A stretch of DNA of 64,000 nucleotides from an uncultured Gemmatimonadales bacterium. GTDB taxonomy: Bacteria > Gemmatimonadota > Gemmatimonadetes > Longimicrobiales > RSA9. The stretch is from positions 832,001 to 896,000 of the forward strand of contig OY970192.1 of the NCBI GenBank assembly GCA_963708135.1. The letters run 5' to 3'. The translations under genes and the position numbers were made by a program. Positions 1 through 64,000 of this stretch are shown here, one piece after another (position 1 is the first letter of the stretch; each line of letters starts with the position of its first letter). The notes below the pieces were generated by a model. The model had not been told where the DNA came from. It saw only the letters and a list, made by a program, of their open reading frames with translations, and did not search any database.

Positions 1-1073
1 AACCACACCGCGTGCCGGATCCGCTCCCCCAGGCTCTCCGCTGCCGGTGTCGAGGCCAGGGCATAGGCGTTGGCGTCCATCCCCTGCGGAAACTGGATGC
101 GATAACACCCGATTCCGTCCGCCGCGAGTTGCTCGGCCAGTGCGGCCGCCGCGCTCTCGCCCGCCGCGTCCCGGTCGTAGGCGATCAGCACGCGCTCGGT
201 GCCGTATCTGCGAAACGCCTCGTGATGCGCCGCCGTGAAGCCGCTCACCCCGTAGCTCGCCGTCACGTTCCGGTAGCCCGCGCACCAGAAGCTCAGCGCA
301 TCGAGCAGCGCCTCGCACAGGATGACCTCCTTCGACTCCGCCAGCGCCGCTTCGTTCCACACCCCCGCGTGCGCCCCCGGCAGGTAGAGGTGCAGCGGCG
401 TGCCTGCCCGCAGTCCCTCCGTGATCTTGCGACCGTACATCTCCCGCACCGCTTCATCGGCATCGATCACCGGCACCACCAGCGAGCCGGTGAAATGCTC
501 GTGTCCGCTCGGTCGCAGGATCCCCAGCCGCTGCAGCCGACTCCGGATCTCCGCTCCCGCCTTGAGCGCCTTCTTCGGCAGGTGGTAGCCCAGCGTCCGG
601 TTGGCGAAGCCCAGTTGGAAGCGGTCAATATCCGCCACCTGGGCGAGGCCCCGCTTCTCCAGGTAGGCGATGGCTTCCGGACTCTCCTTCAGCGTCTCGT
701 GGTAGTAGCCCACCACCTGCTGCAGCAGCGCCTGGTCATCGACGTCCGGCTCCAGCAGCGGCGGCAGTGCTCTGGCCTTTGCACTCGCGGCGGGCGCACC
801 CCGCAGGATCTCCACCGCGTGCCGGAAGCTCACCCCCTCGCGCCGCATCACCCAGTCGATCACGCTCCCGCCCGCCTGGCACGCGCCCAGGCAGTGCCAC
901 AGCCCTTTCGCCGGGCTCACCACCAGACTCGGCTCGTGGTCCTCGTGGAACGGACACAGCCCCAGCAGGTCCGCGCCGTGCCGCCGCAGCTTCACTCCGC
1001 TCCCCTCCACCAGCCCCACCAGGTCCGCCTCGCGCTTGAGCCGCTCCAACTCCTCCCTCTGGATCCGGGCCAT
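1..1073 (-). CDS. CHC2 zinc-finger/TOPRIM DNA primase-like protein of a mobile element (runs off window edge)
   Basis: Manual translation from ATG 1073 (GGAGGAGG/AGGAG upstream): MARIQREELERLKREADLV...GLCPFHEDHEPSLVV...WHCLGACQAGGSVIDWV...ILCEALLDALSFW...LIAYDRDAAG; not in ORF track because it is open at the edge. Confidence 0.85.
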   Translation of the reverse strand, partial: MARIQREELERLKREADLVGLVEGSGVKLRRHGADLLGLCPFHEDHEPSLVVSPAKGLWHCLGACQAGGSVIDWVMRREGVSFRHAVEILRGAPAASAKARALPPLLEPDVDDQALLQQVVGYYHETLKESPEAIAYLEKRGLAQVADIDRFQLGFANRTLGYHLPKKALKAGAEIRSRLQRLGILRPSGHEHFTGSLVVPVIDADEAVREMYGRKITEGLRAGTPLHLYLPGAHAGVWNEAALAESKEVILCEALLDALSFWCAGYRNVTASYGVSGFTAAHHEAFRRYGTERVLIAYDRDAAGESAAAALAEQLAADGIGCYRIQFPQGMDANAYALASTPAAESLGERIRHAVW

Positions 1074-1176
1074 GGCTCCTGCCTCCTCCGGAAATCCCGT
1101 CAATGGACCCTTGCGTCTCTTGTGGTATGGACTAATATGTCATCATCGCACCGGACGCAAGAGAGGAGGCCTTATC

Positions 1177-1563
1177 ATGATCGACCACGTGAAGCTCTAT
1201 CCCGAGGTCGATATGGAGCAGTTCCCGGAGACCCTCAAGCTGCTGAGGGAAAGCAGGGGTCTGACGCAGGCCCGGCTTGCCGAGTTGATCGAGGCCAGTC
1301 CGCGCGTCTACAATCGGTGGGAAACGGGCGCGGCGGCCCCGCGGCTAGACACTCTCGTGAAGATCGCTGACATCCTCAACGTCAGCCTGGACGAGCTCGT
1401 CGGGCGCACCGAGCCCAGTTCCGAGGTCGAGATCCAGAATCCCAGGCTCCACGCCCTCTACCGCCACATCGATCGGCTCTCCGACGAGGACCAGCAGGCC
1501 GTCATCATCCTTCTCGACTCTCTCGTCAAGCGGTCCCAGATGGACCAGATCCTCGCTTCCTGA
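1177..1563 (+). CDS. XRE-family HTH transcriptional regulator, divergent from primase
   Basis: LKLLRESRGLTQARLAELIEASPRVYNRWETG...P Cro/C1 HTH; GAGGAGG before ATG 1177 (alternative start 1213). Confidence 0.85.
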   Translation: MIDHVKLYPEVDMEQFPETLKLLRESRGLTQARLAELIEASPRVYNRWETGAAAPRLDTLVKIADILNVSLDELVGRTEPSSEVEIQNPRLHALYRHIDRLSDEDQQAVIILLDSLVKRSQMDQILAS

Positions 1564-1741
1564 CCAGCCACCGCCGCCCACGGGAACGAGCAGCTAAAGG
1601 AAGAAGCCCGGCCATCGCTGGTCGGGCTCTCCGGCTTCATGCCTGTGTCTCGGCACCGTTGCGGGCTCCGCTCCGGCGTGCCGGCCTCGCATTATGCGCC
1701 CTCGCCCTCGGCGCGCCTCCGCTCCGGGCGCTTCGCGCCTC

Positions 1742-1760
1742 TACATAACCGGGTTATGCA
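1742..1760. other. dif-like palindrome, candidate tyrosine-recombinase site
   Basis: TA-CATAACC-G-GGTTATG-CA; CATAA...TTATG arms as in dif but with a 5-bp rather than 6-bp centre. Confidence 0.4.
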
Positions 1761-1806
1761 AACCCGCTGCGGCAGATCTCGTTGACAAAACGCCATATTC
1801 ATTTGC

Positions 1807-2256
1807 TCATTCAGAGTTCAGCGGAGACTGACTGGCAACTTGCGTCGATTCCGAGAATTCCCATGCCTTAAAAGTAATCTCGATCCACGAGTAGCCCTCG
1901 CGGCGAAATGACGCTTTGTAGCTGGGCCCGGTCAGCCGTGAACGAACCAAGGCTCCAGCATCTTCGACTCGAAGGCAAGCGATTTCGCCGAAGCCCCAAC
2001 CAAGTGATGCCTCCTTCTGCATCACTGAGTCAGAGAGTTCGTTGATAACGTGCAGTTCACTCACGCCGCAGAAGCGGATTGACACAATACGCCGGTCAGC
2101 GTATTGGGTCCGAATCGTTCCATCCTCCTGCCACACGAAGTCAATGTCGATGCTGAGGGACGCGCCCCAGTTCAGCCACTGGACGCCGACAACAACACAC
2201 TCCTCGAAATCGCGGTACGCGTGAAGCTCTGCTCTCAATACAGGCAATCCGCTCAT
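1807..2256 (-). CDS. Putative immunity protein for toxin tip 1
   Basis: 149 aa, ATGA overlap with stop of upstream Rhs-CT ORF, visibly lower GC. Confidence 0.7.
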   Translation of the reverse strand: MSGLPVLRAELHAYRDFEECVVVGVQWLNWGASLSIDIDFVWQEDGTIRTQYADRRIVSIRFCGVSELHVINELSDSVMQKEASLGWGFGEIACLRVEDAGALVRSRLTGPSYKASFRREGYSWIEITFKAWEFSESTQVASQSPLNSE

Positions 2257-4205
2257 CGATTCCAGATGTTAAGATGCGTGGTCGCGTTGGGACCAGGGTT
2301 ACCCAGCGCGTCGAGATAGTTGCGAGCTGCATTCATGATGCGCAGTTGCCAACCATTTTCCCGCCGCATTAAGCGAACTTCTTCGCCCGTTCCATTCGTG
2401 AAAAGGTAGCCACTCTTATTCTCCGTCAGTCCCATCACAAACCCGTTCTCTTTCAGAATTGCGCGAATTCCAATGATCGACTCATCCGCAAGTCCGCCTC
2501 CCTCCGAGAACAGCGCGCGTAGCCCGGCGCTCGCTCCCCGTAGCCCCCGCCCGACGGCACCACCACCCACCGTGAATGCCGCCATTGCGAAGCCGCGTCC
2601 GGCGTGACCACTCCCGATATCGAAGCCAGCATCAAACGCTGCGGTGATCGGATTGACATCGTTGATCGCATTCAACCCAGCTGCGGCATTGAGCACCACG
2701 CCGCCCAGGCCACCGCCACGCTGCGCTCCCCAATTTGCCGCTTTCTGCAAGCAATCTTCAATCGGCGGGCACAATCCGAACGGGTCGGTATAAGACGCGG
2801 GGTTGTTGCCCGCATACGCATAGAGGTTAAGCCCGCCGGCAAATCCGATGGGGTCTTCCTGCGTGAACCTCCCCAATCTGGCGTCGTAGTAGCGGTTGCG
2901 GAAGAAGGCTCCGGTCTCCTGGTTCGAGTCGCCGTTGCGGGCGGGGGCGAAGCTGTAGCTTTCGCGGATGGCACCCGACTGCGAGCCCCAGGTACTCCAC
3001 GCCGGGAGCTCGTTTCCGTTCGTGTCCGTGATGCAGTTCTCGCCCTGCGGGCCCTGGAAGCTGAACAGTCGTTCGCGATGCGTGATGAAATATGCGCGCT
3101 TGTCGTTCAGGCTGCCGAGGGGACACGCAGCGTTGCCGTACATCATCAGCGGGTCGTCGAGCCCCGGCCCGTCCACGAACTCGACCGTCGAGTGCTCGAT
3201 CACGTTCTGACCATCGTAGAAGGTCTCCGCGCCGGAGTGGGCATAAGCGCCGCGGATCCGCCGGCCCAGGCCGTCGTAGCGGAAGAAGGCGGTATCGGGG
3301 TGAGTGCCGGAGAGCTGGCCGGCGGCGCTGTAGTAGCGGTGCCAGGTGTAGGCGGTCCCGGCGTAGGTGCCCTGCTCGAGCGTCTCGTTGCCGTTCGCGT
3401 CGTAGCTGAAGTCGACGCTCTCCGGACCGGAGACGCCGCTGTAGTAGCGGGTCCGGCGGGTCACCTCGTTCGAGAGGCCGTCGAGCTGGAAGAGCACGCT
3501 GTCGGCGCACAGGCTGCCGCGCACGCACAGGTACTCTTTCACGCGGTTGCCGGCCGCGTCGTAGACCATGCTGTCGGTCGAGGACGTCCCTCCAGGGTGG
3601 CTCTGACTCGTATAGCGGATGCGCCCGCTCCCGTCGTAGGCCCAGCGGTCCACCCAGGTCGCGTTATTGGTCTCGTTGCCGCGGTTGACGACCGAATCAG
3701 GCCGCCCAGCGGCGTCGTAGGCGAAGCTCAGGTCCACGGCGGTGTCACCGCTCGTGGCGTTGACGGAGATGACGCGCGCGATCTGCCCGTCTTTCGTGTA
3801 ACCGTAGCTCGTTTTCGTGGTGTTGGGCAGCCAGACCGTGTCGCGCCGCCCGAGCGCGTCGTAGTGGAACGAGATCATCTCGCCAGCGGGCGTCTGGATC
3901 TGGGAGACGAGCCCGCCCGGCCCGAGGGTGTAGGTGTACGTCCCCTTCGGCGTGCTCAGCGTATGGCGGCCCGCCCACTGATAGGCCGAGCTGTAGGTGC
4001 GCTGCGTGCCGGACCACTTGTGGAGCTGCGTGCTTGAGGCGAGGGTGCCTTCCTTGTTGAAGACCCGCGTGACCTGCGAGCTGTCCTCATCGAGCATGGT
4101 GACGTTACCGGCCGCGTCATACTGGAGGTTGATCGTCGTGCCGACCACGCCGAGGACGCCATTCTGGTAGGTGGATGAGAGGACGCGCTGCTTCGGGCGA
4201 TTCAC
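2253..4205 (-). CDS. 5'-truncated (orphan) Rhs core with toxin tip 1
   Basis: YD repeats, RYYD...GRFTQEDPIG...NPASYTDPFGL core end, unique C-terminus; no signal peptide; copy of the main Rhs. Confidence 0.8.
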   Translation of the reverse strand: MNRPKQRVLSSTYQNGVLGVVGTTINLQYDAAGNVTMLDEDSSQVTRVFNKEGTLASSTQLHKWSGTQRTYSSAYQWAGRHTLSTPKGTYTYTLGPGGLVSQIQTPAGEMISFHYDALGRRDTVWLPNTTKTSYGYTKDGQIARVISVNATSGDTAVDLSFAYDAAGRPDSVVNRGNETNNATWVDRWAYDGSGRIRYTSQSHPGGTSSTDSMVYDAAGNRVKEYLCVRGSLCADSVLFQLDGLSNEVTRRTRYYSGVSGPESVDFSYDANGNETLEQGTYAGTAYTWHRYYSAAGQLSGTHPDTAFFRYDGLGRRIRGAYAHSGAETFYDGQNVIEHSTVEFVDGPGLDDPLMMYGNAACPLGSLNDKRAYFITHRERLFSFQGPQGENCITDTNGNELPAWSTWGSQSGAIRESYSFAPARNGDSNQETGAFFRNRYYDARLGRFTQEDPIGFAGGLNLYAYAGNNPASYTDPFGLCPPIEDCLQKAANWGAQRGGGLGGVVLNAAAGLNAINDVNPITAAFDAGFDIGSGHAGRGFAMAAFTVGGGAVGRGLRGASAGLRALFSEGGGLADESIIGIRAILKENGFVMGLTENKSGYLFTNGTGEEVRLMRRENGWQLRIMNAARNYLDALGNPGPNATTHLNIWNR

Positions 4206-4207
4206 TC
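2844..4207. repeat. 1,364-bp near-identical copy of 9207-10570
   Basis: Constant offset 6363; only difference noticed is 3556 G vs 9919 T (YDAAG vs YDEAG). Confidence 0.9.
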
Positions 4208-4697
4208 AGGACGAGGTACGTCTCCTCCTCGAGCTGCTGGCGATGTACGACCGGCAGATCGCGGCCGTGGAGGAAGCGATGGTCTTCGCCCTCCGTCGGG
4301 CCCCGGAGGCGAAGGCGCTGATGTCGATCCCCAAGCTCGGCGCGGTCACCGCGGCTGTCTTCCTGGGTTCGATCGGCGATCCGAGGGCGTACGAGTCGAG
4401 CCGGCAGGCGCTCCGCGTGGGTGGCCTCTCATTGGTCGTGCAGGAGAGCGGGCTGCTCCGCGGCAAGCCGCGCCTCAGCAAGCGGGGCCGGCCCGAGATG
4501 CGACGGCAGGCGTACATGTTCGCGGCCGCAGCGTGATGAAGGGTGGGCTCTACCGGGAGGCGTTCGACCGCGCCCTGGCCGAGAACCCGCAGAAGCCGAA
4601 GAAGAAGATCCTGGTGGCCCTGGCGCGGCGCGCCACGAAGCTCATGTTCAGCGTCGCGCGGGACCGGAGGCTGTACACGCCGGATGGCCCGAAGTAG
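4208..4697 (+). pseudogene. IS110-family transposase C-terminal fragment, frameshifted near 4527-4536
   Basis: SIPKLGAVTAAVFLGSIGDPRAYESSRQ...ESG...LSKRGRPEMRRQAYMFA, then in another frame SVMKGGLYREAFDRALAENPQKPKKKILVALARRATKLMF...PK*. Confidence 0.9.
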
Positions 4698-4975
4698 GAT
4701 TCCGGCAGGTGAAAGAGCGGAAGGGCTGCGGCATCCTGCCGAGCCCTCCCGCGAGCACCAGACGCAGGCTGGAGAGTGGAGCCGGCAATCCATCGAAGGA
4801 GTTGCAGAAGCGCTCGGCGCCGCAGCTCGCTTCCGAATGCTGGAACGCTCCCTCCGGCCCAGAGCCCGCTCAAGTCTCCGAGGAAGGCGTGTCGAGGACC
4901 CTCCGGGGTGCCTCCAAGGAACTGAGGGTATCGAGCTACGCGAGCCCGAGCGGTCTGGGTGCGATTTGACAACTC
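4698..4975 (+). ncRNA. Bridge-RNA-like structured noncoding region, copy A
   Basis: Directly 3' of IS110 gene; blocks conserved with 7653-7949; closing stem GCACCAGAC(4755)/GTCTGGGTGC(4953); two internal-loop hairpins. Confidence 0.65.
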
Positions 4976-5028
4976 CGTATACTACCTGCCGAGACCCCGA
5001 CCGGGCGGTCGCGGCACCAGTGGCGCGT

Positions 5029-5215
5029 GCCCGGCGTGGACCCGCCATGTCCCTTGAGGCGGCGTTGCCGGCCTCCGATGGTGGACTCGGTCACGTCGGG
5101 CAGCGCGCTCTTTCACGTCAAACACCCACCGACAGCGCTGCCCGGCATGGGTCCGACAATCCGGTTGAGGCGCGTCCTGCGGCCTCCGATACCGGACTCG
5201 ATCATGCCGGGCAGC
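5029..5215 (+). repeat. Two 73-nt hairpin units with variable internal loops (A1 5029-5101, A2 5140-5212)
   Basis: Scaffold GCCCGGCRYGG..CCGA-N10-GAGG(hairpin)CCTC-N7-GGACTCGRTCRYGYCGGGC. Confidence 0.85.
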
Positions 5216-5220
5216 TTCGG

Positions 5221-5622
5221 CTACCGCCTGACCGGTTCACCGTCGATGCTTACGCCGCGGGCGATGACGACGAGCGACGCAGCATCATCGAAGTATAGGC
5301 GGTAGCGCGTGATTGGAGGGCGCGGCACTGTCTCGTGCCAACCCACTGAAGTGTTCCAACGAGCCTCCAGCTCTTGAATGTCGGCGGCAGCTGTCTCAGC
5401 CACGATGTAGTCCGGTCCGATGACGTCTTCTTCTACGCAGACGGCGCCCGCCGTGTATTCGACCCGAAGCACGTCGGAGAAGGTGACTTCGGTCCATTTC
5501 GTCTCTCCTTCTTCAGTAGTGTCGTACCGAACCGTTGCGAAGCCTTCGGACATGTTCACGACCGGACCAGCCAGCGTGTGACTGGTGCGGCGTGGCAGAT
5601 CAATCAAGGTCGTCATGTTCAC
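5221..5622 (-). CDS. Putative immunity protein for toxin tip 2
   Basis: 133 aa, GTGA overlap with tip 2 stop; lower GC. Confidence 0.7.
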   Translation of the reverse strand: MNMTTLIDLPRRTSHTLAGPVVNMSEGFATVRYDTTEEGETKWTEVTFSDVLRVEYTAGAVCVEEDVIGPDYIVAETAAADIQELEARWNTSVGWHETVPRPPITRYRLYFDDAASLVVIARGVSIDGEPVRR

Positions 5623-6124
5623 CTGATTACAGGGGTGAACGTCGGAGATGCAGAGCCCGCCATCTCAGCGAGGCGTTCCGTTAGCTGCCTCTCAAACATT
5701 GCATTGCCCGTAACATTGTTGATTACGGTCGGCCTCATGCCCGCGATCCTCAACGCCATCAGCGAGCGGTTGTTCATCGTGTACGACACGCCATCTCGAA
5801 CAACGACGTTTAGGGGCAGCTGACTTGGTGTGATCGCACCGCTTCTCAGGCCGGCCGCCACATCAGAGATCGACTGACCTGCAAACTCGCCGTGACGGAA
5901 GCTCGACGAAATACCCCTCTGGGCGAACTGTACCGCTCCCTCGTCAGCGGCTGCGGTGGCGACGCTGCGTCCGATCAGTGCTCGGATCCCGCCTGCGATG
6001 CCGCCTGCGAGAAACGCTACCGGATCTAGCAGACCAGGGCCACGGAGACCTGGTTCGTGTCCTGGACACCCCGTATGCCACTCAGTCTCCGGAGGGCACA
6101 ATCCGAAGGGATCGGTATAGGAGG
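5619..6124 (-). pseudogene. Orphan Rhs toxin tip 2, ParB/Srx-like toxin domain
   Basis: Begins SYTDPFGLCPP with no Rhs core; FAQRGISSSF...L..G.I.P.QLPL.V...G..Y..NNRSL.AL..AG resembles Tox-ParB-like domains. Confidence 0.75.
6112..6124. repeat. 13-bp direct repeat TCGGTATAGGAGG, left junction (partner 9148-9160)
   Basis: Exact match at both ends of the 3,036-bp unit. Confidence 0.85.
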
Positions 6125-6440
6125 GACGCCTCTAACCCAATGCGCCCCGATTCGGCCTCCGATCAGCCTACCTCCGACGCCACCTCCCGCCGTCTCAATC
6201 AGCCCTCCTGACACCCTCCCGAACAGCGAAACCCTTCACCATACCACCCGCAGCTCCACCGCCTCAGGCGGGGTCGACTGCCTTCCATTCACCCGGATTC
6301 CGCGCCCGATCCTGGCGGTGATACGGTTCCGGGTTCCGCCTCCGTCCCGGCGGCCCCGGCTCAGAGCGCCATAGAGCACGATTCCGCCATCGGTGCGGCC
6401 CACGGTACCGCTCTGGTCCACTTCAACCAGGAGCGAGACC

Positions 6441-7652
6441 ATGAGCCGTTTCGAGAAGCGCCGCCGGGCCCAGCGCGCCGCCGCCGTCGCCGGAGTGGAC
6501 GCGGGCAAGCGGAAGCACGCGATCGCGGTCCGGCCGCGCGGCGGCGAGGATAGCACGCCGCTCGAGTTCCAGACGACGCGAGCCGGCTTCGAGACCGCGG
6601 TCCGCGCGATCCTCGAGAACGCTCCGGGCACACGACCCGAGGACGTGCTGGTCGGCATTGAGTTCGCCGGCAACTACGGCTTCACCTTCGCCCACTTCCT
6701 GCGCGACCGCGGCTTCCAGGTCGTGAACGTGCTCGGCGCCCACAGCAAGCGCTGGAAGGAGGTGGTCCACAACCAGGGGCTGAAGAGCGACCCCAAGGAC
6801 GCGCTCACGATCACCGACATGGTGGCGCAGGGCGCCTTCGTCGGCTTCCCGTTCCTCGAGCAGGTCTACGCCGACCTGCGCTACCTGGTCAGCATGCGCG
6901 AGCGGCTGACGAAGCTCCGGAGCGCGACGATCGCGCGGCTGAAGGACGTGCTCCAGGTCGTCTGGCCGGAGTTCGAGCGGCGCTTCAAGAACTTCAGCAA
7001 GAAGACGCCGATCGCGATCCTGGAGGCGTTCCCCGGGCCGGATGCGTTCCTGCGCGCACCGAAGCGGCGCGTGCTGAAGGTGATCCGGGAGGCGAGCCGG
7101 GGTCATCTGGGCGAGGCCGCCTACGAGCACCTGCGGTGCGCGGCCGAGGACACCGTGGCGCTCCCCGGCGCGCAGGGCGTGCTTGCGCAGGAGGTCGGCC
7201 TCCAGCTCGATCTGCTCGCGTCCTACGAGCGCCAGATCGCCGAGGTCGAGCGCCTCATGGCCGAGCGGCTGGTGGACGCGCCGGAGGCGCCCTCGCTCCT
7301 CTCGGTGCCGAAGCTCGGCGCCGTGACGGCCGCCGTGTTCCTCGGCTCGATCGGCGACCCGCGGGCCTACGACTCGAGCCGGCAGGCGCTCAAGGTCGGC
7401 GGCCTCGGGCTCGTCGTGAGCGAGAGCGGCGCCCAGCGCGGCCGGCCCGAGCTCCGGCGCCAGATGTACATGTTCGCGGTGCGGAGCGTGAGCCGGGGCG
7501 GCCTGTTCCGGGCGGAATACGAGCGGGCGCTCGAGCGCAATCCGAACACGCCGAAGAAGAAGGTGCTGGTCGCGCTCGCGCGGAAGGCGACGCGGCTCAT
7601 GTTCGCGCTCGCGAAGGAGCGGCGGCTGTACACGATGGAACCGCCGCGGTAG
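6441..7652 (+). CDS. IS110-family DEDD transposase/recombinase
   Basis: GVDAGK, GIEFAG, KSDPKDA (DEDD), SVPKLG HhH, ESG serine loop, KKKVLVALARK; AGGAG before ATG 6441. Confidence 0.93.
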   Translation: MSRFEKRRRAQRAAAVAGVDAGKRKHAIAVRPRGGEDSTPLEFQTTRAGFETAVRAILENAPGTRPEDVLVGIEFAGNYGFTFAHFLRDRGFQVVNVLGAHSKRWKEVVHNQGLKSDPKDALTITDMVAQGAFVGFPFLEQVYADLRYLVSMRERLTKLRSATIARLKDVLQVVWPEFERRFKNFSKKTPIAILEAFPGPDAFLRAPKRRVLKVIREASRGHLGEAAYEHLRCAAEDTVALPGAQGVLAQEVGLQLDLLASYERQIAEVERLMAERLVDAPEAPSLLSVPKLGAVTAAVFLGSIGDPRAYDSSRQALKVGGLGLVVSESGAQRGRPELRRQMYMFAVRSVSRGGLFRAEYERALERNPNTPKKKVLVALARKATRLMFALAKERRLYTMEPPR

Positions 7653-7949
7653 GTTGGGGGAATCAACACCATGGGAGGGCCGGCTGGCGCGGTGCGCGCC
7701 GGCCCTCCTACAGTGCACCAGACGCAGGCCGGGGGATGGAGCAGAAGAATCCATCGAAGGGGCCGTCTCGCACGAACGTGAGGCCTGCTTCCCAAGGTCG
7801 GACCCGCTCCCCCTGACCCAGAGTTCGCCACAGTCTCCGAGGAAGGCGTGTCGAGGGCCACGCGCGGCAGACGCCGCCACGGTGCCTCCGAGGACTTGAG
7901 GGTATCGAGCTACGCGATCTCGAGTGGTCTGGGTGCGATTTGACAACTC
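7653..7949 (+). ncRNA. Bridge-RNA-like structured noncoding region, copy B
   Basis: Closing stem GCACCAGAC(7715)/GTCTGGGTGC(7927); conserved AATCCATCGAAGG and AGTCTCCGAGGAAGGCGTGTCGAGG with variable-length hairpins. Confidence 0.65.
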
Positions 7950-8006
7950 AGCGCTTGCCTTCGCCGTCGCGGCGTCGAGCCGGCCGCGACGGAACGGGTG
8001 GCGTGT

Positions 8007-8293
8007 GCCCGGCGCGGATCCGACATCCAGCCTGAGGCGGCCCAGCCGGTCTCCCATGATGGACCTGATCGCGTCGGGTACGCTCTTCCTCATGGGCATC
8101 GGCGCCGGCATGGATCCGAGAACCCGGACGAGGCGCGTTCTGCGGCCTCCCATGTGGGACTCGGTCGTGCCGGGCCGCACCTCCCCGCCGGGCTGGCCAA
8201 CGGGGAGGTGAGCGGAACGGGGCCGGTGTGGATCCGATAATCCGGTCGAGGGGTCACGGACCGCCTCCAACATCGGACTCGATCGCACCGGCC
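8007..8293 (+). repeat. Three 73-nt hairpin units (B1 8007-8079, B2 8103-8175, B3 8221-8293)
   Basis: Same scaffold as A1/A2 with compensatory stem changes and distinct loops. Confidence 0.85.
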
Positions 8294-8670
8294 TATTTCT
8301 TTCGCCGCATCGATTCCTCTGTTTGGCTACAGACCGCGGTCATCGCTGGCCCCATGTACGACCGGGCAGTTTTCATCCAGTCCGAATTGTCGGTTAGCCT
8401 CTCGCAAACGCTGAATGCGGCAATCTCCTGCACCTTCGGATCCGGATGGGCGGCCAGTATTTCGAGGGAGTCGAAGACTCTCCGAATCTCGGCCCCGTCA
8501 TTCCGCTCGATCGCGGCGATAAGATGCGGGGTGAGCAGATCACCATAGATGATGTGAGGGCCGGGACGTTCAGTGCCCCACCATTCCAGTTCTTTTTCGT
8601 ACTTTTCCCTCAACTCTGGTATGCTGGTGATCAAGTGATCCACAACAGTCTCGTATTTGATCTCTGTCAT
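8293..8670 (-). CDS. Putative immunity protein for toxin tip 3
   Basis: 125 aa, TGATG coupling to Rhs stop, lower GC. Confidence 0.75.
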   Translation of the reverse strand: MTEIKYETVVDHLITSIPELREKYEKELEWWGTERPGPHIIYGDLLTPHLIAAIERNDGAEIRRVFDSLEILAAHPDPKVQEIAAFSVCERLTDNSDWMKTARSYMGPAMTAVCSQTEESMRRKK

Positions 8671-11600
8671 CAGTGCCCTCGAAGTGCATTCTGGAGGTCC
8701 GTAAGAACTCGCTGGGCGGTTGTTCGGTCGGCAGCGCTGAGCTCCTCCTGCTGAAGAATTCGTTGAAGCTGACGGGCACGCTGTTGGCCCTTGAGAAGAT
8801 GCGACCGGCCTCCCACGAGTTCACCGGTCCGTAGCTCCTCCCTGATTGCTCCAGCGGTCCCGCCAGGTAGCTTGTCGCCCGCACGGAACAGTTGCTCGAT
8901 GGCGCCTTGGAGGCGTGCGTTAGCGGCTGCCGGGATCTCATTCGCGAAGGCCCCGTACTGACGAATACGATTTGCATTTCGCAGTCCCTCAACAAGACCC
9001 CCTCCCACTGCTCCGAGGGCGGCGTCTGTGATTCCCTGGGAGAGTGTATAGTCCCCCCCGAGCGCTTTCGTGATAAGGTAACCCTCGGCGACACCTACAA
9101 CGGCACCTGCGGCGATTTCAAAGCAGATCGGGCAGAGTCCAAACGGGTCGGTATAGGAGGCCGGATTATCCCCGTTGTAGCTGTAGAGGTTGAGCCCGCC
9201 CGCAAGTCCGATGGGGTCTTCCTGCGTGAACCTCCCCAATCTGGCGTCGTAGTAGCGGTTGCGGAAGAAGGCTCCGGTCTCCTGGTTCGAGTCGCCGTTG
9301 CGGGCGGGGGCGAAGCTGTAGCTTTCGCGGATGGCACCCGACTGCGAGCCCCAGGTACTCCACGCCGGGAGCTCGTTTCCGTTCGTGTCCGTGATGCAGT
9401 TCTCGCCCTGCGGGCCCTGGAAGCTGAACAGTCGTTCGCGATGCGTGATGAAATATGCGCGCTTGTCGTTCAGGCTGCCGAGGGGACACGCAGCGTTGCC
9501 GTACATCATCAGCGGGTCGTCGAGCCCCGGCCCGTCCACGAACTCGACCGTCGAGTGCTCGATCACGTTCTGACCATCGTAGAAGGTCTCCGCGCCGGAG
9601 TGGGCATAAGCGCCGCGGATCCGCCGGCCCAGGCCGTCGTAGCGGAAGAAGGCGGTATCGGGGTGAGTGCCGGAGAGCTGGCCGGCGGCGCTGTAGTAGC
9701 GGTGCCAGGTGTAGGCGGTCCCGGCGTAGGTGCCCTGCTCGAGCGTCTCGTTGCCGTTCGCGTCGTAGCTGAAGTCGACGCTCTCCGGACCGGAGACGCC
9801 GCTGTAGTAGCGGGTCCGGCGGGTCACCTCGTTCGAGAGGCCGTCGAGCTGGAAGAGCACGCTGTCGGCGCACAGGCTGCCGCGCACGCACAGGTACTCT
9901 TTCACGCGGTTGCCGGCCTCGTCGTAGACCATGCTGTCGGTCGAGGACGTCCCTCCAGGGTGGCTCTGACTCGTATAGCGGATGCGCCCGCTCCCGTCGT
10001 AGGCCCAGCGGTCCACCCAGGTCGCGTTATTGGTCTCGTTGCCGCGGTTGACGACCGAATCAGGCCGCCCAGCGGCGTCGTAGGCGAAGCTCAGGTCCAC
10101 GGCGGTGTCACCGCTCGTGGCGTTGACGGAGATGACGCGCGCGATCTGCCCGTCTTTCGTGTAACCGTAGCTCGTTTTCGTGGTGTTGGGCAGCCAGACC
10201 GTGTCGCGCCGCCCGAGCGCGTCGTAGTGGAACGAGATCATCTCGCCAGCGGGCGTCTGGATCTGGGAGACGAGCCCGCCCGGCCCGAGGGTGTAGGTGT
10301 ACGTCCCCTTCGGCGTGCTCAGCGTATGGCGGCCCGCCCACTGATAGGCCGAGCTGTAGGTGCGCTGCGTGCCGGACCACTTGTGGAGCTGCGTGCTTGA
10401 GGCGAGGGTGCCTTCCTTGTTGAAGACCCGCGTGACCTGCGAGCTGTCCTCATCGAGCATGGTGACGTTACCGGCCGCGTCATACTGGAGGTTGATCGTC
10501 GTGCCGACCACGCCGAGGACGCCATTCTGGTAGGTGGATGAGAGGACGCGCTGCTTCGGGCGATTCACTCCGTCGTACTGGATCGCGACGGTGCTGCTGT
10601 CGCGGTTCCTGCGGAGCGTCAGGTTGCCGGCGAGGTCGTAGGCATGGAACTCCGTTGCTCCCATCCCATCGATCATCGCGGTATCCTCGCCCAGCGCGTT
10701 GTAGTGCCAGCTGCGGGAAAAGGTCATGCGCGGGTCGACAGCCGTTGTCCGGTCGCCATCCGCGTCGTACGTGAAGTGGCTCGCACGTCTGTAGACGCCG
10801 TCGTAGTGATCCACCTCGGTGAGATTCCCCAAGGCGTCATGCACGTAGGTCAAACTGTCGCCAACGGGATTGGTCACCCGCCGAACCTGGCCGTTGGCGT
10901 CGTACGCGTAGCTCGTGGTGTGACCCTCGGGCGTGGTGCTCGAGAGCAGGTTGCCAGCATTGGAATCGTCGTTGGCGAGGATGGTGCTGAGATCCTGCAC
11001 GGTATCGCCGTAGACAGGTACCGACTGCTCGGTCACGCTCGCGACCTGGCCGCGCGAGTTGTAGGTGAAGCTGGTCTCGTGACCACGCGGGTCGATGACA
11101 TTGTCGAGCGTCCCGTCCGTGGAGCTGTAGTTGAAGGTGGTCGTGTCTCGGGTCGCGCCCGAGCGCGGTGCGATGACCTTCCACGGTTTGTCGGGTGCGG
11201 CGGTCGAGTAGAGGTAGACTGTGGAATCCGCGCCCGCGCTGGATGTGAGGTCCGCGGCGTTCCGAACGCGGCCGACGACGTCGTACGCAGTGGTGGTCTG
11301 GCGGCCGTTCGGCCAATCGACCTCCTTCGGCAGCAGCGGGAAGTTGGAGTCGTACGTCAGCACGGTGGTGTTGCCCACGGCGTCGATGATCCTCGTCGGT
11401 GCCCCGAAGCGGTCGAGGTAGAACTTCGTGATCTGAATGGTGTGGGTGCGCGGTCCCCGCACCTCGAAGTCCGCGCTTGCCGCGGCGTAGGTGTCGTTCA
11501 GCCCGGTCGCGGTCGTTGCGAGGCCGAGAGTCTGGAGAGGAGTGAACGTTGTCACGGGTGTGCCGGCGCTGACCGTCGGCAGCGTGTCGGCCGCGAGCAG

Positions 11601-13796
11601 CGCGGTCTCGCCCGTATACGAGTACTTCGTCGCATGGCCAAGGCGTGAGGTCCAGCGCGTCAGCAGGTGAGCGGCGTAGGCAAGCACGATCGCGGAGTCG
11701 GGGCGGTCCGGAAGGTAGAAGTCGGTCAGATCGCCCGAGCCGTTGACGGTGATGTTCATGGCGCGCGAAGCAGGGTCGGTGACCGCGCTCAGCTTCGCGT
11801 TCGGGCTGCCGTAGGCGAAGGTGTAGACCCTGCTCTGGTCCCAGGGTGCGATGCGGATCTGGGAGACCCCACTGCCCGCCCCGCCCGTGTAGCTGTACTG
11901 CACCTTGTTCGAAACGCGATCCTGGACCCAGGTCTCCTGGCCGGCCGTGTTGAAGTAGAGCTGGGTGCCGTCGAGCAGCCGCCGGCGGTAATGGGTCGTC
12001 GAGCTCCCGCTCGGATCGACCGCTGTCTCGTAGAAGATGGTGTCGCGGTGCGCACCGACGGGGGCGAGGTAGGCGCTGCCGCCGATGGCGTCGTAGACGG
12101 CCGTGCTGCCGTCCCCGTCGACGAGCAGGACCGCGGTTCCGGATCGCTGGTTCGGGTAGAGCTCTTCGACACCCGCGATGCCCCAGCCGGCCCCGTAAGG
12201 ACCCGCGGAGCGATTCACGACGATCAGGTCGCCGCTCGCCGCCGTCTCGCAGGTGGCACAGATCGTGTCGCTGTAGACATCGGCCACCGTCAACGTGAAG
12301 GTGTGCAGGCCCGTCGTGACGCCGGCGGCCGCCGCGTCGAACCCGACCGCGATCCGACGGGCGTTGCCGCCAGGGGCAATGCGAAGGTCGTTGAACCAAC
12401 GCACGGCCCGCGTGACGCCATCGACGACGAGGGTGGCCTTAAGGCTGTCGGGCACGCGGATGCCCAGGTCGAGCGCGACATTCGCGAGCACGATCGGATA
12501 CGGCTTTGCCGTTCCGCTCGTGTAGAGCAGCGTGAGGGCGCGGTCGCGGTTCATGGTCCGGTAGGCCGGCATCCCCTGTGCGACGAGCAGCTCACCGCAT
12601 TGCGAGGCGCCGGCCGGTCCCGCGCCGACCGTGACGCACGAGGAGCGGGGCATGAGCGAACCGGGGTTGATCGCGGCGTTGACCTCGATCGGGCCCTCGG
12701 GGGCCGTGGGGTTCCCCACCGTGACGTTGTAGGAGCCGCTGTCGCTGCCGCCGGTCCCGGTGGCGGTGAGCGTGATGGTCCCGTAGCCGGCCGAGGCGGC
12801 CGAGAACCTGACGGTCACGGAGCTCGCGCCGTTCGCTCCCACCGTTACGGATGGATCGACCGAACAGTAGGTCACCTGACCGGTGAACCCGCACGCGAGC
12901 GTGTAGGTCAGAGGGGAGCCGTTCGGATTCGAGACGGTGAAGAACGCGCCATTGCCAGACGTGTTGGCGTTTACCGTCAGGCTGCCACTGTCTGGCGTCA
13001 CGGATGGAGGCAGGGTGCCCGATGGATTCACCGTGAACGTCACGGCCACGCTCTGCGGCGAGTTGTCGGCGTTCGCATCGGAGACGCTCACGCTGCCGGT
13101 GTAGGTTCCGGTGGCGAGCGTGCCGGTATGGGCCGTGACGCTGACGCTGCCGTTGCCGGTTCCAGATCCCGGGCTCACGCTCAACCAGGATGCTCCCGGT
13201 GAAGCCGTCCAGTCGAGCGTGCCGCCGCCCGAGTTGGTGACGCTCACGCTCTGTGGTGCCGGATCCGCTCCGCCCTGCGACGCGCTGAACGAGAGGCTCG
13301 TCGGACTCAGGACGATGTGCGGCGTCGTCGTCTGGAGATTGACATAGCAGTTCGTGTATTCGGCAGGTGGCGGGCTGTTCGGCAGGCTCGGCGCTGGCGA
13401 CGCGCCCTGGTTGGCGACGCTGAGCGTGACGTAGCCGTTGCTCGGGCTGGACCCGACGGCGTAGGTGATCGTCACGTCGGCGGCGCTGCCCGCCGCGATC
13501 GTGATCGAGCTCTGTACGGAGCAGGACGTAACGGGCGCCACGAACGAGCATCCGAGGTCGTACGTCGTCGTGGGGTTGTTCTTGTTGTCGAGGTGGAAGA
13601 TGGCGCCGTTTCCGCTGCTGTTGGGCGCGACCGTCATGGGCGAGTTCGTCGCCGAGACGGTCGGGAGTCCCGTCCCCGTCTCGGGGCCACCAACCGCGTG
13701 CGCTGGCTGGCCGACGAGCGCCGCGATGGCGCCGAGGGTGAGGATGCGAGCTGCGGAACGAGCGGCAGCTCGAATGGAAGGCCGCGTTCTGGGCAT
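8670..13796 (-). CDS. Full-length Rhs/YD-repeat polymorphic toxin with signal peptide and BACON/Ig-like N-terminal domains
   Basis: N-terminal basic+hydrophobic segment ending AHA; SPTSLSF...WLSVSP BACON-like; YD repeats; QEDPIG...DNPASYTDPFGL; variable C-terminal tip. Confidence 0.92.
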   Translation of the reverse strand: MPRTRPSIRAAARSAARILTLGAIAALVGQPAHAVGGPETGTGLPTVSATNSPMTVAPNSSGNGAIFHLDNKNNPTTTYDLGCSFVAPVTSCSVQSSITIAAGSAADVTITYAVGSSPSNGYVTLSVANQGASPAPSLPNSPPPAEYTNCYVNLQTTTPHIVLSPTSLSFSASQGGADPAPQSVSVTNSGGGTLDWTASPGASWLSVSPGSGTGNGSVSVTAHTGTLATGTYTGSVSVSDANADNSPQSVAVTFTVNPSGTLPPSVTPDSGSLTVNANTSGNGAFFTVSNPNGSPLTYTLACGFTGQVTYCSVDPSVTVGANGASSVTVRFSAASAGYGTITLTATGTGGSDSGSYNVTVGNPTAPEGPIEVNAAINPGSLMPRSSCVTVGAGPAGASQCGELLVAQGMPAYRTMNRDRALTLLYTSGTAKPYPIVLANVALDLGIRVPDSLKATLVVDGVTRAVRWFNDLRIAPGGNARRIAVGFDAAAAGVTTGLHTFTLTVADVYSDTICATCETAASGDLIVVNRSAGPYGAGWGIAGVEELYPNQRSGTAVLLVDGDGSTAVYDAIGGSAYLAPVGAHRDTIFYETAVDPSGSSTTHYRRRLLDGTQLYFNTAGQETWVQDRVSNKVQYSYTGGAGSGVSQIRIAPWDQSRVYTFAYGSPNAKLSAVTDPASRAMNITVNGSGDLTDFYLPDRPDSAIVLAYAAHLLTRWTSRLGHATKYSYTGETALLAADTLPTVSAGTPVTTFTPLQTLGLATTATGLNDTYAAASADFEVRGPRTHTIQITKFYLDRFGAPTRIIDAVGNTTVLTYDSNFPLLPKEVDWPNGRQTTTAYDVVGRVRNAADLTSSAGADSTVYLYSTAAPDKPWKVIAPRSGATRDTTTFNYSSTDGTLDNVIDPRGHETSFTYNSRGQVASVTEQSVPVYGDTVQDLSTILANDDSNAGNLLSSTTPEGHTTSYAYDANGQVRRVTNPVGDSLTYVHDALGNLTEVDHYDGVYRRASHFTYDADGDRTTAVDPRMTFSRSWHYNALGEDTAMIDGMGATEFHAYDLAGNLTLRRNRDSSTVAIQYDGVNRPKQRVLSSTYQNGVLGVVGTTINLQYDAAGNVTMLDEDSSQVTRVFNKEGTLASSTQLHKWSGTQRTYSSAYQWAGRHTLSTPKGTYTYTLGPGGLVSQIQTPAGEMISFHYDALGRRDTVWLPNTTKTSYGYTKDGQIARVISVNATSGDTAVDLSFAYDAAGRPDSVVNRGNETNNATWVDRWAYDGSGRIRYTSQSHPGGTSSTDSMVYDEAGNRVKEYLCVRGSLCADSVLFQLDGLSNEVTRRTRYYSGVSGPESVDFSYDANGNETLEQGTYAGTAYTWHRYYSAAGQLSGTHPDTAFFRYDGLGRRIRGAYAHSGAETFYDGQNVIEHSTVEFVDGPGLDDPLMMYGNAACPLGSLNDKRAYFITHRERLFSFQGPQGENCITDTNGNELPAWSTWGSQSGAIRESYSFAPARNGDSNQETGAFFRNRYYDARLGRFTQEDPIGLAGGLNLYSYNGDNPASYTDPFGLCPICFEIAAGAVVGVAEGYLITKALGGDYTLSQGITDAALGAVGGGLVEGLRNANRIRQYGAFANEIPAAANARLQGAIEQLFRAGDKLPGGTAGAIREELRTGELVGGRSHLLKGQQRARQLQRILQQEELSAADRTTAQRVLTDLQNALRGH
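9148..9160. repeat. 13-bp direct repeat, right junction inside rhs (A-S-Y-T-D codons)
   Basis: TCGGTATAGGAGG identical to 6112-6124. Confidence 0.85.
9207..10570. repeat. Source copy of the 1,364-bp Rhs duplication
   Basis: Matches 2844-4207. Confidence 0.9.
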
Positions 13797-13864
13797 GATG
13801 GCGCTCCCTGCTCGAGGGAATCCCGGAGCCCCGATGCCGGTGCTCCGTGGAGTGGGGCACCATC

Positions 13865-14758
13865 CTATCTATCGCGTTCGGAGAGGCCGTCGAGGTTCCA
13901 ACGTCCCGATCGGAGGTTCCAACGTACCCGTTCACGGGCAGGATCGCCGGTGGTGGCCGGCCGGGGCGCGGCGGGACGGGCATGGAGCTCCAGCCAGCGG
14001 TCAGCCAGCGCCCGCGGGTCCAGGCCGGCCCGGATCTCGGACACGGACAGCTGCAGCCGGCGGCGCAGCGATTTGCCGAGCGCCGCCGCGTCCGAGAAGC
14101 CGGCCAGGAAGGCCGCGTCCCCGGTTCTCGCGCCACGAGCGATCGAGTTGGCCGCCGGAAGCAGCCGAAACAGGAACTGGCACTGCTCCACGGTCGGGAG
14201 ACCGGCGTCGCGAACCTGGCGGAAGAGGGCGTTCCGACTGACGTGGAGCCGCGCGGCCAGCTCGGCCGGGCTCCACCGTGCGGCGTCGCTTTCCGCCAGC
14301 AGCCGGAGGAACTGGAGAACCACCACGTCCCGGATGGCCAGGGCACGGATGACGCGGCTCGCGACGATTTCCGGCGCGCCGCGGAGGAGGTCACGAATGT
14401 CGCCGCCCAGCTCGGGTCCCGGGAAGAGGAGGCGGACGCCGAACCGGGCGAGCGGGTAGACGCGCCGGACCATCTCCGGCGTCAGGTCGCCGAGGTAGGC
14501 CGCCGTCGGCACGAGCAGGCCCCGTCGGTGGAGGACGGCGATCGTGCGGCGGCCCGGGTCATCGAGCAGCACGGCCGCAAAGACGAACGCGGCCGGCGGA
14601 GCGCGGGACGTGAGGGTCCCGACCACCGCGCCCCAGCTGCCGGCGGATGCGATCGTGGCCGCCCGTCCCGCCGCTTCGTCCACGTCGCGGAACGCAGTCC
14701 CGCCGCTGATGGCCAGGACGAGGATCTCGAGAGGGTGGCGCCGCGCGTTTCCGCCCAT
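13865..14758 (-). CDS. AraC-family transcriptional regulator
   Basis: C-terminal ELAARLHVSRNALFRQ...AAFLAGFSDAAALGKSLRR double HTH; start uncertain. Confidence 0.75.
   Translation of the reverse strand: MGGNARRHPLEILVLAISGGTAFRDVDEAAGRAATIASAGSWGAVVGTLTSRAPPAAFVFAAVLLDDPGRRTIAVLHRRGLLVPTAAYLGDLTPEMVRRVYPLARFGVRLLFPGPELGGDIRDLLRGAPEIVASRVIRALAIRDVVVLQFLRLLAESDAARWSPAELAARLHVSRNALFRQVRDAGLPTVEQCQFLFRLLPAANSIARGARTGDAAFLAGFSDAAALGKSLRRRLQLSVSEIRAGLDPRALADRWLELHARPAAPRPATTGDPARERVRWNLRSGRWNLDGLSERDR
13892..13925. promoter_or_regulatory. 13-bp direct repeat at 21-bp period upstream of rhs, candidate AraC-type operator
   Basis: GAGGTTCCAACGT at 13892 and 13913. Confidence 0.5.
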
Positions 14759-15072
14759 GTCATTCCGGCGGTGTGGCGGGAGAGTGTTCGATGCCGACCG
14801 GCGCCCATCGGGCTCGTGGGGAGAGTCGCCGTTGTCTGGCTGGAAGGAGTGGCGAGGGAGTGCGAGCCGGATCGTCGCTGAGCTGCCGGAGGAGCGACAA
14901 GCCAATGGTATGTTGCGTCCAGCCGCCGTCTGACGCAGCCCCGGTTCCGTGACAGAGTTGTCAGAATCGAGTCAAGCTCTGGTTGGCACACGGCTCTGTG
15001 CACAGAACTGCACGGACATTTTCCGCGGGGCCGCCCCTGGCCCGTCCGGCGCCGGCGCCTTACCGTTTGTCC

Positions 15073-16122
15073 ATGAACCCCCCTAGCGCCGTCCGTTGGG
15101 CCGCGGATTCTCGCGCGGTCGAGGTGCTGGACCAGACCCGCCTGCCGGAGGCCGAGGTCTGGCTGCGGCTGGGGTCAGCGGCCGAGGTGGCGGAGGCGAT
15201 CCGGCGGCTGCGCGTCCGCGGCGCCCCCGCCATCGGCATCGCGGCGGCGCGCGGCCTCGCCCTGGAGCTGGCGCTCGCGACGTCGCTCGAGCCGGCGGCG
15301 TTCGATGCCCGGCTCGCCGAGACCGCCGCCACGCTGAAAGGCGCCCGCCCGACCGCGGTGAACCTGGCGTGGGCGGTGGACCGGCTGTGCGCGGTGGCGG
15401 CGGAGCACCGGGGGAAGGGACCGGGGGGCGTCGCCTGCAAGGTGTGGGGCGAGGCGGACCGGATCGCGGCGGAGGACGCGGCAATGTGCCGCGCCATCGG
15501 CGAGCACGCGCTCGGGCTGTTCCCGGAGCCCGACGGGCGGCCGCTCGAGGTGCTCACGCACTGCAACGCGGGGGCGCTGGCGACGGGCGGGATCGGCACG
15601 GCGCTGGCCGGCGTCTACCTGGCGGCGGAGCGGGGGCGCTCTGTGCACGTGTGGGTGGACGAGACGCGGCCGCTGCTCCAGGGGAGCCGGCTCACCGCGT
15701 GGGAGCTGGGCCGGGCGGGCATCCCGGCCACGGTCATCGTGGACTCGGTGGCGGCGTCGCTCATGGCGGCGGGGAAGGTGGACCTCGTGATCACGGGCGC
15801 GGACCGCATCGCGGCCAACGGCGACGCGGCGAACAAGATCGGGACCTACGCGCTGGCGGTGCTCGCGCGCCACCACGCGGTCCCGTTCTACGTGGCGGCG
15901 CCGAGCAGCACCGTGGATCCGGCCACGCCGACGGGGGCGGCGATCCCGATCGAGGAGCGCGGGGCGGACGAGGTGCGGCGCGGGTTCGGGCGGCTCACCG
16001 CGCCGGCGACGGTGCCCGTCTTCGCGCCGGCGTTCGACGTCACGCCGGCGGCGCTGATCGCCGCGATCGTGACGGACCGCGGCGTGCTGCGGCCGCCGTA
16101 CCGGTTCGGGGGAGGCGGTTGA
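15073..16122 (+). CDS. mtnA: S-methyl-5-thioribose-1-phosphate isomerase
   Basis: LDQTRLP, VRGAPAIG, RPTAVNL, THCNAGALAT, DETRPLLQG, ANKIGTY. Confidence 0.95.
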   Translation: MNPPSAVRWAADSRAVEVLDQTRLPEAEVWLRLGSAAEVAEAIRRLRVRGAPAIGIAAARGLALELALATSLEPAAFDARLAETAATLKGARPTAVNLAWAVDRLCAVAAEHRGKGPGGVACKVWGEADRIAAEDAAMCRAIGEHALGLFPEPDGRPLEVLTHCNAGALATGGIGTALAGVYLAAERGRSVHVWVDETRPLLQGSRLTAWELGRAGIPATVIVDSVAASLMAAGKVDLVITGADRIAANGDAANKIGTYALAVLARHHAVPFYVAAPSSTVDPATPTGAAIPIEERGADEVRRGFGRLTAPATVPVFAPAFDVTPAALIAAIVTDRGVLRPPYRFGGGG

Positions 16123-16123
16123 G

Positions 16124-17621
<1,498 letters not shown>

Positions 17622-17629
<8 letters not shown>

Positions 17630-18146
17630 GGCTCCGCGGGATCCGCAGGCCGGGCGCCCGCGGGCAACCCGGCGCCCGCTCCGCGTGGCGGTCTGCGGCG
17701 CCGGCGACGCGGATGCCGCGCCCGAGCTCCTCGACGCCGCGGCGACCGTCGGCCGGATGCTGGCAGAAGCCGGCGCGGTGCTCGTCTGCGGCGGCCTGGG
17801 CGGCGTCATGGAGGCCGCCGCCCGGGGCGCGGCGGACGCGGGCGGGCTGACCGTCGGCCTGCTCCCCGGCGCCGACGCGCGCGCGGCGAACCCGTTCATC
17901 TCGGTCCCGCTGCCGACGGGCCTGGGCGAGGCGCGCAACGCGCTCGTCGCGCGCACCGGCGATGCGGTGATCGCCATCGGCGGCGGCTGGGGCACGCTCT
18001 CCGAGGTGGCGTTCGCGCGGAAGGTCGGCATCCCGGTCGTGCTGCTGCGCCCCGGCCTCGCCGGCGGGCTCGGCCTGGACGAGGCCGCCAGCCCCGAGGC
18101 CGCCGTGCGCCACGCCCTGGAGCGAGCCCGGGAGCACGCGCCGTGA
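17622..18146 (+). CDS. LOG/TIGR00725-like Rossmann-fold protein
   Basis: VCGGLGGVMEAA, ARNALV, IGGGWGTLSE. Confidence 0.85.
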
Positions 18147-18535
18147 ATCCCCTCCTGCGCCTCGCCTTCGTGCTGCACCTCGGCGGCGCGCCGGCGCGGC
18201 CGCCCGTGCGCGCGGCGATGCAGCCGCGCCCCCCGGGGCACCCGGCGGCCGAGGGCGCCGCCGCTCCCGCCGGCCGCGACCCCTGGCTCGGCGAGGACAA
18301 GCTGAAGCACTTCTTCATGTCCATGGCGATCGTGAACCTCGGCTACGGCGTGGCGCGCGCAGCGGGGGTGGACCATCGGCTCGCCGTCGGGGCCGCGGCC
18401 GGCGTGGGCGCCGTTGCCGGGCTGGGGAAGGAGCTCTACGACCGGCGCACCGGCGGGGACGCGAGCGTCCGCGACCTGGCCTGGGACGCGCTCGGGGTCG
18501 TGGCCGGCGCGGTGCTGGCGGCGCACAGCAGGTGA
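18143..18535 (+). CDS. YfiM/DUF2279-like membrane protein
   Basis: DPWLGEDKLKHF...KELYD...S.RDLAWDALG. Confidence 0.7.
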   Translation: MNPLLRLAFVLHLGGAPARPPVRAAMQPRPPGHPAAEGAAAPAGRDPWLGEDKLKHFFMSMAIVNLGYGVARAAGVDHRLAVGAAAGVGAVAGLGKELYDRRTGGDASVRDLAWDALGVVAGAVLAAHSR

Positions 18536-20580
18536 CCGGTTCCGCCATGGCGCTGCCCCCTCCGATCGTGATCCCGCCGGAGCGGCTGCACGACCTGGCC
18601 GATGCCGCATCGCTCGAGTGGCTCGAGACGGACGGGCGCGGCGGCTATGCGGCGTCCACCGCCGCGGGGGTGAACACGCGCCGGTATCACGGCCTGCTCG
18701 TCGTCGCCAGACAACCGCCTGCGGATCGGGTCGTGCTCCTGTCCCGGCTCGAGGAGACGGTGGTGGACGGGCGGGGCACGCGCTGGGAGCTCGGCGTGAA
18801 CTACTATCCCGGCGCCGTGCACCCGCAGGGACACCGGTGGCTGGCGGAGTTCCGGCTCGATCCGTGGCCGGTCTGGCGCTGGCGGCTGGGGGCGCTGACG
18901 CTCACGAAGGCAGTGCTCTTCTCGCGCGAGGCCGGCGCGCTCCTCGTGCTCTATCGGCTGCGCGGCGGGTCCGCCCGGCTCGAGCTGCGCCCCTTCATCG
19001 CCGGCCGCGGCTTTCACGCGCTGGTCCACGAGAACCCCGCCGTGTGGCCGCGGGCCGAGGCGGTGCCGGGGCGCGTCCACTACGCGCCGTACGAGGGGAT
19101 CCCGGCGCTCGTGCTCTCCCACGACGCCGCGGAATGGAGGCACGCGGGCGAGTGGTACCGCCAGACGCTCTACCCGCGCGAGACGGAGCGCGGCATGGAC
19201 GACCGCGAGGACCTCTACCTGCCCGGATTCCTCGCCGCGGAGTTGGCGGATGGGGGCGTGTGGCGGGTCGCCTGTGCGACGGAGCCGGTCGAGACCCAGA
19301 GCGTCCCCGCGCTCGCCGCGGCGGAGCGGGACCGGCGCGAGAGGCTGGCGCGGCGGGGCAGGGAGGCGGCCCACGCCGCCGCCGACACCGACCTGGGCGC
19401 CCGGCTGGCCGTGGCCGCGGACGATTTCGTGGTGCGCCGGGGCGCGGGGCTGTCGATCCTGGCCGGCTATCCGTGGTTCGCCGACTGGGGACGCGACGCC
19501 ATGATCGCGCTGCCCGGGCTGCTCCTCGCCACGGGGCGCACCGCCGACGCCGCGAGCGTGCTGCACACCTTCGCCGCGCACCTGCGCGACGGGCTGATCC
19601 CGAACCGCTTCCCGGAGGGTGGCGGCCCGATCCCGGACGACCACTACAACGCCGCCGACGCGCCGCTCTGGTTCGTCGAGGCCGTGGCGGCGCTGGCCGA
19701 CGCGGGCGGCGACGCCGGGCCGCTCTGGCCCGCCGTCCGTGCCATCCTCGACGCGTATCGCGCGGGCACCCGCTTCGGCATCGGCATGGACACGGACGGG
19801 CTGGTGCGGCAGGGCGCGCCGGGCGTGCAGCTCACCTGGATGGACGCGCGCGTGGACGGCTGGGTGGTCACGCCTCGCGCGGGCAGGCCGGTCGAGGTCA
19901 ACGGCCTGTGGCACAACGCGCTGCGCCGCGCCGGGGCGCTGGCGGCGGGGCTGGGCGAGGAGGGCGCCGACTACCTCCGGCTGGCGGAGCGCGTCCGCGC
20001 CGCGTTCGAGGTCTTCTGGTATCCGGGCGGCGGTTACCTGTACGACGGCCTCGACGAGGCCGGCCGCCCCGACCCCGCGCTGCGGCCGAACCAGCTCATC
20101 GCGCTCGCCCTGCCGGCTTCTCCCGTAGGCGACGTCGCCCGGGCCCGCTCCGTCGTCGACGCCTGCGCCCGCGCGCTCCTCGTCCCGCTCGGTGTGCGCA
20201 CGCTGGACCCCGCCGCGCCCGGCTATCTCGGCCGCTACGCCGGCGACCGCCGGGCGCGCGACGCCGCCTACCACAACGGCACCGCCTGGCCGTGGCTGCT
20301 CGGCCCGCTGCTCGAGGCCGCGCGCCGCGCCTACGGCGGCACGGGCCCGTGGCCCGGCCTCGTCGCCGACGCCCTGGCCCGTGCGCGGGACCACCTCGGC
20401 GCGTACGGCCTCGGCCACATCGCCGAGGTGCTCGACGGCGACGCCCCCCACGCGCCCGGCGGCTGCTTCGCCCAGGCGTGGAGCTGCGCCGCGCTGCTGC
20501 GGGCGTGCACGCTGCGCTCGCCCGCCGGGCACGATCCGGATCGCCCGCGCCCGGTGGATTTATCCGCGCCGCCGGGATAG
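18532..20580 (+). CDS. Amylo-alpha-1,6-glucosidase (glycogen debranching family)
   Basis: EWLETDGRGGYA, TRRYHGLL, AGYPWFADWGRD, LTWMDA, YHNGTAWPWL, AQAWS. Confidence 0.9.
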   Translation: MTGSAMALPPPIVIPPERLHDLADAASLEWLETDGRGGYAASTAAGVNTRRYHGLLVVARQPPADRVVLLSRLEETVVDGRGTRWELGVNYYPGAVHPQGHRWLAEFRLDPWPVWRWRLGALTLTKAVLFSREAGALLVLYRLRGGSARLELRPFIAGRGFHALVHENPAVWPRAEAVPGRVHYAPYEGIPALVLSHDAAEWRHAGEWYRQTLYPRETERGMDDREDLYLPGFLAAELADGGVWRVACATEPVETQSVPALAAAERDRRERLARRGREAAHAAADTDLGARLAVAADDFVVRRGAGLSILAGYPWFADWGRDAMIALPGLLLATGRTADAASVLHTFAAHLRDGLIPNRFPEGGGPIPDDHYNAADAPLWFVEAVAALADAGGDAGPLWPAVRAILDAYRAGTRFGIGMDTDGLVRQGAPGVQLTWMDARVDGWVVTPRAGRPVEVNGLWHNALRRAGALAAGLGEEGADYLRLAERVRAAFEVFWYPGGGYLYDGLDEAGRPDPALRPNQLIALALPASPVGDVARARSVVDACARALLVPLGVRTLDPAAPGYLGRYAGDRRARDAAYHNGTAWPWLLGPLLEAARRAYGGTGPWPGLVADALARARDHLGAYGLGHIAEVLDGDAPHAPGGCFAQAWSCAALLRACTLRSPAGHDPDRPRPVDLSAPPG

Positions 20581-20590
20581 ATTCGACCGC

Positions 20591-21085
20591 GTGCAGATCC
20601 TCATCATCGTCCTGATCGCCGCCGCCGGCGTCGCCGCGGTCCTCGTCCCCGTGCTGCGCGGAGGCGCGCACTACGACGTCTCCGGCGACCTCGACCGCCC
20701 GGAGGCGCCGGACGCCGAGGCGGCGGAGCCCCGGCCGGCCACGCCCGAAGCTCCCGCCGCCGAGCACCCCGCCGCCGCGGAGGCGGCCCCGGCCAGCCCC
20801 GCCGCGGCTCCGTCCCGGAATCCGGCCGCCGCCGAGCCCGCCCCGAGCACCACGCCGCCCGGGGCCGAAGCTGGGGCTCGGACGGGCGCAGCCGGCCCGA
20901 TCGAGGATGAGCCCGCCGCGAGCGACCTCGACTTCGGGCTGCCCGCCGGCCTCGACGGCCTCATTGCCCGCTACCGCGCGGCCGTGCGCGCCGACACCGT
21001 CTGCCCCCGCTGCCGCCAGGCGAATCCTCCGGGGAGTCGGTACTGCTTCGAGTGCGGGCAGGGGCTCGGGCCGGGCGGGGAGTAG
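20591..21085 (+). CDS. Membrane-anchored zinc-ribbon protein
   Basis: N-terminal TM, Pro/Ala linker, CPRC...CFECG. Confidence 0.7.
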   Translation: MQILIIVLIAAAGVAAVLVPVLRGGAHYDVSGDLDRPEAPDAEAAEPRPATPEAPAAEHPAAAEAAPASPAAAPSRNPAAAEPAPSTTPPGAEAGARTGAAGPIEDEPAASDLDFGLPAGLDGLIARYRAAVRADTVCPRCRQANPPGSRYCFECGQGLGPGGE

Positions 21086-21301
21086 GGGCGGACGGACGGC
21101 GGGCACGGGTCAGGGGGACGGGAACGCGGACGGGCAGATACGGCGAGGCAGAAGGGGAAGGCAGGGGCAGGTTCAGGGGCAGGTTCAGGGGCAGGGGAAC
21201 GGCGACGGGGAGGGGCGCTTGGCGCCCCTCCCCGTCGTTTTCCTGGCGGTGCCGATCGCCCGTCGGCTGACATGTCGCCGCCGCGGTGCGGGGTCGAGCG
21301 G

Positions 21302-21919
21302 CTACGCTGCCGCCTCGAAGGACTTCGCGACCTCGTCCCAGTTGACCACGTTCCACCACGCCTGGATGTAGTCCGGGCGCTTGTTCTGGTACTTGAGGTA
21401 GTAGGCGTGCTCCCAGACGTCGAGGCCGAGGATCGGGGAGCGGCCGTCCAGGTGGGGGCTGTCCTGGTTGGCGGTCGAGGTGATCTCGAGCTTGCCGCCG
21501 CCGGCCGGCAGCAGCCAAGCCCAGCCGGAGCCGAAGCGGCCCGCGGCCGCGCTGGCGAACTGCTCCTTGAAGGCGTCGAACGAGCCGAAGGACGAGCCGA
21601 TCGCGTCGGCCAGCGCGCCGCTCGGGCTGTTCGCGCCGCCGGGCTTCATCCAGACCCAGAACGACGAGTGGTTGACGTAGCCGCCGCCGTTGTTGCGCAC
21701 GGCGGTCCGGATGTCCTCCGGGACCTCGTTGATCCCCCGCAGCAGCGCCTCGGCGGAGCGGTCCTGCAGCTCGGGGTGCTTCTCGAGGGCGGCGTTCAGC
21801 TTCTTGGTGTAGCCGCCGTGGTGCTTGTCGTGGTGGATCTCCATCGTGCGGGCATCGATGTAGGGCTCGAGTGCGTTGTACCCGTAGCCCAGCTCGGGGA
21901 GCTTGAATGGGTATCCCAT
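21302..21919 (-). CDS. sodA: Superoxide dismutase, Mn/Fe family (Mn-like)
   Basis: [42 protein letters not shown]. Confidence 0.93.
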
Positions 21920-22074
21920 CGCCGATCCTCCTTTCAGGCCCCGGCCCTCCGGGGCTGTCCTCGTGATGACTCCTCTCCCGTTCCCGGCTGAAGCTGCGTC
22001 ACTCGCGGCCAGAGGGGGAGAGTGGCAGAATCGAAGGGCGGCCGCAACCCTCCCCGTCCCTCCCCGCGCCCCGG

Positions 22075-22540
22075 CCCCCAGAGTGGGGGACACTCCACTC
22101 CGCCCCGCCAGCCGAGTGGGAGACACACCCCGTCCCGCCCCGGCCCCCAGAGTGGGGGACACCCCACCCCGCCCCGCCACCAGAGTGGGAGACCGGGCGA
22201 CGCGCGCGGCGGCCGAGCGATCGGGGGCCACGCCGGCCCCGCGGCCCCGCGGGCTTGTCCTGCGTCCTCCGCCGCGTGCACCCGCGCGGCCGAGCGTCGT
22301 CCAGCGCCCGCGCATGCCGCGCGCGTCGCCAGGCCCGCGCACGTTCAGCGCCCGGACCGTCGCCCGGTCTCCCACTCCGGGGTGGCACGGCAGGGAAGGG
22401 CGCCCCCACTCTGGGTGCGTGGGTCCAGCGCCCGCGCACGCCGCGCGCTTCGCCAGGCGCGCGCACGTTCAGCGCCCGGACCGTCGCCCGGTCTCCCACT
22501 CCGGGGTGGCCGGGCGGGAAGAGCGCTCCCACTCCGGGGC
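22075..22540. repeat. REP-like cluster: CCCAGAGTGGG motifs plus 88-bp direct repeat (22299-22386, 22423-22510)
   Basis: Repeated motif in both orientations in the sodA-ltaE spacer. Confidence 0.75.
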
Positions 22541-22602
22541 GGTGCGAGCCGGAAGGGAAACAGCCCTTGCCGGTCCCCCGCTCCCGCGCCATTCTCCAGA
22601 CC

Positions 22603-23625
22603 ATGATCGACCTCCGGAGCGACACCGTCACGCGTCCCACGCCGGCCATGCGCGAGGCCATCGCGCGCGCGGAGGTCGGCGACGACTCCCTCGACGGCGA
22701 TCCGACCATGCGCCGGCTCGAGGCGGCCGTGGCCGAGCTGCTGGGGAAGCCGGCGGCGGTCTTCTTCCCGAGCGGCGTCATGGCCAACGAGGCCGCGCTC
22801 ATGGTGCTGGCGCGGCCCGGCACCGAGGTGATCGTCGAGGCCATGGCGCACTACGTCGATTGGGAGGACGGCGCGCCCGCGCAGTGGGCGGGAGTGCAGC
22901 TGCGCGGCGTGCCCACCGCCGACGGGCTCCTCAGCGGCCCGCTGATCGAGGCGGCGATCCGGCCGGCCAGCCGCTACCAGGTCCAGACGTCCATGGTCTC
23001 GGTCGAGAACACCCACAACGCCGCGGGCGGGCGCATCCTGCCGCTGCACACGATGCGCGAGATCCGCAAGGTCGCGCACGGCCGTGGCGTGCCCGTCCAT
23101 CTCGACGGGGCCCGCCTGTGGAACGCCACCGCGGCGACGGGCGTCCCGGAGCGCGACTTCGCCGCGGAGGCGGACACGGTGATGGTCACGCTCTCGAAAG
23201 GCCTCGGCTGCCCCGTGGGCTCGCTCCTGGCCGGGACGGAGGAGGCCATGGGACGGGCGTGGCGCGTGCGACGTCGCCTGGGAGGCAACATGCGGCAGTC
23301 CGGTCTCCTGGCGGCGGCCGGCCTCTACGCGCTGGAGCACCACCGCGGCCGGCTGACGGAGGACCACGCCCGCGCCGCGCGGCTGGGCGAGCTGCTCTCC
23401 GACCTGGACGAGATCCGCGTCATCCGCCCCGAGACCAACATCATCATGCTCGAGATCCTGCGCGACGACCTGGACGCCGCCGCCGTCGTCGAGCGCCTCG
23501 AGGCCGAGGGCGTCCTCGTCACCGTGTTCACGCGCACGCGCGTCCGGGCCGTGACGCATCTCGACATCGACAATGCCGCCATCGAGGAGGCGGCCGCAGC
23601 GGTGCGGGCGGTGGTCAGCGCGTGA
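22603..23625 (+). CDS. ltaE: Low-specificity L-threonine aldolase
   Basis: MIDLRSDTVTRPT, VENTHN, HLDGARLWN, LSKGLG.PVGS. Confidence 0.9.
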   Translation: MIDLRSDTVTRPTPAMREAIARAEVGDDSLDGDPTMRRLEAAVAELLGKPAAVFFPSGVMANEAALMVLARPGTEVIVEAMAHYVDWEDGAPAQWAGVQLRGVPTADGLLSGPLIEAAIRPASRYQVQTSMVSVENTHNAAGGRILPLHTMREIRKVAHGRGVPVHLDGARLWNATAATGVPERDFAAEADTVMVTLSKGLGCPVGSLLAGTEEAMGRAWRVRRRLGGNMRQSGLLAAAGLYALEHHRGRLTEDHARAARLGELLSDLDEIRVIRPETNIIMLEILRDDLDAAAVVERLEAEGVLVTVFTRTRVRAVTHLDIDNAAIEEAAAAVRAVVSA

Positions 23626-24635
23626 GCCGCGGGCCGCGCGAGTGGGCGCGCGCCTTCACCGGCTTCTATCCGCCGACCGCCGAGGACATGGGCCGGCTGG
23701 ACCCCGTCGCGCGCTTCCTCTACTCGGCGCGCAGCGTGATCCTCGTCATCTCGTTCCAGGCCGCGCTGCTGGCCGGCCTGCTCGCGCTCGCCGCCCGCCG
23801 CTTCACGCTCGTGCCGTTCCTGCTCGTGCTCGTCGGCTTCGTGGTGCTGCACGCGATCAGCAACCTCTCCAACGACTACTTCGGCGCCCGCCGCGGCCAC
23901 GACACCGACGACTCGCCCCGCCGCCGCTATACCGTGCACCCCGTGCTGAGCGGGGCCGTGAGCACGCGACTGCTCGTCACCGGCCTCCTTGCGCTCGCCG
24001 CGATTGCCGTGGCGATCGGCGTCTACTTCATCGTGCTGAGGGGCCTCGCCGCCGCGCTGCTCGTGGCCGCCGGCACGCTGCTGCTCCTGGCCTACGACGC
24101 CTCGCCGCGCGCGCTCAAGGAGCTCGGCCTCGGCGAGATCGCCGCCTTCATCGTCTGGGGCCCGCTCATGGTGGCCGGCGGCTTCTGGATGATCGCGGGC
24201 CGGCCGTCGGCGGCGGCGCTCGTCGCCTCGATCCCGTACGGCCTCGGCGTCATGTCGATCCTGGTCGGCAAGCACATCGACCAGCGCCTATTCGACGCCC
24301 GCCACCACCAGCGCACCCTGCCCGTCGTCCTCGGCGAGGCGTCGGCACGACGCCTGAACCGCGCCTCGGTCGTGGCCATGTACGTCGTTGTCGCGGCCGG
24401 CATCGTGGCCGGCGCCCTGACGCCGTTCGCGCTGCTCGTCGCGCTCGCCCTGCCCCGCGCCGTGCGGGCCGTGCGCGTCATGTCCGAGGCCGCGCCCGCC
24501 GGTCCGCCGCCCGGCTACATCGGCTGGCCCCTCTGGTACCACCGCGTCTGCCTCGTCCACAATCGCGCCTTGGGCTGGCTCTACGTCCTCGGCCTGGCGC
24601 TGGGCGCGCTGTTCCCCGCCATCCGGCTGCGCTAG
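23622..24635 (+). CDS. UbiA/MenA-like prenyltransferase
   Basis: Multi-TM, NL.NDY, GLGEI, RTLPV.LG. Confidence 0.75.
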   Translation: MSRGPREWARAFTGFYPPTAEDMGRLDPVARFLYSARSVILVISFQAALLAGLLALAARRFTLVPFLLVLVGFVVLHAISNLSNDYFGARRGHDTDDSPRRRYTVHPVLSGAVSTRLLVTGLLALAAIAVAIGVYFIVLRGLAAALLVAAGTLLLLAYDASPRALKELGLGEIAAFIVWGPLMVAGGFWMIAGRPSAAALVASIPYGLGVMSILVGKHIDQRLFDARHHQRTLPVVLGEASARRLNRASVVAMYVVVAAGIVAGALTPFALLVALALPRAVRAVRVMSEAAPAGPPPGYIGWPLWYHRVCLVHNRALGWLYVLGLALGALFPAIRLR

Positions 24636-24973
24636 GCGACGCCGGGGCCGCCCACCCCCGGCGGGCCACGCTTGCCGTCCTCCGGCCAGCCTCGCTCCTG
24701 CCCCGGAGTGGGCGACGCCCCCCGCCCCCTGCCCCAGAGTGGGAGACCGGGCGCCGTGCGCGGCGGCCGCGGAGAATGTGGGCCTGGCCGGCTGCCCGAC
24801 GGTCCGGATCCGACCCGAGGCGGGGCGGCTCGCCGCGACCCGTCCAGGCCCGGGGCGCAAGGCCCGCCCGGTCCGTCGCCCACTCTCCCACTCTGGGGTG
24901 GTGGATCGGGGAGGTGTCTCCCACTCGGGAATGGGTGGGTGGAGCGGTGTGGAGGCGTCGCGGCCAGGTGGGT

Positions 24974-26275
24974 CTACAGAAGTCGCACGAAGATGATGAA
25001 GAACAGCTCCTTGAGCTTCTGCCATGCGCCGCGCCGGCGGAAGGCATCCAGGTCCACCTCTTCCGCGTAGTCGAGGTCGGCCAGGAACGCCGTGCGCAGG
25101 CGCTCCGCGACGGCACCGTCGCGGACCATCAGGGCGACCTCGTCGTTCAGCGCCATGGACCGGTTGTCGAAGTTGACGGAGCCGACCTCGGACCAGATGT
25201 CGTCGGCGACGAGCGTCTTGGCGTGCACCATGGTCGGCGAGTACTCCCAGATGCGCACGCCCGCGGCGAGGATCTGCTCGTAGTGCACCCGGGACGCGTA
25301 CCAGGTCGAGAGCCGGTCGGAGTTCGCGCCCGGAGTGAGGACGCGCACGTCCACCCCGCGGGCCACGGCGTCGCACAGGAAGCCGCGGAAATCGTCGTCC
25401 GGGATGAAGTACGCGTTCGTGATGTAGAGGTAGCGGCGCGCGCCCACGATGGAGAGGGCGAAGAAGCGCTCGGCGTCGGTGCTGCCCAGGGTCGGCGCGG
25501 AGTACATGAGCCCGGCGACGGCGCCATCGGGCGCGTGCGTCGCCTGCGGGAAGATCCGCTGGCCGATGAGGAGCTCGCCCGTGGCCTCGGCCCAGTCGGC
25601 GGCGAAGGCCGACTGGAGCTGCTCGACGGCGGCGCCCTCCAGGCGGACGGAGGTGTCGCGCCAGCCGGGGCCACGGCCGTCGCCCTGCCAGTGGTCGTCG
25701 ATGGCGAAGCCGCCCGTGTAGCCGATGCGGCCGTCGATCACGACCGAGCGGATGTGCGAGCGCTGCTGCGCCTTGTGCAGCGTGTTCCAGCGCACGGGCC
25801 GGAACTCCGCCACCTCGACGCCCGCCTGCCGCAGCGCGTCGAAGTAGTCGGAGGGGATCCCCCAGGCGCCGAACATGTCGTACATGAAGAGGACCCGCAC
25901 CCCTGCGCGTGCCCGCTCCGCGAGCGCGTCGCGCAGCCGCTCCGCCAACGCTCCGGGCTTGAACCAGAACACCGTCCAGGTGACGAGCTCCCGCGCCGCC
26001 GCCAGGTCCTCGAACAGACGGGGATAGACCTCCTCCCCGTTCAGCAGCACCTCGACGCGATTCCCCTCGACCAGCCGCGTGTTCACGTGGATCTGCAGCG
26101 TGCGCTCGAAGTCCTCGTCCTCCAGCGCCGGCGGGTCCCCCGGCCCGTCCAGGTCCCGCACCGTGGAGACCGGCGTCCCGCGCGTGAGGTGGAGCAGCCC
26201 CACGAACGCCGCCAGCCCGAGCAGCACCACCAGCACCGCCAGCACGACGATCACGACAATGTAGACGGCGCTCAT
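24974..26275 (-). CDS. Cardiolipin synthase-like phospholipase D
   Basis: HIRSVVIDG (HxR variant) and HAKTLVAD motifs, GS.NFDNRS. Confidence 0.85.
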   Translation of the reverse strand: MSAVYIVVIVVLAVLVVLLGLAAFVGLLHLTRGTPVSTVRDLDGPGDPPALEDEDFERTLQIHVNTRLVEGNRVEVLLNGEEVYPRLFEDLAAARELVTWTVFWFKPGALAERLRDALAERARAGVRVLFMYDMFGAWGIPSDYFDALRQAGVEVAEFRPVRWNTLHKAQQRSHIRSVVIDGRIGYTGGFAIDDHWQGDGRGPGWRDTSVRLEGAAVEQLQSAFAADWAEATGELLIGQRIFPQATHAPDGAVAGLMYSAPTLGSTDAERFFALSIVGARRYLYITNAYFIPDDDFRGFLCDAVARGVDVRVLTPGANSDRLSTWYASRVHYEQILAAGVRIWEYSPTMVHAKTLVADDIWSEVGSVNFDNRSMALNDEVALMVRDGAVAERLRTAFLADLDYAEEVDLDAFRRRGAWQKLKELFFIIFVRLL

Positions 26276-26883
26276 CCCCTCCCCCTCCCGGCGGTCGCTG
26301 CGCGAGGGGCGGTGGGAGGTGCAAGAGGGATGCCCTTTACCCTTCATCTCCCTACCCCGGAGTGGGGGAGTGGGGGAGTGGGGGACGGGGAGGCTCCATC
26401 GCGCGCGAGAGCTCCGTGCCCGAGAGCGGTGACCGGCGCGCGCCGGCCCGCAACCTCGCGGCCGCGCACGCGCGACGGCGCCGCTCGCGCTTCGCCGCGC
26501 CGCGTTCACCGGCGCGTCGGCCACAGTCGTGAGGGTGAGGCAGGCGCCAGCCGGCCCGTCGGCGTGGCGCGGGAAGGGGGGCAGGCCCCGCCGGCGAGTC
26601 GGCGTGGCCCGGCGACGCGCGTCCCCGCGAGCGGCGCCCGGTCTCCCACTCTCCCACTCTCCCACTCTTCCACTCTTCCCTCCGGCGGGCCGAACGGCGG
26701 CCGCCCTCCCGCCCCGGCGCGGCGCAATACGGCCGATCCAACCATGCCCCCGTCCCCTCCCGCCCTTCTCGCCCGCGGCCGACCGCGCGATCTTTCCCGG
26801 CGTCCCCAGGAACGGTATCTTGAACGGAGGGTACCGCGTTGCTCAGACCCGCCCGCATTCCCGAAACTGCCACAGGCGAGACG

Positions 26884-27933
<1,050 letters not shown>

Positions 27934-28089
27934 GGGCGGACGAAGAAGAGAAACAGATTGGCACGGAGAGCTCGGAGCGGACCGAAGTATTCTGAGGCCG
28001 GTCGCCTGCGGGCGCCGCTACTCCGCTAGCTTCGTCGCTTCCGAGCTCTCCCTGTCAATTTCTTCTTTTCTTCTTCCATCTCCCCTGTC

Positions 28090-28215
28090 CTACGGCACCC
28101 CCACTCCTCCCGTCACCGGCAGCACCTCCCCCGTGATGTAGCTCGAGTCCACGTTCGACGCGAAGAAGACGAACGCCGGCGCGATCTCCTCGGGTTGCGC
28201 CGGCCGCTTCATCTG
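28090..28215 (-). pseudogene. C-terminal remnant of an SDR oxidoreductase
   Basis: MKRPAQPEEIAPAFVFFAS..SSYITGEVLPVTGG with no N-terminal part. Confidence 0.65.
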
Positions 28216-28477
28216 CGCCTCTCCTTCTTCTCCGGCATGCGTCAATCTCCGGTCCGAGTCGTTGCCATGCCCCCGGATCGGGCGTGCAACGGAGGTGCCG
28301 CGGGCCGGAGGCACCTCCGGTTGGATCGGCATTCGTTCGGGCCCGCCAAGGCCCGGCCCCGCGAAGAAAGTGTCCCCGCCCCTGACGCCGCTGCCTGCCC
28401 GTGCCCGTGCCCCGCCGTTCCGCTATATTATTCGGTTTGCCAGACCGGCCCGACGAAACCGCGGAAGACCACGACGC

Positions 28478-31156
28478 ATGACGGCCTCCGAGATCCGCCA
28501 GCGATTCCTGGACTATTTCGAGCGCCAGGGGCACGCCATCCGGCCGAGCTCCAGCCTGGTGCCGCAGGACGATCCGACGCTGCTGTTCACGAACGCCGGG
28601 ATGGTCCAGTTCAAGCGCGTCTTCCTCGGCGAGGAGAAGCTCGGCTTCTCGCGCGCGACGACCTCGCAGAAGTGCCTGCGCGTGTCCGGCAAGCACAACG
28701 ACCTCGAGGAGGTCGGCGTCACGGCCCGGCACCACACGTTCTTCGAGATGCTCGGCAACTTCTCCTTCGGCGACTACTTCAAGCGCGACGCGGTCCGCTT
28801 CGCCTGGGAGCTGCTGACGGAGGAGTACGGGCTGCCGAAGGAGCGGCTGTGGGCCACCGTCCACTACTCGGACGACGAGGCCGCCGCGCTGTGGGAGGAG
28901 ATCGCCGGGTTGCCGCCCGAGCGGATCTTCCGCCTGGGCGACAAGGACAACTTCTGGCAGATGGGCGAGACGGGCCCCTGCGGCCCCTGCTCCGAGATCC
29001 ACTACGACCTGCGCCCGGAGCCGGAGCGCGGCACGGACCTGCCCGTCGAGGAGTTCGAGGAGCGCGGCGCGCGCGGCGAGTTCCTGGAGCTGTGGAACCT
29101 CGTCTTCATGCAGTTCGATCGCTCCGCGGACGGCGAGCTGATGCCGCTGCCCGCGCCATCGATCGACACCGGCGCCGGCCTCGAGCGCCTGGCCAGCGTG
29201 CTCCAGGGCGTGGACTCGAACTATCGGACCGACCTCTTCACGCCGCTGATCGAGCGGGCGGCCGAGGTCACCGGCGTCGCCTACGACCACGGGCCGAAGG
29301 GCGTCAGTCATCGGGTGCTGGCCGACCACGCGCGCGCCGTCGCCTTCCTGCTGGCCGATGGTGTCTTGCCGAGCAACGAGGGGCGCGGCTACGTGCTCCG
29401 CCGCGTGCTGCGCCGCGCCGTGCGTCACGCCTGGCTGCTCGGCCGGCGCGAGCCCACGCTGGTGCACGTGGTGGATGCGGTGATCGACGGGATGAGCGCC
29501 GCGTTCCCGGAGCTCGGACAGCGTCGCGAGCACCTGCTGCGCGCCACGCGCACCGAGGAGGAGCGCTTCCTCGCCACGATCGTGGGCGGCATGGAGCGCT
29601 TCGATGCCGTGGCGCCGGAGCTGGAGGACGCCACGCGCGGCGCGGTGGATGCCGGCACGCTGCCTCGCCCCGTCGTCGCCGGGGAGGACGTGTTCCGGCT
29701 CTACGACACGTTCGGCTTCCCGCTCGACCTGACGGAGCTGATCGCGCGCGAGCGCGGCTACGCCATCGACCAGGAGGGCTTCGAGGCCGCGCTCGAGGAG
29801 CAGCGCGAGCGCTCCCGCCGGGACCGCGCCGCGGCCGGCATCGAGGTCGGCGCGGACGAGCTGGCGCAGGGTTGGGAGGAGCTCGACCCGGAGGCGGAGC
29901 AGGAGTTCGTGGCCTATCAGGCGACGGAGCTGGACACGGACGTCGTCGCCTACCGCAGGGAGGACGGCCGCCTCGCCCTGCAGCTGCGGGAGAACCCGTT
30001 CTACGCGGAGTCCGGCGGCCAGATCAGCGACCGTGGGCGCGTCGAGGGCGAGGGCTGGACGCTCGAGGTCGACGGCGTGCGCAAGGTGCTCGGCCGCATC
30101 GCCGTGCTCGGCAACGTCGAAGGCGGCTTCCCCGAGCCGGACGCGCCGCTGCGTGTGCACGCCGTCGTGGAGGGTCCCCCTCGGCACGACACGGAGCGCA
30201 ATCACACGGCCACGCACCTGCTGCACGCGGCGCTCCGGAAGGTGCTCGGCACGCACGTGCTGCAGCGCGGCTCGCTGGTGGCGCCCGACCGGCTGCGCTT
30301 CGACTTCTCGCACTCGCGGCCCATGACGCCCGAGCAGGTCCGCCGCGTCGAGGACGAGGTGAACCGCGCCATCCTGGCCGACGAGGACGTGCGCCAGGAC
30401 TGGCTCGGCTACCAGGAGGCCGTCGGGAAGGGCGCCATGGCGCTCTTCGGCGAGAAATACGGCGACGTGGTGCGCATGATCTCGATCCCCGGCGTGAGCA
30501 TGGAGCTGTGCGGCGGGACGCACGTGCGCCACACCGGCGAGATCGGGCTGTTCCGCATCGTGCAGGAGACGGGCGTGGCGTCGGGCGTGCGCCGCATCGA
30601 GGCGGTCACGGGCACCGTCGCCTACGAGCGGGCGGTCGCGCAGGAGGACGCGCTGGCCGCCGCGGCCGCCACGCTGAAGACGACGCCGGAGCAGCTGCAG
30701 CACCGGCTCGAGCAGCTCCTCGAGCAGAACCGCGAGCTCCAGCGCCAGCTCGAGCGGGCGCGCACGCAGGGCAGCGCCGACGTCGTGGGCGAGCTGCTGG
30801 AGAGCGCCGCGCAGGTGGATGGCGCCCGGCTCGTGGCCCGCGAGGTCGAGGTGGCATCGCCGGACGAGCTCCGCCTGATCGGCGACCGCCTGCGCGAGCG
30901 GCTGGGCAGCGGCGCCGCCGTGCTGGCCGCGCGCGGCGAGGAGAAGGCGTCGCTGATCGCCGTGGTCACCGACGACCTCATCTCGCGCGGCGTCCGCGCC
31001 GACCGGCTGGTCCGCGAGGTCGCCGCCCGTACCGGCGGCTCGGGCGGCGGCCGGCCGCACATGGCGCAGGCCGGCGTGGGCGACCCGGACCGCATCCCCG
31101 ATGCGCTGAGCGCCGCGGGCGAGATCGTGCGCGCCCTGCTCGGGGGCCGCGCGTGA
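28478..31156 (+). CDS. alaS: Alanine--tRNA ligase
   Basis: LLFTNAGM, HHTFFEMLGNFSFGDYFK, NHTATHLL, ELCGGTH, GGGRP. Confidence 0.98.
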   Translation: MTASEIRQRFLDYFERQGHAIRPSSSLVPQDDPTLLFTNAGMVQFKRVFLGEEKLGFSRATTSQKCLRVSGKHNDLEEVGVTARHHTFFEMLGNFSFGDYFKRDAVRFAWELLTEEYGLPKERLWATVHYSDDEAAALWEEIAGLPPERIFRLGDKDNFWQMGETGPCGPCSEIHYDLRPEPERGTDLPVEEFEERGARGEFLELWNLVFMQFDRSADGELMPLPAPSIDTGAGLERLASVLQGVDSNYRTDLFTPLIERAAEVTGVAYDHGPKGVSHRVLADHARAVAFLLADGVLPSNEGRGYVLRRVLRRAVRHAWLLGRREPTLVHVVDAVIDGMSAAFPELGQRREHLLRATRTEEERFLATIVGGMERFDAVAPELEDATRGAVDAGTLPRPVVAGEDVFRLYDTFGFPLDLTELIARERGYAIDQEGFEAALEEQRERSRRDRAAAGIEVGADELAQGWEELDPEAEQEFVAYQATELDTDVVAYRREDGRLALQLRENPFYAESGGQISDRGRVEGEGWTLEVDGVRKVLGRIAVLGNVEGGFPEPDAPLRVHAVVEGPPRHDTERNHTATHLLHAALRKVLGTHVLQRGSLVAPDRLRFDFSHSRPMTPEQVRRVEDEVNRAILADEDVRQDWLGYQEAVGKGAMALFGEKYGDVVRMISIPGVSMELCGGTHVRHTGEIGLFRIVQETGVASGVRRIEAVTGTVAYERAVAQEDALAAAAATLKTTPEQLQHRLEQLLEQNRELQRQLERARTQGSADVVGELLESAAQVDGARLVAREVEVASPDELRLIGDRLRERLGSGAAVLAARGEEKASLIAVVTDDLISRGVRADRLVREVAARTGGSGGGRPHMAQAGVGDPDRIPDALSAAGEIVRALLGGRA

Positions 31157-31494
31157 GCGACACGGCGGCCGCGCTGGCCTGGCTGGAGCGCCGCCTCCCC
31201 GAGGCGCCGGAGGCGCTGCGCCTGCGCATGGCCGAGGCCGTCGGCTCCCTCGAAGGCGACGCTGCCACGGGCGCCATCCCCGTGCTCCTCGCCCGCGCTG
31301 CCGAGGAGTGTCTCCGGGCCACGCTCGCCGATCCCTCGGAGCGCCCCGCCGCGCTCCACCTGCTCGCCGCCGACGCGCTCCTCACCCACGCCTGCCAGGC
31401 CGCCGCCGAGCAGGGCCTCGGCGCCCTCGAGGCGCTGACGGAAGCCTACGCCCCCGCCCACTTCGCGGCCCTCGCCGAGGAGCGGCTCGGATGA
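31153..31494 (+). CDS. Hypothetical protein
   Basis: GTGA overlap with alaS, host-like codon use. Confidence 0.6.
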   Translation: MSDTAAALAWLERRLPEAPEALRLRMAEAVGSLEGDAATGAIPVLLARAAEECLRATLADPSERPAALHLLAADALLTHACQAAAEQGLGALEALTEAYAPAHFAALAEERLG

Positions 31495-31642
31495 TCCGCC
31501 ACGCCCGTACGAGGGTCAACAGCGCAGGCGGGGGGCACTCCCGGAGCGACCCTGCCTTTGCGCAGCGAGCGCAGCGAGCGGAGGCGGTCGCGATGGGAGA
31601 GCCCCTCGCCGGAGCGCGGCGCGCGAACACGCTGGAGGTCGC

Positions 31643-32239
31643 GTGAAGAGCGAGCTCGTCGACGAGGTCGTCCACCACCTGGCGGGCCTGCGCGATCTGG
31701 CCGACCGCGTCGCCCGCGACATGGCCGGCGAGATCGCCGAGGTCGTCGAGCTCACGCTCCACGCGCTCACGTCCGGCCGCACCCTGTTCTTCTGCGGCAA
31801 CGGCGGCTCCGCGGCCGATGCGCAGCACCTCGCCACCGAGTACATCGTGCGGTTCCGCCGCAGCAGGCGGCCGCTGCCGGCCATCGCGCTCACCACCGAC
31901 AGCTCGCTGCTGACCGCGTGCGCCAACGACTACGGCTTCGAGCACGTGTTCTCGCGCCAGATCGAGGCCCTGGGGACGGAAGGCGACGTCCTCTTCCTGC
32001 ACTCCACGTCCGGCGCCTCCGCCAACCTGCTCGAGGCCGCCCGCGCCGCGCGCCGGCAGCACGTCCGCACCGTGGCGCTGCTCGCCCGCGGCGGCGGCTC
32101 GCTGAAGGACGTGGTCGACCACGCCCTGGTCCTGCCCACGGACGATGGCGCCCATGCCCAGGAGCTCCACCTCGCCATCGGCCACGCCATCTGCGCCGCC
32201 GTCGAGGCCCGGGCCCACAACGCGCTCGGCGAAATCTGA
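31643..32239 (+). CDS. gmhA: D-sedoheptulose-7-phosphate isomerase
   Basis: CGNGGSAADAQH, ANDYGF..VFSRQ, STSG.S.N, QE.H. Confidence 0.9.
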   Translation: MKSELVDEVVHHLAGLRDLADRVARDMAGEIAEVVELTLHALTSGRTLFFCGNGGSAADAQHLATEYIVRFRRSRRPLPAIALTTDSSLLTACANDYGFEHVFSRQIEALGTEGDVLFLHSTSGASANLLEAARAARRQHVRTVALLARGGGSLKDVVDHALVLPTDDGAHAQELHLAIGHAICAAVEARAHNALGEI

Positions 32240-32323
32240 GCTCGTGATACGCGAGGGCCGATCCCGCCGCCTGAAACCCGGATCCTGAATCCGACGCCCT
32301 GATCCCTCATCCCTGGTCCCCAG

Positions 32324-33085
32324 ATGCTTCCAATCGACCTCTCCGGCAAATCCGCCGTCGTGACCGGCGGCTCGCGCGGCGTCGGCCGCGCCATCGCGCT
32401 GCTGCTCGGGCGCGCCGGCGCCGACGTCGCCCTCTCGTACCAGAGCCGCGAGGAGGCGGCTCTCGCCGTTGTCGCCGACCTCGAGCGCAGCGGCGTCCGC
32501 GCGCTGGCCGTGGGCGGCGACCTGGCGGACCCCGCCACGTCCAACCGCCTCTTCCAGCGTGCCGAGGAGACGTTCGGCGGCGTGGACATCTTCGTGGCGA
32601 ACGCCGGCATCTGGCCGGTGGAGGACGTCGCCATCGCGGACATGTCCGGCGAGCGCTGGCGCCGCACGCTTGCGGTCAACCTGGATGCGGTCTTCTACTC
32701 GACCCGCCTGGCCGCCCGGGTGCTGCGCGAGCACGGGCGCATCGTGTTGATCGGCTCGACGGCGGGGCAGCGAGGCGAGGCCTACCACGCGGACTACGCG
32801 GTCACGAAGGGCGCCATCATCTCGCTGGTGAAGGGTGTGTGCGTCGAGCTCGCCGCGCGCGACATCACCGTCAACTGCGTGGCTCCCGGCTGGATCGACA
32901 CGGAGATGTGCGACATCCCGTACGCCGCCGGCGGCCGCGAGCGCATCGCCGCCTCGATCCCGCTCGGCCGCGTCGCCTCGCCCGAGGACATCGCGGGGCC
33001 GGTGCTCTTCCTCTGCTCGCCGCTGGCCCGCCACGTCACGGGCGAGGTGCTGAACGTGAACGGCGGCGCGGTTCTCTGTGGCTGA
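32324..33085 (+). CDS. SDR family oxidoreductase
   Basis: TGGSRGVG, NAG, YAVTK. Confidence 0.9.
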   Translation: MLPIDLSGKSAVVTGGSRGVGRAIALLLGRAGADVALSYQSREEAALAVVADLERSGVRALAVGGDLADPATSNRLFQRAEETFGGVDIFVANAGIWPVEDVAIADMSGERWRRTLAVNLDAVFYSTRLAARVLREHGRIVLIGSTAGQRGEAYHADYAVTKGAIISLVKGVCVELAARDITVNCVAPGWIDTEMCDIPYAAGGRERIAASIPLGRVASPEDIAGPVLFLCSPLARHVTGEVLNVNGGAVLCG

Positions 33086-33899
33086 GGCGACGCGCGAGGC
33101 CGGCCCGCTTCGCGCCTGGCTGGTGGACTGGCTGCGACGCACGGGCGAGGAGGCCGGCAGCCGCGGGTTCGTCTTCGGCCTGTCGGGCGGCATCGACTCG
33201 GCCGTGGTCTGCGCGCTGGCGGCCGAGGCGGCCGGGCCGGAGGCGTGCCTTGGGCTCGTCATGCCCATCGAGTCCTCGCCCGAGGACGCGCGCGACGCCT
33301 GCGCCACCGCCGAGCGCTTCGGCGTGCACGCGCTCACGCTGGACCTCACGGAGCCCTTCGAGATGATGCTCGGGCGGCTGGGAGACTTCCGCGAGCGCGC
33401 CGAGCGGCTGAGCGGCGTTCCGCCCGCCGGCCCGGCGACCGCGGGCTCGCCCGCGGGAATCACCTCAGCCGATGCGCTCGCGCGCGCCAACCTCAAGCCG
33501 CGCATGCGGATGTCCGCCCTCTACTACTACGCGAACCTGCTCGGCTACATGGTGCTCGGCACCGGCAACCGGGACGAGTTCACCGTCGGCTACTACACCA
33601 AGTTCGGCGACGGCGCCGCCGACGCCTTCCCGCTCGGCGACCTCGTGAAGGCGGAGATCCGCGCGCTCGGCCGCCTGCTCGGCGTGCCGGCGGCGGTCCT
33701 CGAGCGGCCGCCGTCGGCGGGGCTCTGGGCCGGACAGACGGATGAGGAGGAGCTCGGCTTCTCCTACGACCAGCTCGACCGCTTCCTCCTGGCCGGCAGC
33801 GCCGGCGACGCGGAGCTCGACGCCGCCATCGAGAGCCGTCGCGCGGCCGCCGCGCACAAGGCCGCGCGGCCGCCCGTCGCCCGCCCGCCCCGCCCCTGA
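33078..33899 (+). CDS. nadE: NH3-dependent NAD+ synthetase
   Basis: GLSGGIDSAV, NLKPR.RM, GYYTKFGDG, PSAGLW.GQTDE. Confidence 0.93.
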   Translation: MAEATREAGPLRAWLVDWLRRTGEEAGSRGFVFGLSGGIDSAVVCALAAEAAGPEACLGLVMPIESSPEDARDACATAERFGVHALTLDLTEPFEMMLGRLGDFRERAERLSGVPPAGPATAGSPAGITSADALARANLKPRMRMSALYYYANLLGYMVLGTGNRDEFTVGYYTKFGDGAADAFPLGDLVKAEIRALGRLLGVPAAVLERPPSAGLWAGQTDEEELGFSYDQLDRFLLAGSAGDAELDAAIESRRAAAAHKAARPPVARPPRP

Positions 33900-33907
33900 C
33901 CGGCGCC

Positions 33908-35325
33908 ATGGACCTGCACCCCCCGCCGGCGGTGCTCGAGATCGCGGCCCGCCTCGAGCAGGCCGGCTTCGACACCTGGGCCGTCGGCGGCGCCGTCCGC
34001 GACGCCGTGCTCGGCCTGCCCGCCGTGGACTGGGACCTCGCCACGGCCGCCCGCCCGAAGCAGGTGCGCCGCCTCTTCCGCCGCACCGTCCCCGTCGGCA
34101 TAGAGCACGGCACCGTCGGCGTCCTCGGCGAGGACGACGTGCTCTACGAGGTCACCACCTTCCGCCGCGACGTGGAGACCTCCGGCCGCCACGCCGTGGT
34201 CGAGTTCGCGGACACGCTCGAGGAGGACCTCGCCCGCCGCGACTTCACCTTCAACGCCCTGGCCTGGAAGCCCGCCACCCGGGAGCTGCGCGATCCGTAC
34301 GCCGGCCTGGCCGATCTGGACGCCGGCCGGCTGCGCACGGTCGGGGCGGCGGCCGACCGCTTCGCGGAGGACTACCTGCGGATCCTGCGCGCGCTCCGCT
34401 TCGCCGGGCAGTTCCGGCTGGAGATCGAGCCCGCCGTCTGGAGCGCGCTCACCGCGGCCGCGCCGCACCTGGCCGAGCTTTCCGCCGAGCGCGTCCACGA
34501 GGAGCTGCGAAAGATCCTGACCAAGACCCGCCGGGCCTCCGTCTCCCTCGACCTCTACCGCCGCGCCGGCGTGCTGGACGTCGTCTTCCCGGAGCTCGCG
34601 GCCGTCGCCGCGCTGGGGGGGATGGGGCACCGGTTGCCGGCGCGGAAGCGGGCGCCGCCGCCGGGAGGGCCGCGGAAGGGGCCGTGGGGTCCGAGGGCGC
34701 CGCCGTTGCGACGGGGCCCTGGGCCATCTCCATCCACGCCGTCGACCACCTGCCCGTCACCCGCCCCCGGGTCCGCCTCGCCGCGCTGCTTCACGCCATC
34801 GGGATGCCCTCGGTCCGGATGCGCGACCTGCGCGGCGGCTGGCGCTACACCGGGCACGAGGCGGTCGGCGCGCGCAAGGCGGAGGAGCTGCTGCGTCGCC
34901 TGCGGGCGTCGAACGCGGAGATCGAGCGCGTGCGCCGGCTCGTCGCCCACCAGGCGGACCTGTTCCCGCCCGACGCCAGGGGGCCCGCCGTGCGCCGCTG
35001 GCTGCGGCGCGTGGGGCCCGACCTGTTCGCGGACTTCTGGCGCCTGCGCTTCGCGCTCTGGCGTGCCGATCCCACCTTCGGCGACGCCTCGCCCGACGAC
35101 CTGCTGGAGCGCGTCCGCACCGCCCGCTTCATCCTTCACCAGCACCCGCCCATCGAGGTGGCGGACCTCGCGATCGGCGGCGCCGAGCTGCGCGCCCTCG
35201 GCCTGCCGCCCGGCCCCGAGTACGGGCGCATCCTGCGGGCGCTGCTCGAGCGCGTGCTGGACGATCCAGAGGCGAATACGAGAGAGACGCTGCTGGAGCT
35301 GGCCCGGGAGCTGGCGCCCGCGTGA
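33908..35325 (+). CDS. cca: CCA tRNA nucleotidyltransferase, split by an apparent frameshift at G7 run 34615-34621
   Basis: VGGAVRD, DLAT, RRDFTFNA, EDYLRILRALRF, ERV.EEL in one frame; RLAALLH...LAIGG.EL..LG.PPGP.YG in another. Confidence 0.8.
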
Positions 35326-35370
35326 GCCGTGGTACGGCATTGCCCGCCAGTGCCGCTCCCCACCACCGCA

Positions 35371-35869
35371 TGCATATCGCGGTCAACTCCCCACCTGTGG
35401 CCGCCGACCCAGAACGCGTGGGGAGTTGACGGTGCATATCGCGGTCAACTCCCCACCCGTGGCCGCGGACCAGGACGCATGGGGAGTTGACGGTGCATAT
35501 CGCGGTCAACCCCCCACCCGTGGCCGCCGTGAAGGACGCGTGGGGAGTTGACGGTGCATAGCGCGGTCAAGGCCCCACCCGTGGCCGCGGACCAGGACGC
35601 GTGGGGAGTTGACGGTGCATATCGCGGTCAACCCCCCACCCGTGGCCGCCGACCAGGACGCGTGGGGAGTTGACGGTGCATAGCGCGGTCAAGGCCCCAC
35701 CGGTGGCCGCCGACCAGGACGCGTGGGGAGTTGACGGTGCATAGCGCGGTCAAGGCGCCACCCGTGGCCGCCGACCAGGACGCGTGGGGAGTTGACGGTG
35801 CATAGCGCGGTCAAGGCCCCACCCGTGGCCCCCGCGCAGGACGCGTGGGGAGTTCACGGTGCATGGCGC
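35371..35869. repeat. Tandem array of eight ~61-bp palindromic units
   Basis: Unit starts 35371, 35433, 35494, 35555, 35616, 35677, 35738, 35799; GTCAACTCCCCAC/GTGGGGAGTTGAC inverted arms. Confidence 0.9.
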
Positions 35870-36386
35870 TGGCGGTCGAGCCGAGGGTCGGCGCTGGAGG
35901 TGCGCAGGGCGGGCGCCGGGCCGCGCCGGCACGCCGGTGGACGAGGAACCCCCGCGCGCGTAGGGGCACGCGCGCCGTCGGCCTGCACGCCCACGGCGCG
36001 CTGGAGGAACCCCCGCGCGCGTAGGGGCACGGCGGTCGCCAAGGCGGTCGAGAGCGTGCTGCTGGCGGAACCGCCGCGCGCGCAGGGTCACGGGACCCGG
36101 CACCCGCCGCCGGCGAGCGCGGAACCGCCGCGTGCCCGCCCCGGCAAGGCACCCGCTGGCGCCGGCGGTGAACGCGGACCCCGCCGGTGAACGCGGACCC
36201 CGCCGTGAACGCGGAACCCGCCGGCGAACGCGGAACCGCCGCGCGCCCAGCCAGGCCAGGCCCGCGCGGCCCCGGGAATCGGCGCCCGGTCTCCCACTCT
36301 CCCACTCTCCCACTCTGTGGCGCCGCCGCCAGCCCCGCCGCCAGCCCCGCCGCCCCCCCGCCGCACTCCACGCCGCCACGCGGGTA

Positions 36387-36734
36387 CTACGAGCGCGAGA
36401 TGTCCACCGGCGTCGTCTCGCCGGTGCGCAGCAGGACGTCCTTCCGGATCTGGGCCGACTCGCCCTGCGGCTGGGCGATCACGGAGATCTGCGTGCCGGC
36501 GGCGTCCACGACCACGAACTCCTGGGTCTCCCCCGGGGCGACGGTGCCCAGCGCGCGCACGATGCCGTTCGCCGTCATGTACGAGAGGTCGACCTGGGTC
36601 GACAGCGTGTTGTGGACGGAGATCCGGTAGGCGGACGGCGAGGCGGACTCCACGGCCACGCCGCGGGCGCACGCGGGCGCCAGGATGAGCAGCAGGAAGA
36701 GGGGCAGCAGTCGGGCCGGTCGCGTGTCGCGCAT
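36387..36734 (-). CDS. Hypothetical lipoprotein
   Basis: Signal peptide ending LAPAC; small beta-rich domain. Confidence 0.65.
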   Translation of the reverse strand: MRDTRPARLLPLFLLLILAPACARGVAVESASPSAYRISVHNTLSTQVDLSYMTANGIVRALGTVAPGETQEFVVVDAAGTQISVIAQPQGESAQIRKDVLLRTGETTPVDISRS

Positions 36735-36762
36735 GACGGCTCCTTCGTGAATGGAAAGGGAC

Positions 36763-38160
36763 GTGGCCAGGAAATCCAGCGTACGAACGGACGAGCCCTC
36801 GCTCTTCGCCGCCGGCCGGCGCACGCAGCCGCTGGCGGCGCGTATGCGCCCTTCCACGCTCGGCGACTTCGTCGGCCAGCGCCACCTGCTGGGCGAGGGC
36901 AAGGCGCTGCGCACGGCCATCGAGGGCGGCGAGATCGGCTCCATGATCCTGTGGGGACCGCCCGGCACGGGCAAGACCACGCTCGGCCACGTCATTGCCC
37001 GCTCGACCGACCGCGCCTTCGTCCCCTTCAGCGCCGTCAGCGAGGGCGTACCGCGCATCCGCGAGATCGCCGCGCAGGCGCAGAACCGGCTGGACGCCGG
37101 CGGCGCACGCACCATCCTCTTCATCGACGAGATCCACCGCCTGAACAAGGCGCAGCAGGACAGCCTGCTGCCGTACGTCGAGCAGGGCACCTTCACGCTC
37201 ATCGGGGCCACCACCGAGGCGCCCAGCTTCGAGATCAACGGCGCGCTGCTCTCCCGCTCGCGCGTGTTCGTGCTCGAGCCTCTCGCGGCGGCCGACATCC
37301 GGCAGATCCTGGACCGGGCGCTGGCCGACGGCGAGGAGGGGCTCGGCGGCATGGAGCTGGACGTGGAGGAGGACGCCCTCGAGGCGCTCGCGGAGCTGGC
37401 CGATGGCGATGCGCGCCGCGCGCTGACCACGCTCGAGGCGGCCGCCGCCTTCGTCGGCGCGGGCGGGCGCGTCACCATGAACACCATCCGCGAGGCCATG
37501 CAGAAGCGCGTTGCCCGCTACGACAAGGCGGGCGAGGAGCACTACAACATCCTGTCCGCGTACCACAAGTCGCTGCGCGGCAGCGACGTCCAGGCCGCGC
37601 TCTACTGGATGGCCCGGATGATCGACGCCGGCGAGGACCCGATGACGCTGTTCCGCCGGGCCATCGCAATGGCCGCGGAGGACATCGGGCTGGCCGATCC
37701 GAACGCCCTCCAGCTGGCCGTGGCCGCCCGCGACGCGTTCCATATGCTGGGCGAGCCCGAGGGCTACCTGCCGCTGGCCGAGATGACCATCTACCTGGCG
37801 ACGGCGCCCAAGTCCAACGCCTCCGCGCGCGGCCTCTGGTCCTCGCTCGCCGCCGCGAAGGAGAGCCCGACCGCGCCCGTGCCGCTGGGCGTGCGCAACG
37901 CCCCCACGAAGCTGCACAGGGAGCTCGGGTATCACGAGGGGTACCGCTACGCCCACGACGCGCCCGAGGCGTACACCCCGCAGGAGTACCTGCCGGAGGC
38001 GCTGCGGGACGCCACGTTCTACGAGCCCGGCCCGTTCGGCTTCGAGCGCGAGGTCGCCAAACGGATCGAGTGGTGGAACAAGCTGAAGCGCGCGGCCGGT
38101 ACTGAGCACGGAACTGGCAACGATCGACCGGACGCGACTGCCCAGGAGGCCGAACCATGA
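36763..38160 (+). CDS. rarA: Replication-associated recombination protein A
   Basis: PLAARMRP, WGPPGTGKTT, DEIHR.NKAQQD, KSLRGSD, EDIGLADP. Confidence 0.93.
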   Translation: MARKSSVRTDEPSLFAAGRRTQPLAARMRPSTLGDFVGQRHLLGEGKALRTAIEGGEIGSMILWGPPGTGKTTLGHVIARSTDRAFVPFSAVSEGVPRIREIAAQAQNRLDAGGARTILFIDEIHRLNKAQQDSLLPYVEQGTFTLIGATTEAPSFEINGALLSRSRVFVLEPLAAADIRQILDRALADGEEGLGGMELDVEEDALEALAELADGDARRALTTLEAAAAFVGAGGRVTMNTIREAMQKRVARYDKAGEEHYNILSAYHKSLRGSDVQAALYWMARMIDAGEDPMTLFRRAIAMAAEDIGLADPNALQLAVAARDAFHMLGEPEGYLPLAEMTIYLATAPKSNASARGLWSSLAAAKESPTAPVPLGVRNAPTKLHRELGYHEGYRYAHDAPEAYTPQEYLPEALRDATFYEPGPFGFEREVAKRIEWWNKLKRAAGTEHGTGNDRPDATAQEAEP

Positions 38161-38645
38161 TGACCCGAAAGCGATTCCTCAGGGCCGGCGCCGCCGCCGC
38201 GCTCGTCCTGGCCGCGGCCGCGGCCTGCTCCCACGCCTTCCGCCAGCCTACGGTGGAGCTGACGGGCGTGAAGCTGGGCGGCATCGGCATCCAGGGCGGG
38301 CTGCTCTACGCCGACCTGAGGGTGGACAACCCGAACGGCTACGACCTGAAGGCCAACGGCCTGAGCTACGACCTCCAGCTGCGCGACCCCGACGACCCGC
38401 AGGGCTGGGTGCCGGTGTCCAGGGGTACCTACGACGAGGAGGTCAAGGTGCCCGCGCGCGGCCAGGCGCTGGTCGAGATCCCGGTCGAGTTCAGCTACGC
38501 CGGCGCCAACGCGGCCGTGCGCTCCGTGCTCAGCCGCGGTACGTTCACCTACAAGGTCAGCGGCACGGTGGGCGTGAAGGAGCCGATCGAGACCACGGTG
38601 CCGTATCACCACCAGGGCGTAATCACCATGCAGGGCGCCCAGTAG
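38157..38645 (+). CDS. LEA type 2 (WHy) lipoprotein
   Basis: AAAC lipobox, LRVDNPN.YDL. Confidence 0.8.
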   Translation: MMTRKRFLRAGAAAALVLAAAAACSHAFRQPTVELTGVKLGGIGIQGGLLYADLRVDNPNGYDLKANGLSYDLQLRDPDDPQGWVPVSRGTYDEEVKVPARGQALVEIPVEFSYAGANAAVRSVLSRGTFTYKVSGTVGVKEPIETTVPYHHQGVITMQGAQ

Positions 38646-38666
38646 ACCCGTTTCCGGGAGCCGGCC

Positions 38667-39965
38667 ATCACACGATCCATTTCGACGGAGCAGGCGCGCG
38701 AGCGCGCGGTCCTCGTGGGCGCGCCCACGCGATCGGTGAGCCCGCTGGCCGCCGAGGAGCACCTCCAGGAGCTCGAGCGCCTGGCCGACACGGCCGGCGC
38801 CGAGGTGGCGGGCGTGGTCCGCCAGCGCCTCGAGACGCCGCACCCGAAGTACTACATCGGCGAGGGCAAGGCCACGGAGCTGCGCGAGGTGGCCCGCCAG
38901 ACCGGCGCGGACCTGGTCATCTTCGACGAGGATCTCTCGCCCGCGCAGGGCAAGAACCTCGAGGACCTGCTCGACGTCCGCGTCATGGATCGGACCGAGC
39001 TGATCCTCGACATCTTCGTCACGCGCGCGCGCACCAGCGAGGCGCAGATGCAGGTCGAGCGCGCCCAGCTCGAGTACATGCTGCCGCGGCTCAAGCGCAT
39101 GTGGACCCACCTCGAGCGCACCCAGGGCGGCATCGGCATGCGCGGCCCCGGCGAGACCCAGCTCGAGACGGACCGCCGCCTCATCAGCCGCCGCATCCGC
39201 GACCTGCGCGAGAAGCTCGAGACCGTCGCCCGCCGGCGCGCCACCCAGCGCAAGGGGCGCTCGGGCGAGTTCCGCGCCGCCCTCGTCGGCTACACCAACG
39301 CCGGCAAGTCCTCGATCCTGCGCGGCCTCTCCGGCGCCGACCTGTTCGTGGAGGACCGCCTCTTCGCCACCCTCGATCCGGCTACCCGCTCGGTGGACGT
39401 GGGCGGCGGCGCGAAGGTGCTGGTGACGGACACGGTCGGCTTCATCCGGAAGCTGCCGCACGACCTCGTCGCCTCGTTCCGCGCCACGCTGGAGGAGGCG
39501 GGCGAGGCGGACCTGCTGCTGCACGCCATCGACGCGTCCTACCCGACCTGGCTCGAGCAGAAGGAGGTCGTGGAGGACGTGCTGCGCGATCTGGGCCTCG
39601 GCGACCGCCCCGTGCTCCTGGTCTTCAACAAGGTCGACCGCCTGACCCACGGCGAGGAGGGTTCGCTCCGCGACGAGGTGCGGGCCATCCTGCCGCAGCC
39701 GAGCGTCTTCGTCTCCGCCGTCGAGCCGGGCGGCCTGGAGCCGCTGCGCGAGGCGCTGCTCGAGGAGCTCAGGGCGCTGCGCCCCGAGGTCCACCTCCGC
39801 CTCCCGTCCACCGACGGCGAGGCGCTCGCGGCCGTCTACCGCGAGGGCGAGGTGCTCAGCCGCGAGGAGCGCGGCGAGACGATCGACCTGCTCGTCCGCC
39901 TGCCGCTGCCCACGCTCGGCCGGCTGCGCCGCCGCGAGGGCATCGACGTCTCTCAGCCGGCATGA
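38667..39965 (+). CDS. hflX: GTPase HflX (start uncertain, possibly ATC)
   Basis: ERAVLVG, IGEGK, GPGETQLE.DRR, GYTNAGKS, LFATLD, DTVGFI, NKVD. Confidence 0.92.
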   Translation: MTRSISTEQARERAVLVGAPTRSVSPLAAEEHLQELERLADTAGAEVAGVVRQRLETPHPKYYIGEGKATELREVARQTGADLVIFDEDLSPAQGKNLEDLLDVRVMDRTELILDIFVTRARTSEAQMQVERAQLEYMLPRLKRMWTHLERTQGGIGMRGPGETQLETDRRLISRRIRDLREKLETVARRRATQRKGRSGEFRAALVGYTNAGKSSILRGLSGADLFVEDRLFATLDPATRSVDVGGGAKVLVTDTVGFIRKLPHDLVASFRATLEEAGEADLLLHAIDASYPTWLEQKEVVEDVLRDLGLGDRPVLLVFNKVDRLTHGEEGSLRDEVRAILPQPSVFVSAVEPGGLEPLREALLEELRALRPEVHLRLPSTDGEALAAVYREGEVLSREERGETIDLLVRLPLPTLGRLRRREGIDVSQPA

Positions 39966-40834
39966 GCGAGTCGGTCGTCATCATCGGGCCCGGGCGCATG
40001 GGGCTGGCGCTCGGCGCCGCGCTCCGCCACGCCCGCGCCGTGGACCGGCTCCTCTTCTTCGGCCGCGCGCTCGAGCCGCCGCCGCACCCGCTCTTCGATG
40101 CCGGTCCCGAGGGTGCCGAGTACCGCCTCGGACCGCAGCCGCTCCCGCCCGAGACGACCGCCGTGATCCTGGCGGTGCCGGATGCCGCGCTCGGCGACGT
40201 CGCCTACGACCTCTCCCGGGCGGGCGCCGCGCCCCCGGGCTGCGCCGCGCTCCATCTCTCCGGCGCTCTCTCGACCGATGCGCTCGCACCGCTCCACGCC
40301 GTCGGCTACGCCATCGGCTCCATGCACCCGCTCCAGGCCGTGGCCGACCCGTGGTCCGCGGGCGACCGGCTGATCGGCAGCGCGTTCGCGCTCGCCGGCG
40401 AGCCCGCCGCCATCGCCGCCGGGCGCCGGCTCGTCAACGAGCTCGAGGGCCATGCGCTGCTGATCCCCGTCGCGCTCCGGCCGCTCTACCACGCGGCCGC
40501 CGTGTTCGCCTCCAACTACCTGGTCGTGCTCCTGGCGGTGGCCGTCCGGCTGCTCCAGTCGGCGGGCATCCCGCCCGACGAGGCGCTCCCCTCCATCCTG
40601 CCGCTCATGCGCGGCACCCTCGACAACCTGGAGCACCTCGGCATCCCGGCCGCCCTGACCGGCCCCGTCCCGCGCGGAGACGCCGACACCGTCCGCCTCC
40701 ACCTCGCGCGGTTGTCGGATGAGGATCGCGCGTTATATTCCGCGCTCGGCCGCGAGCTCCTGAAGCTCGCGAGGGCGGCGGGCCTCGACGAAGCCAGGGC
40801 CGCCGACCTCGCTCTCCTCCTCTCGCGCGACTGA
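39962..40834 (+). CDS. Rossmann-like/DUF2520 oxidoreductase
   Basis: IGPGRMG, AVPD, HLSG, HPLQ, YHAAAVFASN, LTGP..RGD. Confidence 0.85.
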   Translation: MSESVVIIGPGRMGLALGAALRHARAVDRLLFFGRALEPPPHPLFDAGPEGAEYRLGPQPLPPETTAVILAVPDAALGDVAYDLSRAGAAPPGCAALHLSGALSTDALAPLHAVGYAIGSMHPLQAVADPWSAGDRLIGSAFALAGEPAAIAAGRRLVNELEGHALLIPVALRPLYHAAAVFASNYLVVLLAVAVRLLQSAGIPPDEALPSILPLMRGTLDNLEHLGIPAALTGPVPRGDADTVRLHLARLSDEDRALYSALGRELLKLARAAGLDEARAADLALLLSRD

Positions 40835-41596
40835 ATGCGTCTCCACGTCAACATCGACCACGTCGCGACGGTGCGGCAGGCCCGGCGCACCGATGAGCCC
40901 GATCCGGTGCGCGCCGCGGTGCTCGTCGAGCTCGCCGGCGCGGACGGGATCACCGTCCACCTGCGCGAGGACCGCCGCCACATCCAGGAGCGCGATGTCC
41001 GCCTCCTGCTCCGGACCGTCCGCACGGCCGTGAACCTCGAGCTGGCCGCCGCGAGCAATGTGCTCGACATCGCCGTCGAGCTGCGCCCCGCCGAAGCCAC
41101 GCTCGTCCCCGAGAAGCGCGAGGAGGTCACCACGGAGGGCGGGCTCGCGCTCGGGGACGACGAAGGGCGACGTCGCATTGCCGCCGCCGTCTCCCGCCTG
41201 CGCGACGCCGGCATCCGCACGTCCCTCTTCATCGACCCCGACGAGGCGCACATCCGCACCTCCGTGGAGCTCGGCGCCGACGCCATCGAGCTGCACACCG
41301 GCGAGTACGCCGAGCGCTTCAAGGAGCGCGGCAGCGCGGCGGGCGCGGAGAAGATCGAGGCGGAGCTCGAGCGGCTCCGGCGCGCCGCCTCGCTCGGCGC
41401 CTCGCTCGGCCTCGACGTCCACGCCGGCCACGGGCTGACCTACGAGAACGTGGCGCCCGTGGCCGCCATCTCCGAGATCGAGGAGCTGAACATCGGCCAC
41501 AGCATCGTGAGCCGCGCCGTGCTGGTCGGGATGGAACGCGCCGTGCGCGAGATGGCGGTGCTGATTCGCGCCGCGAGACCCCCCATGGAGGGTTGA
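40835..41596 (+). CDS. pdxJ: Pyridoxine 5'-phosphate synthase
   Basis: [35 protein letters not shown]. Confidence 0.96.
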
Positions 41597-41597
41597 C

Positions 41598-42698
41598 ATG
41601 CCGACCATCCGCGAGTTCTTCGAGTGGGAGGCGGCGGACACGCTGGACCGGCTTCGCGCCACGGCCAATGGGCTCGATGCGTCCGCCGCGGAGCCCGCCG
41701 AGCTGCACCGCCTCGCCCGCCGCCTCCGCGGCAGCGCGCAGATGGCCCGCGATGAGCGCGTGACCCGCGTGGCCGCGGGCCTCGAGGCCGCCGGCCGCGC
41801 GCTGGCCGAGGGCCGCATGGCCTGGAGCGGCGAGGCCGCAGGCGCCGTCCGCGCCGCGCTGGAGGCCGCCGGAACGCTCGTACGTGCGGAGGATCCCGCC
41901 GCCGGCGACGCCCTCACCGACAGCGCGCTCGCCCGGCTCGAGGGCCTCGGCGTGGACCTGGGCGAGGGGCGCGCGGCGGCGCGGGAGAGCGCCTCCGGCG
42001 CCGCCGAGTTCCTGGCCTTCGCCGCCCGAGAGGTGGACGGCATCCTCGGCGAGATCGACCGGGTCCTGCTCGCCGCGGATCCCCGCGACCACGGCCCACT
42101 CACCGCCGTCCTGCGGCGCCAGCGCCCGCTCATGGGCGCCGCCCGCCTCGACTCCACGCCGATCCTCGGCGAGACGCTCACGGCCATGGACGAGATCAGC
42201 CGCATGATCGTGCGCCTCGGCGCACCCGTGAAGTCCGAGTGGCTCGACGTCTACCGCGCCGCCCACGACGTGCTCGAGGCCGCCGCCGAGCGCCTGCACC
42301 GCGGCGAGGAGCCCGCGCGCGTGCCCGCGCTGAGCCGGCTGCGCACGCTGCGCGAGGAGCTGGCGGACCGCTACGGCGCGGCCGAGGAGCCGCAGGCGCC
42401 GCCGATCTTCGCCCCCGGCGAAGAGGGGGCGCACGAGCCGGAGGCTGCGGCAACGTCGCCGGAGGCGCCGGACGCCTCGCCGGACGCCGCGGGCGTGCCG
42501 GCGGAAGGCGCGAGCGCGCCGGCCCCGCCTCCCGCCACCGAGCCGGTGCCCGTCGAGGCCTTCTTCTATGCCGGCGCGCGCGCGCTCAGGCGCGCCCTCG
42601 AGCTGCGCGGGACCCTCGAGGGTGCCACGACGGCCGATCCCGCGGCCCGCGAGGCCGTGCAGGAGCTCTTCGACCTGATCCGGATGGCGCTGGCGTGA
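41598..42698 (+). CDS. Hypothetical helical protein (Hpt-like N-terminus)
   Basis: EFF..EA...LD.L...ARRLRGSAQMA; lies in operon. Confidence 0.6.
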   Translation: MPTIREFFEWEAADTLDRLRATANGLDASAAEPAELHRLARRLRGSAQMARDERVTRVAAGLEAAGRALAEGRMAWSGEAAGAVRAALEAAGTLVRAEDPAAGDALTDSALARLEGLGVDLGEGRAAARESASGAAEFLAFAAREVDGILGEIDRVLLAADPRDHGPLTAVLRRQRPLMGAARLDSTPILGETLTAMDEISRMIVRLGAPVKSEWLDVYRAAHDVLEAAAERLHRGEEPARVPALSRLRTLREELADRYGAAEEPQAPPIFAPGEEGAHEPEAAATSPEAPDASPDAAGVPAEGASAPAPPPATEPVPVEAFFYAGARALRRALELRGTLEGATTADPAAREAVQELFDLIRMALA

Positions 42699-43777
42699 GC
42701 GGCCGCCGCCGCCGGGGACCCGACTGGCGGGCGATCGTCGGGATCCTCCTCAGCATCGGCTTCCTGTGGTACGCGCTCCGGGGGGTGGACCTCCACGCGG
42801 TGCTGCGCCAGATCCGGCAGGCCGACCCGTGGCTCTTCCTGCTCGCCGTCGCCGCCGCCACCTTCCCCTTCTGGATCCGCGCCTGGCGCTGGCGCTCGCT
42901 GCTCCGCCCCGTGTACCCGGCGACCAGCTTCCGCGCCCGCTTCGCCGCCGTGAACATCGGCTTCATGGCCAACAACCTGCTTCCCGCGCGTGTCGGCGAG
43001 ATCCTGCGCGCCTACGTCGTCTCCAGGCTCGAGCCGATCCCCGTGGTGTCGTCGCTCGGCTCGCTGGTCGTCGAGCGCATCTTCGACGGTACGACGCTCG
43101 TCGCTTTTACCTTCCTCGCGCTCGCCTTCCCGGGCTTCCCCGAGACGGGCGCGACCGGCCGGGAGCTGCACGCCATCGCGACGACCCTCGCGACCGTCTT
43201 CGCCATCGCGGGTGTGGTCTTCCTCGCCATGGTGCTCTTTCCCCGCCAGGTCGTGCGCGGCATCGAGCGACTGGTCGAGCGCGTGCTCCCCCTGTCCTTT
43301 CGCCGCCCCATCGTCGATGGCCTCGAGGCGCTGCTCTCCGGCCTCGCCGCCATCCGCCGGCCGCTGCTGCTGGCCCGCATCATCTTCTGGTCCGTCGTGC
43401 TCTGGGGCTTCGGCGCGCTCTCCTACTGGCTCGCCATGCGCGCGTTCCACATCGACGTTCCCTTCATGGGCGCCGTGTTCCTGCAGTCCGTCATCTCCTT
43501 CTCCGTGGCGCTCCCATCCTCGCCCGGTTTCTTCGGCATCTACGAGGCCGCCGTCCGGGTCGGGCTCGTCAACGTCTGGCACGTCGATCCGAACCGCGCC
43601 CTCGGCCTCGCCATCGGATTCCACCTCGGCGGCTTCGTCCCCGTCACCGTCATGGGCCTCGTCTACGCCGCCCGCCTCGGCTTCTCGTGGCGCGAGGTCC
43701 GCAGCGGCGAGAGCATCGTCGAGACCGCCGTCGAGTACGAGACCGGCCACGACCCCGCGCACCCGGATCGGCCATGA
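42695..43777 (+). CDS. Lysylphosphatidylglycerol synthase TM-domain (flippase-like) protein
   Basis: RAWRW, NNLLPARVGE, ERIFD, PSSPG.FG.YE. Confidence 0.85.
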   Translation: MSGRRRRGPDWRAIVGILLSIGFLWYALRGVDLHAVLRQIRQADPWLFLLAVAAATFPFWIRAWRWRSLLRPVYPATSFRARFAAVNIGFMANNLLPARVGEILRAYVVSRLEPIPVVSSLGSLVVERIFDGTTLVAFTFLALAFPGFPETGATGRELHAIATTLATVFAIAGVVFLAMVLFPRQVVRGIERLVERVLPLSFRRPIVDGLEALLSGLAAIRRPLLLARIIFWSVVLWGFGALSYWLAMRAFHIDVPFMGAVFLQSVISFSVALPSSPGFFGIYEAAVRVGLVNVWHVDPNRALGLAIGFHLGGFVPVTVMGLVYAARLGFSWREVRSGESIVETAVEYETGHDPAHPDRP

Positions 43778-44664
43778 GGACCACGGCCCGCGCCAAGGTC
43801 AATCTCCGGCTGCGCGTGCTCGGTCGCGAAAGCTCCGGCTACCACCATCTCGAGACGATCTTCTGCGCCCTCGAGCTGGCCGATGACCTCGACATTGCCG
43901 CGGGCCCGGCCGGGATCCGCCTCGAGGTGGACGGGCCCGACACCGGTCCCGTCCACCAGAACCTCGTCGTGCGCGCCGCCGAAGCCTTCTTTGCCGAGGC
44001 CGGCATCGCCCCCGCCGTTGAGATCCGCCTGGGGAAGCGCATCCCCGCCCGCGCCGGCCTGGGCGGCGGCTCGAGCGACGCCGCCGCCACGCTCCTCGCC
44101 CTCAATCAGCTGCACGGCACGCCGCTCCTGCACGAGCGCCTCGCCACCCTCGCCGCCGCGCTCGGAAGCGACGTCCCCTTCTTCCTCTCCGGCGCCCCGC
44201 TCGCGCTCGCGTGGGGCAGGGGAGAGCGGCTCCTCACCCTGCCCGCGCTGCCGCCCGCCCCGGCGCTCCTCGCCGTGCCCGACTTCGGCGTCTCCACCTC
44301 CGAGGCCTACGCCGCGCTCGACCGCGCCCGCGCGGGGAGGAGCGCCGCCCTCCCCGCGCCCGAGCCGGCCGTCGTCGCCCTGGACCGCCTCGAGACCTGG
44401 TCCGCCGTCGCCGGCCTCGCCGCCAACGACTTCGAGCCGATCGTCTTCGCGCGCCACCCCGAGTTGCGCCAGGTGAAGACCCGGCTCGTGGACGCCGGCG
44501 CCGGTCCCGCCCTCCTCGCCGGCTCCGGCGCCGCCGTGTTCGGCATCTTCGAGGACGCCGCCCGCCGGGATGCCGCGGCCGAGGCGCTGGCCGACGCCTT
44601 CGGACAATTCCGCATCATCCGCACGGCGACGGTCTCGCCCGGCCGTCCGGATCTGCTGGGGTAG
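43774..44664 (+). CDS. ispE: 4-diphosphocytidyl-2-C-methyl-D-erythritol kinase
   Basis: AKVNL.L, GYH.LET, IP..AGLGGGSSDAA, LGSDVPFF, NDFE. Confidence 0.93.
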   Translation: MRTTARAKVNLRLRVLGRESSGYHHLETIFCALELADDLDIAAGPAGIRLEVDGPDTGPVHQNLVVRAAEAFFAEAGIAPAVEIRLGKRIPARAGLGGGSSDAAATLLALNQLHGTPLLHERLATLAAALGSDVPFFLSGAPLALAWGRGERLLTLPALPPAPALLAVPDFGVSTSEAYAALDRARAGRSAALPAPEPAVVALDRLETWSAVAGLAANDFEPIVFARHPELRQVKTRLVDAGAGPALLAGSGAAVFGIFEDAARRDAAAEALADAFGQFRIIRTATVSPGRPDLLG

Positions 44665-44694
44665 GGCTTCGCCAGGCGGGAGACGGGCGGCGCA

Positions 44695-44723
44695 TTGATG
44701 GCCCCCACGCGCCCCGTTACCTT
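44695..44723 (+). promoter_or_regulatory. Candidate sigma70 promoter for tRNA-Gln
   Basis: TTGATG-N17-TACCTT. Confidence 0.45.
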
Positions 44724-44734
44724 TGGCCGGCAAC

Positions 44735-44805
44735 TCCCGGGTCGTCTAAGGGCAGGACAGAGGACTTTGGATCCTCCAATGGTGGTTCGAGTCCACCCCC
44801 GGGAA
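44735..44805 (+). tRNA. tRNA-Gln(TTG), CCA not encoded
   Basis: TCCCGGG/CCCGGGA acceptor stem, GAGGA-CTTTGGA-TCCTC anticodon arm, GGTGG-TTCGAGT-CCACC T arm. Confidence 0.95.
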
Positions 44806-44823
44806 CTACGGGAGCGCCCGCCA

Positions 44824-46149
44824 ATGCGAATCGTCTGGTCGGTCACCCTGCTCGCCGCCGCGCTCGCCGCGTGCGCACCCTCCTCCCGCGCCGGAGCCCC
44901 CACGCCGCGGCGGCTGCCCGCGGCCGAAACATTGGTGACGGCGCCGCCCGCCTCCGTGGGGATGGCTCCGGACCTGCGCGCGCGTCTCGACTCGGTCCTG
45001 GCCAACGGGATCGCGTACGGGGCGGCGCCGGGGGCCGAGCTGGCGGTGGGCCGCTACGGCCGCATCGTCTACATGGGCGGCGCCGGCCATCTCGACCTCG
45101 CGCCCGGCTCGCCGGTGCCCGACGACTCGACGCTCTGGGATCTGGCGTCGCTGACCAAGGTGATCGGCACCACGACGGCGGCCATGATCCTGGAGGAGGA
45201 AGGCAAGCTCGACCTGGACAGGCCGGTCCGGTACTACCTGCCGGAGCTGAGCGCCCCCGACAAGGCGGGGATCACCGTGCGCATGCTCCTCGAGCACCGG
45301 AGCGGGTTCCGGCCGGACATCCTCTTCTGGAAGCCGACGCCCGGGGACTCGACGCCCATGGCGCGCATCAACGCGGACCGCCTCCTCTACACGCCGAACG
45401 ACAGCACGATCTACAGCGACCTGAACTTCATCCTCGCCGCGATGATCGTGCGGCGGCTGACCGGCACCACGCTCGACCGCTTCCTTCTGGACCGCGTATG
45501 GCGGCCGCTGGGGATGCGCGACACCGGCTTCAACCCGCTGCTGCCGCCGGGCGAGGAGATCCCAGCGGACACCGACTGCACGGCCGCGCTCGCCCGGGCG
45601 ACGCCGCGGCGCCTCGCCCGCATCGCGCCCACCGAGATCGACACCGTCTACCGGCATATGCACGTCCACGGCATCGTCCACGACGAGAACTCGTGTGCCC
45701 TCGGCGGCGTCGCGGGCCACGCGGGACTCTTCTCCTCCGCCCGGGACCTCGCGGTCTTCGCCCAGATGTTGCTCAACGGCGGAGAGTACGGGGGAGTCCG
45801 CATCCTGCACCCGAACACCATCGCCCGGTGGACCGCCCGCCGCCGCGAGGACTCGAGTCGCGCGACCGGCTGGGACACGCCATCCGACCACTCGAGCGCC
45901 GGCCGCTACTTCAGCCCCCGCTCGTTCGGGCACACGGGGTTCACCGGCACCTCCATCTGGATGGACCCCGCGCGCGGACTCTTCGTCGTTCTGCTCACGA
46001 ACCGCGTGAACCCCACTCGCGCAAACACGAAGGTGTTCCGGCTCCGGCGCGAGATCGCCGATGCGGCGCAGGCGGCGATCCTGGATGCGCCGCTGATCGA
46101 TTGGGAGGCGCGGCGGCACGCCGGAACCGAAGGCGCAAGGAGCCATTAG
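44824..46149 (+). CDS. Serine hydrolase, beta-lactamase/AmpC family lipoprotein
   Basis: LAAC lipobox, SLTK, YSD, GHAGLFS, GHTGFTG. Confidence 0.88.
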   Translation: MRIVWSVTLLAAALAACAPSSRAGAPTPRRLPAAETLVTAPPASVGMAPDLRARLDSVLANGIAYGAAPGAELAVGRYGRIVYMGGAGHLDLAPGSPVPDDSTLWDLASLTKVIGTTTAAMILEEEGKLDLDRPVRYYLPELSAPDKAGITVRMLLEHRSGFRPDILFWKPTPGDSTPMARINADRLLYTPNDSTIYSDLNFILAAMIVRRLTGTTLDRFLLDRVWRPLGMRDTGFNPLLPPGEEIPADTDCTAALARATPRRLARIAPTEIDTVYRHMHVHGIVHDENSCALGGVAGHAGLFSSARDLAVFAQMLLNGGEYGGVRILHPNTIARWTARRREDSSRATGWDTPSDHSSAGRYFSPRSFGHTGFTGTSIWMDPARGLFVVLLTNRVNPTRANTKVFRLRREIADAAQAAILDAPLIDWEARRHAGTEGARSH

Positions 46150-46200
46150 CTCCCCCCAGCCCTCGCTTGCCCGTTCGCGGACCCCCGCGTACCGTCCGTG

Positions 46201-46833
46201 ATGCTCCGGAAGCTGCTTCGGCGCACCGCCATCGCGCTCGCCGCCCTCATCCTCCTCGCCTGCGGCCTCTACGCCTTCCATGTCCCGCTGCTCACCGCGG
46301 CCGGGCGGCTGGTCACCGTGCGGGACGCCCCCGCCCGCGCCGACATCCTCTTCCTCCTCGGCGGCGAGGACTTCTCGCGGCCGTTCAGGGCCGCGGATCT
46401 CTGGAAGGCCGGCATAGCCCCGCGCATCGTCACCGTCCGCAGCGAGGACGGCCCGGCCATGAAGCTGGGGGTGCTCCGCAACGAGACCAATGCCGCCGTT
46501 CGGATCATGGAGCGCCTGGGCGTCCCCGATTCCGCGATCACCGTGATCCGCCAGGGCCGGGGCGCCACGAGCACCGACGACGAGGCCAACCTGCTCCGCT
46601 GGTACGTCGCCCGCCACCCGGTACGCCGCATCGACGTCGTGACCACCGCCTTCCACACCCGCCGCGCCCGCTGGCTCATCCGGCGCGCCCTGCGCGGCAC
46701 CACCGTCCAGGTCGCCATGACCGCCTCCGACGACCCCGGCTTCGACGAGACCGACTGGTGGCGCTCCGAGCGCGGCATGGTCGCCTACGTCACCGAGTAC
46801 ATCAAGTTCGCCCACAGCTTCTTCTTCCAGTAG
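46201..46833 (+). CDS. YdcF/DUF218 family protein
   Basis: LGG, ST.DEA, VTTAFHTRRA, EY.K. Confidence 0.8.
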   Translation: MLRKLLRRTAIALAALILLACGLYAFHVPLLTAAGRLVTVRDAPARADILFLLGGEDFSRPFRAADLWKAGIAPRIVTVRSEDGPAMKLGVLRNETNAAVRIMERLGVPDSAITVIRQGRGATSTDDEANLLRWYVARHPVRRIDVVTTAFHTRRARWLIRRALRGTTVQVAMTASDDPGFDETDWWRSERGMVAYVTEYIKFAHSFFFQ

Positions 46834-46951
46834 CGTCCCCGCGCGCCTGCCCCCTCGTGAACGCCTGCGTCCCCGTATGCGTCTGCGAGCTCGTCCTTGC
46901 ATCCTCGCGCACCCCCGCATAACGTCCCCGACCGACCACACGGAGATGCCC

Positions 46952-47590
46952 ATGGCCGCGAGCACCCGCCGACTCCCCGAAACCATCAAGCGACGCCTCG
47001 AGGTGGCCACCGCCATGGCCTGGGAGGCGCTCGTGGACGCGCACACCACCCATGCGCTCCAGTTCCTCGCCCTCATGGCCGGCCGCCTCGAGTTCGAGGA
47101 CGGGCTGCAGCGCTACCTCCGCGAGATGGGCATCGTCGAGCCGATGACCACGGCCCTCCGTACGCGCATCCTCGTGGCCCTGGAGGACATCGACCGCGAG
47201 CCCGACGTCTTCCCGCGTGCCCTCCGCCTCCAGGGTGGGCCCCCGCCCGAGGACGAGTCAGGCGACGAGGGCTGGCGACGATTCCGCCCCGAGGCCCTCG
47301 TTCGCGGCGTCAAGCAGCGCCAGCGCCGCAACGACGAGACGGAGCGCTGGAGCCTCCTCGCCATCGCCCGCGCCGAGGAGGAGATCATCGCCACCCACGT
47401 GGACAACGCCATCACCTTCGCCGCGCTGCTCGACCCCCACCTCGGCCTCGACAGGGCCGTCGAGGAATACATCCGCAGCGTCTCACTATACGGCTCCCGC
47501 GCCCAGGCCGTCATGCAGCGCACCATGGCCCGCCTCGCCGAGTCGTACCTGCCCGAGCCCGTGGCCATCCGGCCCGGCCCGGCCGAGTAG
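46952..47590 (+). CDS. Hypothetical protein
   Basis: Host-like ORF with two similar helical halves. Confidence 0.65.
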   Translation: MAASTRRLPETIKRRLEVATAMAWEALVDAHTTHALQFLALMAGRLEFEDGLQRYLREMGIVEPMTTALRTRILVALEDIDREPDVFPRALRLQGGPPPEDESGDEGWRRFRPEALVRGVKQRQRRNDETERWSLLAIARAEEEIIATHVDNAITFAALLDPHLGLDRAVEEYIRSVSLYGSRAQAVMQRTMARLAESYLPEPVAIRPGPAE

Positions 47591-47648
47591 ACCCGGCGCG
47601 CTCCCGCTCCCCACCCGGCCACTCCTCGCTCCTGGCACCCTCATGCAG

Positions 47649-47677
47649 TTGACGCCCTACGCCTTCCCGGATAGCTT
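47649..47677 (+). promoter_or_regulatory. Candidate sigma70 promoter for prs-rplY-pth
   Basis: TTGACG-N17-TAGCTT. Confidence 0.5.
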
Positions 47678-47717
47678 AACAGGCTGTCTCGCGACACGAA
47701 CCAGCAACCGCCCGGGC

Positions 47718-48668
47718 ATGACGGAATACCAGTACAACGCCCCGCTGCTGCTCATGGCGGGCACGGCCAATCGGCCGCTGGCGGAAGAGATCGCCGCCTG
47801 CATGGATATGCCCCTCGCCGAGATGACCGTGAAGCGGTTCGCGGACGGAGAGATCTTCGTCCGCATGAACCAGAACGTGCGCGGCGGGGACGCGTTCCTG
47901 ATCCAGCCGACGCCGCCGCCGGCCGACAGCATCATGGAGCTGCTGCTCATGGTGGATGCGGCCAAGCGGGCGTCGGCGGCGCGGATCACGGTGGTGATGC
48001 CGTACTACGGCTACGCGCGCCAGGATCGGAAGGACCAGCCGCGGGTGGCGATCGGGGCCAAGCTGGTGGCCAACCTGATCGAGGCGGCGGGCGCGGACCG
48101 GGTGCTGGGGGTGGACTTCCACACGCACCAGATCCAGGGCTTCTTCGATGTGCCGGTGGACCACCTCTACGCGGCGCCGGTGCTGACCGGCTATTTCCGG
48201 GACAAGGAGGTGCCGGACCCGGTGGTGGTCGCGCCGGACGTGGGCGCGGCCAAGATGGCGCGGGGCTTCGCCCGGCGGATCGACGCGTCGTTCGCGATCA
48301 TCGACAAGCGGCGCCCGACGGCGAACGTGGCCGAGGTGCTCTCGGTGGTCGGCGAGGTGGACGGCAAGACGTGCATCATCGTGGACGACATGATCGACAC
48401 GGCCGGCACGCTGGAGAGCGTCGTGTACGCGTTGAAGGAGCGGGGCGCCGCGGCCGTCTACGCGGCGGCCACGCACGCGCTCCTGTCGGGTCCGGCCGTG
48501 GAGCGCCTCGAGCGCGCGCCGCTTGAGGAGGTCGTGGTGACGAACACGCTGCACGTGCCGGATGAGAAGCGCTTCCCTAAGCTGACCATCCTGTCCGTTG
48601 CGGAACTGCTGGCGCGGGCCATTCTCTACACGCACTCGAACGAGTCCGTGAGCCAGCTCTTCGACTGA
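47718..48668 (+). CDS. prs: Ribose-phosphate pyrophosphokinase
   Basis: FADGEI, PYYGYARQDRK, VDDMIDTAGT. Confidence 0.96.
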   Translation: MTEYQYNAPLLLMAGTANRPLAEEIAACMDMPLAEMTVKRFADGEIFVRMNQNVRGGDAFLIQPTPPPADSIMELLLMVDAAKRASAARITVVMPYYGYARQDRKDQPRVAIGAKLVANLIEAAGADRVLGVDFHTHQIQGFFDVPVDHLYAAPVLTGYFRDKEVPDPVVVAPDVGAAKMARGFARRIDASFAIIDKRRPTANVAEVLSVVGEVDGKTCIIVDDMIDTAGTLESVVYALKERGAAAVYAAATHALLSGPAVERLERAPLEEVVVTNTLHVPDEKRFPKLTILSVAELLARAILYTHSNESVSQLFD

Positions 48669-48682
48669 AGGAGAACCGAACC

Positions 48683-49369
48683 ATGGCGGCAAACGCAACC
48701 CTCAGCGCGGCCCCCCGCGAAGGCAACGGCAAGTCGGCGGCGCACAAGCTGCGCGCGGGCGGCCGCGTCCCGGCGGTCGTGTACGGCCACGGCGAGGAGA
48801 CCCGCTCCGTGTCCGTGGACGCGCACGAGGTCGAGCAGCTCTTCAAGCGGATCTCGGTGGAGAACACGCTGATCACGCTGACCATCGAGGAGGGCGGGCG
48901 CACGAAGGGCGGCGAGCTGAGGGCGCTCGTGCGCGAGGTGCAGACGCACCCGGCGCGCGCCACCATCCTGCACGTCGATTTCTACCAGATCCACGCCGGC
49001 GAGCGCGTCTTCCTGGATGTCCCGATCCACATGATCGGCACCGCCGCGGGCGTGAAGGCCGGCGGCCTGCTGCAGCACGGGCTCAGCGAGCTGTCGGTGC
49101 GCTGCCTCGCCGACCAGATCCCGGAGGCCTTCGAGGTGGACGTCTCCGGCCTCGAGATCGGCGACTCCGTGCACGTCCGCGACCTGGTCATCCCCGACGG
49201 CGTCGAGGTCGACACCGATGGGGACATCACCGTCTGCTCGGTGATCCCGCCCGTGGTGGCCGCCGTCGAGGAGCCCGCGGAAGAGGAGATCGTGGGCGTC
49301 GGCGGCGAGGTGCAGCCCGAGCTGATCCGGCGGCACGCCGAGGAGGCCGCGGAGCAGGAAGAGGAGTGA
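48683..49369 (+). CDS. rplY: 50S ribosomal protein L25/Ctc
   Basis: LR..GRVPAVVYG, HVDF, GVK.GG. Confidence 0.93.
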   Translation: MAANATLSAAPREGNGKSAAHKLRAGGRVPAVVYGHGEETRSVSVDAHEVEQLFKRISVENTLITLTIEEGGRTKGGELRALVREVQTHPARATILHVDFYQIHAGERVFLDVPIHMIGTAAGVKAGGLLQHGLSELSVRCLADQIPEAFEVDVSGLEIGDSVHVRDLVIPDGVEVDTDGDITVCSVIPPVVAAVEEPAEEEIVGVGGEVQPELIRRHAEEAAEQEEE

Positions 49370-49397
49370 GCCCGCGGGCCCACTCCTCCCCCCGGCG

Positions 49398-49961
49398 GTG
49401 AAGATCGTCTGCGGTCTCGGCAACCCCGGCGTCGAGTACCAGGACACCCGCCACAACGTCGGCTGGTGGCTCCTCGAGCACGCCCGCCGCGCGTGGGACT
49501 TTCCCGGATTCCGCCGCGAGGGCCCCGCCCGCGTGACGAGCGGCCGCCTCGGCGCCGAGCCGGTCCGGCTGCTCGAGCCACTGACCTACATGAACCGCAG
49601 CGGGCGCGCGCTCGCGCCGCTTCGTGCGCGGCCGGACTTCGACATCGCCCGGGACCTGCTGGTCGTGGTGGACGATGTCGCGCTGGAGGTCGGCCGCGCG
49701 CGGCTGCGTGTCGGCGGCAGCGCGGGCGGCCACAACGGGCTCAAGTCCGTGGAGGCCGCGCTCGCCACGCGCGAGTATCCGCGGCTGCGGATCGGCGTGG
49801 GCGCCTGCCCTCCCGGGGCGGACCTGGCCGAGTGGGTCCTCTCGCCCGTTCCCGCCGAAGACCGGGAGCTGATCCTCTCCCGCCTGTCCGAGCTGGTGGA
49901 CGGCGTGCGCCTGTGGATCGAGGAGGGCGCCGGTCCCGCCATGCGCCTCGTGAACCCCTGA
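49398..49961 (+). CDS. pth: Peptidyl-tRNA hydrolase
   Basis: [28 protein letters not shown]. Confidence 0.95.
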
Positions 49962-49998
49962 TGAATTCGACTCGCTTCTCTCCGCGGAGGCTGTACCC

Positions 49999-52131
<2,133 letters not shown>

Positions 52132-52138
52132 GACCACC

Positions 52139-53330
52139 GTGAGCACGCGAGACCTCTCGTTCCAGCGCGCCATTGCCTTCGCGAGCGACCTGATCCGCAT
52201 CCCCGGCCCGCCCGGCGGGGAGGGCGACGTGGCCGAGCGCGTGCGCCGCGAGCTCGAGGCGCTCGGCTTCGACGAGGTCCTCGTGGACTCCCTCGGCAAC
52301 GTCATCGGCCGCGTGCGCGGCACCGGCGGGGCGCCCGCCGTCATGGTCAACAGCCACCTCGACGTGGTCGATGTCGGCGACCCCTCGAGCTGGGAGTTCC
52401 CGCCCTTCGGCGGCGTCGTGGACGGCGGCTTTCTGCACGGCCGCGGCGCCATGGACATCAAGGGGCCGCTCGCGCTCCAGACCTACGCGGCCGCCCGCTT
52501 CCTCGACGACCGCGCGGAAGGCGACGTCATCGTCGCCCACACCGTCTACGAGGAGCGCGGCGGTTGGGGGATGGAGCACCTGCTCGAGGCCGGCCTCGTC
52601 TCGCCCGGAGCCGTCATCATCGGCGAGGCCACCGGCGGCGACATCTGCATCGGCCACCGCGGCCGCGCCGAGCTCGTCCTCGAGGTGCACGGCCTGGCCG
52701 GCCATGCCTCCGCCCCCGAGCGCGCCCGCAACCCCCTGGCCGTGCTCCCGTCGCTGATCCCGGCCCTCGCCGCCTTCGCCGCCGCGCTCGGCAGCGACCC
52801 CGTGCTCGGCCGTGCCACGCTCGCGCCCACCATGGTCGAGACGCTGCCGCGCAGCCGCAACGTGATCCCCGACCGACTCCGCGTGTTCGTCAACTGGCGC
52901 GTGCTGCCCGATACCACGCCAGATAGCGCCGTCGCCACGCTCGAAGCCTTCCTGAAGGAGCACGTCGAGCTCCCCGAGGGCTGCTCCCTCGAGGTCCGCT
53001 TCGCCACCGAGCGCCAGGCCAGCTTCACCGGCCGCGAGGCGGACCGCGGCCTCTTCTCGCCCGGCTTCCTCCTCGATGCCGCGCACCCCGTCGCGCGCGC
53101 CGCCGCGGAAGCCGTCACCGAGGCGACGGGGCGCGCGCCGGGCGTCCGGCCCTGGACCTTCGCCACCGACGGCGGCCACTCCTGCGGCGAGCACGGCATC
53201 CCCACCATCGGCTACGCCCCGGGCGAGGAGCGCCACGCCCACACCAATCGCGAGCGCCTCGACCTGGACGACGCCCGCGTCGCCTACGAGGCGTATCCCG
53301 CGCTGATTCGTGCCGTGATGGGGGCGCTGC

Positions 53331-53338
<8 letters not shown>
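52139..53338 (+). CDS. M20 family metallopeptidase/deacylase
   Basis: SHLDVV, GRGA.D.KG, EE, GE.T, AH. Confidence 0.88.
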
Positions 53339-54440
<1,102 letters not shown>

Positions 54441-54462
54441 CGGGGCGGAACGGGTTCAGCCG

Positions 54463-57400
54463 TTACGGCAACACATCCCAGAACGAGGGGTCGGCATCGG
54501 CCTTCGCCTGCTTGCCGTCCGCCGAGACTCCCGCCGTGAACGTCTTGTTGTCCCCGCTGGTGTTGAACGCCTCCATGGCGTTCGCGGCCTCCTGGATCGC
54601 GGTCACGTCCGTGCCGCAATAGGCCGCCTTCGCCTGAGCGATGCTCGTCCCCCCGCTCGGAGAGGATCCGAAGGCCGCGTTGTTCAGGATCGCTGCCAGC
54701 AGCTGCTGCAGCAGCGTCATCCTGGCCTGGTCCAGCGCCGAGCGCGCGCCGCCGGTGCTGGTCCCGGAGATGCTCGACCAGAATCCTCCCAGCACGCCGC
54801 CGATCGTGGAGACCTCCCGGGTGCACACCGTGCGACTGCCGAGGCCGGTGAACGTGTGTCCGCCCACCGAGCCGCCGAACCACACCGCGTTGGTCACGCT
54901 CTCGTGCGTGGCCCAGAAGCCCTGCGTCCTCGTCGTGCCGGTGTTCTGCTGGTTGATGAAGGTGCAGGTGACGGTTTCGCCGTTCACGAGCGTCGTGGAG
55001 ACCGTCGAGGTGGCGGCCGGGTCCACCGACGCCTCGCCCTGGGCCGAGCAGCCGAGGTCGGTGAGGATGTAGCCGGCCGTCGGGGACTCGGTGATCGTCT
55101 TCACACCGGCCGGGAGGTTCTCGAAGACGACCGTGTCGGCAAGGTCGACCCCCGGCGGGGTCAGGGTGAAGCTGGGGGCGATGCCGACGCCCGTCGCCGT
55201 GAAGGCGAAGGTCGCGGCCGCGCCCTTCACCTGCTTTACGATCCTCAGCACAGCCGGCTGGTCGTTGTTGGTGATGGTGCAGGTGACGGTGTCGCCGGCG
55301 GCGATGGTGACCGAGCCGGACTGCGCGTCGCCACTGACCAGCCCCTTGGTGCAGCTCCAGGTGCCGTCCGTGTAGCCGCTCACCGCGTTCTCGTGCAGGC
55401 TGTAGGTGCCCGCGGCCACGCCCAGGCGAGCGCTCGTGTAGCGCAGCGTGGCCGTGCCGTCCGCCACGCCCGCCCCGAAGCTCAGCGTGCCGGCGCTGGT
55501 CGTGAGGCCGAAGTCGCCCACGGCCTTCGTGCCGCCGTCGTCGTTCACGACGCGCTTCACCACGCTCAGCGCGCCGCCGCTCCCGCCACTGCCGCCGCCC
55601 CCGCTGCCGCCGCCGGGATTGTCGTTGTTGGTGATGGTGCAGGTCACGGTGTCGCCGGCGGCGATGGTGACCGAGCCGGTCTGCGCGTCGCCACTGACCA
55701 GCCCCCTGGTGCAGCTCCAGGTGCCGTCCGTGTAGCCGCTCACCGCGTTCTCGTGCAGGCTGTAGGTGCCCGCGGCCACGCCCAGGCGAGCGCTCGTGTA
55801 GCGCAGCGTGGCCGTGCCGTCCGCCACGCCCGCCCCGAAGCTCAGCGTGCCGGCGCTGGTCGTGAGGCCGAAGTCGCCCACGGCCTTCGTGCCGCCGTCG
55901 TCGTTCACGACGCGCTTCACCACGCTCAGCGCGCCGCCGCTCCCGCCACTGCCGCCGCCCCCACTGCCGCCGCCGGGATTGTCGTTGTTGGTGATGGTGC
56001 AGGTGACGGTGTCGCCGGCGGCGATGGTGACCGAGCCGGACTGCGCGTCGCCACTGACCAGCCCCCTGGTGCAGCTCCAGGTGCCGTCCGTGTAGCCGCT
56101 CACCGCGTTCTCGTGCAGGCTGTAGGTGCCCGCGGCCACGCCCAGGCGAGCGCTCGTGTAGCGCAGCGTGGCCGTGCCGTCCGCCACGCCCGCCCCGAAG
56201 CTCAGCGTGCCGGCGCTGGTCGTGAGGCCGAAGTCGCCCACGGCCTTCGTGCCGCCGTCGTCGTTCACGACGCGCTTCACCACGCTCAGCGCGCCGCCGC
56301 TCCCGCCACTGCCGCCGCCCCCGCTGCCGCCGCCGGGATTGTCGTTGTTGGTGATGGTGCAGGTCACGGTGTCGCCGGCGGCGATGGTGACCGAGCCGGT
56401 CTGCGCGTCGCCACTGACCAGCCCCCTGGTGCAGCTCCAGGTGCCGTCCGTGTAGCCGCTCACCGCGTTCTCGTGCAGGCTGTAGGTGCCCGCGGCCACG
56501 CCCAGGCGAGCGCTCGTGTAGCGCAGCGTGGCCGTGCCGTCCGCCACGCCCGCCCCGAAGCTCAGCGTGCCGGCGCTGGTCGTGAGGCCGAAGTCGCCCA
56601 CGGCCTTCGTGCCGCCGTCGTCGTTCACGACGCGCTTCACCACGCTCAGCGCGCCGCCGCTCCCGCCACTGCCGCCACCACTCCCGCCCCCGCCACCCTT
56701 ACTGGCCGGAACGACCGTGACCACCGCGGTGTCGGACGCCCCTCCCGAGGTCGCTACCACGAGCCCGGTGCCCAGCGCGAGGCCTGTCAGCACGCCGGTC
56801 GGCGAGACGCCGACGATCGTCGGACTGAGGGATACCCACGTCACGGTGTACGGCAGCGGGTTCCCGCCGGCATCGCGCGGCGTCGCGACGAGCGTCTGTT
56901 GCCCGCCCAGTGGGACGGTGGGGTTCGGAATGGAGAGCGTGATTACGTCCACCGGTGCCCCGACCGTGACCGCGACGTCCACCGTGAGCGGGGCCACCCT
57001 GGGCGCGCTGGAGGTCACGGTTACGATGGCATGGTAGACCCCCGCGCCGAGCTGGCTGAGGTCGGCCCGCAGCGTCAGCATCGCCGGGGCGGCGGTCGGG
57101 GTCACGGTCGCGCTGAGCCATCCGGTCGGCTCCCCTGCGGCGTAGCTCACGCTCACGGACAGACCGTCGAGGACTCCGGTGCCGACGTTGGTGATCTCCA
57201 CCTGAGTGGCGATGCTGCCGGAGCTGACCGCGCCGCCGAGGCCCACCTGGCTCGTGCTCGCGGCCAGCACCGGGCGACCGACCCGGATAGACGCCGTACC
57301 GAACTGGCCCTCATACGTAGCCGTGATGATCGCGCTGCCGTTTCCCACGGCCGTGACGAGGCCACCCGCGTCCACTCTCGCCACCCCGGGATCGCTCGTG

Positions 57401-58452
57401 GACCAGGCGACGGTCCGGCCCGAGAGCGCATGACCCGCGCCGTCCACGGGCTTCGCATCGAGTCGCGTCGTCTCCCCGATCGAGAGAGCGGCGAGGTCGG
57501 GGCTCACCAGGACCGCCACCGCGGTGGCGGGCCACACGACGACGACCACGCTCGCGCTCTGTCCGTCCACGGAAGCGGTAATTACGGCGGTCCCGGGTGC
57601 CACCGCGCGGATGGTCCCGGCGTTGTCAACCGTCACCGTGCCGGGATTCAGGCTCGTCCACGTGAACGACCGCTGGAGCGCGTTCCCGTTGCGGTCCCGG
57701 GCCGTGGCGGTGAGCGACGCGGTCGAGTCGAGCGAGACGGCGAGACTGTCTATCCGGAGCGCTACGCGTTCGACGGTCGCGTGGACCCCGACGCGGGTCT
57801 GCGCGGTGAACCCCTGGTACGACGCCGTCAAGTGGGCATCGCCCTCCGTCACGGCCGTGACGAGCCCGGTGGGAGTGACCCGCACCACACCGCCACCGTC
57901 GGCCGTCCAGCTCGGCTGGATGCCGGTCACGGTGTCGCCGTTCGCGAACACGACGGCGGCCGTCGCCTGCACCGTGTCGCCCAGCGCGGTGAGCGTGCGG
58001 GACGAGTCGGCGGCGACCATGCCGGCTACCACCGGTGTCACGGTGACCACCACCGTGTCCCGCATCCCGCGGCGCAGTACCCCCGACCCGGTGCCGTGGA
58101 ACATCGCGCGCCCCTGGCTGGTGAGGTCCACGCTGATCTGGAAGGTGCCGATCGGGTTCCGTATGCGCAGCTCGATCGGGAGCTTGGCGTCGCTCGTTCC
58201 GGAGCTCGTCACGACCGTGTCGAGCACCGTCGTCGCATTGGCGACCAGCTGCAGGTGCGCGGCGTCGGTGTGGGCGAACGCCTCCGCCGTGCCCGCCGCA
58301 TTCGCCGAGGCCGTCACCGAGAGCGACAGTGTCAGCGGCGGCTCCGCGGCCGCGGGCGCCAGCAGGCGGTCGGTGCAGCTCCCGCTCAGGGCGGCAGAGG
58401 CAACCATGGCGAGTTGGAGCGCCAAACGAGTGCGGCGAGACACGTGGATCAT
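54463..58452 (-). CDS. Large surface lipoprotein/adhesin with Big_2 Ig-like domains and four tandem 120-aa repeats
   Basis: Signal ending SGSC; W.S....VA.VD..G.VTAV..G.A.ITA motifs; Gly/Ser linkers. Confidence 0.85.
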   Translation of the reverse strand: MIHVSRRTRLALQLAMVASAALSGSCTDRLLAPAAAEPPLTLSLSVTASANAAGTAEAFAHTDAAHLQLVANATTVLDTVVTSSGTSDAKLPIELRIRNPIGTFQISVDLTSQGRAMFHGTGSGVLRRGMRDTVVVTVTPVVAGMVAADSSRTLTALGDTVQATAAVVFANGDTVTGIQPSWTADGGGVVRVTPTGLVTAVTEGDAHLTASYQGFTAQTRVGVHATVERVALRIDSLAVSLDSTASLTATARDRNGNALQRSFTWTSLNPGTVTVDNAGTIRAVAPGTAVITASVDGQSASVVVVVWPATAVAVLVSPDLAALSIGETTRLDAKPVDGAGHALSGRTVAWSTSDPGVARVDAGGLVTAVGNGSAIITATYEGQFGTASIRVGRPVLAASTSQVGLGGAVSSGSIATQVEITNVGTGVLDGLSVSVSYAAGEPTGWLSATVTPTAAPAMLTLRADLSQLGAGVYHAIVTVTSSAPRVAPLTVDVAVTVGAPVDVITLSIPNPTVPLGGQQTLVATPRDAGGNPLPYTVTWVSLSPTIVGVSPTGVLTGLALGTGLVVATSGGASDTAVVTVVPASKGGGGGSGGGSGGSGGALSVVKRVVNDDGGTKAVGDFGLTTSAGTLSFGAGVADGTATLRYTSARLGVAAGTYSLHENAVSGYTDGTWSCTRGLVSGDAQTGSVTIAAGDTVTCTITNNDNPGGGSGGGGSGGSGGALSVVKRVVNDDGGTKAVGDFGLTTSAGTLSFGAGVADGTATLRYTSARLGVAAGTYSLHENAVSGYTDGTWSCTRGLVSGDAQSGSVTIAAGDTVTCTITNNDNPGGGSGGGGSGGSGGALSVVKRVVNDDGGTKAVGDFGLTTSAGTLSFGAGVADGTATLRYTSARLGVAAGTYSLHENAVSGYTDGTWSCTRGLVSGDAQTGSVTIAAGDTVTCTITNNDNPGGGSGGGGSGGSGGALSVVKRVVNDDGGTKAVGDFGLTTSAGTLSFGAGVADGTATLRYTSARLGVAAGTYSLHENAVSGYTDGTWSCTKGLVSGDAQSGSVTIAAGDTVTCTITNNDQPAVLRIVKQVKGAAATFAFTATGVGIAPSFTLTPPGVDLADTVVFENLPAGVKTITESPTAGYILTDLGCSAQGEASVDPAATSTVSTTLVNGETVTCTFINQQNTGTTRTQGFWATHESVTNAVWFGGSVGGHTFTGLGSRTVCTREVSTIGGVLGGFWSSISGTSTGGARSALDQARMTLLQQLLAAILNNAAFGSSPSGGTSIAQAKAAYCGTDVTAIQEAANAMEAFNTSGDNKTFTAGVSADGKQAKADADPSFWDVLP
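55261..56676. repeat. Four near-identical 360-bp intragenic tandem repeats
   Basis: Starts 55261, 55621, 55981, 56341. Confidence 0.95.
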
Positions 58453-59576
58453 CGCTCTGCTCCTCCGAAGCGCACACCCATCCCGAGGTCGAATCCCGTG
58501 AAACCCGTACTGCTCCCCTGGGCCACCAGCACCCGGCCGAAGCGCGCCCGTGCCTGTGGCAGGACGAGCGCCCGGCGGCCGATCGGAATCTGCGCGGAGG
58601 CGCCGACCCCGACGATCGTCCCCTGGTCGAGGCCGTCCGCCCGGCGAACCACGCGCACGTCGGTGGCCGGAAGCAGGACCCAGCCGCCCAGGGGCAGCCG
58701 TAGCCCGCCACCGACGAGATAGAGATCCTGCGCCTCCGGCTGCGTTGGCCCCGCGCTCAGGTACGTGCTGCGTGCGCGACGCAGCAGCCCGGCGTAGACG
58801 AGCCCGCTGGCCCGGGCCCCGGCCGCGAATGCGTAGGAGCTCATGACCTGGACCCGATCCCCGGAGCGATAGAGGTTGGCGCCGTCCACCTGGTCGGTGC
58901 TGCTGTGGAGATAGGTGAGCTGGAGCGACGCCTTCCCCGAAGATCCCGTATTGAGGTCAAGGGCGAGGCGTCCCCGGAGCTGGTTTCCCGGCCGGTAGCC
59001 GAACTCTGGCTCGCTCAGCAGATCGTAGCGGCGGCCGACGAGGTAGGAAGCGCTCACGCCCAGGCCGAAGCGACCCGTCGAATGCGCCGCCGCGACCGCC
59101 AGCCCCCCGGCGCCGCCCGCGCCCCAGTTGGAGATCCGGAACGGCAGCAGCTCCGAGGCGATCACCCCGGCCAGCATGGCCTCATCCAGGGTCTGGCGCT
59201 CCATGCCAGTCGGCAGGATCGCCACGGCGGTCACCGACGCCATCTCGCCGTGCACGGGGAGCACGAGGCTCAGCTGGGTGTCCGTGAAGCCGCTCAGCGT
59301 CACCTTGGAGCCGTCCTCGAGCTTGAGGGTGCCGCGCGCGTAGGCGCCGTCCAGGCTCAACGAGGAGCCGAGGAAGAACGGGACCCGCACTGCCACCGGA
59401 ACCGTCAGCAGCGAGACGGCATCGATCCCGGTCTGCGTCGGGTCCCTGAAGTGGTAACCCTCGTAGCTCGCGGCCAACCCGGCCGAAGGCGCCTGCGCCA
59501 GCGCGCCCGCAGGGGCGAGGGCGGTGGCCAGCGCCAGCGCGGGCACCAGCCGGTGAACCCGACGGGAGTGGGTCAT
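58449..59576 (-). CDS. Putative outer-membrane beta-barrel protein
   Basis: Signal peptide ALA-Q, alternating beta strands, ends GMGVRF. Confidence 0.65.
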   Translation of the reverse strand: MTHSRRVHRLVPALALATALAPAGALAQAPSAGLAASYEGYHFRDPTQTGIDAVSLLTVPVAVRVPFFLGSSLSLDGAYARGTLKLEDGSKVTLSGFTDTQLSLVLPVHGEMASVTAVAILPTGMERQTLDEAMLAGVIASELLPFRISNWGAGGAGGLAVAAAHSTGRFGLGVSASYLVGRRYDLLSEPEFGYRPGNQLRGRLALDLNTGSSGKASLQLTYLHSSTDQVDGANLYRSGDRVQVMSSYAFAAGARASGLVYAGLLRRARSTYLSAGPTQPEAQDLYLVGGGLRLPLGGWVLLPATDVRVVRRADGLDQGTIVGVGASAQIPIGRRALVLPQARARFGRVLVAQGSSTGFTGFDLGMGVRFGGAER

Positions 59577-59586
59577 GCGGTGCACC

Positions 59587-60888
59587 TCACGGCCGGCTGA
59601 TGATGACGACTGGCATGGCCGGAATGGAGAGCCCATCCATCCCGAGGATCTCAGAGCCCGGATTGCGCGCGATCGGGTCCGGCAGCAGCACCATCACCGG
59701 GTCGAGCCCCACGACCGAGACCGGTCCGGTCCGGATCTGACGATCCACGAGGGAGGGCGACGGTGGACCGCTTCCGCTCTCGGCGGCGGCTTCCGCCAGC
59801 CGCTCCGGCGTCTGCGTCTCGCCCGAGCTCAGCGCCTCCGCCTCCCGCTCCCGCGTCGCCGCTTCCCGGAACGACGGGTCGAGCGCGGCGGCCTTCCGGA
59901 AATGCCCGGCGGCCTCGCTGAACCGACCCGCGTCCAGCGCCTCGAGGCCCGAGCCGAACGCGAGGAGCGCCTGCAGGTTCCCGGTAGCCCGGTGCTCCAC
60001 ACGCTCCCGTTCCGCCGGCGTGAGCTGGATCCCCATCGCATCGTACAGCCCCAGCGCGATCTGCTTCTCCATGTCGAAGAGGCGGGTCACTCGGGCCTGC
60101 GCCTGCACCGGCGCCAGGCTGCCGAGGTCCGTGCCGACGCCGACCACTGCCGCACTGATCCGCAGCTCGTCGGCGCCCCCGCCGATCCGACCCTCCACCA
60201 CCCGCCCGGCGTGCAGCAGCTGGCCGCTCCGGACGGCAGTGGCGGGATCGACCAGGCCGGAGTCGGAGAGACCGATCTCGTCAATCAGTAGCTGGACCTG
60301 CGTGCGCTCCAGCACGCGGAGCCGCCGCGTCTGGGAGAGGTCGGTCGTCAGCAAGGAGGAGAGCGCCCGGCTCAGCGGCGCGTACTGCGGATCGCTGCCC
60401 GCGTACAGGAAGGGGAAGATGGCCAGATTGCGCGGCTCCGGCGGGGACTGCGAGAGCTGCGCCTCCCGCGCCAGCGCCCCGCGAACCGCCGCCACGAGCT
60501 CTTGCCGTCGAAGGTGCGCCAGCCGACTCCGGATGGCGCCCTTCAGGCGCTCCGATCCACCCAGCGCGAGGAAGCGCCGGTAAAGGTCGGCGGCCGCAGA
60601 ATCCTGGCCCAGGTCGTCTTCCGTCAGTGCCAGGTTCAGCACGCCCGGCGCGCTCCGGGGATTCGCGGCTACCACGCGCCCGAGCACCGCGCGTGCCGAA
60701 TCGCGCTGCCCGGCCGCGCGCAGGGCGGCGCCCAGCGCCACCTGCGCATCCTCGCCACCCCCATCGCCGGCCTGCTGCCGCAGGCGCGCGAGCTCCGACG
60801 GCGTGGGAGCTCGATTGACGGATACCTGCCCCGCACACCCGCCGACGAGCACGGCGAGCATCAAACAAAGACGCCGATCCATGGCCAT
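59587..60888 (-). CDS. TPR + CsgG/TolB-N-like lipoprotein
   Basis: VGGC lipobox, TPR helices, LAIFPF...LRVLER.QV..L..E...G.VD..TA...G.LL.A. Confidence 0.75.
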   Translation of the reverse strand: MAMDRRLCLMLAVLVGGCAGQVSVNRAPTPSELARLRQQAGDGGGEDAQVALGAALRAAGQRDSARAVLGRVVAANPRSAPGVLNLALTEDDLGQDSAAADLYRRFLALGGSERLKGAIRSRLAHLRRQELVAAVRGALAREAQLSQSPPEPRNLAIFPFLYAGSDPQYAPLSRALSSLLTTDLSQTRRLRVLERTQVQLLIDEIGLSDSGLVDPATAVRSGQLLHAGRVVEGRIGGGADELRISAAVVGVGTDLGSLAPVQAQARVTRLFDMEKQIALGLYDAMGIQLTPAERERVEHRATGNLQALLAFGSGLEALDAGRFSEAAGHFRKAAALDPSFREAATREREAEALSSGETQTPERLAEAAAESGSGPPSPSLVDRQIRTGPVSVVGLDPVMVLLPDPIARNPGSEILGMDGLSIPAMPVVIISRP

Positions 60889-61234
60889 ACCTTGCTGCCA
60901 GTCGATGTAGAGGGACAAAAAAACGCGAGGTGGTGGTCACCTCGCGTCGGTGCACGCCCCAGGTTGTCGAAGCTATGGTGTGGAGCCGCCGGACCACGCG
61001 CGCGGGCTATGCGCCGCACGCACGGCGCCGCCGCTCCTCCGGGAGGCGCTCGAAGCCGAATTGCATTTCTGACGGTGATAGGTTCGCCAGCTTGGAAGGC
61101 TATCAGCCGCCCCGCCTTTCCGCAACGGGGTAGCCGCCGCCAGGCCGCCGGGCGACAGCCGTCCCGCACCCGCCGCCGCTACACCCGCGCTCGCCGGCGG
61201 CCGACCGACTCCCGTCGGCCGCTCACGCCGCCGG

Positions 61235-61657
61235 CTAGCGCCTCAGCGCCTCGAGCCGCGCGCGTACCTCGGCCGGCAGCCGCGCCTTTGCCCCCGCCCC
61301 GTAGTCGTATGCGACGACGACACCCTCGCCCTCAGCCGCGACCGCGGCCTGCGCGGTGCTGACGAGACGGTACTCCATCGTGAAGCGGTCCTCCCCGATC
61401 TCGGTGGCCCGCGTGCCGACGCGGACCGTGTCCGGGAAGGCGAGCGGGCGGCGAAAGCGGCAGCTCGTGGAGGCCAGGATCGGGCCCACGCCGCCGTTCA
61501 TCGCACCCTCGCGGAAAGCGATGCGGATCAGCAGCTCGATCCGCGCGATCTCGAAGTAGCGAAAGAACACCGTGTTGTTCACGTGCCCGAACGCGTCCAT
61601 GTCCCCCCAGCGCAAAGGAACATCGACGACGATCGGGAAGCCGGCGAGGAGGTCCAT
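61235..61657 (-). CDS. Acyl-CoA thioesterase (4HBT/YbgC family)
   Basis: RWGDMDAFGHVNNTVF.RYFE.AR. Confidence 0.9.
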   Translation of the reverse strand: MDLLAGFPIVVDVPLRWGDMDAFGHVNNTVFFRYFEIARIELLIRIAFREGAMNGGVGPILASTSCRFRRPLAFPDTVRVGTRATEIGEDRFTMEYRLVSTAQAAVAAEGEGVVVAYDYGAGAKARLPAEVRARLEALRR

Positions 61658-61723
61658 GGGCGACCAAAGTAGAAATCCACGCTCCGCGCGTCGAGGCCGC
61701 CCCGCGCATATGCCGGATCCGCG

Positions 61724-61900
61724 TTAGCGCCGGCTGAGGCCGGCGAAGTACCCGGCAAAGCAGAGCAGGATGGCGACCAGGACCAGTGGGATCACCAGCA
61801 CCCCCGGCCTGTTCGGGTGGCTGGCCGCGATCGGCGCCGTGGTCGCTGCGACCAGCGCAGCAAGCACCGCCGTGAGAACCGCCTTCTGTTTGTAATCCAT
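61724..61900 (-). CDS. Small two-TM hypothetical protein
   Basis: AAGGAG RBS, MDYKQKAVLTAVL..., two hydrophobic segments. Confidence 0.5.
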   Translation of the reverse strand: MDYKQKAVLTAVLAALVAATTAPIAASHPNRPGVLVIPLVLVAILLCFAGYFAGLSRR

Positions 61901-62115
61901 CTGTCGCCCGACTCCTTGCAATGATCGGCCATGGACGCGCACGGCCCTTGCTTCCTCCCCCCGGCCCCTGACATCCGCCGGGGCGGAACCCTCGTCAGGA
62001 CTTCCTTGTCCTCTATCTAGCGGTTGCCGACAGGAGCGAGCAACCCCGCCCCATCCGCCTTCCACAGTTCCGCTGATCTCCCGCCCCCGGCCCCTGCCCG
62101 TGGGGCAGTCTCCCC

Positions 62116-62144
62116 TCGACACGCCCGTCCGCCTCGGCTATACT
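62116..62144 (+). promoter_or_regulatory. Candidate sigma70 promoter of rpsF operon
   Basis: TCGACA-N17-TATACT. Confidence 0.6.
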
Positions 62145-62206
62145 ACCATGCTAAACCTGCTCCGCCCCCTCCAGGCGGGGCCTCGGACCATGGGAGGAGG
62201 AACGCG

Positions 62207-62572
62207 GTGAGAGACTACGAGGTCGTCTACATCTTCGACTCGGCGCTGGCCGAGGAGCAGATCAACGAGAAGCTGGACCGGTTCCACGCGCTGCTGACGG
62301 GCGATCACGGTGGCGAGATCACGGCCGTGGACCACTGGGGCCGGCGGCAGCTCGCCTATCCCATCCGCAAGAAGCCGAACGGGTACTACGTCGTCGTGCA
62401 GTTTCGCGCGGAGACGGAGTCGTTGCCGGAGTTCGAGCGGGTGCTGAAGCTGGACGACGAGCTGCTGCGGTATCTGGTGGTGCTGCACGAGGGTGAGCCG
62501 ACTGCGCCGATGTCGCTCGCGACCCGCGAGCCGCGCGGCGAGGATGACGAAGACCAGGACGAGGAGGACTGA
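62207..62572 (+). CDS. rpsF: 30S ribosomal protein S6
   Basis: [17 protein letters not shown]...GYY. Confidence 0.95.
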
Positions 62573-62573
62573 C

Positions 62574-62795
62574 ATGCCTCGCTCCAACAAGACCTGTCCG
62601 CTCTGCGAGAACGGGATCCGCTACATCAACTACAAGGACGAGCGCTCGCTCTCGCGCTTCATCACCGAGCAGGGGAAGATCCTCGCGCGGCGGATGACGG
62701 GGATGTGCGCGCGTCACCAGCGGCAGGTCGGGACCGCGGTGAAGCGGGCTCGCTACCTGGCCCTGGTGCCGTACGTCAAGCAGTTCCAGGACTGA
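62574..62795 (+). CDS. rpsR: 30S ribosomal protein S18 (Zn-binding type)
   Basis: CPLC, INYKD, GKIL.RR.TG.CARHQR. Confidence 0.95.
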
Positions 62796-62799
62796 GGTG

Positions 62800-63738
62800 A
62801 TGGCGCCCCGCGCCGGGCGGGGCTGGCCCGCGCTGGTCGCGCTCACGCTGGCGACACTGGCGCTGGCCGTGGTGGATCCGCTGCTGCTGGTGACGGCGCC
62901 GCTGATCGTGATGCTCCTGGCGCTGCCGCCGCGCCGGCCGGGCCTGCTGCTGCTGGCCGCTCTGCTCGCGCTGCTGCAGTTCACGGGCGCGCACGGTGCC
63001 GGGCCGCTCTGGTTCGCCGAGCGGGGCTGGGCGCTCATGCTGGGCGCGTGGTTCGTCGTGCTGGTGGTCGCGCGGCCGCGCGCGCCGTTCTTCTCGCGCG
63101 CGCTGGGCGCGGTGGCGGCGACGGCGGCCACGGCCGCGCTGCTCTTCCTGGCCCGCCACGGCGGCTGGGCGCGGCTGGACTGGACGATGGGGCAGCGCCT
63201 GCGCGGCGGCGCCTCGGACGTGATCGCGCTGTGGACCTCGAGCGGGGGACAGTCGGTAGCCGACCCGTTCGCGTCGGCCGTCTACGCGGCGACGGACTTC
63301 CAGGTTCTGGTCTTCCCGGCGCTCGTCGGGCTGGCCTCGCTCGGCGCGATGGCGCTGGCGTGGTGGGCGTTCCGGCGGGTGGCGGCCTCGGAGACGCGGC
63401 CGCTCGGGCCGCTGCGGGAGTTCCGCTTCCGCGACGAGCTGGTCTGGGTGCTGATCGTGGGGATCGTGCTGGTCGTGGTCCCGTGGTCAGGGCACCACGC
63501 GGCGCTCCGCGCCGGCTCGAACCTGCTGACGTTCATGGGCGCGCTCTACGCGTTGCGCGGGGTGGCGGTGCTTCTCGCCCTCGCGGGCGTGCCCGGGCCG
63601 GCCGGCGTGCTGTTCGCCGCCCTGGCCACGCTGTTCCTGTACCCGCTGGTCATGACCGCGACGGTGCTCGTCGGCCTGACCGACACGTGGCTGGACCTGC
63701 GCGCGCGCCGGAAGGCGCCCTCGGGTCCGGAGTCCTGA
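62800..63738 (+). CDS. DUF2232/YybS-like membrane protein
   Basis: Multi-TM, G..DTWLDLR C-terminus, position between rpsR and rplI. Confidence 0.75.
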   Translation: MAPRAGRGWPALVALTLATLALAVVDPLLLVTAPLIVMLLALPPRRPGLLLLAALLALLQFTGAHGAGPLWFAERGWALMLGAWFVVLVVARPRAPFFSRALGAVAATAATAALLFLARHGGWARLDWTMGQRLRGGASDVIALWTSSGGQSVADPFASAVYAATDFQVLVFPALVGLASLGAMALAWWAFRRVAASETRPLGPLREFRFRDELVWVLIVGIVLVVVPWSGHHAALRAGSNLLTFMGALYALRGVAVLLALAGVPGPAGVLFAALATLFLYPLVMTATVLVGLTDTWLDLRARRKAPSGPES

Positions 63739-63750
63739 GGGAGTGATCCG

Positions 63751-64000
63751 ATGAAGAACGTGAAAGTCATTCTCCGCCAGAACGTGGAGAGCCTGGGCGA
63801 GGAGGGCCAGATCGTGACGGTCCGCCCCGGCTACGCGCGCAACTACCTGCTCCCGCGCGGCGTCGCCTACGAGGCGACGGCAGCCAACGTGCGGCAGCTC
63901 GAGGGCGAGCAGCGGCTGGCGGAGCAGCGCGCCAAGCGCGACTACCTGGAGGCCCGCCGGCGGGCGTCGCAGCTCGAGGACGTCTCGCTCACCTTCCACG
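63751..64000 (+). CDS. rplI: 50S ribosomal protein L9 (partial)
   Basis: VKVILRQNVESLG..G.IV.VRPGYARNYLLPRG.A. Confidence 0.95.
   Translation, partial: MKNVKVILRQNVESLGEEGQIVTVRPGYARNYLLPRGVAYEATAANVRQLEGEQRLAEQRAKRDYLEARRRASQLEDVSLTFH

Follow-up and report, generated by a model that had tools for sequence, protein, structure and literature searches.

Candidate RNA-guided IS110-family elements with Rhs tip cargo form ordered stacks at a fixed position of an rhs gene

Two modules of the same composition lie head to tail at the 3' end of an rhs gene in the 64,000-nt stretch of DNA analysed here (the window). Which process builds such a stack, and does each insertion restore the target that it used? 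A preliminary description had assumed that it does, and had read the modules as a chronological series. In our analysis, the site-specific serial order and orientation stood up, whereas the regeneration of the same target did not. We consider it highly probable that the modules represent a clade of IS110 bridge recombinases that carries an Rhs tip and an immunity gene as cargo and would be guided by RNA to one fixed rhs codon position. This reading draws on architecture, junction position, orientation, and guide-flank covariation, all taken from sequence.

Organization of the locus

Modules A and B (window 4208..9160) both display the order originally claimed for them on the plus strand, i.e. 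tnp, ncRNA, array, immunity gene, and tip. Each is an IS110-family bridge-recombinase element of ~3 kb that comprises a left end, the recombinase, a 3' RNA, two to three hairpins, an immunity gene, and an Rhs tip; the right end of each element is Rhs coding sequence. The following features were assigned.

1807..2256, minus strand: putative immunity gene 1 (position)
2253..4207, minus strand: copied 3' end of the Rhs core (1.4 kb) carrying tip 1, joined to A where A is broken; not IS110 cargo (repeat comparison)
4208..4697, plus strand: what is left of recombinase A (residues about 249-410), with a frameshift near 4525 and without the left end (alignment)
4698..4972, plus strand: 3' non-coding RNA of A with donor-binding loop; left guide and right 4-mer same as in B (sequence comparison)
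5031..5212, plus strand: array A, two units; unit 1 with non-Rhs guide 5044-5053, unit 2 with Rhs guide 5155-5164 (sequence)
5221..5622, minus strand: putative immunity gene 2, 133 aa, open, cargo of A, no family match (ORF, position)
5619..6124, minus strand: tip 2, cargo of A, displaced by B; first 13 nt same as in tip 3 (ORF, junction)
6125..9160, plus strand: element B, 3036 bp, bounded by its left end and by a right end within Rhs coding sequence that precedes the D of DPFG by 11 nt (junctions)
6125..6440, plus strand: left end of B; the donor loop reads its opening bases as left donor site (guide comparison)
6441..7652, plus strand: recombinase B, IS110-family DEDD, 403 aa (Pfam, NCBIfam, alignment)
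7653..7946, plus strand: conserved 3' non-coding RNA of B with putative donor-binding loop (sequence comparison)
about 7842-7850 and 7898-7901, plus strand: putative left and right guides of the B donor loop, the right one complementary to the start of tip 3
8009..8293, plus strand: array B, three stem / internal-loop / hairpin units, putative target-binding loops (sequence); unit 1 with non-Rhs guide, unit 2 (guide 8118-8127) and unit 3 (guide 8236-8245) reading Rhs x-N-P-x-x-Y sites
8293..8670, minus strand: putative immunity gene 3, 125 aa, DUF7674, cargo of B (role suggested by position)
8670..9160, minus strand: tip 3, cargo of B, in-frame fusion to the Rhs core; no Pfam or NCBIfam family (ORF, junction)
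9161..9170, minus strand: the half of the target site (left) that lies in the Rhs core, spanning codons D-N-P and the initial base of the codon after them, surviving every insertion (junction comparison)
8670..13796, minus strand: full-length Rhs/YD-repeat gene, 1708 aa, the target gene, with tip 3 as its current C-terminal tip (ORF; Pfam RHS_repeat, BACON_2; TIGR03696)

The frame of the target gene is open for 1573 aa upstream of DPxG, and the whole Rhs pattern is present, i.e. a YD-repeat core ending in P-x-x-x-x-D-P-x-G, a variable tip, and a small downstream gene. Tips 2 and 3 indeed begin with the same letters: CCTCCTATACCGA is found at 6112-6124 and at 9148-9160, in each case on the minus strand. 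A genome search returned a third minus-strand copy just left of the window and a single plus-strand copy far off. Since 30 of 1770 pairs of distinct cargo tips have their first 13 nt in common, the 13-mer of tips 2 and 3 can be attributed to codon-constrained Rhs sequence.

Immunity gene 1 is followed by an HTH gene (1177-1563) and then by a primase / tyrosine-recombinase element running out of the window. On the left, another three-module stack directly adjoins the window. An Rfam scan of window positions 1-16000 gave no match at E<=1, and a tRNA scan of the island flanks found none in L001-L004. The island also contains repeats (an 8.1-kb duplication at 98% and a 1.4-kb repeat at 98%) and several deletion junctions.

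Long near-identical repeats of this kind, and the fact that no single contig among those compared spans the whole stretch, are what could be said for the tandem layout being an assembly artefact. We give this hardly any credence: a contig of sequencing run X1, which is possibly the source data, covers 3376-6052 and bridges the junction 4207/4208 between the Rhs core copy and broken A, an X2 contig (6090-7486) crosses the left junction of a B-like element, and the layout recurs in many independent loci.

Neither element is intact. A lacks its left end and residues 1-248, carries the frameshift near 4525, and looks truncated by a deletion. Its identity to B is 80% over the aligned part, so the two are different elements and not aged copies. 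In recombinase B, a 24-nt in-frame deletion near 7434 removes eight near-invariant residues of the Tnp domain just past the serine, a gap unique among 26 aligned proteins; the catalytic D/E/D/D and the Tnp serine are retained. Judged from this deletion, B is itself damaged. Run X2 contains a B-like element in which these 24 nt are not missing and other DNA stands where the cargo would lie. B had been taken as the newest element and A as an older, decayed one; the core-adjacent element must indeed be the latest arrival, but B is damaged and A is a different element.

The recombinase family and its insertion site

The recombinases matched PF01548 (DEDD RuvC-like) and PF02371 (Transposase_20), and those of B and of a further element, C, exceeded the NCBIfam cut-off for IS110 (NF033542). 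The recombinase gene of C lies at G000:C1:810816-812048 and has an intact reading frame. Across 26 family proteins aligned to IS621, residues D20, E74, D117, D120, and S329 were invariant. The only solved structures among the relatives found were IS621 and ISCro4. The Nop-domain model NF052498 gave a weak recombinase match (25.8 bits vs a cut-off of 100).

The survey set consisted of 101 non-redundant relatives, excluding three G032 matches at 29% identity. By eye, L016 has no Rhs junction. A quick tree included family members only and is descriptive. Scanning a genome collection with one protein yielded one locus, and of 401 genomes sampled from the phylum, 11 gave a match.

Among these relatives, the left end lay 11 nt before the D of DPxG in 58 of 61 Rhs junctions. 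The 79 non-redundant elements with enough upstream DNA comprised 53 with an Rhs DPxG junction, 5 with a degenerate Rhs site, 17 at another site, and 4 without a call. The word list for left ends and the geometry of the units came from visual reading of the very loci surveyed; by hand, the left-end call of L042 and the junction of L097 were discarded, and L033 counts as degenerate Rhs though it looks off-target. In an independent motif count, the Rhs motif stood opposite the tnp strand in 49/79 elements and on the same strand in none (random windows: 9/20000).

The order and orientation expected of a stack at one site were borne out. All adjacent pairs within 6 kb (30/30, duplicates included) were on the same strand, with 20 distinct head-to-tail joins. 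Longer stacks also exist, with three elements in several loci as well as in the one just left of the window.

Pfam families were matched by 9/53 tips and 9/53 second ORFs (including Colicin_E5, Ntox24, PT-TG, Imm32, and Imm53), and Ntox10 was paired with Imm27 in G000. The other 44/53 tips, tips 2 and 3 among them, matched no Pfam family, and the ESM Atlas placed tips 2 and 3 in unnamed clusters only. Most tips are best called putative toxins.

Guides that match junctions

The donor loop, parsed in 47 of the 101 elements (none from the 34-39% identity group), appears to read the start of the element's own toxin tip. Its right 4-mer matched the own tip start exactly in 33/38 elements, against a mean of 5.4 and a maximum of 14 on permutation; when each 70%-identity cluster was represented by a single element, the values were 16.3/18 vs 2.2. 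The left guide matched in 42/42 elements at positions -6 to -3 and in 21/42 at the terminal base.

The comparison bears on whether the IS110 part carries the tips at all. According to a model that we regard as very improbable, a cargo-free IS110 inserts at a hot spot within Rhs and duplicates 13 bp of the target, and homologous recombination exchanges the tips independently, as in the C-terminal displacement model. A 13-nt direct repeat does flank B, core fragments of varied length are present here, displacement by homologous recombination via a circle has been proposed (PMC2935791), and orphan-tip fusion is reported for Salmonella (PMC3967940; both as far as the available text goes). However, only 1 of 40 elements has flanks that agree over the first 6 nt, displaced tips show no core homology past 11 nt before D, elements at non-Rhs sites also bear a tip and second ORF, and the donor loop covaries with the tip start. 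These flank, homology, cargo, and donor-loop data already contradict the model.

The hairpins behave as multiple target-binding loops, by the match of their letters to real flanks: one for the Rhs junction and others for real non-Rhs landing sites. In an alignment of 38 units, two-sided changes were seen in 16/20 pairs and both 13-14 nt loops were open. Each target loop is predicted computationally to hold two guides complementary to opposite target strands. At non-Rhs sites, the own array scored 15.9/18 compared with 13.0 for permuted arrays (max 14.75 in 20000, n=12); at core-adjacent Rhs sites, it scored 14.8 vs 13.2 (max 14.2, n=22), and kinship among elements means that the permutation p-values overstate the significance. 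The right guides fitted the displaced tip better than the own tip in 28/38 cases (equal 5, worse 5), and the guide of element C reached 15/16 at the present Rhs junction, the top score of the genome. In 61/64 units, the base past the right guide matched the terminal base of the element, so that this guide base follows the donor, the exact strand cuts being invisible in sequence. A core dinucleotide common to donor and target was not seen at B, where the three bases before the crossover differ between the left end and the Rhs core.

The arrays varied in size and order. Zero units were counted in 7/53 elements, and the last unit was of the Rhs type in only 26/46; the regex search found 3 units in its strict form and 55 when loosened. 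B's own guides matched its displaced tip in only 4/6 positions, and the right guide of array A unit 2 agreed 6/6 with the first bases of tip 6, which belongs to the stack left of the window. When the private guides of G000 were searched in G000, no site exceeded 14/16. A tRNA was considered as target of the first units; at a maximum of 14/16 for these guides, support was lacking. Subterminal inverted repeats seemed visible by eye but were not borne out by the permuted-partner test (54 elements, score 10.2 vs 10.3, p=0.68; 9.3 when shuffled).

Alternatively, the hairpins could be DNA-level sites or terminators (REP-like, attC-like, or of the rhs operon) with no guide role, targeting being left to the protein or the main RNA. 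The units form strong hairpins at a point of convergence between two transcription units, and IS1111 members are described at attC and REP sites (PMC11187229, in the part available). We hold this to be improbable, as the loop letters and not the stems predicted real flanks, unrelated non-Rhs sites included, and in L112 guide and junction had changed in step.

What an insertion leaves behind

The idea that insertion recreates the site held for the reading frame, the DPxG motif, and the left half-site. It failed for the right half, which equals the old one in 1 of 40 elements, namely B. The own array fitted the destroyed site better than the created one in 16 of 22 core-adjacent elements (equal 2), and the new site outscored the old in 4/22. 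Tip start and displaced tip did not differ beyond chance (2.78 vs 3.00 of 6, p=0.10, not significant). Judging by these guide fits, the new junction usually makes a target for a different element. Stacked neighbours had a median identity of 41.5%, and 0/20 were at least 90% identical; on this sequence comparison, stacks consist of different elements and not of repeats of one.

Old cargo is retained as had been claimed: 23/24 old tips and 24/24 following ORFs were open, the ORF pick being permissive. The proposed increase of decay with distance from rhs was weak: a hand count gave broken ORFs in 0/14 core-adjacent vs 5/17 outer elements (p=0.036, or p=0.085 with L097 added).

This weak trend is one argument for a further reading, in which the guides are real but stack order is no record of arrival, since recombination of arrays or RNAs, action in trans, and deletions reshuffle it. 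The RNA regions of B and B' agree at 100%, but their cargo differs and their left ends agree at only 83%. A guide of A, and not one of B', fits the tip that B' displaced, and the island holds the 8.1-kb duplication and several deletion junctions. On the other side, the 28/38 preference of right guides for displaced tips is as direct arrival order predicts. As a full account, reshuffling seems unlikely to us; it modifies the favoured explanation and does not replace it.

Proposed mechanism

In the mechanism that we favour, the 3' RNA would be expressed and folded to form one donor-binding loop, with a left guide for the left end of the element and a right guide for the first bases of its own tip. 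The target-binding loops would follow as an array: one, usually the last, would read the Rhs N/D-P-x-x-Y/F junction and the remaining ones private non-Rhs landing sites. Strand exchange, presumably from a circular intermediate, would place the crossover between the first and second bases of the fourth codon ahead of D, fusing the new tip in frame, and would push the old tip, its immunity gene, and older elements downstream. The new junction, i.e. the kept core half-site plus the newcomer's own tip start, would usually be a poorer target for the newcomer yet a target for other family members, and stacks of different elements in arrival order would result. Contigs of three sets listed no circle or empty-site joint, though contigs cannot exclude either, and X2 and X3 look like one data set.

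More tentatively, we regard it as possible that this amounts to naturally multiplexed, RNA-programmed toxin switching, in which an IS110 community re-arms one rhs gene by turns, avoids self-insertion because the own tip start is mismatched to the own guide, parks at private sites where rhs is absent, and may bring stored tips back into use. The donor loops of A and of B both fit the left junction of B perfectly as a donor site, and the C target loop fits the present core junction at 15/16, so a pair of A and C RNAs could excise B and restore tip 2 in frame.

Comparison with known systems

Integrons build a chronological array at one site, and Tn7/CAST elements use two classes of target site; both features are matched here. 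These elements differ from both in having their own recombinase per module, RNA targeting, and an in-frame protein fusion as product. The integron hallmark (one tyrosine integrase, attI, and attC cassettes) is absent, each module having a DEDD recombinase and RNA. Of the integron-style archive proposed earlier, the ordered stack was found, and the recall step was not observed.

IS621 and ISCro4 are similar in their DEDD plus Tnp recombinase and in two-guide loops pairing to opposite strands (PMC11208160; PMC13626964; 10.1101/2025.05.14.653916), and the base after the right target guide resembles the handshake pairing of IS621 (PMC13626964). Their split loops function in trans, which makes separate target loops plausible here. 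As described in the available text, they have one target and one donor loop and a shared core dinucleotide, with no natural cargo mentioned; the elements studied here combine a single donor loop with as many as three target loops, show no common core at the junctions of B, carry a toxin-immunity pair as cargo, and end on the right in coding sequence. IS1111 seekRNA elements (ISEc11, ISKpn4, ISPa11) likewise have a long non-coding region downstream of tnp with guides for the top and then the bottom strand (PMC11187229, available part). Compared with these, our elements have several guides, natural cargo, a protein-coding target, and no detected subterminal inverted repeats. TIGR-Tas systems share a stem-loop array with two short guides per unit for opposite DNA strands, beside a Nop-domain protein (PMC12045711), for which the NF052498 match here was below cut-off. 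The present elements differ from them in having a full IS110 recombinase, a predicted donor loop, and short arrays; the available text of that paper presents IS110 RNAs as a single two-stem unit.

A literature search, with subscription journals outside its scope, found no description of this system and no paper combining IS110, bridge RNA, and Rhs. The available main text of preprint 10.64898/2026.10.21.760802 contains neither 'Rhs' nor 'toxin' and its section 2.4 no multi-loop arrays; the parts available of PMC13604230 and 10.1101/2025.10.25.684509 have nothing on arrays.

The strings of displaced tips downstream of an intact rhs, formed by sequential insertion, resemble the known Rhs C-terminal displacement and orphan modules (PMC2935791; PMC3967940; 10.1101/2025.05.08.652813). 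A published model has displacement proceed by homologous recombination via a circle that it does not explain (PMC2935791), and in the available accounts such models need long core homology and host recombination. Here, in contrast, each tip would have a dedicated RNA-guided recombinase that needs about 16 nt. For one lineage, rhs tip displacement would thereby gain a named enzyme, RNA guides, and a base-exact crossover, all directly testable. The predicted bridge RNA layout, in which one donor loop serves several target loops, the donor guide is tuned to passenger DNA, no shared core is evident, and the product is an in-frame protein fusion, is absent from the literature compared. Natural insertions of this kind would be read-outs of dozens of guides, useful for mismatch rules and multiplexed bridge editing.

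Two modules at the rhs gene

The two modules of identical order noted in the preliminary description (recombinase, non-coding region, hairpin array, small gene, Rhs tip) were confirmed in the window, as was the shared 13-mer with which the displaced tip 2 and the current tip 3 open. They correspond to two IS110-family elements, A and B:

module B, 6125 to 9160, right end inside the coding sequence of the 1708-aa Rhs gene
module A, abrupt start at 4208, where it joins a 1.4-kb Rhs core copy

The join between A and the Rhs core is crossed by one contig of sequencing run X1, which may be the source data. A and B share 80% identity across their aligned part. A 24-nt in-frame deletion directly past the Tnp serine of the B recombinase was found in no other of 26 aligned proteins; the deleted 24 nt are present in a B-like contig of run X2. 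By eye, the Rhs N-terminus (window 13700-13796) resembles a signal peptide and then BACON/Ig-like repeats, so that Rhs may be exported other than by a type VI system. Upstream of rhs is a gene for an AraC-like HTH protein (window 13865-14905); a tRNA-Gln gene at window 44735-44806 is unrelated to the IS110/Rhs finding.

Insertion sites and cargo of related elements

Relatives were sought in a genome collection, 401 genomes of the phylum (11 matched), and metagenomes (at least 77 loci); all those carrying a name belong to Gemmatimonadota. With the island of this genome, L005, and L031-L124 as survey input, the 126 recombinase matches among those listed were grouped at 97% nucleotide identity into 101 clusters. 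These sequences show directly where the elements end, what cargo they carry, where crossover falls, how they are oriented, and that guides agree with flanks. The 79 elements whose 5′ end was present with 470 nt or more of upstream sequence joined an Rhs DPxG motif (53), a degenerate DPxG (5), or another site (17), with no call for four. Of 61 Rhs junctions, 58 place the left end 11 nt ahead of the D codon and three place it 10 nt ahead. Left-end words were chosen by eye from the surveyed loci themselves; a word-independent count placed the DPxG motif on the opposite strand in 49/79 and on the same strand in 0/79 (random windows, 9/20000). The left junctions of L047, L052, L078, and L081 are one base short (10-nt spacing), possibly a trace of imprecise repair after exchange.

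For the 50 elements with enough DNA downstream, the following junction was formed by the left end of another element (20), by the Rhs core (18), or by another site (11), and was absent in one. Cargo tips were strikingly uniform across loci (143-175 aa in 58 of 60), with a second ORF behind them, and cargo G+C was below recombinase G+C in 60/60. Pfam matches were obtained for 9/53 tips and 9/53 second ORFs, several to toxin or immunity families. Several private (non-Rhs) landing sites, in the flanks of L044, L045, L057, L059, L063, and L102, resemble recurring palindromic or repeated host elements common to several loci. In the left flanks of L113, L123, and L124, private sites end in GTTAGGC-like words, presumably similar to integron attC ends.

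Predicted guides in the array and donor loop in the main RNA

Judged from their sequence, the array hairpins behave as target guides. Aligned, 38 units share one fold, in which an outer stem leads through a pair of open loops (13-14 nt each) to an inner hairpin; changes on both sides occur in 16 of its 20 pairs. A search pattern fixing only the stems retrieved 55 units, many of which, read as left loop plus reverse complement of the right loop, spell the Rhs codons D/G-N/D-P-x-x-Y/F; this arrangement of left and right guide is that of IS621 (PMC11208160, partial text). Non-Rhs DNA bounds 12 cargo-bearing elements on both sides, and these flanks matched the element's own array at 15.9/18, versus 13.0 for permuted arrays (maximum 14.75 in 20000; n = 12). 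Core-adjacent elements (n = 22) scored 14.8 versus 13.2 (maximum 14.2), and shuffled arrays about 12.2-12.4. Close relatives occupy both site classes (L037 and L039; L044, L045, and L051). Detection was lossy: at least two units were found in 25/53 elements, of which only two had an Rhs-type first unit. In 61/64 units, the base just after the right guide is complementary to the last base of the element, with AC next in 54/64, which fits post-exchange handshake pairing (PMC13626964, partial text).

The main RNA holds a putative donor loop built like the array units, one side matching the left end and the other the start of the element's own tip. It was parsed in 47/101 elements, none of them in the distant subgroup. 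Its left side matched left-end positions -6 to -3 in 42/42. Its right side equaled the first four bases of the own tip in 33/38 (permuted mean 5.4), spread over 12 different words, and matched the displaced tip in only 2/27. When each 70%-identity cluster was represented once, the match was 16.3/18 versus 2.2 when permuted.

Stacking and the regenerated site

Chronological stacking had been proposed, each insertion recreating its target. Random order or orientation in related loci was not seen: adjacent pairs within 6 kb lay on one strand in 30/30 cases (duplicates counted). The 20 distinct head-to-tail joins had a median protein identity of 41.5%, none reaching 90%. A site is indeed regenerated, but rarely the identical one: the first six bases of new and displaced tip agree in 1/40 elements, namely B. 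On average, new and displaced tip starts differed no more than by chance (p = 0.10). The own array fitted the old site better than the new one in 16/22 elements (equal in 2, lower in 4), and Rhs guides matched the displaced tip at 4.16/6 and the own tip at 2.76/6 (n = 38 of 40); B's own guides match the tip it displaced at only 4/6. The guide of C, an element left of the window, scores 15/16 at the junction that B created; no site in the genome scores higher, and only the other Rhs junction of the same sequence equals it.

Decay with distance from rhs was weak. Broken recombinase ORFs, counted by hand with remnant D added and B scored as open despite its deletion, numbered 0/14 in core-adjacent and 5/17 in outer elements (p = 0.036), or 1/15 and 6/19 with L097 included (p = 0.085); most outer elements retain an open ORF. 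Truncated outer recombinases repeatedly start at residues 239-286 (window 4208; L031:1747; L077:2592; L097:4273 and 7569); deletions may thus follow the same route again and again. In L051, L052, L078, L109, and L111, two subfamilies alternate within stacks, one with TAGCCT-start tips before TCAYGT-start tips, the other reversed. Overall, the original observation stands and its interpretation is partly supported; the underlying system is stranger than proposed.

The island left of the window

The region G000:C1:808-832 kb holds a second stack of three modules (B′, C, and remnant D), along with a truncated array and a primase/tyrosine-recombinase element present twice. One tip in this region is Ntox10, with Imm27 behind it. 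The RNA regions of B and B′ are 100% identical; their cargo differs. In the S-K-R-G motif of B′, the near-invariant serine is replaced by proline (L002:4170-4185), so B′ may be impaired as well. Its left end is interrupted by a Mutator-family (IS256-like) element (G000:C1:813559-815010), of which a 99.7% identical copy (2787494-2788946) lies near a second Rhs locus (2.78-2.79 Mb). Also near that locus is an internally deleted B-like element (G000:C1:2795105-2795634) retaining part of the left end, two tnp ends, and the RNA start.

The primase/tyrosine-recombinase element (window 1-1563 and G000:C1:818000-833100, L002) encodes a CHC2/Toprim primase, a tyrosine recombinase, and an HTH protein, and carries its own tip and immunity gene. 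Its insertion point appears to lie in the same rhs gene, at a T-Q-E-D-P motif some 39 codons upstream of where the IS110 elements enter; short palindromes flank it and a small gene pair, hicAB-like by eye. A similar join was seen in L097. An 8.1-kb direct duplication of 98% identity (G000:C1:817914-826017 and 828096-836199) includes this element together with tip 1 and a portion of the Rhs core. A literature search found no paper on such an element in rhs.

Proposed mechanism and comparison with known systems

The main mechanism is very probably insertion of tip cargo at a fixed rhs codon by RNA-guided IS110 elements. The 3′ RNA would be transcribed in the tnp direction, and excision or copying would yield a circle linking the left end to the tip start. 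One donor-loop dimer would pair with any single, separate target-loop dimer; split loops function in trans in IS622 (bioRxiv 10.1101/2025.05.14.653916, partial text). Exchange past the first base of a codon would leave the incoming tip fused in frame. With private guides, an element could settle where rhs is absent. Cargo swaps such as B versus B′ could stem from recombination between similar arrays of a stack. B's left junction is a full donor site for the donor loops of A and B; recall of tip 2 through it is speculation.

In how they work, the elements resemble an IS621-type bridge system, and their 3′ RNA is IS1111-like (PMC11187229, partial text). They were not filed as IS1111 because the test for its typical subterminal repeats was negative. 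Our literature search, with most subscription journals outside it, found no paper on IS110 elements carrying or targeting Rhs tips, or on IS110 elements with several target loops. Integrons and CAST offer further points of comparison. A model from 2009 had Rhs tips displaced one after another, driven by homologous recombination (PMC2935791, partial text). The hairpin array recalls the stem-loop arrays of TIGR systems, in an account that describes IS110 RNAs as a single two-stem unit (PMC12045711, partial text).

Follow-up and report, generated by a model that had tools for sequence, protein, structure and literature searches.

The loading of orphan Rhs-CT/immunity modules onto an Rhs core is usually ascribed to homologous recombination. 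Arrays of guide units, and a home site plus a second target class, are known from TIGR-Tas and CRISPR-associated transposons with two targeting routes. For IS621, PMC11208158, in the parts used here, describes a right target guide that pairs with the donor core after strand exchange, a handshake with the two preceding donor letters, and a loosely specified first core letter. The main text of a preprint on IS110 elements with large cargo (10.64898/2026.08.14.744561) mentions neither Rhs, toxins nor TBL, and its supplements may include the present clade; as far as its main text goes, repeats were called at an identity of at least 95% and read as donor-bounded duplications. We found no description of an Rhs-targeting IS110 or of a multi-target-loop array in the literature searched, most subscription papers and supplements lying outside that search, and a role of an IS110 bridge RNA in toxin-tip exchange is apparently undescribed so far. 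Here we report a locus whose hairpin units, judged by sequence comparison, likely act as alternative target loops of one bridge RNA that would plug a toxin tip and a likely immunity gene into an Rhs gene. We put the probability of this reading at roughly 0.8.

Stacked elements behind an Rhs gene

The window is a 64-kb stretch of the source genome G000 (C1:832001-896000), and its positions are counted from 1; the labels E1 to E4 and the junction numbering used below were coined in the present analysis. Along the minus strand, the locus consisted of a 1708-aa Rhs gene, a tip, a small ORF, element B, an orphan tip, another small ORF, and element A. The host Rhs gene (8670..13796, minus strand) was unbroken through the junction, matched TIGR03696 and YD repeats, and had the layout of an Rhs module: DPxG closes the core, after which come a variable tip and, downstream, a small ORF. 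Four similar elements or remnants (E1-E4) were present in the cluster upstream. The whole cluster contained 14 complete hairpin units and one partial unit, and an HMM of the units detected nothing below E 0.5 in the rest of the source genome. Each element was composed of a transposase, a predicted RNA, a likely immunity gene, and an Rhs toxin tip, and was inserted in frame at (D/G)-(N/D)-P. The elements were stacked, and a displaced tip preceded each one.

The IS110 transposase of element B (6441..7652, plus strand, 403 aa) scored over the cut-off for PF01548 and PF02371 and reached 158 bits for NF033542 (cut-off 140). D20, E74, D117, D120, and an SESG loop at 327 were all present. The protein was 95% identical to the intact E3 copy (C1:815163-816398) and 8 residues shorter; the missing residues mapped just past the SESG loop (window 7420-7445), and a contig of run X2 kept the corresponding 24 letters. 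Element B may be inactive. An internally deleted derivative of B, with its left end and both ends of the transposase gene, lay near a second Rhs locus (C1:2795105-2795634). A non-coding guide region was found downstream of the transposase with the top-strand match first, an order that agrees with the IS1111 group as described in the parts of PMC11187229 used here. Sub-terminal inverted repeats of 11-13 bp were absent, the best being 7 nt with one mismatch in B and 8 nt in E3. No circle or empty-site joint was seen in assembled contigs, the material compared.

Element A retained the 3' part of an IS110 transposase (4207..4697, plus strand), which was recognized by Pfam Transposase_20, tblastn, and alignment to B. 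Its 5' end was missing, the remnant being joined to a duplicated Rhs core, one frameshift lay near 4525-4533, and the left end of the element was lost. A contig spanning 3376-6052, from a run that may be the source sample, crossed the truncation joint, and a misassembly at 4206 is therefore unlikely. The identity between A and B was 67-69% in the transposase 3' part, the right end, and the array, in keeping with the divergence that an earlier note on this DNA had remarked upon. Element A represents an older layer that has decayed. Truncation of an IS110 by direct joining to an Rhs core fragment recurred at window 4206, at C1:827030, and in the metagenome contigs L028 and L032.

The cargo of A consisted of a 133-aa ORF (5221..5622, minus strand) with no Pfam or NCBIfam match and an Rhs C-terminal tip (5619..6124, minus strand) that starts with S-Y-T-D-P-F-G-L and is an orphan displaced by B. 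The cargo of B consisted of a DUF7674 ORF (8293..8670, minus strand) and a tip (8670..9159, minus strand) that at present continues the Rhs core in the same frame. The small cargo ORFs, assigned by position, are likely immunity genes. Of the cargo tips examined, 27/28 were open frames of 147-190 aa, most of them mutually unrelated. Two of the 15 tips scanned matched toxin families (Ntox10 and Tox-REase-9), and the other 13 matched none.

We numbered the Rhs junction 1-17 (GAT AAT CCG GC C TCC TA). Element B was bounded by a left donor-core-right target junction at 6118..6134 (minus strand; TAGAGGCGT CC CTCCTA) and by a left target-core-right donor junction at 9154..9170 (minus strand; GATAATCCG GC CTCCTA, encoding D-N-P-A-S-Y). 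Every orphan tip was preceded by an element left end and not by Rhs core, indicating that the tip and the small ORF belong to the element. Since one element end coincides with the beginning of the toxin tip, and the donor end resembles the target's right half, each insertion restores the junction and leaves the Rhs reading frame uninterrupted.

Another type of Rhs-tip element occupied window 1-4205 (C1:818,000-836,200), with a tyrosine integrase, a CHC2 primase, an HTH protein, its own tip, and a small ORF. It was present in two tandem copies, which were 100% identical across a compared stretch of 1800 bases, and an Rhs core fragment preceded each of them. The same Rhs junction seems to be fed by two different recombinase systems. 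A 424-aa transposase-like ORF (C1:813704-814978) interrupted the left end of E3, and a second copy (2787526-2788800) lay in the second Rhs locus, upstream of which was a short tandem repeat of GACAGACTCCT units (C1:2777880-2777965).

A donor loop followed by tandem target-type units

A single donor-binding loop was located upstream of each array and matched both element ends, its right strand reading the core and the first cargo letters. In element A, this loop (4872..4935, plus strand) had a left guide at 4882-4890 (GGAAGGCGT) and a right guide plus core at 4924-4928 (GAGGG), and it matched the donor end 6/6 at positions 4-9. The loop of element B (7831..7909, plus strand) had an identical left guide, and one donor guide was common to A, B, and E3. 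Between the donor loop and the array of A lay a TTGACA (4966..4971, plus strand), a possible -35 box; this hexamer or TTGAAA occupied the same place in 37/40 elements (window 4966-4971 and 7940-7945). A -10-like hexamer followed at 17 nt in 7/27 distinct sequences, from two clades, and was found at that distance in neither A nor B. No consensus promoter was detected in window 4200-9300.

Downstream of the transposase, the units formed 74-nt tandem hairpins. In each, an outer stem led into a left loop of 13-14 nt, which was followed by an inner hairpin, a right loop, likewise of 13-14 nt, and the closing stem; the order within a unit was left guide, inner hairpin, right guide, core, and handshake. 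The left loop corresponded to junction positions 1-9. The right loop, read as its reverse complement, gave the core (10-11) and then positions 12-17; next came AC, a handshake that complements donor positions 8-9 (GT), and GT was read in 45/58 distinct unit records. The order, the donor-type core in the right guide, the handshake, and the loose first core letter fit the IS621 structures as presented in the parts of PMC11208158 used here.

Two units in A and three in B had been counted in the earlier note, and both counts held. Unit A1 (5031..5104, plus strand) had its left guide at 5044-5052, right guide plus core at 5077-5084, and handshake AC at 5085-5086; CATGTCCCTT begins at 5046. Unit A2 (5142..5215, plus strand) was Rhs-directed, with a D-N-P left guide at 5155-5163, a right guide plus core at 5188-5195 reading CC-G-GTA-TC, and handshake AC at 5196-5197. 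The array of B (8009..8296, plus strand) had units at 8009, 8105, and 8223, namely B1, B2 (E-N-P), and B3 (D-N-P). The last unit was separated from the stop of the convergent ORF by about 8 nt in A and about 0 nt in B, within the 10 bp given in the earlier note; the spacing was looser in relatives (0-95 nt in the 28 elements examined).

The stems of 40 units, hand-chosen from about 85 HMM hits, were paired in 95.4% of 758 cells, with changes on both sides at 13/19 pairs; none of 500 shuffles scored as high, and slid controls gave 31-41%. Besides compensatory changes, G-U compatible changes were common. Hairpins as strong as these (z -2.8 to -5.6), wedged against a convergent ORF stop, might act as DNA-level structures, REP- or attC-like or as terminators between convergent genes, rather than as guides. 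We regard this as very improbable: the stem changes are often G-U compatible, no terminator-like site was found, Rfam yielded no family matching the units, and loop letters that lie outside the stems covary, in bridge-RNA order, with junctions far away, as described below. The units are best described as tandem target-binding loops of one predicted IS110 bridge RNA.

Relatives of the transposase were Gemmatimonadota, with 337 proteins matching at E at or below 1e-60. Loci were drawn from genome and metagenome contigs (33) and from 401 phylum genomes (18), a match being present in 10 of the latter. With a fixed pattern, 40 donor-loop-anchored elements were recovered, a set that includes near-duplicates and a few mis-parsed right loops; the pattern missed L003, L007, L015, L023, L026, L027, L039, L045, and a distant clade. 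For left-end tests, 22 elements remained after junction-less ones had been dropped together with A, L028, and L032, whose upstream junction is Rhs core. Permutation tests were run on distinct guide-site pairs, identical pairs being collapsed.

Among these Gemmatimonadota relatives, the guides covaried in one register with the element end, the cargo start, the 2-nt core, and the host Rhs junction. With p-values that overstate the case because the few elements are related and not independent, the left donor guide matched in 53/54 letters (p=7e-5, n=9), the right donor guide matched the cargo start in 21/27 (p=7e-4, n=9, one pair scoring 0/3), the donor-loop core guide matched in 6/9 pairs (p=0.002), the core in the target-loop right guide matched the junction core in 8/9 (p=6e-4), the last left guide matched the host Rhs in 94/117 (p=4e-4, n=13), the last right guide matched the right target in 47/75 (p=0.003), and the right guide of the best Rhs-type unit did so in 55/75 (p=3e-5, n=15). 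D-N-P guides occurred with D-N-P or N-N-P hosts, and G-D-P guides with G-D-P hosts. At best, the right guides of B agreed with the junction of B at 3/5 and those of E3 with the junction of E3 at 2/5, a poor fit that calls for loose right-arm pairing, action in trans, or later array exchange.

Unit number varied among the 40 elements (one parsed unit in 9, two in 22, three in 8, and none in 1), and 30/40 thus broke the bridge-RNA rule of one target loop per donor loop. The arrays were polar: x-(N/D/H)-P was encoded by 11/12 distinct last loops, 4/5 middle loops, and 0/15 first loops. Random drift of the loops, which would have told against the guide-like units of varying number and content proposed in the earlier note, was accordingly not what the array comparison revealed. 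Scaffolds also grouped by position, A1 being 70-75% like B1 and the first unit of E3, A2 76-79% like B2-type units, and B3 87% like the third unit of E4. E3, as an element 94% identical to B, had units 1-2 in common with it but differed in cargo, and the third unit of E3 had a foreign core guide, the only miss in the target-loop core test. Near-identical elements with different cargo were represented by B and E3 and also by the contig of run X2, which joins a B3-like end to the Rhs junction via 804 other letters. By these comparisons, units were likely gained by capture of the last loop of another element along with its cargo.

Rhs, attC, and the targets of first loops

The earlier note had matched the A2 loop to the Rhs D-N-P codons, and the match was reproduced: GACAATCCGG at 5155-5164 agreed in 9/10 letters with the Rhs sense strand GATAATCCGG (9161-9170, minus strand). 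The right-hand guide, the core, the handshake letters, and the tip and immunity gene as cargo had been overlooked there. The chance of at least 9/10 in a fixed register is 1.3e-5; the left arm alone nevertheless fails to single out Rhs, because the 10-mer is matched with at most one mismatch at 306 genomic sites. A2 predicts the target D-N-P-A-V-(Y/F). Its right arm matched the E3 junction at C1:813392 in 7/8 letters, the handshake also matching, and since the donor guide is common to A, B, and E3, an A2-type loop may have guided E3. The six best two-arm matches of A2 in the source genome included no present Rhs junction.

Non-terminal loops also had matching junctions. The junctions of L020/L021 and L024 matched the middle unit 5/5 and the last unit 1/5. 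Six insertions in relatives sat in integron attC-like sites matching a non-terminal loop, so that the arrays likely address two kinds of target. In L015, the match was 9/9 plus 5/5, and the rebuilt empty site folded like attC; in L039/L088, it was 9/9, with 6/6 to an intact sister attC; in L051/L087, it was 8/9 plus 6/6, and an IntI gene adjoined. Three copies in G191 at attC had right arms of 8/8, 7/8, and 7/8, weaker left arms of about 6/9, and differing tips. With 38-41% identity, L051 and the G191 copies belonged to the distant clade. When guides were compared with 108 attC-like sites from 20 loci, three of the four attC guides scored above shuffles (p 0.005, 0.005, and 0.025), the G191 guide giving p=0.19, and none of 21 other first-position guide entries or 4 Rhs-loop controls did so. 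Some first loops may accordingly be relics, given that those 21 unmapped guides matched no attC-like site above shuffles. The attC arrays with L087 and L085/L086 (G122, G191) lay downstream of intI, an inverted layout. IntI was matched in 175/401 phylum genomes and not in G000 (E at or below 1e-60).

A1 did not follow the Rhs arm, as the earlier note had stated, and matched the Rhs site in 3/9 letters in register. It has the scaffold, core (CC), and handshake (GT) of the Rhs loops, and because the core and handshake letters are kept, it was taken as a target-type loop. Searches of the source genome with both arms and wobble gave unrelated best matches; among the 401 phylum genomes, 7 were matched, similar to a reversed-pattern control; 24 stretches in viral contigs had no common context; and no target was found in the fetched loci of relatives. 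Neither A1 (p=0.87) nor B1 (p=0.65) matched the 108 attC-like sites above shuffles. A candidate motif for the A1/B1 target is near GCCATGTCC-nC-ACCA. Reading A1 as a start codon or as His-His found no support. The left loop of A1 has CGCCATG (window 5043-5049) in common with the attC-directed loop of the distant L051, the right arms being different. At C1:2777147, a lone Rhs tip start (ASYTDPFGLC) was joined to non-Rhs DNA, with a left flank 7/9 like the first loop of L014 and no element found adjoining; it may represent an insertion guided by a first loop.

That A1 addresses a site other than the Rhs arm remains likely, but the site hinted at in the earlier note, the element-end junction, is not supported. 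A1 would then have been a donor-binding loop, and the GTCCCT common to A1 and the 6118-6134 junction is what speaks for it. The hexamer is 2 nt out of register (2/9 to the donor end in register), is reached by 15% of shuffles, and is absent from B1. The loop at 4872-4935 is the real donor loop, and such separate upstream loops covary with both element ends; we give the donor reading of A1 almost no credence.

The last unit alone might work as a target loop, upstream units such as A1 being decayed duplicates without targets. This would agree with the lack of any match above chance for A1 and B1 in the genome, the 401 phylum genomes, viral contigs, and attC sites, and with the ability of the two loop strands of A1 to pair with each other. 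It is, however, improbable as a general account, because stems, core, and handshake are kept in first units, an identical first-loop sequence recurs among related elements, and the six attC insertions and L020-type junctions match non-terminal loops. It may hold for A1 alone, which may be a relic.

In the mechanism that we prefer, with alternative target loops on one bridge RNA, the transposase would pair one or another of these loops with the single donor loop and recombine a circular element into the matching site, as extrapolated from IS621. Middle and last loops would hold the left guide constant on (D/G)-(N/D)-P, the conserved codons, and differ in the right guide, which would read the codons, themselves variable, at the start of the resident tip. 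The first loops would address other sites, attC in the six mapped insertions of relatives. Element A is decayed; action of its A2 loop in trans would still be conceivable. We lean towards a wider view in which this multiplexed RNA, as an expandable array, shuttles toxin-immunity cassettes between reservoir sites (attC and other repeats, through the first loop) and the Rhs expression site (through the last loops), loops being gained with cargo.

The same mechanism could operate without any selected benefit to the host, if the Rhs junction were a safe harbour and the swapped tip a hitch-hiker that leaves the host gene intact. The parts of PMC11187229 used here report that ISEc21, an IS110, targets a conserved coding motif, those of 10.64898/2026.08.14.744561 that cargo-bearing IS110s are common, and the copies at attC sites carry unfused tips. 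We consider this rather unlikely, while granting it some weight, since nearly all tips (27/28) are open and mostly unrelated to one another and the first codons of the tip are tracked by the donor guide.

Comparison with known systems

If the proposed reading is true, bridge RNAs can be naturally multiplexed, a single donor loop being combined with as many as three target loops and the targets falling into two classes, and an IS110 is able to stack and to restore the target that it uses; this would be relevant to the design of multi-target bridge recombinases. As in IS621 (PMC11208160 and PMC11208158, in the parts used here), a DEDD plus Tnp recombinase is combined with loops that have a left and a right guide, a core of 2 nt with a loose first letter, and a donor handshake. 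Unlike in IS621 as presented there, the RNA lies downstream of the gene with the donor loop first and 1-3 target loops per donor loop, one element end codes for a toxin tip, and the target is restored upon insertion. The main text of 10.64898/2026.08.14.744561 states for IS110 in general that the target is not regenerated by insertion, whereas the Rhs-tip elements do rebuild it.

The seekRNA of the IS1111 group, in the parts of PMC11187229 used here, resembles the present RNA in deriving from a downstream non-coding region with the top-strand match first in element orientation, and the unit size falls within the 70-100 nt range of short seekRNAs. The present elements differ from that group as described there in having several guide units and no 11-13 bp sub-terminal inverted repeat. 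Some loops target attC, as in the IS1111-attC group (PMC11187229, same parts); here, unlike there, attC serves as an additional target next to Rhs and the cargo is a natural toxin-immunity pair.

The array recalls the two guide-array and dual-target systems introduced at the outset. In contrast to TIGR-Tas and CRISPR-associated transposons, a canonical IS110 recombinase serves here as the partner of units that are two-armed bridge loops of about 74 nt.

For the loading of orphan Rhs tips, the proposed mechanism provides a site-specific route that is concrete and open to testing, its guides being predicted. Like orphan Rhs-CT/immunity modules, the locus has silent pairs of tip and immunity gene stacked behind an Rhs gene; the present orphans start at an IS110 left-end junction without core homology, which argues for RNA-guided site-specific exchange.

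Follow-up and report, generated by a model that had tools for sequence, protein, structure and literature searches.

A putative cargo-bearing, RNA-guided IS110/IS1111 element at the Rhs core/tip junction that may exchange toxin tips

Introduction

How does an rhs gene come by a new toxin tip, and how do tips that it no longer carries come to lie in a row behind it? To our knowledge, the new tips and orphan arrays of polymorphic toxins (Rhs, CdiA, and others) are explained mostly by homologous recombination, with no dedicated machine. The question is raised by an rhs locus of an uncultured Gemmatimonadales bacterium, part of which lies in the stretch of 64,000 nucleotides analyzed here (the window). 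An earlier note on this DNA had proposed warhead swapping, in which an IS110 element delivers a toxin tip plus its immunity gene in frame into rhs. On the evidence below, we think it probable that a cargo-bearing, RNA-guided IS110/IS1111 element, specialized on the Rhs core/tip junction, swaps Rhs tips. A recurrent architecture and a unit shared by two loci (L026 and L028) support the proposal as it stood, but it needs amending in that the cargo has often been exchanged relative to the insertion sequence (IS).

Results

The rhs gene, its tips, and the junction repeat

The features of an Rhs polymorphic toxin are present in the window: RHS repeats, a DPxGL core-end junction, a variable tip, and a downstream immunity-like gene. 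The main gene is a minus-strand open reading frame of 1,708 amino acids (8670 to 13796) with matches to PF05593 (E value of 2.8e-24) and PF19190; its core (9161 to 13796) has a signal-like N terminus, BACON_2, and RHS repeats, and ends in ...YNGDNPA at the junction. The current C-terminal putative toxin domain, tip 1 (8670 to 9160, minus strand), has a GC content of 0.61 compared to 0.72 for the genome and no match in a Pfam search. It is followed by immunity-like gene 1 (8293 to 8670, minus strand; DUF7674, PF24722, E value of 2.8e-17), the start of which overlaps the rhs stop. Farther along the same strand lies an orphan, tip 2 (5619 to 6124), which no core precedes; in another genome, a relative of this domain (60% identity) is joined to a complete Rhs core. 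The open reading frame next to tip 2, immunity-like gene 2 (5221 to 5622, minus strand), had no match in a Pfam search. Beyond these, an Rhs core fragment with tip 3 (2253 to 4205, minus strand) is 98.5% identical to positions 9129 to 10570 and belongs to an 8.1-kb repeat on which a tyrosine integrase is also encoded. One orphan tip is Ntox10 (E value of 3e-45), and a motif scan located 11 Rhs core/tip junctions across the genome.

Tips 1 and 2 begin with the same 13 bp. The sequence TCGGTATAGGAGG occurs exactly at positions 6112 to 6124, where it forms the first codons of orphan tip 2 and abuts the left end of the IS, and again at positions 9148 to 9160, where it forms the core/tip 1 junction codons in our junction table and is the proposed right end of the composite element. 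Its minus-strand reading is (A)SYTD, immediately ahead of PFGL, as the earlier note had described, and a third, imperfect copy lies at 2763 to 2795 (repeat family D9). Read in this coding context, the repeat is conserved Rhs core/tip junction sequence and not a chance match, a target duplication, or an insertion product.

The segment from 6125 to 9160 measures 3,036 bp, which is divisible by 3, and the codon phase is the same in the main rhs open reading frame and in tip 2 (Y codon at 6119), so that deleting the segment would join the core in frame to the orphan as ...GDNPA|SYTDPFGLCPPE. The earlier claims of such an in-frame joining, and of a tip 2 that retains no Rhs core, both held up, the latter by the stop codons that stand in frame ahead of tip 2, where Rhs core sequence is absent. 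Also borne out was the reported content of the segment, namely, a transposase, hairpins, an immunity-like gene, and tip 1.

An IS110/IS1111 transposase and its noncoding parts

The segment opens with a left end and noncoding leader (6125 to 6440, plus strand) that starts with GACGCCTCTAAC, a motif kept at the junction in relatives. Behind it lies an apparently intact gene (6441 to 7652, plus strand) for an IS110/IS1111-family DEDD transposase of 403 amino acids with an N-terminal DEDD/RuvC-like domain (PF01548, E value of 9.6e-24) and a C-terminal Tnp domain (PF02371, E value of 3.6e-10). A profile search matched IS621 (8wt6) over both domains (E value of 2.8e-23); a phmmer search of the protein against PDB sequences gave no match. 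Residues D20, E74, D117, D120, and S329, which we take to be catalytic, are invariant in an alignment of eight sequences (alignment A2) and align with the IS621 motifs GiD, iEatG, KTDxxDA, and SG. From these features the transposase looks active and is a member of the RNA-guided family.

Downstream of the gene, a noncoding region (7653 to 8008, plus strand) contains blocks conserved across genomes (alignment of 13 copies; BLASTN matches in seven related loci), the last of which, GCGATTTGACAAC (7935 to 7947), is followed by a variable spacer. A long noncoding stretch downstream of the transposase (here 7653 to 8296) is a trait of the IS1111 subgroup; the unit also has a 316-nucleotide (nt) upstream leader. 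Just before the hairpins, the noncoding region closes with a conserved TTGACA-like box, which might mark an IS end or a junction promoter; because a scan of 5900 to 9300 for sigma-70 promoters and terminators found none, pairing this box with a TATAAC-like box at the left end as a junction promoter is a guess.

The left end of the IS lies 3 to 9 nt (mostly 5) past the Y codon of the xYxDPxG motif, always antisense to rhs, and such insertion, specific for site and orientation and with no long target duplication, fits IS110/IS1111 elements. When 16 elements were searched for subterminal inverted repeats of the IS1111 type (11 to 13 bp), the position of the best inverted match to the left-end start was not consistent among them, and no core dinucleotide common to the elements was found. 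In some lineages the left-end start resembles the inverted tip-start codons (8 of 8 nt in locus L017).

A hairpin array as a candidate guide

Three hairpin units of 74 nt (family D2), each built of a stem, an internal loop, and a second stem, follow on the plus strand at 8009 to 8296 (8009 to 8082, 8105 to 8178, and 8223 to 8296), and two more units, which belong to an older truncated copy, were recovered at 5031 to 5215 (plus strand) by the repeat search and the genome-wide hairpin search. Compensatory changes in 9 of the 18 hairpin pairs among the 17 units compared support this structure. A search of the 5.4-Mb genome returned 13 matches, 11 with E values below 1e-10, all on the plus strand and all within 809 to 841 kb, and the best score outside the rhs locus had an E value of 3.8. 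We considered whether the hairpins might be genome-wide REP/BIME elements and rejected this because they are confined to the rhs locus.

The 5' loop of the last unit (8223 to 8296) matches the core-end codons at 9161 to 9170 in reverse complement. The loop covaries with the core end among loci, reading GATAATCCGG here, GGCGACCCGGT in L016 and L017, GGGGATCCGG in L013 and L033, and ATAATCCGAT in L036, and when the loop/core-end pairing was permuted the observed score was reached in 1 of 20,000 trials. When 24 combinations of region, target, and strand were scanned without bias, only the hairpin against the reverse-complemented core end gave a signal (mean of 8.0 for an element's own core end and 6.3 for cross-comparisons). 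In the units of this genome, part of the guide is paired inside the hairpin in the minimum-energy fold.

Other RNA signals were sought around the same features. Exact matches to the left flank, the right end of the element, and the left-end start, scanned on both strands over the leader, the noncoding region, and the hairpins, gave no own-versus-cross signal for a second, bottom-strand guide or donor-binding segment; a k-mer listing for one element contained only 7- to 8-mers at chance level, and an Rfam scan of positions 1 to 16000 at E values up to 1 matched no family. The one guide-like segment found is that of the hairpins, and the guide-like RNA is most likely to be the hairpin array itself, in a seekRNA-like manner, which amends the reading of the earlier note.

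Stacked units in this genome

Left end, transposase, noncoding region, 74-nt hairpins, antisense immunity-like gene, and antisense tip follow one another in a unit that recurs five times in this rhs locus, as three full and two truncated copies, all antisense to rhs. The left end sits directly on a coreless tip start in all three full copies; an insertion of the IS256 type, with a 9-bp duplication, splits one of them (copy B). The IS lineages differ between the stacked units (94%, 73%, about 70%, and 67% identity, or up to 33% divergence), which fits arrival together with cargo and not spread within the genome. In the window, the 3' part of a second, diverged IS copy (4206 to 4975, plus strand; about 70% identical; families D3, D8, D11, and D17; PF02371) is cut at 4205/4206 and joined to mid-core. 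We rejected this junction and another at genome position 827040 as site-specific events; both resemble illegitimate deletions, and microhomology at them spans a few bases at most. Logan contigs from three public runs that contain parts of the stretch were fragmentary, and their joints reflect paralogous units; in this assembled material, neither a circle junction nor an empty site nor a polymorphism was seen.

Recurrence in other genomes and metagenomes

The earlier note had suggested collecting homologs of the 6441 to 7652 protein and asking whether an antisense gene pair and a tip start go with them, and they do. Across this locus and 34 others, drawn from further genomes and metagenomes of Gemmatimonadota with transposases of 50 to 84% identity, 28 of 35 evaluable copies have their left end directly against a coreless tip start, 26 of 29 have a hairpin within 900 bp after the transposase, and in 16 of 16 the next minus-strand tip start lies 500 to 1,900 bp past the last hairpin (7 behind a core-end motif and 9 abutting the next unit), counts that overstate independence because many of the loci are closely related to each other. 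In the stacks of this genome and of L026, L028, and L041, core-end sequence is found only at the core-proximal position, and the units otherwise abut directly. The opposite outcome, elements that end near 7950 and sit in unrelated contexts, was seen only in one distant relative (L023, 45% identity).

In one pair of metagenome contigs, a whole unit stands in different flanks. Positions 2935 to 6175 of L026 and 4286 to 7527 of L028 are 98.7% identical over 3,242 bp; the identity begins exactly at the left-end start GACGCC and stops about 10 nt into the core side, with different tips on the left; on the right, L028 continues into a full Rhs core and L026 into a short remnant of the core end. This 3.2-kb unit includes the immunity-like gene and the tip and is therefore not a canonical minimal IS (about 1.0 to 1.6 kb, without passenger genes).

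Other comparisons place the break elsewhere. Copies A and B of this genome share IS-plus-hairpin modules of 94% identity with unrelated cargo, modules in the L014 to L018 group are 91 to 95% identical with unrelated cargo, and the L026/L028 module is 96% identical to that of L041 up to the exact end of the last hairpin, beyond which the cargo is unrelated. Such near-identical modules with unrelated cargo could mean either that IS plus hairpins is the real mobile unit or that cargo turns over frequently. Under the first alternative, only the left end, transposase, and hairpins (about 2.0 to 2.2 kb) would be mobile or conserved, the IS would be a resident scaffold of rhs orphan arrays, and tip/immunity cassettes would be exchanged by homologous recombination with the core end and the IS-plus-hairpin module as arms. 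The left-hand tips next to these modules, which are likewise unrelated, and the TTGACA box at the end of the noncoding region agree with this, but the loop-matched core end lies beyond the cargo and never adjoins the hairpins, and simple insertion at the junction would part the core from any tip, an arrangement seen in 0 of 16 evaluable copies. Moreover, L026 and L028 have IS and cargo in common with both flanks different, the units of this stack each belong to a separate, diverged IS lineage, and full copies of the IS were found only in rhs loci. We therefore regard the scaffold alternative as unlikely.

Discussion

A proposed cycle of insertion and displacement

In the favored reading, a tip-swapping element, the mobile unit would comprise the left end (from 6125), the transposase, the noncoding region, the hairpins, the antisense immunity gene, and the antisense toxin tip, and its right end would be the tip's own first codons (xYxDPxG). 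A circular form would carry the junction "tip start | left end," and the transposase would recombine this junction with its counterpart "tip start | core end" in an rhs gene, with guidance at least in part from a hairpin RNA, through pairing of its 5' loop with the codons of the core end. With the right halves swapped, the core would be fused in frame to the incoming tip, with the new immunity gene next to it, and the old tip and immunity gene would be displaced downstream, behind the IS. Repeated insertion would build head-to-tail stacks such as the orphan array of this locus, and the same reaction run backward would remove a unit and rearm the core with the next tip. Cargo would also come into new combinations with the IS, the probable route being homologous recombination between IS-plus-hairpin copies and between conserved core ends.

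The excision half of this cycle overlaps with another explanation, that the recombinase is domesticated, does not spread between genomes, and works as a host switch, in which removal of the unit between two junction sites attaches the next stored tip to the core, a programmed change of tip comparable to that of a shufflon or an integron. The junction sites are direct repeats, so that deletion would fuse in frame, the target of the hairpin guide is the host's own core end, and the IS copies occur in rhs loci only. Still, the IS lineages of a single stack differ by up to 33%, one unit occurs in different contexts from different samples, and truncated or decayed copies are common among the loci, as they are in selfish elements, and we find a purely domesticated switch quite improbable. 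That this is an ordinary rhs orphan array on which unrelated IS110 copies landed by chance, with repeat and hairpins functionally unlinked to the IS, is scarcely credible: IS elements are common in rhs loci and coding conservation explains the 13-bp repeat, but junction position, orientation, hairpins, and cargo order recur in 34 loci elsewhere, and the hairpin loop covaries with the core end.

Implications

We lean slightly toward the broader view that a clade of RNA-guided IS1111-like elements is a dedicated builder of Rhs orphan arrays, each element bringing a toxin domain and the matching immunity gene, with the toxin's first codons as its right end and a hairpin guide that reads the core end. 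If this is true, an element whose end is the start of a toxin domain and whose guide RNA is directed to the core end would be a dedicated tip-acquiring machine, would give the long-observed C-terminal displacement of polymorphic toxins a mechanism, and would explain the stacks of spare warheads in the rhs genes of a soil bacterium. RNA-guided IS110/IS1111 recombinases would then make precise in-frame protein fusions in nature, a natural and programmable exchange of protein domains, and Rhs-linked IS units would offer natural guide/target pairs within coding sequence. The known cargo of these elements would widen from resistance genes to weapons of interbacterial competition.

Comparison with known systems

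The closest comparison is with the IS1111-family elements that use a seekRNA (ISEc11, ISPa11, and ISKpn4; Siddiquee et al. 2024, PMC11187229). Those elements have, like the units of this locus, a DEDD transposase, a long noncoding region downstream of it, and site- and orientation-specific insertion, and, as proposed here, cargo between their IS ends can be moved. In contrast, the target here is a domain junction within a protein-coding gene, the guide hairpins are separated by about 0.9 kb of cargo from a presumed right end that is itself coding, and no bottom-strand second match and no clear 11- to 13-bp subterminal inverted repeats were found. The bridge RNA recombinases of the IS621/IS110 type (Durrant et al. 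2024, PMC11208160; structures 8wt6 and 9t56) have a homologous two-domain recombinase (the profile match given above), internal-loop RNA guides, and recombination of a circular donor with a target, and the latter two are proposed here as well; IS621 differs in a bridge RNA upstream of the transposase, two loops that each have guides to both strands, and a shared core dinucleotide. ISPpu9 (Pares-Guillen et al. 2025, PMC12288879), also of the IS110 family, carries a separable RNA module (ssr9) downstream of the transposase and transposes in modular fashion through circles that hold varying module combinations, but it targets REP sequences, with no protein cargo and no gene fusion.

Expanded IS110 loci of >2 kb with cargo are the subject of a 2026 preprint (Hu et al., bioRxiv 10.64898/2026.08.14.744561), which reports cargo-bearing IS110 elements, half-site matches, elements stacked in tandem, and occupied loci that receive insertions repeatedly, as seen or proposed here; the cargo there consists mostly of plasmid-derived and resistance genes. 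The earlier statement that no description of such a system was known no longer holds for cargo-bearing IS110 elements as such, but the main text of the preprint does not contain "rhs" or "toxin" and does not describe in-frame fusion to a host gene, and the earlier statement stands with regard to Rhs tips.

In integrons, too, promoterless cassettes bordered by hairpin-forming elements are stacked at one site beside a conserved platform for expression, but the recombinase is of another kind, a tyrosine integrase that is present once per array, and the cassettes do not form in-frame fusions with a host protein. Orphan toxin-immunity cassettes of Rhs and CDI systems, and C-terminal displacement by homologous recombination, were reportedly described by Jackson in 2009, Poole in 2011, Koskiniemi in 2014, and Kirchberger in 2017. 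As in those arrays, displaced tips and immunity genes here lie downstream of the main rhs gene, and new tips replace old ones at a conserved junction. The classical displacement model requires a stretch of core homology on the orphan, whereas the orphans behind the IS start 3 to 9 nt (mostly 5) upstream of the Y codon and are coreless, and every unit here brings a recombinase gene and a matching guide-like RNA.

The rhs locus and its junction repeat

In rhs orientation (minus strand), the locus in this 5.45-Mb genome (72% G+C) begins with an Rhs core, its variable C-terminal toxin domain (tip 1) and the immunity-like gene imm 1 (DUF7674), followed by three 74-nt hairpins, a conserved noncoding region, an antisense IS110-family transposase (copy A, 6441-7652) and the left end of the element at 6125. 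Next come tip 2, imm 2 and two further hairpins, then a second, diverged IS copy of which the 3' part is left, cut and joined to the middle of a core fragment, and finally tip 3 and imm 3. The transposase has both IS110-family domains, with invariant D, E, D, D and S residues that line up with IS621. Upstream of the window the series goes on with two more full copies, B and C (94.6% and 73% identity to copy A), and one more fragment, each accompanied by hairpins and an antisense gene pair; every unit of the stack has its own IS lineage, which fits arrival together with the cargo. In all three full copies a tip start without core (SYTDPFGL, VYTDPFGL and SYTDPFGS) immediately adjoins the left end. 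A first impression that copy B lacks the first 170 nt of its leader was ruled out: the leader is split by an element outside the window (genome positions 813575-815014, regions L001/L002), flanked by a 9-bp duplication (tccgcccgg), whose transposase is, by its protein motifs, probably of the IS256 type. The tips and immunity-like genes (1807-9160) have 54 to 61% G+C, versus 71% in the transposase and 72% in the genome. The main Rhs protein has a BACON_2 domain and a signal-like sequence at its N terminus (13300-13796, minus strand) and gave no match to a PAAR or VgrG-type domain.

The sequence TCGGTATAGGAGG occurs exactly at 6112-6124 and 9148-9160, with a third, imperfect copy at 2763-2795, and on the minus strand both exact copies encode SYTD directly ahead of PFGLC, the conserved Rhs core end. 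A genome-wide motif scan located 11 Rhs core/tip junctions, 7 preceded by a recognizable core end, and since this junction is conserved, the repeat is attributable to coding conservation, not to target-site duplication. The segment 6125-9160 measures 3,036 bp, a multiple of three, and the 1,708-aa Rhs open reading frame and tip 2 share one codon phase, so its deletion would join ...GDNPA in frame to SYTDPFGLCPPE. No Rhs-like sequence precedes tip 2, where the frame contains stops. The exact 13-bp repeat, the in-frame joining by deletion and the absence of core before tip 2 had all been described in the earlier note, and each was borne out.

Proposed insertion scheme and architecture of related loci

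In the scheme that we infer, a circle with a tip start/left end junction would recombine with the tip start/core end junction of an rhs gene. Conserved junction codons would make the left halves of the two junctions alike; the right halves would be swapped, leaving an old tip start/left end and a new tip start/core end. The arrangement at 6124/6125 and 9160/9161 corresponds exactly to these two products. In assembled contigs, neither a circle junction nor an empty site turned up. The scheme would also predict head-to-tail stacks with core-end sequence on the core-proximal side only, and this prediction holds in the stacks that were read closely (the present locus, L026, L028 and L041).

Searches of 61 related genomes, plus a single scan each of genome and metagenome contigs, yielded 34 related loci with transposase identities of 45 to 84%. 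In a scripted tally of these loci and the present one, whose counts are not independent because several loci are closely related (L014-L018; L026, L028, L041 and L044; L031, L032 and L034), a coreless minus-strand tip start lies 60 to 1,200 bp ahead of the transposase start in 28 of 35 evaluable copies, a hairpin unit lies within 900 bp past the transposase in 26 of 29 (absent in L014, L023 and L046), and a further minus-strand tip start lies 500 to 1,900 bp past the last hairpin in 16 of 16, 7 behind a core-end motif and 9 adjoining the left end of the next unit. The association that the earlier note had proposed to look for, of transposase relatives with antisense immunity genes and tips at rhs junctions, recurs in these loci. 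The seven copies lacking a left tip start in the tally are copy B, missed because of the IS256 insertion, and those of L023, L038 (two copies), L044, L048 and L049. Only L023, the most distant relative (45% identity), clearly deviates, with neither tips nor hairpins.

Two tip starts in L015, at 1330 and 3019, adjoin left-end-like sequence (GACATTCC... and GACACATC...) with no transposase or hairpin after it and are probably decayed or deleted units. A second rhs locus of the same genome (genome positions 2777141-2795634, plus strand; L003) encodes a 1,532-aa Rhs protein and has two more junctions that follow core ends and, upstream, one that lacks a core. Some 8 kb downstream the same IS is present in antisense orientation as a decayed copy with an internal deletion and no hairpins.

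Unit boundaries and cargo exchange

L026 and L028 share 3,242 bp at 98.7% identity, comprising left end, transposase, hairpins, immunity-like gene and tip. The shared stretch opens precisely with GACGCC, the start of the left end, and extends some 10 nt past the junction into the core side. The left flanks are two different tips, and on the right a full Rhs core (L028) stands against a short core-end remnant (L026); read by eye, the reconstructed empty sites would both be in-frame core-tip junctions. This pair, the strongest single result, is in its sequence the signature of one unit placed at two different junction sites, and it is the only pair of whole units found in different flanks.

This reading is countered by cases of near-identical IS and hairpins with unrelated cargo: copies A and B, L026/L028 compared with L041 (where similarity breaks off right where the last hairpin ends) and the L014-L018 group. 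Either cargo is frequently replaced, for example when IS copies recombine following a fresh insertion, or the IS and hairpins form an independent module with a life of its own, a possibility against which the L026/L028 unit speaks, as there IS and cargo are shared as one piece between flanks that differ on both sides. A conserved TTGACA-like box closes the noncoding region ahead of the hairpins; a promoter scan found nothing. In L015, L016 and L017 a perfect GC-rich stem-loop of about 12 bp (~7710-7745) follows the last guide-like hairpin, just ahead of the cargo.

An 8.1-kb segment is present twice at 98% identity (window 1-4199 plus genome 828096-832000, and genome 817914-826017, L002). It contains tip 3, imm 3, an HTH gene, a primase-like gene (Zn-ribbon and Toprim) and a tyrosine integrase, and it ends in copies of the last 101 to 105 bp of the Rhs core, 76 to 93% identical among themselves. 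It appears to be another island, this one integrase-based, that would likewise bring a tip and an immunity gene to the rhs junction.

Hairpins as a candidate guide

A search profile built from the five hairpin units in the window gave 13 matches in the genome, 11 at E values below 1e-10, all on the plus strand between 809 and 841 kb; elsewhere the best score was E 3.8, and this confinement rules out REP elements. A stem/internal loop/stem fold is common to 17 units from six genomes, with compensatory changes at 9 of 18 pairs, and single units fold somewhat better than shuffled sequences (z of -0.7 to -2.8). In transposase orientation, the last core codons (G-D-N-P and similar) are matched in reverse complement by the 5' strand of the internal loop, which varies along with them between lineages: GATAATCCGG in the window locus and L012, GGCGACCCGGT in L016/L017, GGGGATCCGG in L013 and L033, and ATAATCCGAT in L036. 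The summed loop/core-end match over 13 elements was 108, against 88.4 ± 4.7 for permuted pairings, and was equaled in 1 of 20,000 permutations, a figure inflated by kinship. In the first two units of the window (8009-8178), the 5' loops GACATCCAGCC and GAGAACCCGG differ from the main core end and may address core ends of other alleles or the donor.

An unbiased scan of leader, noncoding region and hairpins against four target and end sequences on both strands had a single standout, the hairpin against the reverse-complement core end (own 8.0, cross 6.3), and revealed no second guide segment. Neither a core dinucleotide nor clear subterminal repeats were found, and in the predicted fold of the units of this genome part of the candidate guide is base-paired. 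Because the loop-matched sequence lies beyond the cargo (9161-9170) and not beside the hairpins, the tip start would be the element's functional right border if the loop is the guide.

Comparison with known systems

The finding of the earlier note is real, and its reading, an IS110-type element carrying a tip and an immunity gene in frame into the rhs junction, is the best supported by the sequences compared here and appears moderately likely. A much safer and wider claim, which we regard as very probably correct, is that the orphan arrays are structured by an IS110/IS1111 clade specialized on the Rhs core/tip junction.

Our literature search found no paper linking IS110/IS1111 elements to Rhs tips, nor any description of a target inside a toxin gene, a coding right end, an in-frame fusion and a matching guide. 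Cargo on IS110-family elements is already known: a 2026 preprint reports that IS110 loci can reach 100 kb by taking up cargo, chiefly resistance genes, and also describes half-site matches and stacking; its main text contains neither "Rhs" nor "toxin" (bioRxiv 10.64898/2026.08.14.744561). ISPpu9, which has a downstream RNA module, forms modular circles (PMC12288879). In the IS1111 family, the top-strand complement lies 5' in a seekRNA of 70 to 100 nt encoded downstream of the transposase (PMC11187229). The second segment expected of a seekRNA was not found in leader, noncoding region or hairpins. In place, size and polarity the present hairpins fit IS1111-family seekRNAs.

Follow-up and report, generated by a model that had tools for sequence, protein, structure and literature searches.

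The region at positions 7653–7949 of the window (the whole 64,000-nucleotide stretch of DNA analysed) is the 3′ non-coding end of an insertion sequence of the IS110 (DEDD) family, which lies on the + strand and is referred to here as copy B. All 297 nt come after the stop codon of the copy B transposase. The element as a whole extends from a left end at about 6126, through a transposase gene at 6441–7652, to a right end at about 7945–7947. Its non-coding left end (6126–6440, + strand) is 315 nt long and starts ACGCCTCT, the first 6 nt of which form the right-donor half-site that loop 2 of the RNA described below would read. A consensus scan returned no promoter or terminator.

The transposase (403 aa, + strand) contains the domains DEDD_Tnp_IS110 (PF01548, E = 8.9e-24) and Transposase_20 (PF02371, E = 7.7e-10), which place it in the IS110 family. 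Its sole PDB sequence matches, both in the C-terminal part, are IS621 (8wt6, E = 1.5e-9) and ISCro4 (E = 1e-8). An in-frame deletion of 24 nt at about 7434/7435 has removed eight residues (RGRPRLPK) that are present in all 10 aligned homologues, and the Transposase_20 score of copy B is low. Since both domains are intact in a further copy, D (DEDD_Tnp_IS110 E = 4.2e-20, Transposase_20 E = 3.7e-19), copy B may depend on a D-type enzyme or be inactive.

Copies and homologues

The downstream region occurs six times in the host genome (copies B, C, A, D, E and F). Copy C, outside the window, is 100% identical to B in this region and has the same left end; it encodes a transposase of 411 aa and is interrupted about 190 bp inward by a 1.44-kb element with a Mutator-family transposase. 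Copy D, also outside the window, is 70% identical. Copies A, E and F are fragments: E comprises 60 nt, F is a 3′ fragment, and A (about 4205–4975) is 5′-truncated and frame-shifted. The region in copy A (4699–4975, + strand; RNA core 4753–4974) is 73% identical to B over query positions 46–297 (window 4738–4975). Conservation between A and B runs in blocks, and the sequence of the roughly 45 nt directly after the stop codon is not conserved. All six matches adjoin transposase sequence, and the host genome yielded no solo RNA region lacking such sequence beside it.

When 201 genomes of the same order were searched at the protein level, 7 proved to carry the transposase, the host genome among them. 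A scan of species-representative genomes gave 10 loci, 8 of which, at at least 53% identity, are titled as Gemmatimonadota or Longimicrobiales MAGs. Scanning metagenomes with a transposase alignment gave 74 loci; removal of 16 duplicates left 45 downstream regions of at least 200 nt. Six of these were dropped: fragment E, two that were too distant (L013, L085), one with its 3′ part replaced (L010) and two cut by contig ends (L033, L049). The resulting alignment, A3, contains 39 non-redundant homologues in 296 columns with a mean identity of 57%, and the corresponding transposases are 45–100% identical.

Structure of the downstream RNA

The predicted RNA core (7713–7937, about 225 nt) is enclosed by a closing stem, P0, in which 7713–7727 pairs with 7924–7937 and which holds two domains of similar layout. 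In domain 1, the outer stem comprises P1 (7729–7733 with 7812–7816, 96.4% paired) and P1b (7738–7742 with 7806–7810), which aligns poorly and is paired in 62.6% of cases among the 39 homologues. It leads to internal loop 1, with its 5′ side AGAAGAATCCATC at 7743–7755 and its 3′ side CCAAGGTCGGACCC at 7792–7805, both hypervariable. Loop 1 is capped by hairpin P2 (7756–7791), formed by 7756–7763 and 7783–7791 around an apex at 7764–7782; P2 is 98.7% paired and shows changes on both sides in 5 of its 8 pairs (18, 13 and 16 sequences). In domain 2, the outer stem consists of P3 (7825–7828 with 7914–7917, 98.1% paired, one pair with 8 double changes) and P4 (7832–7840, AGTCTCCGA, with 7905–7911, 98.5% paired). 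The 5′ side of loop 2, GGAAGGCGTGTC, lies at 7841–7852 and includes the putative right-donor guide AGGCGTGT at 7844–7851, while its 3′ side, CGAGGACTTGAGGGTA, lies at 7889–7904. The capping hairpin P5 (7853–7888) pairs GAGG at 7853–7856 with CCTC at 7885–7888 (93.6% paired) below a variable apical stem at 7857–7884. All of these segments lie on the + strand, as does a GC-rich hairpin just 3′ of the stop codon (7673–7708) that was recognized by eye and is maintained through compensatory change among the nearest relatives but missing from distant ones.

RNAalifold predicted 26 pairs on A3, 8 of them with compensatory change; addition of two helices identified by eye brought the number of pairs counted to 33. 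Across the 39 homologues, 92.9% of cells are paired, as against 29.8–52.3% when the 3′ partners are slid by 1–3 columns, and 11 pairs are changed on both sides, as against 3–5 in the slid controls. The covariation score is 0.206 compared to at most 0.102 after sliding, and there are 72 double-change cells compared to 19.8 in shuffles. None of 500 shuffles matched the observed values (3 of 500 for pair types). P0 is present in 39 of 39 homologues with 28 distinct 5′ segments, and its mean duplex energy is −18.1 kcal/mol, compared to −13.4 kcal/mol for shuffled tails; 19 of the 39 fall in their own best 5%. Its variants include CCAGAC/GUCUGG in B, CGGCUGGC/GCCGGUCG in the largest clade and CCCGGC/GUCGGG in the clade of L012. 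A conserved secondary structure with two internal loops, the structural mark of a bridge RNA or seekRNA, is thus found here. The earlier note had described conserved blocks, a closing stem and two internal-loop hairpins with inner stems of varying length from the two copies in the window, and had proposed that they be aligned and folded together with homologues. This description is borne out by the covarying structure and by the apical stems, whose lengths in B and A, respectively, are 28 and 13 nt for P5 and 19 and 22 nt for P2.

The folding energy of single sequences is unremarkable (z = −0.89 for B and −1.31 for A). No Rfam family matches the region at the gathering threshold, the only match in the window being a tRNA elsewhere, and at E values up to 10 only chance-level matches appear between 4000 and 8700.

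Loop 2 and the donor junction

The string AGGCGTGTC occurs at 7844 and 4885, and AGGCGTCCC is found on the minus strand at 6131–6123, a resemblance from which the earlier note proposed that loop 2 binds the donor junction. The relationship proves to be one of complementarity: AGGCGTGT (7844–7851) is complementary to the first bases of the element preceded by the AC of its right end (AC+ACGCCT). In B, AGGCGUGU(C) at 7844–7852 forms 6 pairs with the genomic left junction, 8 with AC ahead of it and 9 with GAC (GAC+ACGCCT), a better match than the note had seen.

Both loop 2 and the start of the left end are available for 27 loci. When the 11 nt before P5 are compared with the start of the left end, 26 of the 27 loci covary, with three states of the central base: GGGGU with ACCCCT at 17 loci, GGAGU with ACTCCT at 7 and GGCGU with ACGCCT at 2 (B and L032); the exception is L043. 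The longest Watson-Crick run between loop 2 and [right-end GAN]+left end has a mean of 7.3 over the 27 loci, compared to 4.21 for 372 cross-clade pairings, and reaches 9 in B, D and L035. We also carried out a permutation test on 28 loci that combined four loop strands, four half-sites and two senses (32 combinations) with 1000 label permutations. One clear signal emerged, the complementarity of the loop 2 5′ side to the left end (own 5.36, permuted 4.39, p < 0.001). Three further combinations fail correction for 32 tests, and kinship may inflate them: the loop 2 5′ side with the left flank in the same sense (p = 0.005), the 3′ side with the right flank as complement (p = 0.009) and the 3′ side with the left flank in the same sense (p = 0.012). 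The covariation at 26 of 27 loci together with the permutation result argues that loop 2 is the donor-binding loop. As judged by this sequence covariation, the assignment confirms the left boundary at about 6126, one of the element boundaries that the earlier note had taken loop 2 to support. The note's statement that loop 2 is conserved in both copies holds for the 5′ side, which is identical in A and B; loop 1 of A is different. The 5′ side of loop 2 carries the guide that would bind the top strand, and the 3′ end of this guide falls at the crossover.

Two motifs are recognizable by eye on the opposite, 3′ side: TTGA, which recurs in the right end (TTTGACA), and GAGGG, which recurs where the left flank ends. 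The match of this side to the right end is weak in B (UUGA) and better in the D clade (UUUGAC, 6 nt). Because the right end hardly varies and is nearly palindromic (TTGACAA), this pairing can give no permutation signal and is uninformative as to sense and covariation. The AGGA that the earlier note had related to TCCT at the start of the cargo tips is present at 7891–7894; the proposed relation, a match of 4 nt, is not supported. An unusual and doubtful alternative would be for the 3′ strand to read the left flank, which would mix donor and target guides in one loop.

Ends of the element

Three lines of evidence place the left boundary at about 6126. Homology to the intact rhs core/tip junctions of the host genome stops exactly where the left-end motif ACGCCTCT begins, at 6126: intact genes read ...GGTATAGGAGG followed by CCGGATT, whereas B reads ...GGTATAGGAGGG followed by ACGCC. 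In the homologues, left ends with unrelated flanks converge on the motif AC[N]CCT[AC]T. The third line is the covariation with loop 2.

At the right end, copies A, B, D and F and all 39 homologues cease to resemble one another at TTTGACAA(C/T), which corresponds in B to the terminus TTTGACAAC (7939–7947, + strand), containing TTGACA. The last base of copy B is probably 7945, followed by a core-like AC at 7946–7947; we infer this AC repeat at the right end from the intact rhs junctions. Two models of the right end were compared, ...TTTG+AC and ...TTTGACA+AC. Loop 2 prefers GAC+left end, with a mean run of 7.3 versus 5.96 for the alternative junction model, while right-flank homology to rhs (CG... 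after GACAAY, by eye) prefers ...TTTGACA+AC.

A comparison of the ends of nine elements found no terminal inverted repeat. When the first 42 nt were compared with the last 60 nt for exact matches, 8 of the 9 elements, among them B, lacked any inverted repeat of at least 7 bp; a single 7-bp pair was present in copy D. Together with the insertion pattern described next, the element shows the site-specific insertion without long terminal inverted repeats that is characteristic of the IS110 family.

Insertion at rhs core/tip junctions

We translated the strand opposite to the element from the left boundary for 50 distinct left flanks. In 30 of the 50, x-(Y/F)-(T/S)-D-P-x-G-(L...) is read in frame within 12 residues, meaning that an rhs toxin tip abuts the element. 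In 28 of those 30, the spacing between the boundary and the GGATC of the DP codons (DPxGL) is exactly 12 nt, and the left flank of B reads PSYTDPFGLCPPETEW.... This motif closes the Rhs core and precedes the variable toxin tip; the host genome has 7 intact junctions reading NPASYTDPFGLC. A further group of flanks, VSHDTRLIFG..., looks by eye like a decayed version of the motif.

In the window, the orphan rhs toxin tip that abuts the left end (5619–6125, − strand) has the translation P S Y T D P F G L C..., running downwards from 6125, and a paralogous tip elsewhere in the host genome is attached to an rhs core. Thirteen loci also have an intact junction of the same orientation 1–2.5 kb to the element's right. 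Along the rhs strand one usually meets the rhs core, its tip, an immunity gene, REP-like units and a short spacer, followed by the element in inverted orientation, the orphan tip and an immunity gene. The window follows it with an rhs gene at 13796–8670, a DUF7674 gene at 8670–8293, REP-like units at 8292–8009 and element B, beyond which lie the orphan tip from 6125, an ORF at 5622–5221, REP-like units and element A. The right flank of B is not rhs core; at L046 and L068, 15–20 nt beside the element resemble, by eye, a remnant of a core end. In three contigs, neighbouring tips carry the left-end variants ACCTCTAT and ACATCTAT at this same position, so several lineages appear to use the rhs site. 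The REP-like units to the right of B are three palindromes of about 75 nt each, starting at 8009, 8105 and 8223 (8009–8292, + strand). Nearly all homologues have units of this kind after their right end. The units are ordinary repeats of the host genome, in which a strict pattern has 37 and 34 matches on the two strands (71 in total).

Judged from these flanking sequences, the insertion site of the family is the rhs core/tip junction, between N-P and x-Y-T/S-D-P-x-G-L, with the element on the opposite strand from rhs. The host genome yielded no empty target site. Our literature search found no report joining bridge RNA and Rhs. Among the papers listed for Rhs with IS110 and toxin or orphan Rhs, judged mostly by title, none bears on rhs insertion; a paper among them describes no more than an IS110 copy within a transposase gene.

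The arrangement also allows a broader and speculative reading, in which an RNA-guided IS110 lineage has specialized on the rhs core/tip junction in one orientation, each copy heading an orphan toxin-immunity module behind an active rhs gene. The copies would serve as recombination anchors at which tips are parked, exchanged or re-attached by precise excision, and a bridge-RNA element would thus drive the turnover of toxin cassettes. We regard this as doubtful.

Loop 1 and the target

Loop 1 is by far the most variable part of the structure, with column entropies of 1.41 (5′ side) and 1.32 bits (3′ side), compared to 0.59 and 0.79 bits in loop 2 and 0–0.56 bits in the stems. Among the 39 homologues, there are 29 distinct sequences of its 5′ side and 30 of its 3′ side. 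This hypervariability fits a programmable target guide, which loop 1 is presumed to be.

The comparisons of loop 1 with candidate targets gave chance-level results. Against the left and right flanks of its own element, the longest runs, whether complementary or in the same sense, average 3.7, versus 3.68 for shuffled sequences, with runs of at least 6 in 1 of 27 loci versus 3.9%. Matches to intact rhs junctions in the same contigs equal those of shuffles (10 loci, one with 10 nt of junction only). All 16 permutation tests that involve loop 1 gave p > 0.17, no register emerged from a match-frequency matrix, and matches to the REP-like units do not exceed shuffled or permuted controls. Identical loop 1 sequences are found beside different flanks, and identical flanks with different loop 1 sequences. 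The earlier note had considered loop 1 target-like for its AATCC. This motif is indeed present on the 5′ side (7748–7752) as a 5-nt identity with the flank at 6100–6104; pairing of loop 1 with the flanks is no better than chance, and on these tests the motif has no evidential value.

A bipartite search of the 330 nt to the right of the element, where the REP-like units lie, gave small excesses, with p = 0.009 for the top-strand arrangement [s5][s3] with stem letters and p = 0.77 without them; for the bottom strand, the values were p < 0.001 and p = 0.005, with scattered sites. We do not take these sites as the loop 1 target, since the matches are scattered and a control with the sides of loop 2 also gave p = 0.048. 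Some individual matches seen by eye were given no weight: GCGGCAC in loop 1 of D matches a neighbouring REP unit, the 3′ sides of loop 1 in L044 and L061 match the consensus rhs flank, and the 5′ side in L068 matches its right flank at 10 of 11 positions.

Proposed function and alternative explanations

Taken together, the covarying structure and the donor complementarity make it likely that 7653–7949 is the right non-coding end of an IS110 element encoding a bridge RNA/seekRNA-type RNA of about 225 nt (core 7713–7937), and the earlier note's proposal of such an RNA downstream of an IS110-family transposase is upheld by the same two lines of sequence evidence. The RNA is predicted to fold into a closing stem and two domains, each a stem with an internal loop capped by a variable hairpin. 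Circularization of the element would join the AC of the right end to the ACGCCT of the left end to form the donor site, with AGGCGUGU complementary to its top strand. By analogy with IS621 and the IS1111 seekRNAs, the DEDD recombinase would bind the RNA, loop 2 would hold the joined ends, hypervariable loop 1 would hold the target, and the recombinase would exchange strands at a short core. Insertion would then be on the opposite strand to rhs, at a point 12 nt upstream of the DP codons. Four guide-DNA pairings are expected in such a system, and one of them, loop 2 5′ side with the left end, could be shown.

Complementarity inside one element is by definition an inverted repeat, and covariation would look alike whether RNA pairs with DNA or a protein dimer recognizes the repeat. 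The match of loop 2 to the left end might hence be a DNA-level inverted repeat recognized by protein, the stems being DNA or mRNA features unrelated to guiding; IS1111 elements have subterminal inverted repeats, according to part of the account in PMC11208160. The repeat in B, however, lies 94–101 bp from the right terminus and is not subterminal, and it coincides exactly with the 5′ strand of an internal loop between stems with compensatory changes. It also spans the joined ends, where it reaches 8–9 nt with AC or GAC compared to 6 nt at the genomic junction, an extension that makes sense only for a circular junction. No other inverted repeat of at least 7 bp connects the ends in 8 of 9 elements. 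On all these grounds we hold recognition at the DNA level to be very unlikely. Chance folds in a GC-rich spacer, or a protein-coding function of the listed 81-aa ORF (7654–7899), would agree with the ordinary MFE z-scores. Yet conservation tracks base pairs and not codons (the 72 double-change cells far exceed the 19.8 expected), the hairpin apices are free to vary in length, and the blocks are kept across homologues at 45–70% protein identity, which leaves this reading with next to no credibility.

The presence of two long non-coding ends (6126–6440 and 7653–7949) raises the question of which one carries the guide. In ISPpu9, as far as the consulted part of PMC12288879 describes it, the bridge RNA lies upstream and the downstream sRNA module is dispensable and moves alone. 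By the same token, the RNA of copy B might be an accessory small RNA like Ssr9, or a regulatory 3′ UTR, with the true guide in the 315-nt left end, and it is in keeping with this that loop 1 was matched to no target. However, the absence of solo copies from the host genome, where all six regions adjoin a transposase, differs from the behaviour of such a module. In the largest clade the left end is only a leader of roughly 100 nt, yet the 3′ RNA is kept in all 39 homologues. The two-loop architecture and the donor complementarity are, moreover, the defining traits of bridge RNAs. An accessory role therefore appears quite improbable, and a guide RNA encoded in the right end is the reading that we carry into the comparison with other elements.

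Comparison with known systems

The element is a member of the IS110 family, and its RNA belongs to an already known kind, bridge RNA, of which this member is new. With it, a class known since 2024 gains a well-supported and structurally defined 3′ member from soil bacteria of the Gemmatimonadota type. An rhs protein-coding junction, NP followed by xY(T/S)DPxGL, is hit with single-nucleotide precision across many metagenomes, which would provide a natural example of a polymorphic-toxin locus targeted by a guide-RNA recombinase. Loop 1 offers a test case for how such RNAs read their targets.

The published descriptions enter the following comparison through excerpts. According to these, the guide RNA is encoded downstream of the gene for the transposase in IS1111-type and some IS110-type elements (PMC11187229), and a bridge RNA is predicted in the right end for 93% of IS1111 elements (PMC11208160). 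Like members of the IS1111 group (ISEc11, ISPa11, ISKpn4; PMC11187229, PMC11208160), copy B carries its RNA downstream of a DEDD transposase in the right end and inserts site-specifically into a host sequence that is repeated. Within the loop, the segment complementary to the top strand is on the 5′ side, which is the order given for IS1111-type seekRNAs in the excerpt of Siddiquee et al. 2024 (PMC11187229). The downstream non-coding region is long (297 nt), as expected for the IS1111 group, where the downstream region is the longer one; the upstream end is also long here (315 nt). In other respects the element is unlike that group. The transposase has 403 aa (411 aa in copy C), while the excerpted text of PMC11187229 gives 330–350 aa for IS1111 transposases and 395–455 aa for the IS110 subgroup, a comparison by length. 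IS1111 elements have subterminal inverted repeats of 7–17 bp, whereas 8 of 9 elements here have no exact repeat of at least 7 bp. The donor loop and a second loop are held here in an RNA core of about 225 nt inside one closing stem, and the target is an rhs coding junction instead of REP, attC or Tn21 ends. Of the earlier note's assignment to an IS1111-type element with a downstream guide RNA, the position of the RNA stands, while the transposase length and the missing subterminal repeats speak against the type.

A closer resemblance is found to IS110 members with a downstream non-coding region, which combine a large transposase with a 3′ non-coding region in the part of Siddiquee et al. 2024 (PMC11187229) considered here. 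Compared by description only, the element fits this type better than IS1111. Its combination of an IS110-size transposase with IS1111-like RNA placement and guide order could be useful for tracing how the RNA has moved between element ends.

The ISPpu9-Ssr9 system, as portrayed in a portion of PMC12288879, likewise has a structured small RNA downstream of tnp in an IS110-family element that is located among REP sequences. Ssr9 is dispensable, occurs in solo copies and is not the guide, whereas the downstream RNA described here has a donor-complementary loop and no solo copies.

The IS621 bridge RNA (PDB 8wt6–8wt9) is similar in having two internal loops, each capped by a hairpin, one of which reads the joined donor ends including bases at the crossover, and its recombinase is related (E = 1.5e-9 over the C-terminal domain). 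In contrast, the IS621 RNA is located in the left end upstream of the gene and shares no sequence or Rfam similarity with the RNA region of copy B. The RNA described here lies downstream and its guide order is reversed, in line with the opposite guide orders of IS621 and IS1111-type elements reported in the excerpts of PMC11187229 and, for LTG/RTG/LDG/RDG, of PMC11208160.

Left-end variation and possible contacts of loop 2

The left end of the element differs between lineages. In the largest clade of homologues (loci L041, L054, L068, L078 and others), its first ~35 nt comprise an opening hairpin, ACCCCTAT...ATAGGGGT, followed by CGAGGGTC, which repeats the 5' strand of RNA loop 2 together with the P5 strand (GGGGTGTCGAGGGTC). 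The repeat could represent a half-site that arose by duplication or serves as a decoy. Element B lacks it. Other left-end-like sequences (ACCTCTAT... and ACATCTAT...) are found on the same contigs at the starts of adjacent rhs tips (L054, ~3416; L079, ~3829; L035, ~4113). They too lie 12 nt from the DP codons, a position that suggests additional related lineages at the same rhs site.

On its 3' strand, loop 2 of the predicted bridge RNA ends in GAGGG (7899-7903), which is identical to the final bases of the left flank of B (6121-6125). Two further clades show same-sense matches of this kind, in which GGCUAC in the RNA corresponds to GGCTAC in the flank and UGAGAG to TGTGAG. The likeness reached p=0.012 in a permutation test, a value lost on correction for the 32 tests, and may reflect a handshake-type contact with the target.

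Genomic surroundings and rearrangements

REP-like palindromic units of ~75 nt each, with the motif CCGGCGYGGATCCG...GAGGCG...CGGCCTCC...GATCGCG.CCGGG, occupy positions 8009-8292 and 5031-5220. The strict pattern matches 71 times across the whole genome, and such units follow the right end of the element, after a spacer of 10-60 nt, in nearly all of the 39 homologues, which come from different metagenomes. The main rhs tip is followed by a gene (8293-8670, minus strand) that has a Pfam match to DUF7674 (E 2.8e-17) and presumably encodes the immunity protein. Neither the orphan tip (5619-6101) nor the ORF that follows it (5221-5622) matches a Pfam family.

Two further copies in the same genome are disrupted. 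In copy C, outside the window, a 1.44-kb element (L106:276-1711) has inserted into the non-coding left end; it codes for a Mutator-family transposase of 444 aa (PF00872, E 1.2e-64) and apparently has an 8-bp direct repeat on both sides. The transposase gene of copy A is broken off at about residue 250 (4205) and joined directly to a 5'-truncated rhs body on the opposite strand (2253-4205; RHS_repeat, 650 aa). At a paralogous locus of this genome, an rhs body is instead joined to half a REP-like unit. The end points of these rearrangements lie at the element or close to it.

Transposase and right terminus of element B

Relative to copy C and all 10 aligned homologues, the transposase gene of B has a 24-nt in-frame deletion at 7434-7435, bracketed by short direct repeats. 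The missing residues, RGRPRLPK, belong to a conserved SG...R(I/L)SKRG stretch; the Transposase_20 score is 39.5 bits in B versus 69.3 in copy D.

The right terminus of B contains TTGACA (7940-7945), the sigma-70 -35 consensus. No -10 partner at the proper spacing was seen in the left end, and a consensus scan found no promoter. The motif faces outward, as in the junction promoters of circularising insertion sequences.

Follow-up and report, generated by a model that had tools for sequence, protein, structure and literature searches.

To our knowledge, bridge and seek RNAs have so far been described as one RNA that carries one target loop and one donor loop, and the bridge RNA of IS621/IS110 is said to have been reported by Hiraizumi and colleagues in 2024. 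In Rhs orphan arrays, displaced C-terminal tips with immunity genes come after a main rhs gene, and the tips are demarcated by Asp-Pro-x-Gly-Leu. Classical Rhs orphans keep a core-coding stretch for homologous exchange, and the shuffling of tips in polymorphic toxin loci has until now been ascribed to homologous recombination. Here, we describe an rhs locus of an uncultured Gemmatimonadales bacterium (host genome of 5.45 Mb, 72% G+C, one contig) in which an IS110-family element is followed by an array of small hairpin units, an immunity gene and an Rhs toxin tip. Positions are those of the window, the whole 64,000-nt stretch of DNA analyzed. We consider it probable that the units are target-binding loop (TBL) modules of the guide RNA of an IS110 bridge recombinase, that a separate module, M2, is the donor-binding loop (DBL), and that the whole cassette, toxin tip included, is mobile.

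In the parts of the cited articles that were available to us, the bridge RNA of IS621/IS110 is presented as one RNA of 177 nt, encoded upstream of the recombinase gene, with one TBL and one DBL (Durrant 2024, PMC11208160; PMC13626964), and the seekRNA of IS1111-type elements as a single RNA of 82-96 nt that accompanies transposases of 330-350 aa and subterminal inverted repeats (Siddiquee 2024, PMC11187229). Two further systems are known to us from such parts of their sources: the ssr9 module of ISPpu9, which lies between copies of the IS end boxes, controls translation by means of an antisense RNA and is dispensable for transposition (PMC12288879), and the Moraxella invertase Piv, a relative of IS110 recombinases with which the host rearranges its DNA so that a surface or secreted protein is altered (PMC11187229). 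One preprint places IS110 transposases near WXG toxins and gives no mechanism. A full-text literature search for IS110 together with Rhs, polymorphic toxins or tandem target-binding loops returned no description of the arrangement reported here.

Read along the minus strand, the locus consists of the rhs gene, a DUF7674 gene, units B3, B2 and B1, the IS110 element, a displaced tip with a small gene, units A2 and A1, and a truncated IS; the same layout recurs upstream in the genome (IS copies 2, 3, and 5). The RHS-repeat gene, including its tip, encodes 1708 aa (13796 to 8670, minus strand; Pfam RHS_repeat, 2.8e-24). Its resident core with the RHS repeats occupies 9161..13796, and the toxin tip, from the junction to the stop codon, occupies 8670..9160, begins with Ser-Tyr-Thr-Asp-Pro-Phe-Gly-Leu codons and matched no Pfam family. 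The adjoining immunity-type gene (8293..8670, minus strand) encodes a DUF7674 protein of 125 aa (Pfam, 2.8e-17), and unit B3 abuts this gene and ends on its stop codon. The IS110-family element starts at 6125 with GACGCC, immediately next to the rhs codons of the displaced tip. Sequence homologous to intact rhs core ends extends up to 6124, and the same left junction is present in IS copies 2 and 3. Behind the left end (6125..6392, plus strand) lies the gene for a DEDD recombinase of 419 aa (6393..7652, plus strand; Pfam DEDD_Tnp_IS110, 9.6e-24; Transposase_20, 3.6e-10), for which a phmmer search of the PDB gave 0 relatives at E 0.001.

The 3' non-coding region, also on the plus strand, begins with M1, a weak unit-like module (7727..7821; covariance model [CM] score 29.6 bits, E 0.005), and continues with M2 (7833..7907), a conserved motif, GGGTGCGATTTGACAACTC (7931..7949), that is present in all lineages and is not the end of the mobile segment, and a spacer hairpin with a 10-bp stem (7964..7992); read by eye, the sequence of this hairpin varies in other copies and the hairpin is retained. 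Units B1 (8006..8083), B2 (8102..8179), and B3 (8220..8297) follow as the first, middle and last of the array. On the other side of the left end, the displaced (orphan) toxin tip (5619..6124, minus strand) starts exactly at Ser-Tyr-Thr-Asp-Pro-Phe-Gly-Leu codons. After it come a gene of 133 aa (5221..5622, minus strand), an open reading frame for which a Pfam search gave no match and which is presumed to be an immunity gene, then A2 (5139..5216, plus strand) and A1 (5028..5105, plus strand), the last and first units of a neighboring older cassette, and finally a truncated and diverged (69-88%) older IS110 copy (4171..4975, plus strand) that carries M1, M2 and TTGACAACTC. The stretches 6094-6124 and 9130-9160 form a direct repeat of 31 nt (84%), 3036 bp apart, which codes for Gly-Leu...Tyr (Tyr-Thr-Asp-Pro-Phe-Gly-Leu). 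Judged from the sequence, 6125-9160 is one cassette of 3036 bp that displaced the tip at 5619-6124; its own tip now continues the resident core in frame, and A1, A2 and the truncated IS stem from the cassette before it. We infer that the first codons of the cargo toxin tip form the right end of the element.

The first-pass annotation had proposed five structured units in this window, and two methods placed them where it had. A repeat finder returned a single family with five copies of 74 nt (at 5031, 5142, 8009, 8105, and 8223; 64-82% identical to the reference copy), and the CM scored the units, ~73-78 nt in length, at 78.3 (A1), 84.3 (A2), 77.7 (B1), 80.2 (B2), and 86 bits (B3). The shared motif CCGA-N10-GAGG is present in four of the five units, A1 having CCGC, and CCTC-N7-GGAC is likewise present in four, B1 having TCTC. 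In the fold, an outer stem of ~15 bp leads to a large internal loop, beyond which lies the inner hairpin GAGGNNN/NNNCCTC. The compensatory stem changes described earlier were also recovered: for 12 genome copies RNAalifold predicted 21 pairs, 7 with compensatory changes, and in 112 copies from relatives (80 distinct rows) 96.3% of cells pair and 17 of the 21 pairs vary at both partners (a level reached by none of 500 shuffles; 0.407 vs 0.023-0.055 in slid controls), in an alignment that was fitted to the model and so favors it. Folded as plus-strand RNA, B1, B2 and B3 reach -36.3, -43.5, and -42.1 kcal/mol (z -1.9, -2.7, and -4.18), and the minus strand folds worse for all three (z -0.14, -1.6, and -3.70). 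An Rfam 15 covariance search of 4000-9500 at E up to 1 matched no family to the units; its sole hit, CC2171, falls within the recombinase gene and is attributable to chance (19.2 bits; gathering score, 75). A promoter and terminator scan of 6000-8800 returned 0 and 0 sites, and a look-up of RNA runs containing 6100-8700 returned none.

The units occur in one place of the genome. An nhmmer profile built from the five units gave 13 matches, all on the plus strand between 809.6 and 840.3 kb (next match, E 3.7), and the CM, with 150 of 13,619 first-look candidates scored, gave 14, all inside the same 31 kb, in one rhs locus and on the transposase strand; this makes the five window units plus nine more copies. 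With 14 of 14 and 13 of 13 matches confined in this way, the units are not the genome-wide REP-like repeats that had been named as a finding that would speak against the first reading. Each of the five IS right ends in the genome has a spacer of ~50 nt with a hairpin and then a co-diverged first unit; two further first units, behind IS copies 3 and 5, which are 65-75% identical, are themselves diverged. The units always sit between an immunity gene and the next element.

Related recombinases were found in Gemmatimonadota records (Longimicrobiales, Gemmatimonadales), at 8 genome loci and 78 metagenome loci. The genome loci hold 30 CM unit matches, with none in the one whose recombinase is 47% identical (L004), and the metagenome loci hold 112, of which 111 lie on the recombinase strand. 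Of the 45 related loci where the gene end is complete and the downstream sequence extends for 800 nt or more, 44 carry one to three units within 900 nt after the recombinase gene; the recombinase of the exception is 37% identical. Arrays of one, two and three units account for 17, 26 and 10 of the 53 non-redundant arrays, the units form three positional subtypes in fixed order, and fixed-subtype arrays of two to three units persist across recombinases of 53-67% identity. The units thus appear as a family feature of a Gemmatimonadota IS110 lineage. The label "CRISPR-like," which the first-pass annotation had attached to them, does not suit one to three positional paralogues in conserved order that are 64-82% alike, with no growing spacer list.

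The 5' sides of the internal loops read GACATCCAGCCT in B1, GAGAACCCGGAC in B2, GATAATCCGGTC in B3, and GACAATCCGGTT in A2. As first noticed, B3 carries the 10-mer GATAATCCGG at 8236-8245, the complement of which, CCGGATTATC, stands at 9161-9170 in the resident core and is the half-site matched by B3, and the B1 string ATCCAGCCT agrees with ATCCGGCCT at 8 of 9 positions. The 10-mer GATAATCCGG has six exact plus-strand occurrences in the genome, five of them in units, and its complement has two, both at rhs core ends with Asp-Asn-Pro codons. The loops had been described simply as different. They are not freely variable, as GATAATCCGG or a 1-mismatch form of it is the 5' loop in 8 of the 14 genome copies; what does hold is that different guides occur within one array.

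When unit arms were compared with the flanks of their own and of other loci, both arms fitted their own locus better. For the 5' arm, the 12 nt before the inner stem, the best register was -15..-4 from the Tyr/Phe codon in 20 of the 24 loci with both units and an intact rhs core end, a register that covers the codons Gly-Asp/Asn-(Asn)-Pro-x. Identity was 8.35 of 12 for the own locus vs 7.42 for cross pairs, a difference reached by 0 of 10,000 permutations (n=20 non-redundant loci), and 9.6 vs 9.2 with G-U pairs allowed (p 0.022); cross pairs score high because the rhs codons are conserved. Examples are GGCGACCCGGTT vs rhs GGCGACCCGGTC in L012/L014 and, in this window, the 5' side of B3 vs GATAATCCGGCC, where B3 pairs with the rhs top strand at 9159-9170. 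Set against all right junctions, including those adjoining another IS, the 5' arms gave no significant signal (p 0.245). The 3' arm has the top-strand sequence of the left junction, that is, the last Tyr/Phe-x-Asp-Pro bases of the displaced tip and the first bases of the left end, with 7.50 of 9 for own vs 6.62 for cross pairs (a difference that none of 3,000 permutations reached; n=20) and no signal in the controls (right junction, p 0.71; antisense strand, p 0.48); it is exact as ACGTGACACC in L056 and takes the form TAT[A/G]ACGGAC in L009. The loop-to-junction comparison, suggested at the outset as a check alongside the covariance model, came out with own above cross for either arm.

The units of the window itself fit unequally. 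Pairing with the local rhs is 12/12 for B3 (11 Watson-Crick and one G-U), 11/12 for A2 (with the rhs core ends at 841155 and 2784772), 9/12 for B2 (to rhs core ends), 7-8 for B1 and 6 for A1, and the 3' arms of B1-B3 fit the local left junction mainly in GGAC, with 7/9 at best. A genome search for full composite sites of B1, A1, B2, A2 and B3 with at most 4 mismatches gave none that was convincing; a site at 11238, taken up for B1 from a 1-mismatch match, did not fit. In this window, a target is verified for the 5' arm of B3 and, less well, for that of A2 only, and the local array may have decayed in part or may address sites that this genome lacks. Among the 36 arrays of at least two units, the Asn/Asp-Pro codon string belongs to the last unit in 28 and to the first in 2, and first-position units carry unrelated guides. 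The suggestion that the array covers synonymous Asn-Pro variants finds no support, since only B3 pairs at 12/12 and the first-position guides are unrelated.

M2 (7833-7907) has the features of a donor-binding loop, and we assign it as such by comparison among lineages. Its inner stem is GAGGGCC..GGTGCCTC, and its 5' side, AGGCGTGTC, can pair with GG|GACGCCT, which consists of the left end and two bases of the flank; corresponding pairs are AGGAGTTTC vs GA|GACTCC in L011 and GGGGTGTC vs GACACCCC in many loci. The 5' arm matches the left end of its own locus at 7.00 of 9 vs 6.50 for cross pairs (p 0.0032, n=17), with p 0.51 in the control against the right junction. The 3' arm corresponds to the top strand where the toxin tip begins, right of the block, and different lineages provide the paired examples GGCTAG/GGCTAG, GGCTAC/GGCTAC, GCCA/GCCA, GCAA/GCAA and GTTA/GTTA; here the signal is weak (own 5.75 vs cross 5.38 of 9, p 0.0106, n=20), and the controls were not significant (p 0.36 and 0.18). 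The M1 guides of four copies had no target near rhs loci. Since no other module of the non-coding region (M1 and M2 compared) carries an rhs guide, the rhs-directed unit, 100-470 nt downstream of M2 and behind the hairpin as the units are, is the only candidate TBL.

Pairs of matched flanks also occur outside rhs genes. In three relatives (L044, L042 and the contig pair L045+L048), a segment from the left end to ..ATCGGTATAGGCTA (..GGTATAGGCTA), comprising left end, units, immunity gene and first toxin-tip codons, sits in non-rhs DNA. In L044, the 5' side of unit U1, GTGCTGTGAG, agrees with the right flank, TTGCTGTGAG, at 9 of 10 positions (an exact copy lies 100 nt further on), and its 3' side, GAGAAACAC, agrees at 9/9 on the left, where the junction reads GAGA|AACAC. 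In L042, U2 has 11 exact nucleotides on the right flank and 9/11 on the left. In the third case, the right flank is seen in L045, where U1 matches 9 nt exactly, and the left flank in L048, a near-identical copy, where it matches 10 nt exactly. The toxin tip in L044 has an in-frame stop two codons upstream and would therefore be silent. A further "both flanks" match, in L024/L025, was dropped: the left flank there is an rhs tip with Leu-Ser-Asp-Pro-Phe-Gly-Leu codons, and the 8-nt match on the right is likely due to chance.

Two conclusions follow from these relatives: (i) because the two matched half-sites of one unit bracket the whole segment, the toxin tip and the immunity gene are cargo, and (ii) because one unit matches non-rhs flanks and the last unit rhs codons, different units of one array name different sites. 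The cassette boundaries can, on this comparison, be regarded as settled for the lineage of L042/L044/L045-L048. The earlier interpretation as a whole stands in part. Its stand-alone target-binding loops are supported by units that are separate from M2, whose two arms co-vary with their own locus and one of which matches both non-rhs flanks; its CRISPR-like character, its synonymous coverage and its IS insertion site are not.

A different origin of the array has to be weighed at this point, namely, that the units are inert tandem duplicates of one bridge-RNA loop, left by sloppy (half-match) IS110 recombination, with a likeness to the target that is due to descent. Tandem non-coding repeat units beside IS110 transposases (n=468) have indeed been tied to half-match events, according to the available part of a preprint (10.64898/2026.08.14.744561), and in the window four of the five units lack a full target and the 3' arms fit the local junction poorly. 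Against this, fixed-subtype arrays are maintained among recombinases that share 53-67% identity, compensatory changes preserve 17 of 21 pairs, units in first position fit the sequence on both sides of the non-rhs insertions in L042, L044 and L045/48, and the rhs-directed unit is the only candidate TBL, with no other non-coding module carrying an rhs guide. We therefore hold this origin to be improbable and prefer units that act as target-binding loops.

The right boundary bears on whether the cassette moves as a whole. Among the loci listed, the right junction lies 1.03-1.54 kb beyond the M2 start in 21 of 23 and always at the first codons of a toxin tip. The junction, first taken for the rhs insertion site of an IS, is an in-frame fusion point of a cargo toxin tip and no simple disruption. 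Alternatively, a plain short IS (6125 to ~7949) without cargo could lie beside pre-existing units and orphan tips, the layout having arisen by segmental duplication and homologous recombination in an rhs hotspot. The locus is in fact rich in duplications (8.1 kb at 98%) and deletion junctions, similarity between copies falls for ~45 nt after TTGACAACTC, and TTGACA near 7940 resembles the -35 box that an IS110 right end contributes to a promoter formed at the junction, as described in the accessible part of PMC12288879. A short IS in the rhs core end should, however, have its right end followed by CCGGATTATC, and the genome contains no such junction, the 10-mer being found only at the two intact core ends. 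Moreover, L011, L012 and L014 (~93% identical, with different flanks) share a block of ~1950 bp made up of left end, M1, M2, GGGTGCGAxTTGACAAC, units and terminal hairpin; since this homology runs on through the units to the terminal hairpin, TTGACAAC is not the end of the conserved block. With the matched half-sites in L042, L044 and L045/48 bracketing the whole segment, toxin tip included, a short IS without cargo seems to us quite unlikely, and a cassette that moves together with its units and tip is the better account.

Several other observations concern the boundaries. Against the proposed cassette stands the finding that the blocks of L011 and L014 are 93% identical and carry different cargo; in its favor, contigs of another sample (X2/X3) keep the units (7482-8290, 51 differences) and the rhs junction, with a different 804-nt module between them. 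TTGACAACTC had been considered as a right terminus matched by the M2 3' arm (6/7 in two lineages, by eye), and this failed in the GGGGTGTC group; the far IS copy at 2.795 Mb, tried as a source of termini, is a deleted remnant from which none was obtained. Comparison of the contigs of four DNA runs with 4000-10000 yielded no circle and no empty-site joint, and two joints, 8222>9142 and 10000>4000, can be traced to the paralogous copy 2 and to an rhs fragment.

That the units act as DNA or within the rhs transcript, either as REP-like stabilizers or terminators of the minus-strand immunity-gene mRNA or as attC-like sites bounding toxin cassettes, would agree with the end of B3 on the immunity-gene stop codon, the good minus-strand fold of B3 (z -3.70) and the constant position between immunity gene and next element, and is nonetheless very improbable given that 14 of 14 copies lie undispersed in one locus, that a terminator scan of 6000-8800 found no site, that the minus strand folds worse for all three B units (B1, z -0.14), that the recombinase strand is kept in 111 of 112 matches, that units stay with the recombinase at non-rhs sites beyond the reach of any rhs transcript, and that the co-variation of loop and flank would go unexplained.

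If the units are target-binding loop modules, the system may work as follows. An array of two to three separate TBL hairpins would be encoded downstream of the recombinase gene and M2. The 5' side of the internal loop of a unit would pair with the top strand of the right half of the target, and the 3' side would repeat the top strand of the left half, continued by the opening bases of the left end. The final unit of the array (B3 in this window) would be aimed at the conserved rhs end, Gly-Asp/Asn-Asn-Pro | x-Tyr/Phe-x-Asp-Pro-x-Gly-Leu, and the other units of the array would direct the cassette to non-rhs sites. The mobile segment (6125-9160) would consist of left end, recombinase gene, M1/M2, units, immunity gene and Rhs toxin tip, with its right end in the first toxin-tip codons, so that an excised circle would join ..GGTATAGGAGG to GACGCC. 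Insertion at an rhs core end would then join the cargo tip to the resident core in the same reading frame and push the old tip downstream, beside the left end.

Comparison among loci shows the matches between guides and flanks, the structure, the linkage and, in relatives, where the cassette is bounded; further, we infer the transcription of the units from the plus strand, their binding by the recombinase, the mobility of the window cassette and the position of the core dinucleotide. Guide matches alone cannot name the RNA strand, because a reverse-complement RNA would give mirrored matches. The plus strand is preferred because of the co-orientation with the recombinase gene and the better plus-strand folds. 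Plain homologous recombination between the 31-nt flanking repeats could also move tips.

Measured against the described guide RNAs, the locus combines shared and divergent traits. As far as the consulted portions of the IS621 articles (PMC11208160; PMC13626964) go, both systems have a recombinase with DEDD and Transposase_20 domains, a structured RNA, predicted in the present case, whose internal loops have two guide arms each, one pairing with the top strand of the core and right half and the other addressing the left half, and a target and a donor loop whose additional bases fit the partner once strands have been exchanged ("handshake"). In contrast to IS621, the modules here lie downstream, the order of the arms is reversed, the DBL module is separate and two to three TBL-like hairpins follow it. 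With the IS1111-type seekRNA, as portrayed in the part of PMC11187229 at hand, the locus shares a non-coding region downstream of the gene and a top-strand match 5' of the bottom-strand match; unlike those elements, it has a recombinase of 419 aa, within the 395-455-aa range of the IS110-containing subgroup, a left non-coding region of 268 nt and a long right one. Like bridge RNAs, the units are adjacent to the recombinase gene and on its strand, have a fold kept by compensatory change and a partner donor loop, and show arm-to-flank co-variation, which holds for the family and, among the window's own units, for the 5' arm of B3 only. A TBL and a DBL, one each, in one RNA of ~80-180 nt are not what is seen here, where there are two to three units, apart from M2.

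Other comparisons are also partial. Similar to ISPpu9 with ssr9 (PMC12288879, in the part available), an IS110 element here has an extra, putative small-RNA module downstream that is able to travel along; unlike ssr9, the units carry target-matching arms and are not flanked by the IS end boxes of such modules: TTGACAAC occurs once per IS copy and is absent after the units, and no left-end-like sequence was found before the units when read by eye. Expanded IS110 elements (10.64898/2026.08.14.744561; 10.64898/2026.08.31.748434, both from partial text) resemble the cassette in having cargo, a size far above 1.5 kb, tandem non-coding repeats by the transposase and one-sided guide matches at boundaries. 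Their cargo is mostly plasmid-derived DNA and resistance genes, the repeat units are treated as expansion products and not as guides, and the terms toxin, Rhs, orphan and target-binding loop do not occur in the main text, as available, of 10.64898/2026.08.14.744561. Piv works by inversion of a fixed segment, and the accessible portion of PMC11187229 mentions no guide RNA for this enzyme; the arrangement here points instead to cassette insertion under RNA-type guides. Unlike classical orphans, the displaced tips begin exactly at the junction codons and abut the IS110 left end: a [Tyr/Phe]-x-Asp-Pro-x-Gly motif adjoins the left end in 40 of the 67 assessable related loci, and the remaining 27 "non-rhs" left flanks are an over-count, because the Leu-Ser-Asp-Pro variant of L024/L025 is missed by the motif.

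Compared with known bridge recombinases, the apparent novelty is thus a detached array of multiple target loops together with a promoterless toxin-tip cargo. We lean, with some reserve, toward an IS110 lineage that has become specialized as an RNA-guided vehicle for promoterless Rhs tips, in which one loop arms any matching rhs gene and the others park a silent cassette. Such a cassette would combine a tip and its immunity gene with the recombinase and a donor loop, and it would add an array of target loops that are independent of one another; a new tip spliced in frame onto rhs would arm the cell and demote the old toxin, and the other loops would park the silent cassette at neutral sites.

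If true, this would be a natural split and multiplexed bridge-RNA system, in which detached, multiple target loops show one recombinase using alternative guides. It would also bear on multiplexed and split-guide designs, which the available portion of PMC13626964 mentions only as an engineering step. The reading is open to ordinary tools, namely, RNA sequencing, circle PCR and a two-plasmid insertion assay. For the biology of the family, it would mean that polymorphic toxin loci have an RNA-guided, site-specific route by which to acquire and shuffle C-terminal tips, and it would provide an RNA-guided mechanism for the long-known "rearrangement hotspot" behavior of rhs loci.

Between the recombinase gene and the donor-binding-loop module of the IS110-family element lies a further unit-like module, M1 (window 7727-7821), which scores 29.6 bits against the covariance model of the unit and has arms of its own, GAAGAATCCATC and CCAAGGTCGGAC. 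No site matching these arms was found near either of the two rhs loci of the genome. In the second of these loci (genome 2777141-2795634, forward strand) the core ends code for GACAACCCGG and GACGACCCGG; GACAACCCGG is one mismatch away from A2, a unit of the older cassette, and likewise one mismatch away from B2, a unit of the local array. Nearby, at genome 2795105-2795634, the IS110 element of the window recurs as a remnant left by deletion.

The left non-coding end of a paralogous IS110 copy (copy 2) is interrupted by an IS256-family (Mutator) transposase gene at genome 813574-815015 (L001 13574-15015). At genome 827040 (about position 11040 of L002), a first-type unit is represented by its 3' half, which is joined to a fragment of the rhs core at a 5-nt microhomology, CGGCC. 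The fusion deleted the IS, and no other unit array lacks an IS beside it.

Outside rhs genes, the site occupied by the cassette in the relative's locus L044 (7845-7975) is in non-coding DNA, where the CTCACAG motif recurs and a hairpin precedes a run of T. The guide of the unit has another exact match 100 nt beyond this site, and that one is unoccupied.

A genome-wide listing of every TTGACAAC also surfaced a repeat of about 120 nt, GACTGCGAATAGCGCGG..AAGTCCCCAA..GGGGAGTTGACAACGAATAGCGCGGTCAACTCCCCAAC, which occurs more than 30 times, genome-wide and on both strands (for example, outside the window at genome 522236, 3343742, and 4311191). In contrast to the units, this repeat seems to be genuinely dispersed among intergenic regions.

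The left part of the window (1-4205) belongs to an 8.1-kb segmental duplication, in which genome 828096-836199 is 98% identical to genome 817914-826017. Inside the duplication is an element of about 6.6 kb, whose products include a 320-aa tyrosine integrase and a primase/Toprim protein of 1025 aa. Because this element is bounded on each side by a copy of the rhs core-end sequence, the core end is used by a second kind of mobile element as well.
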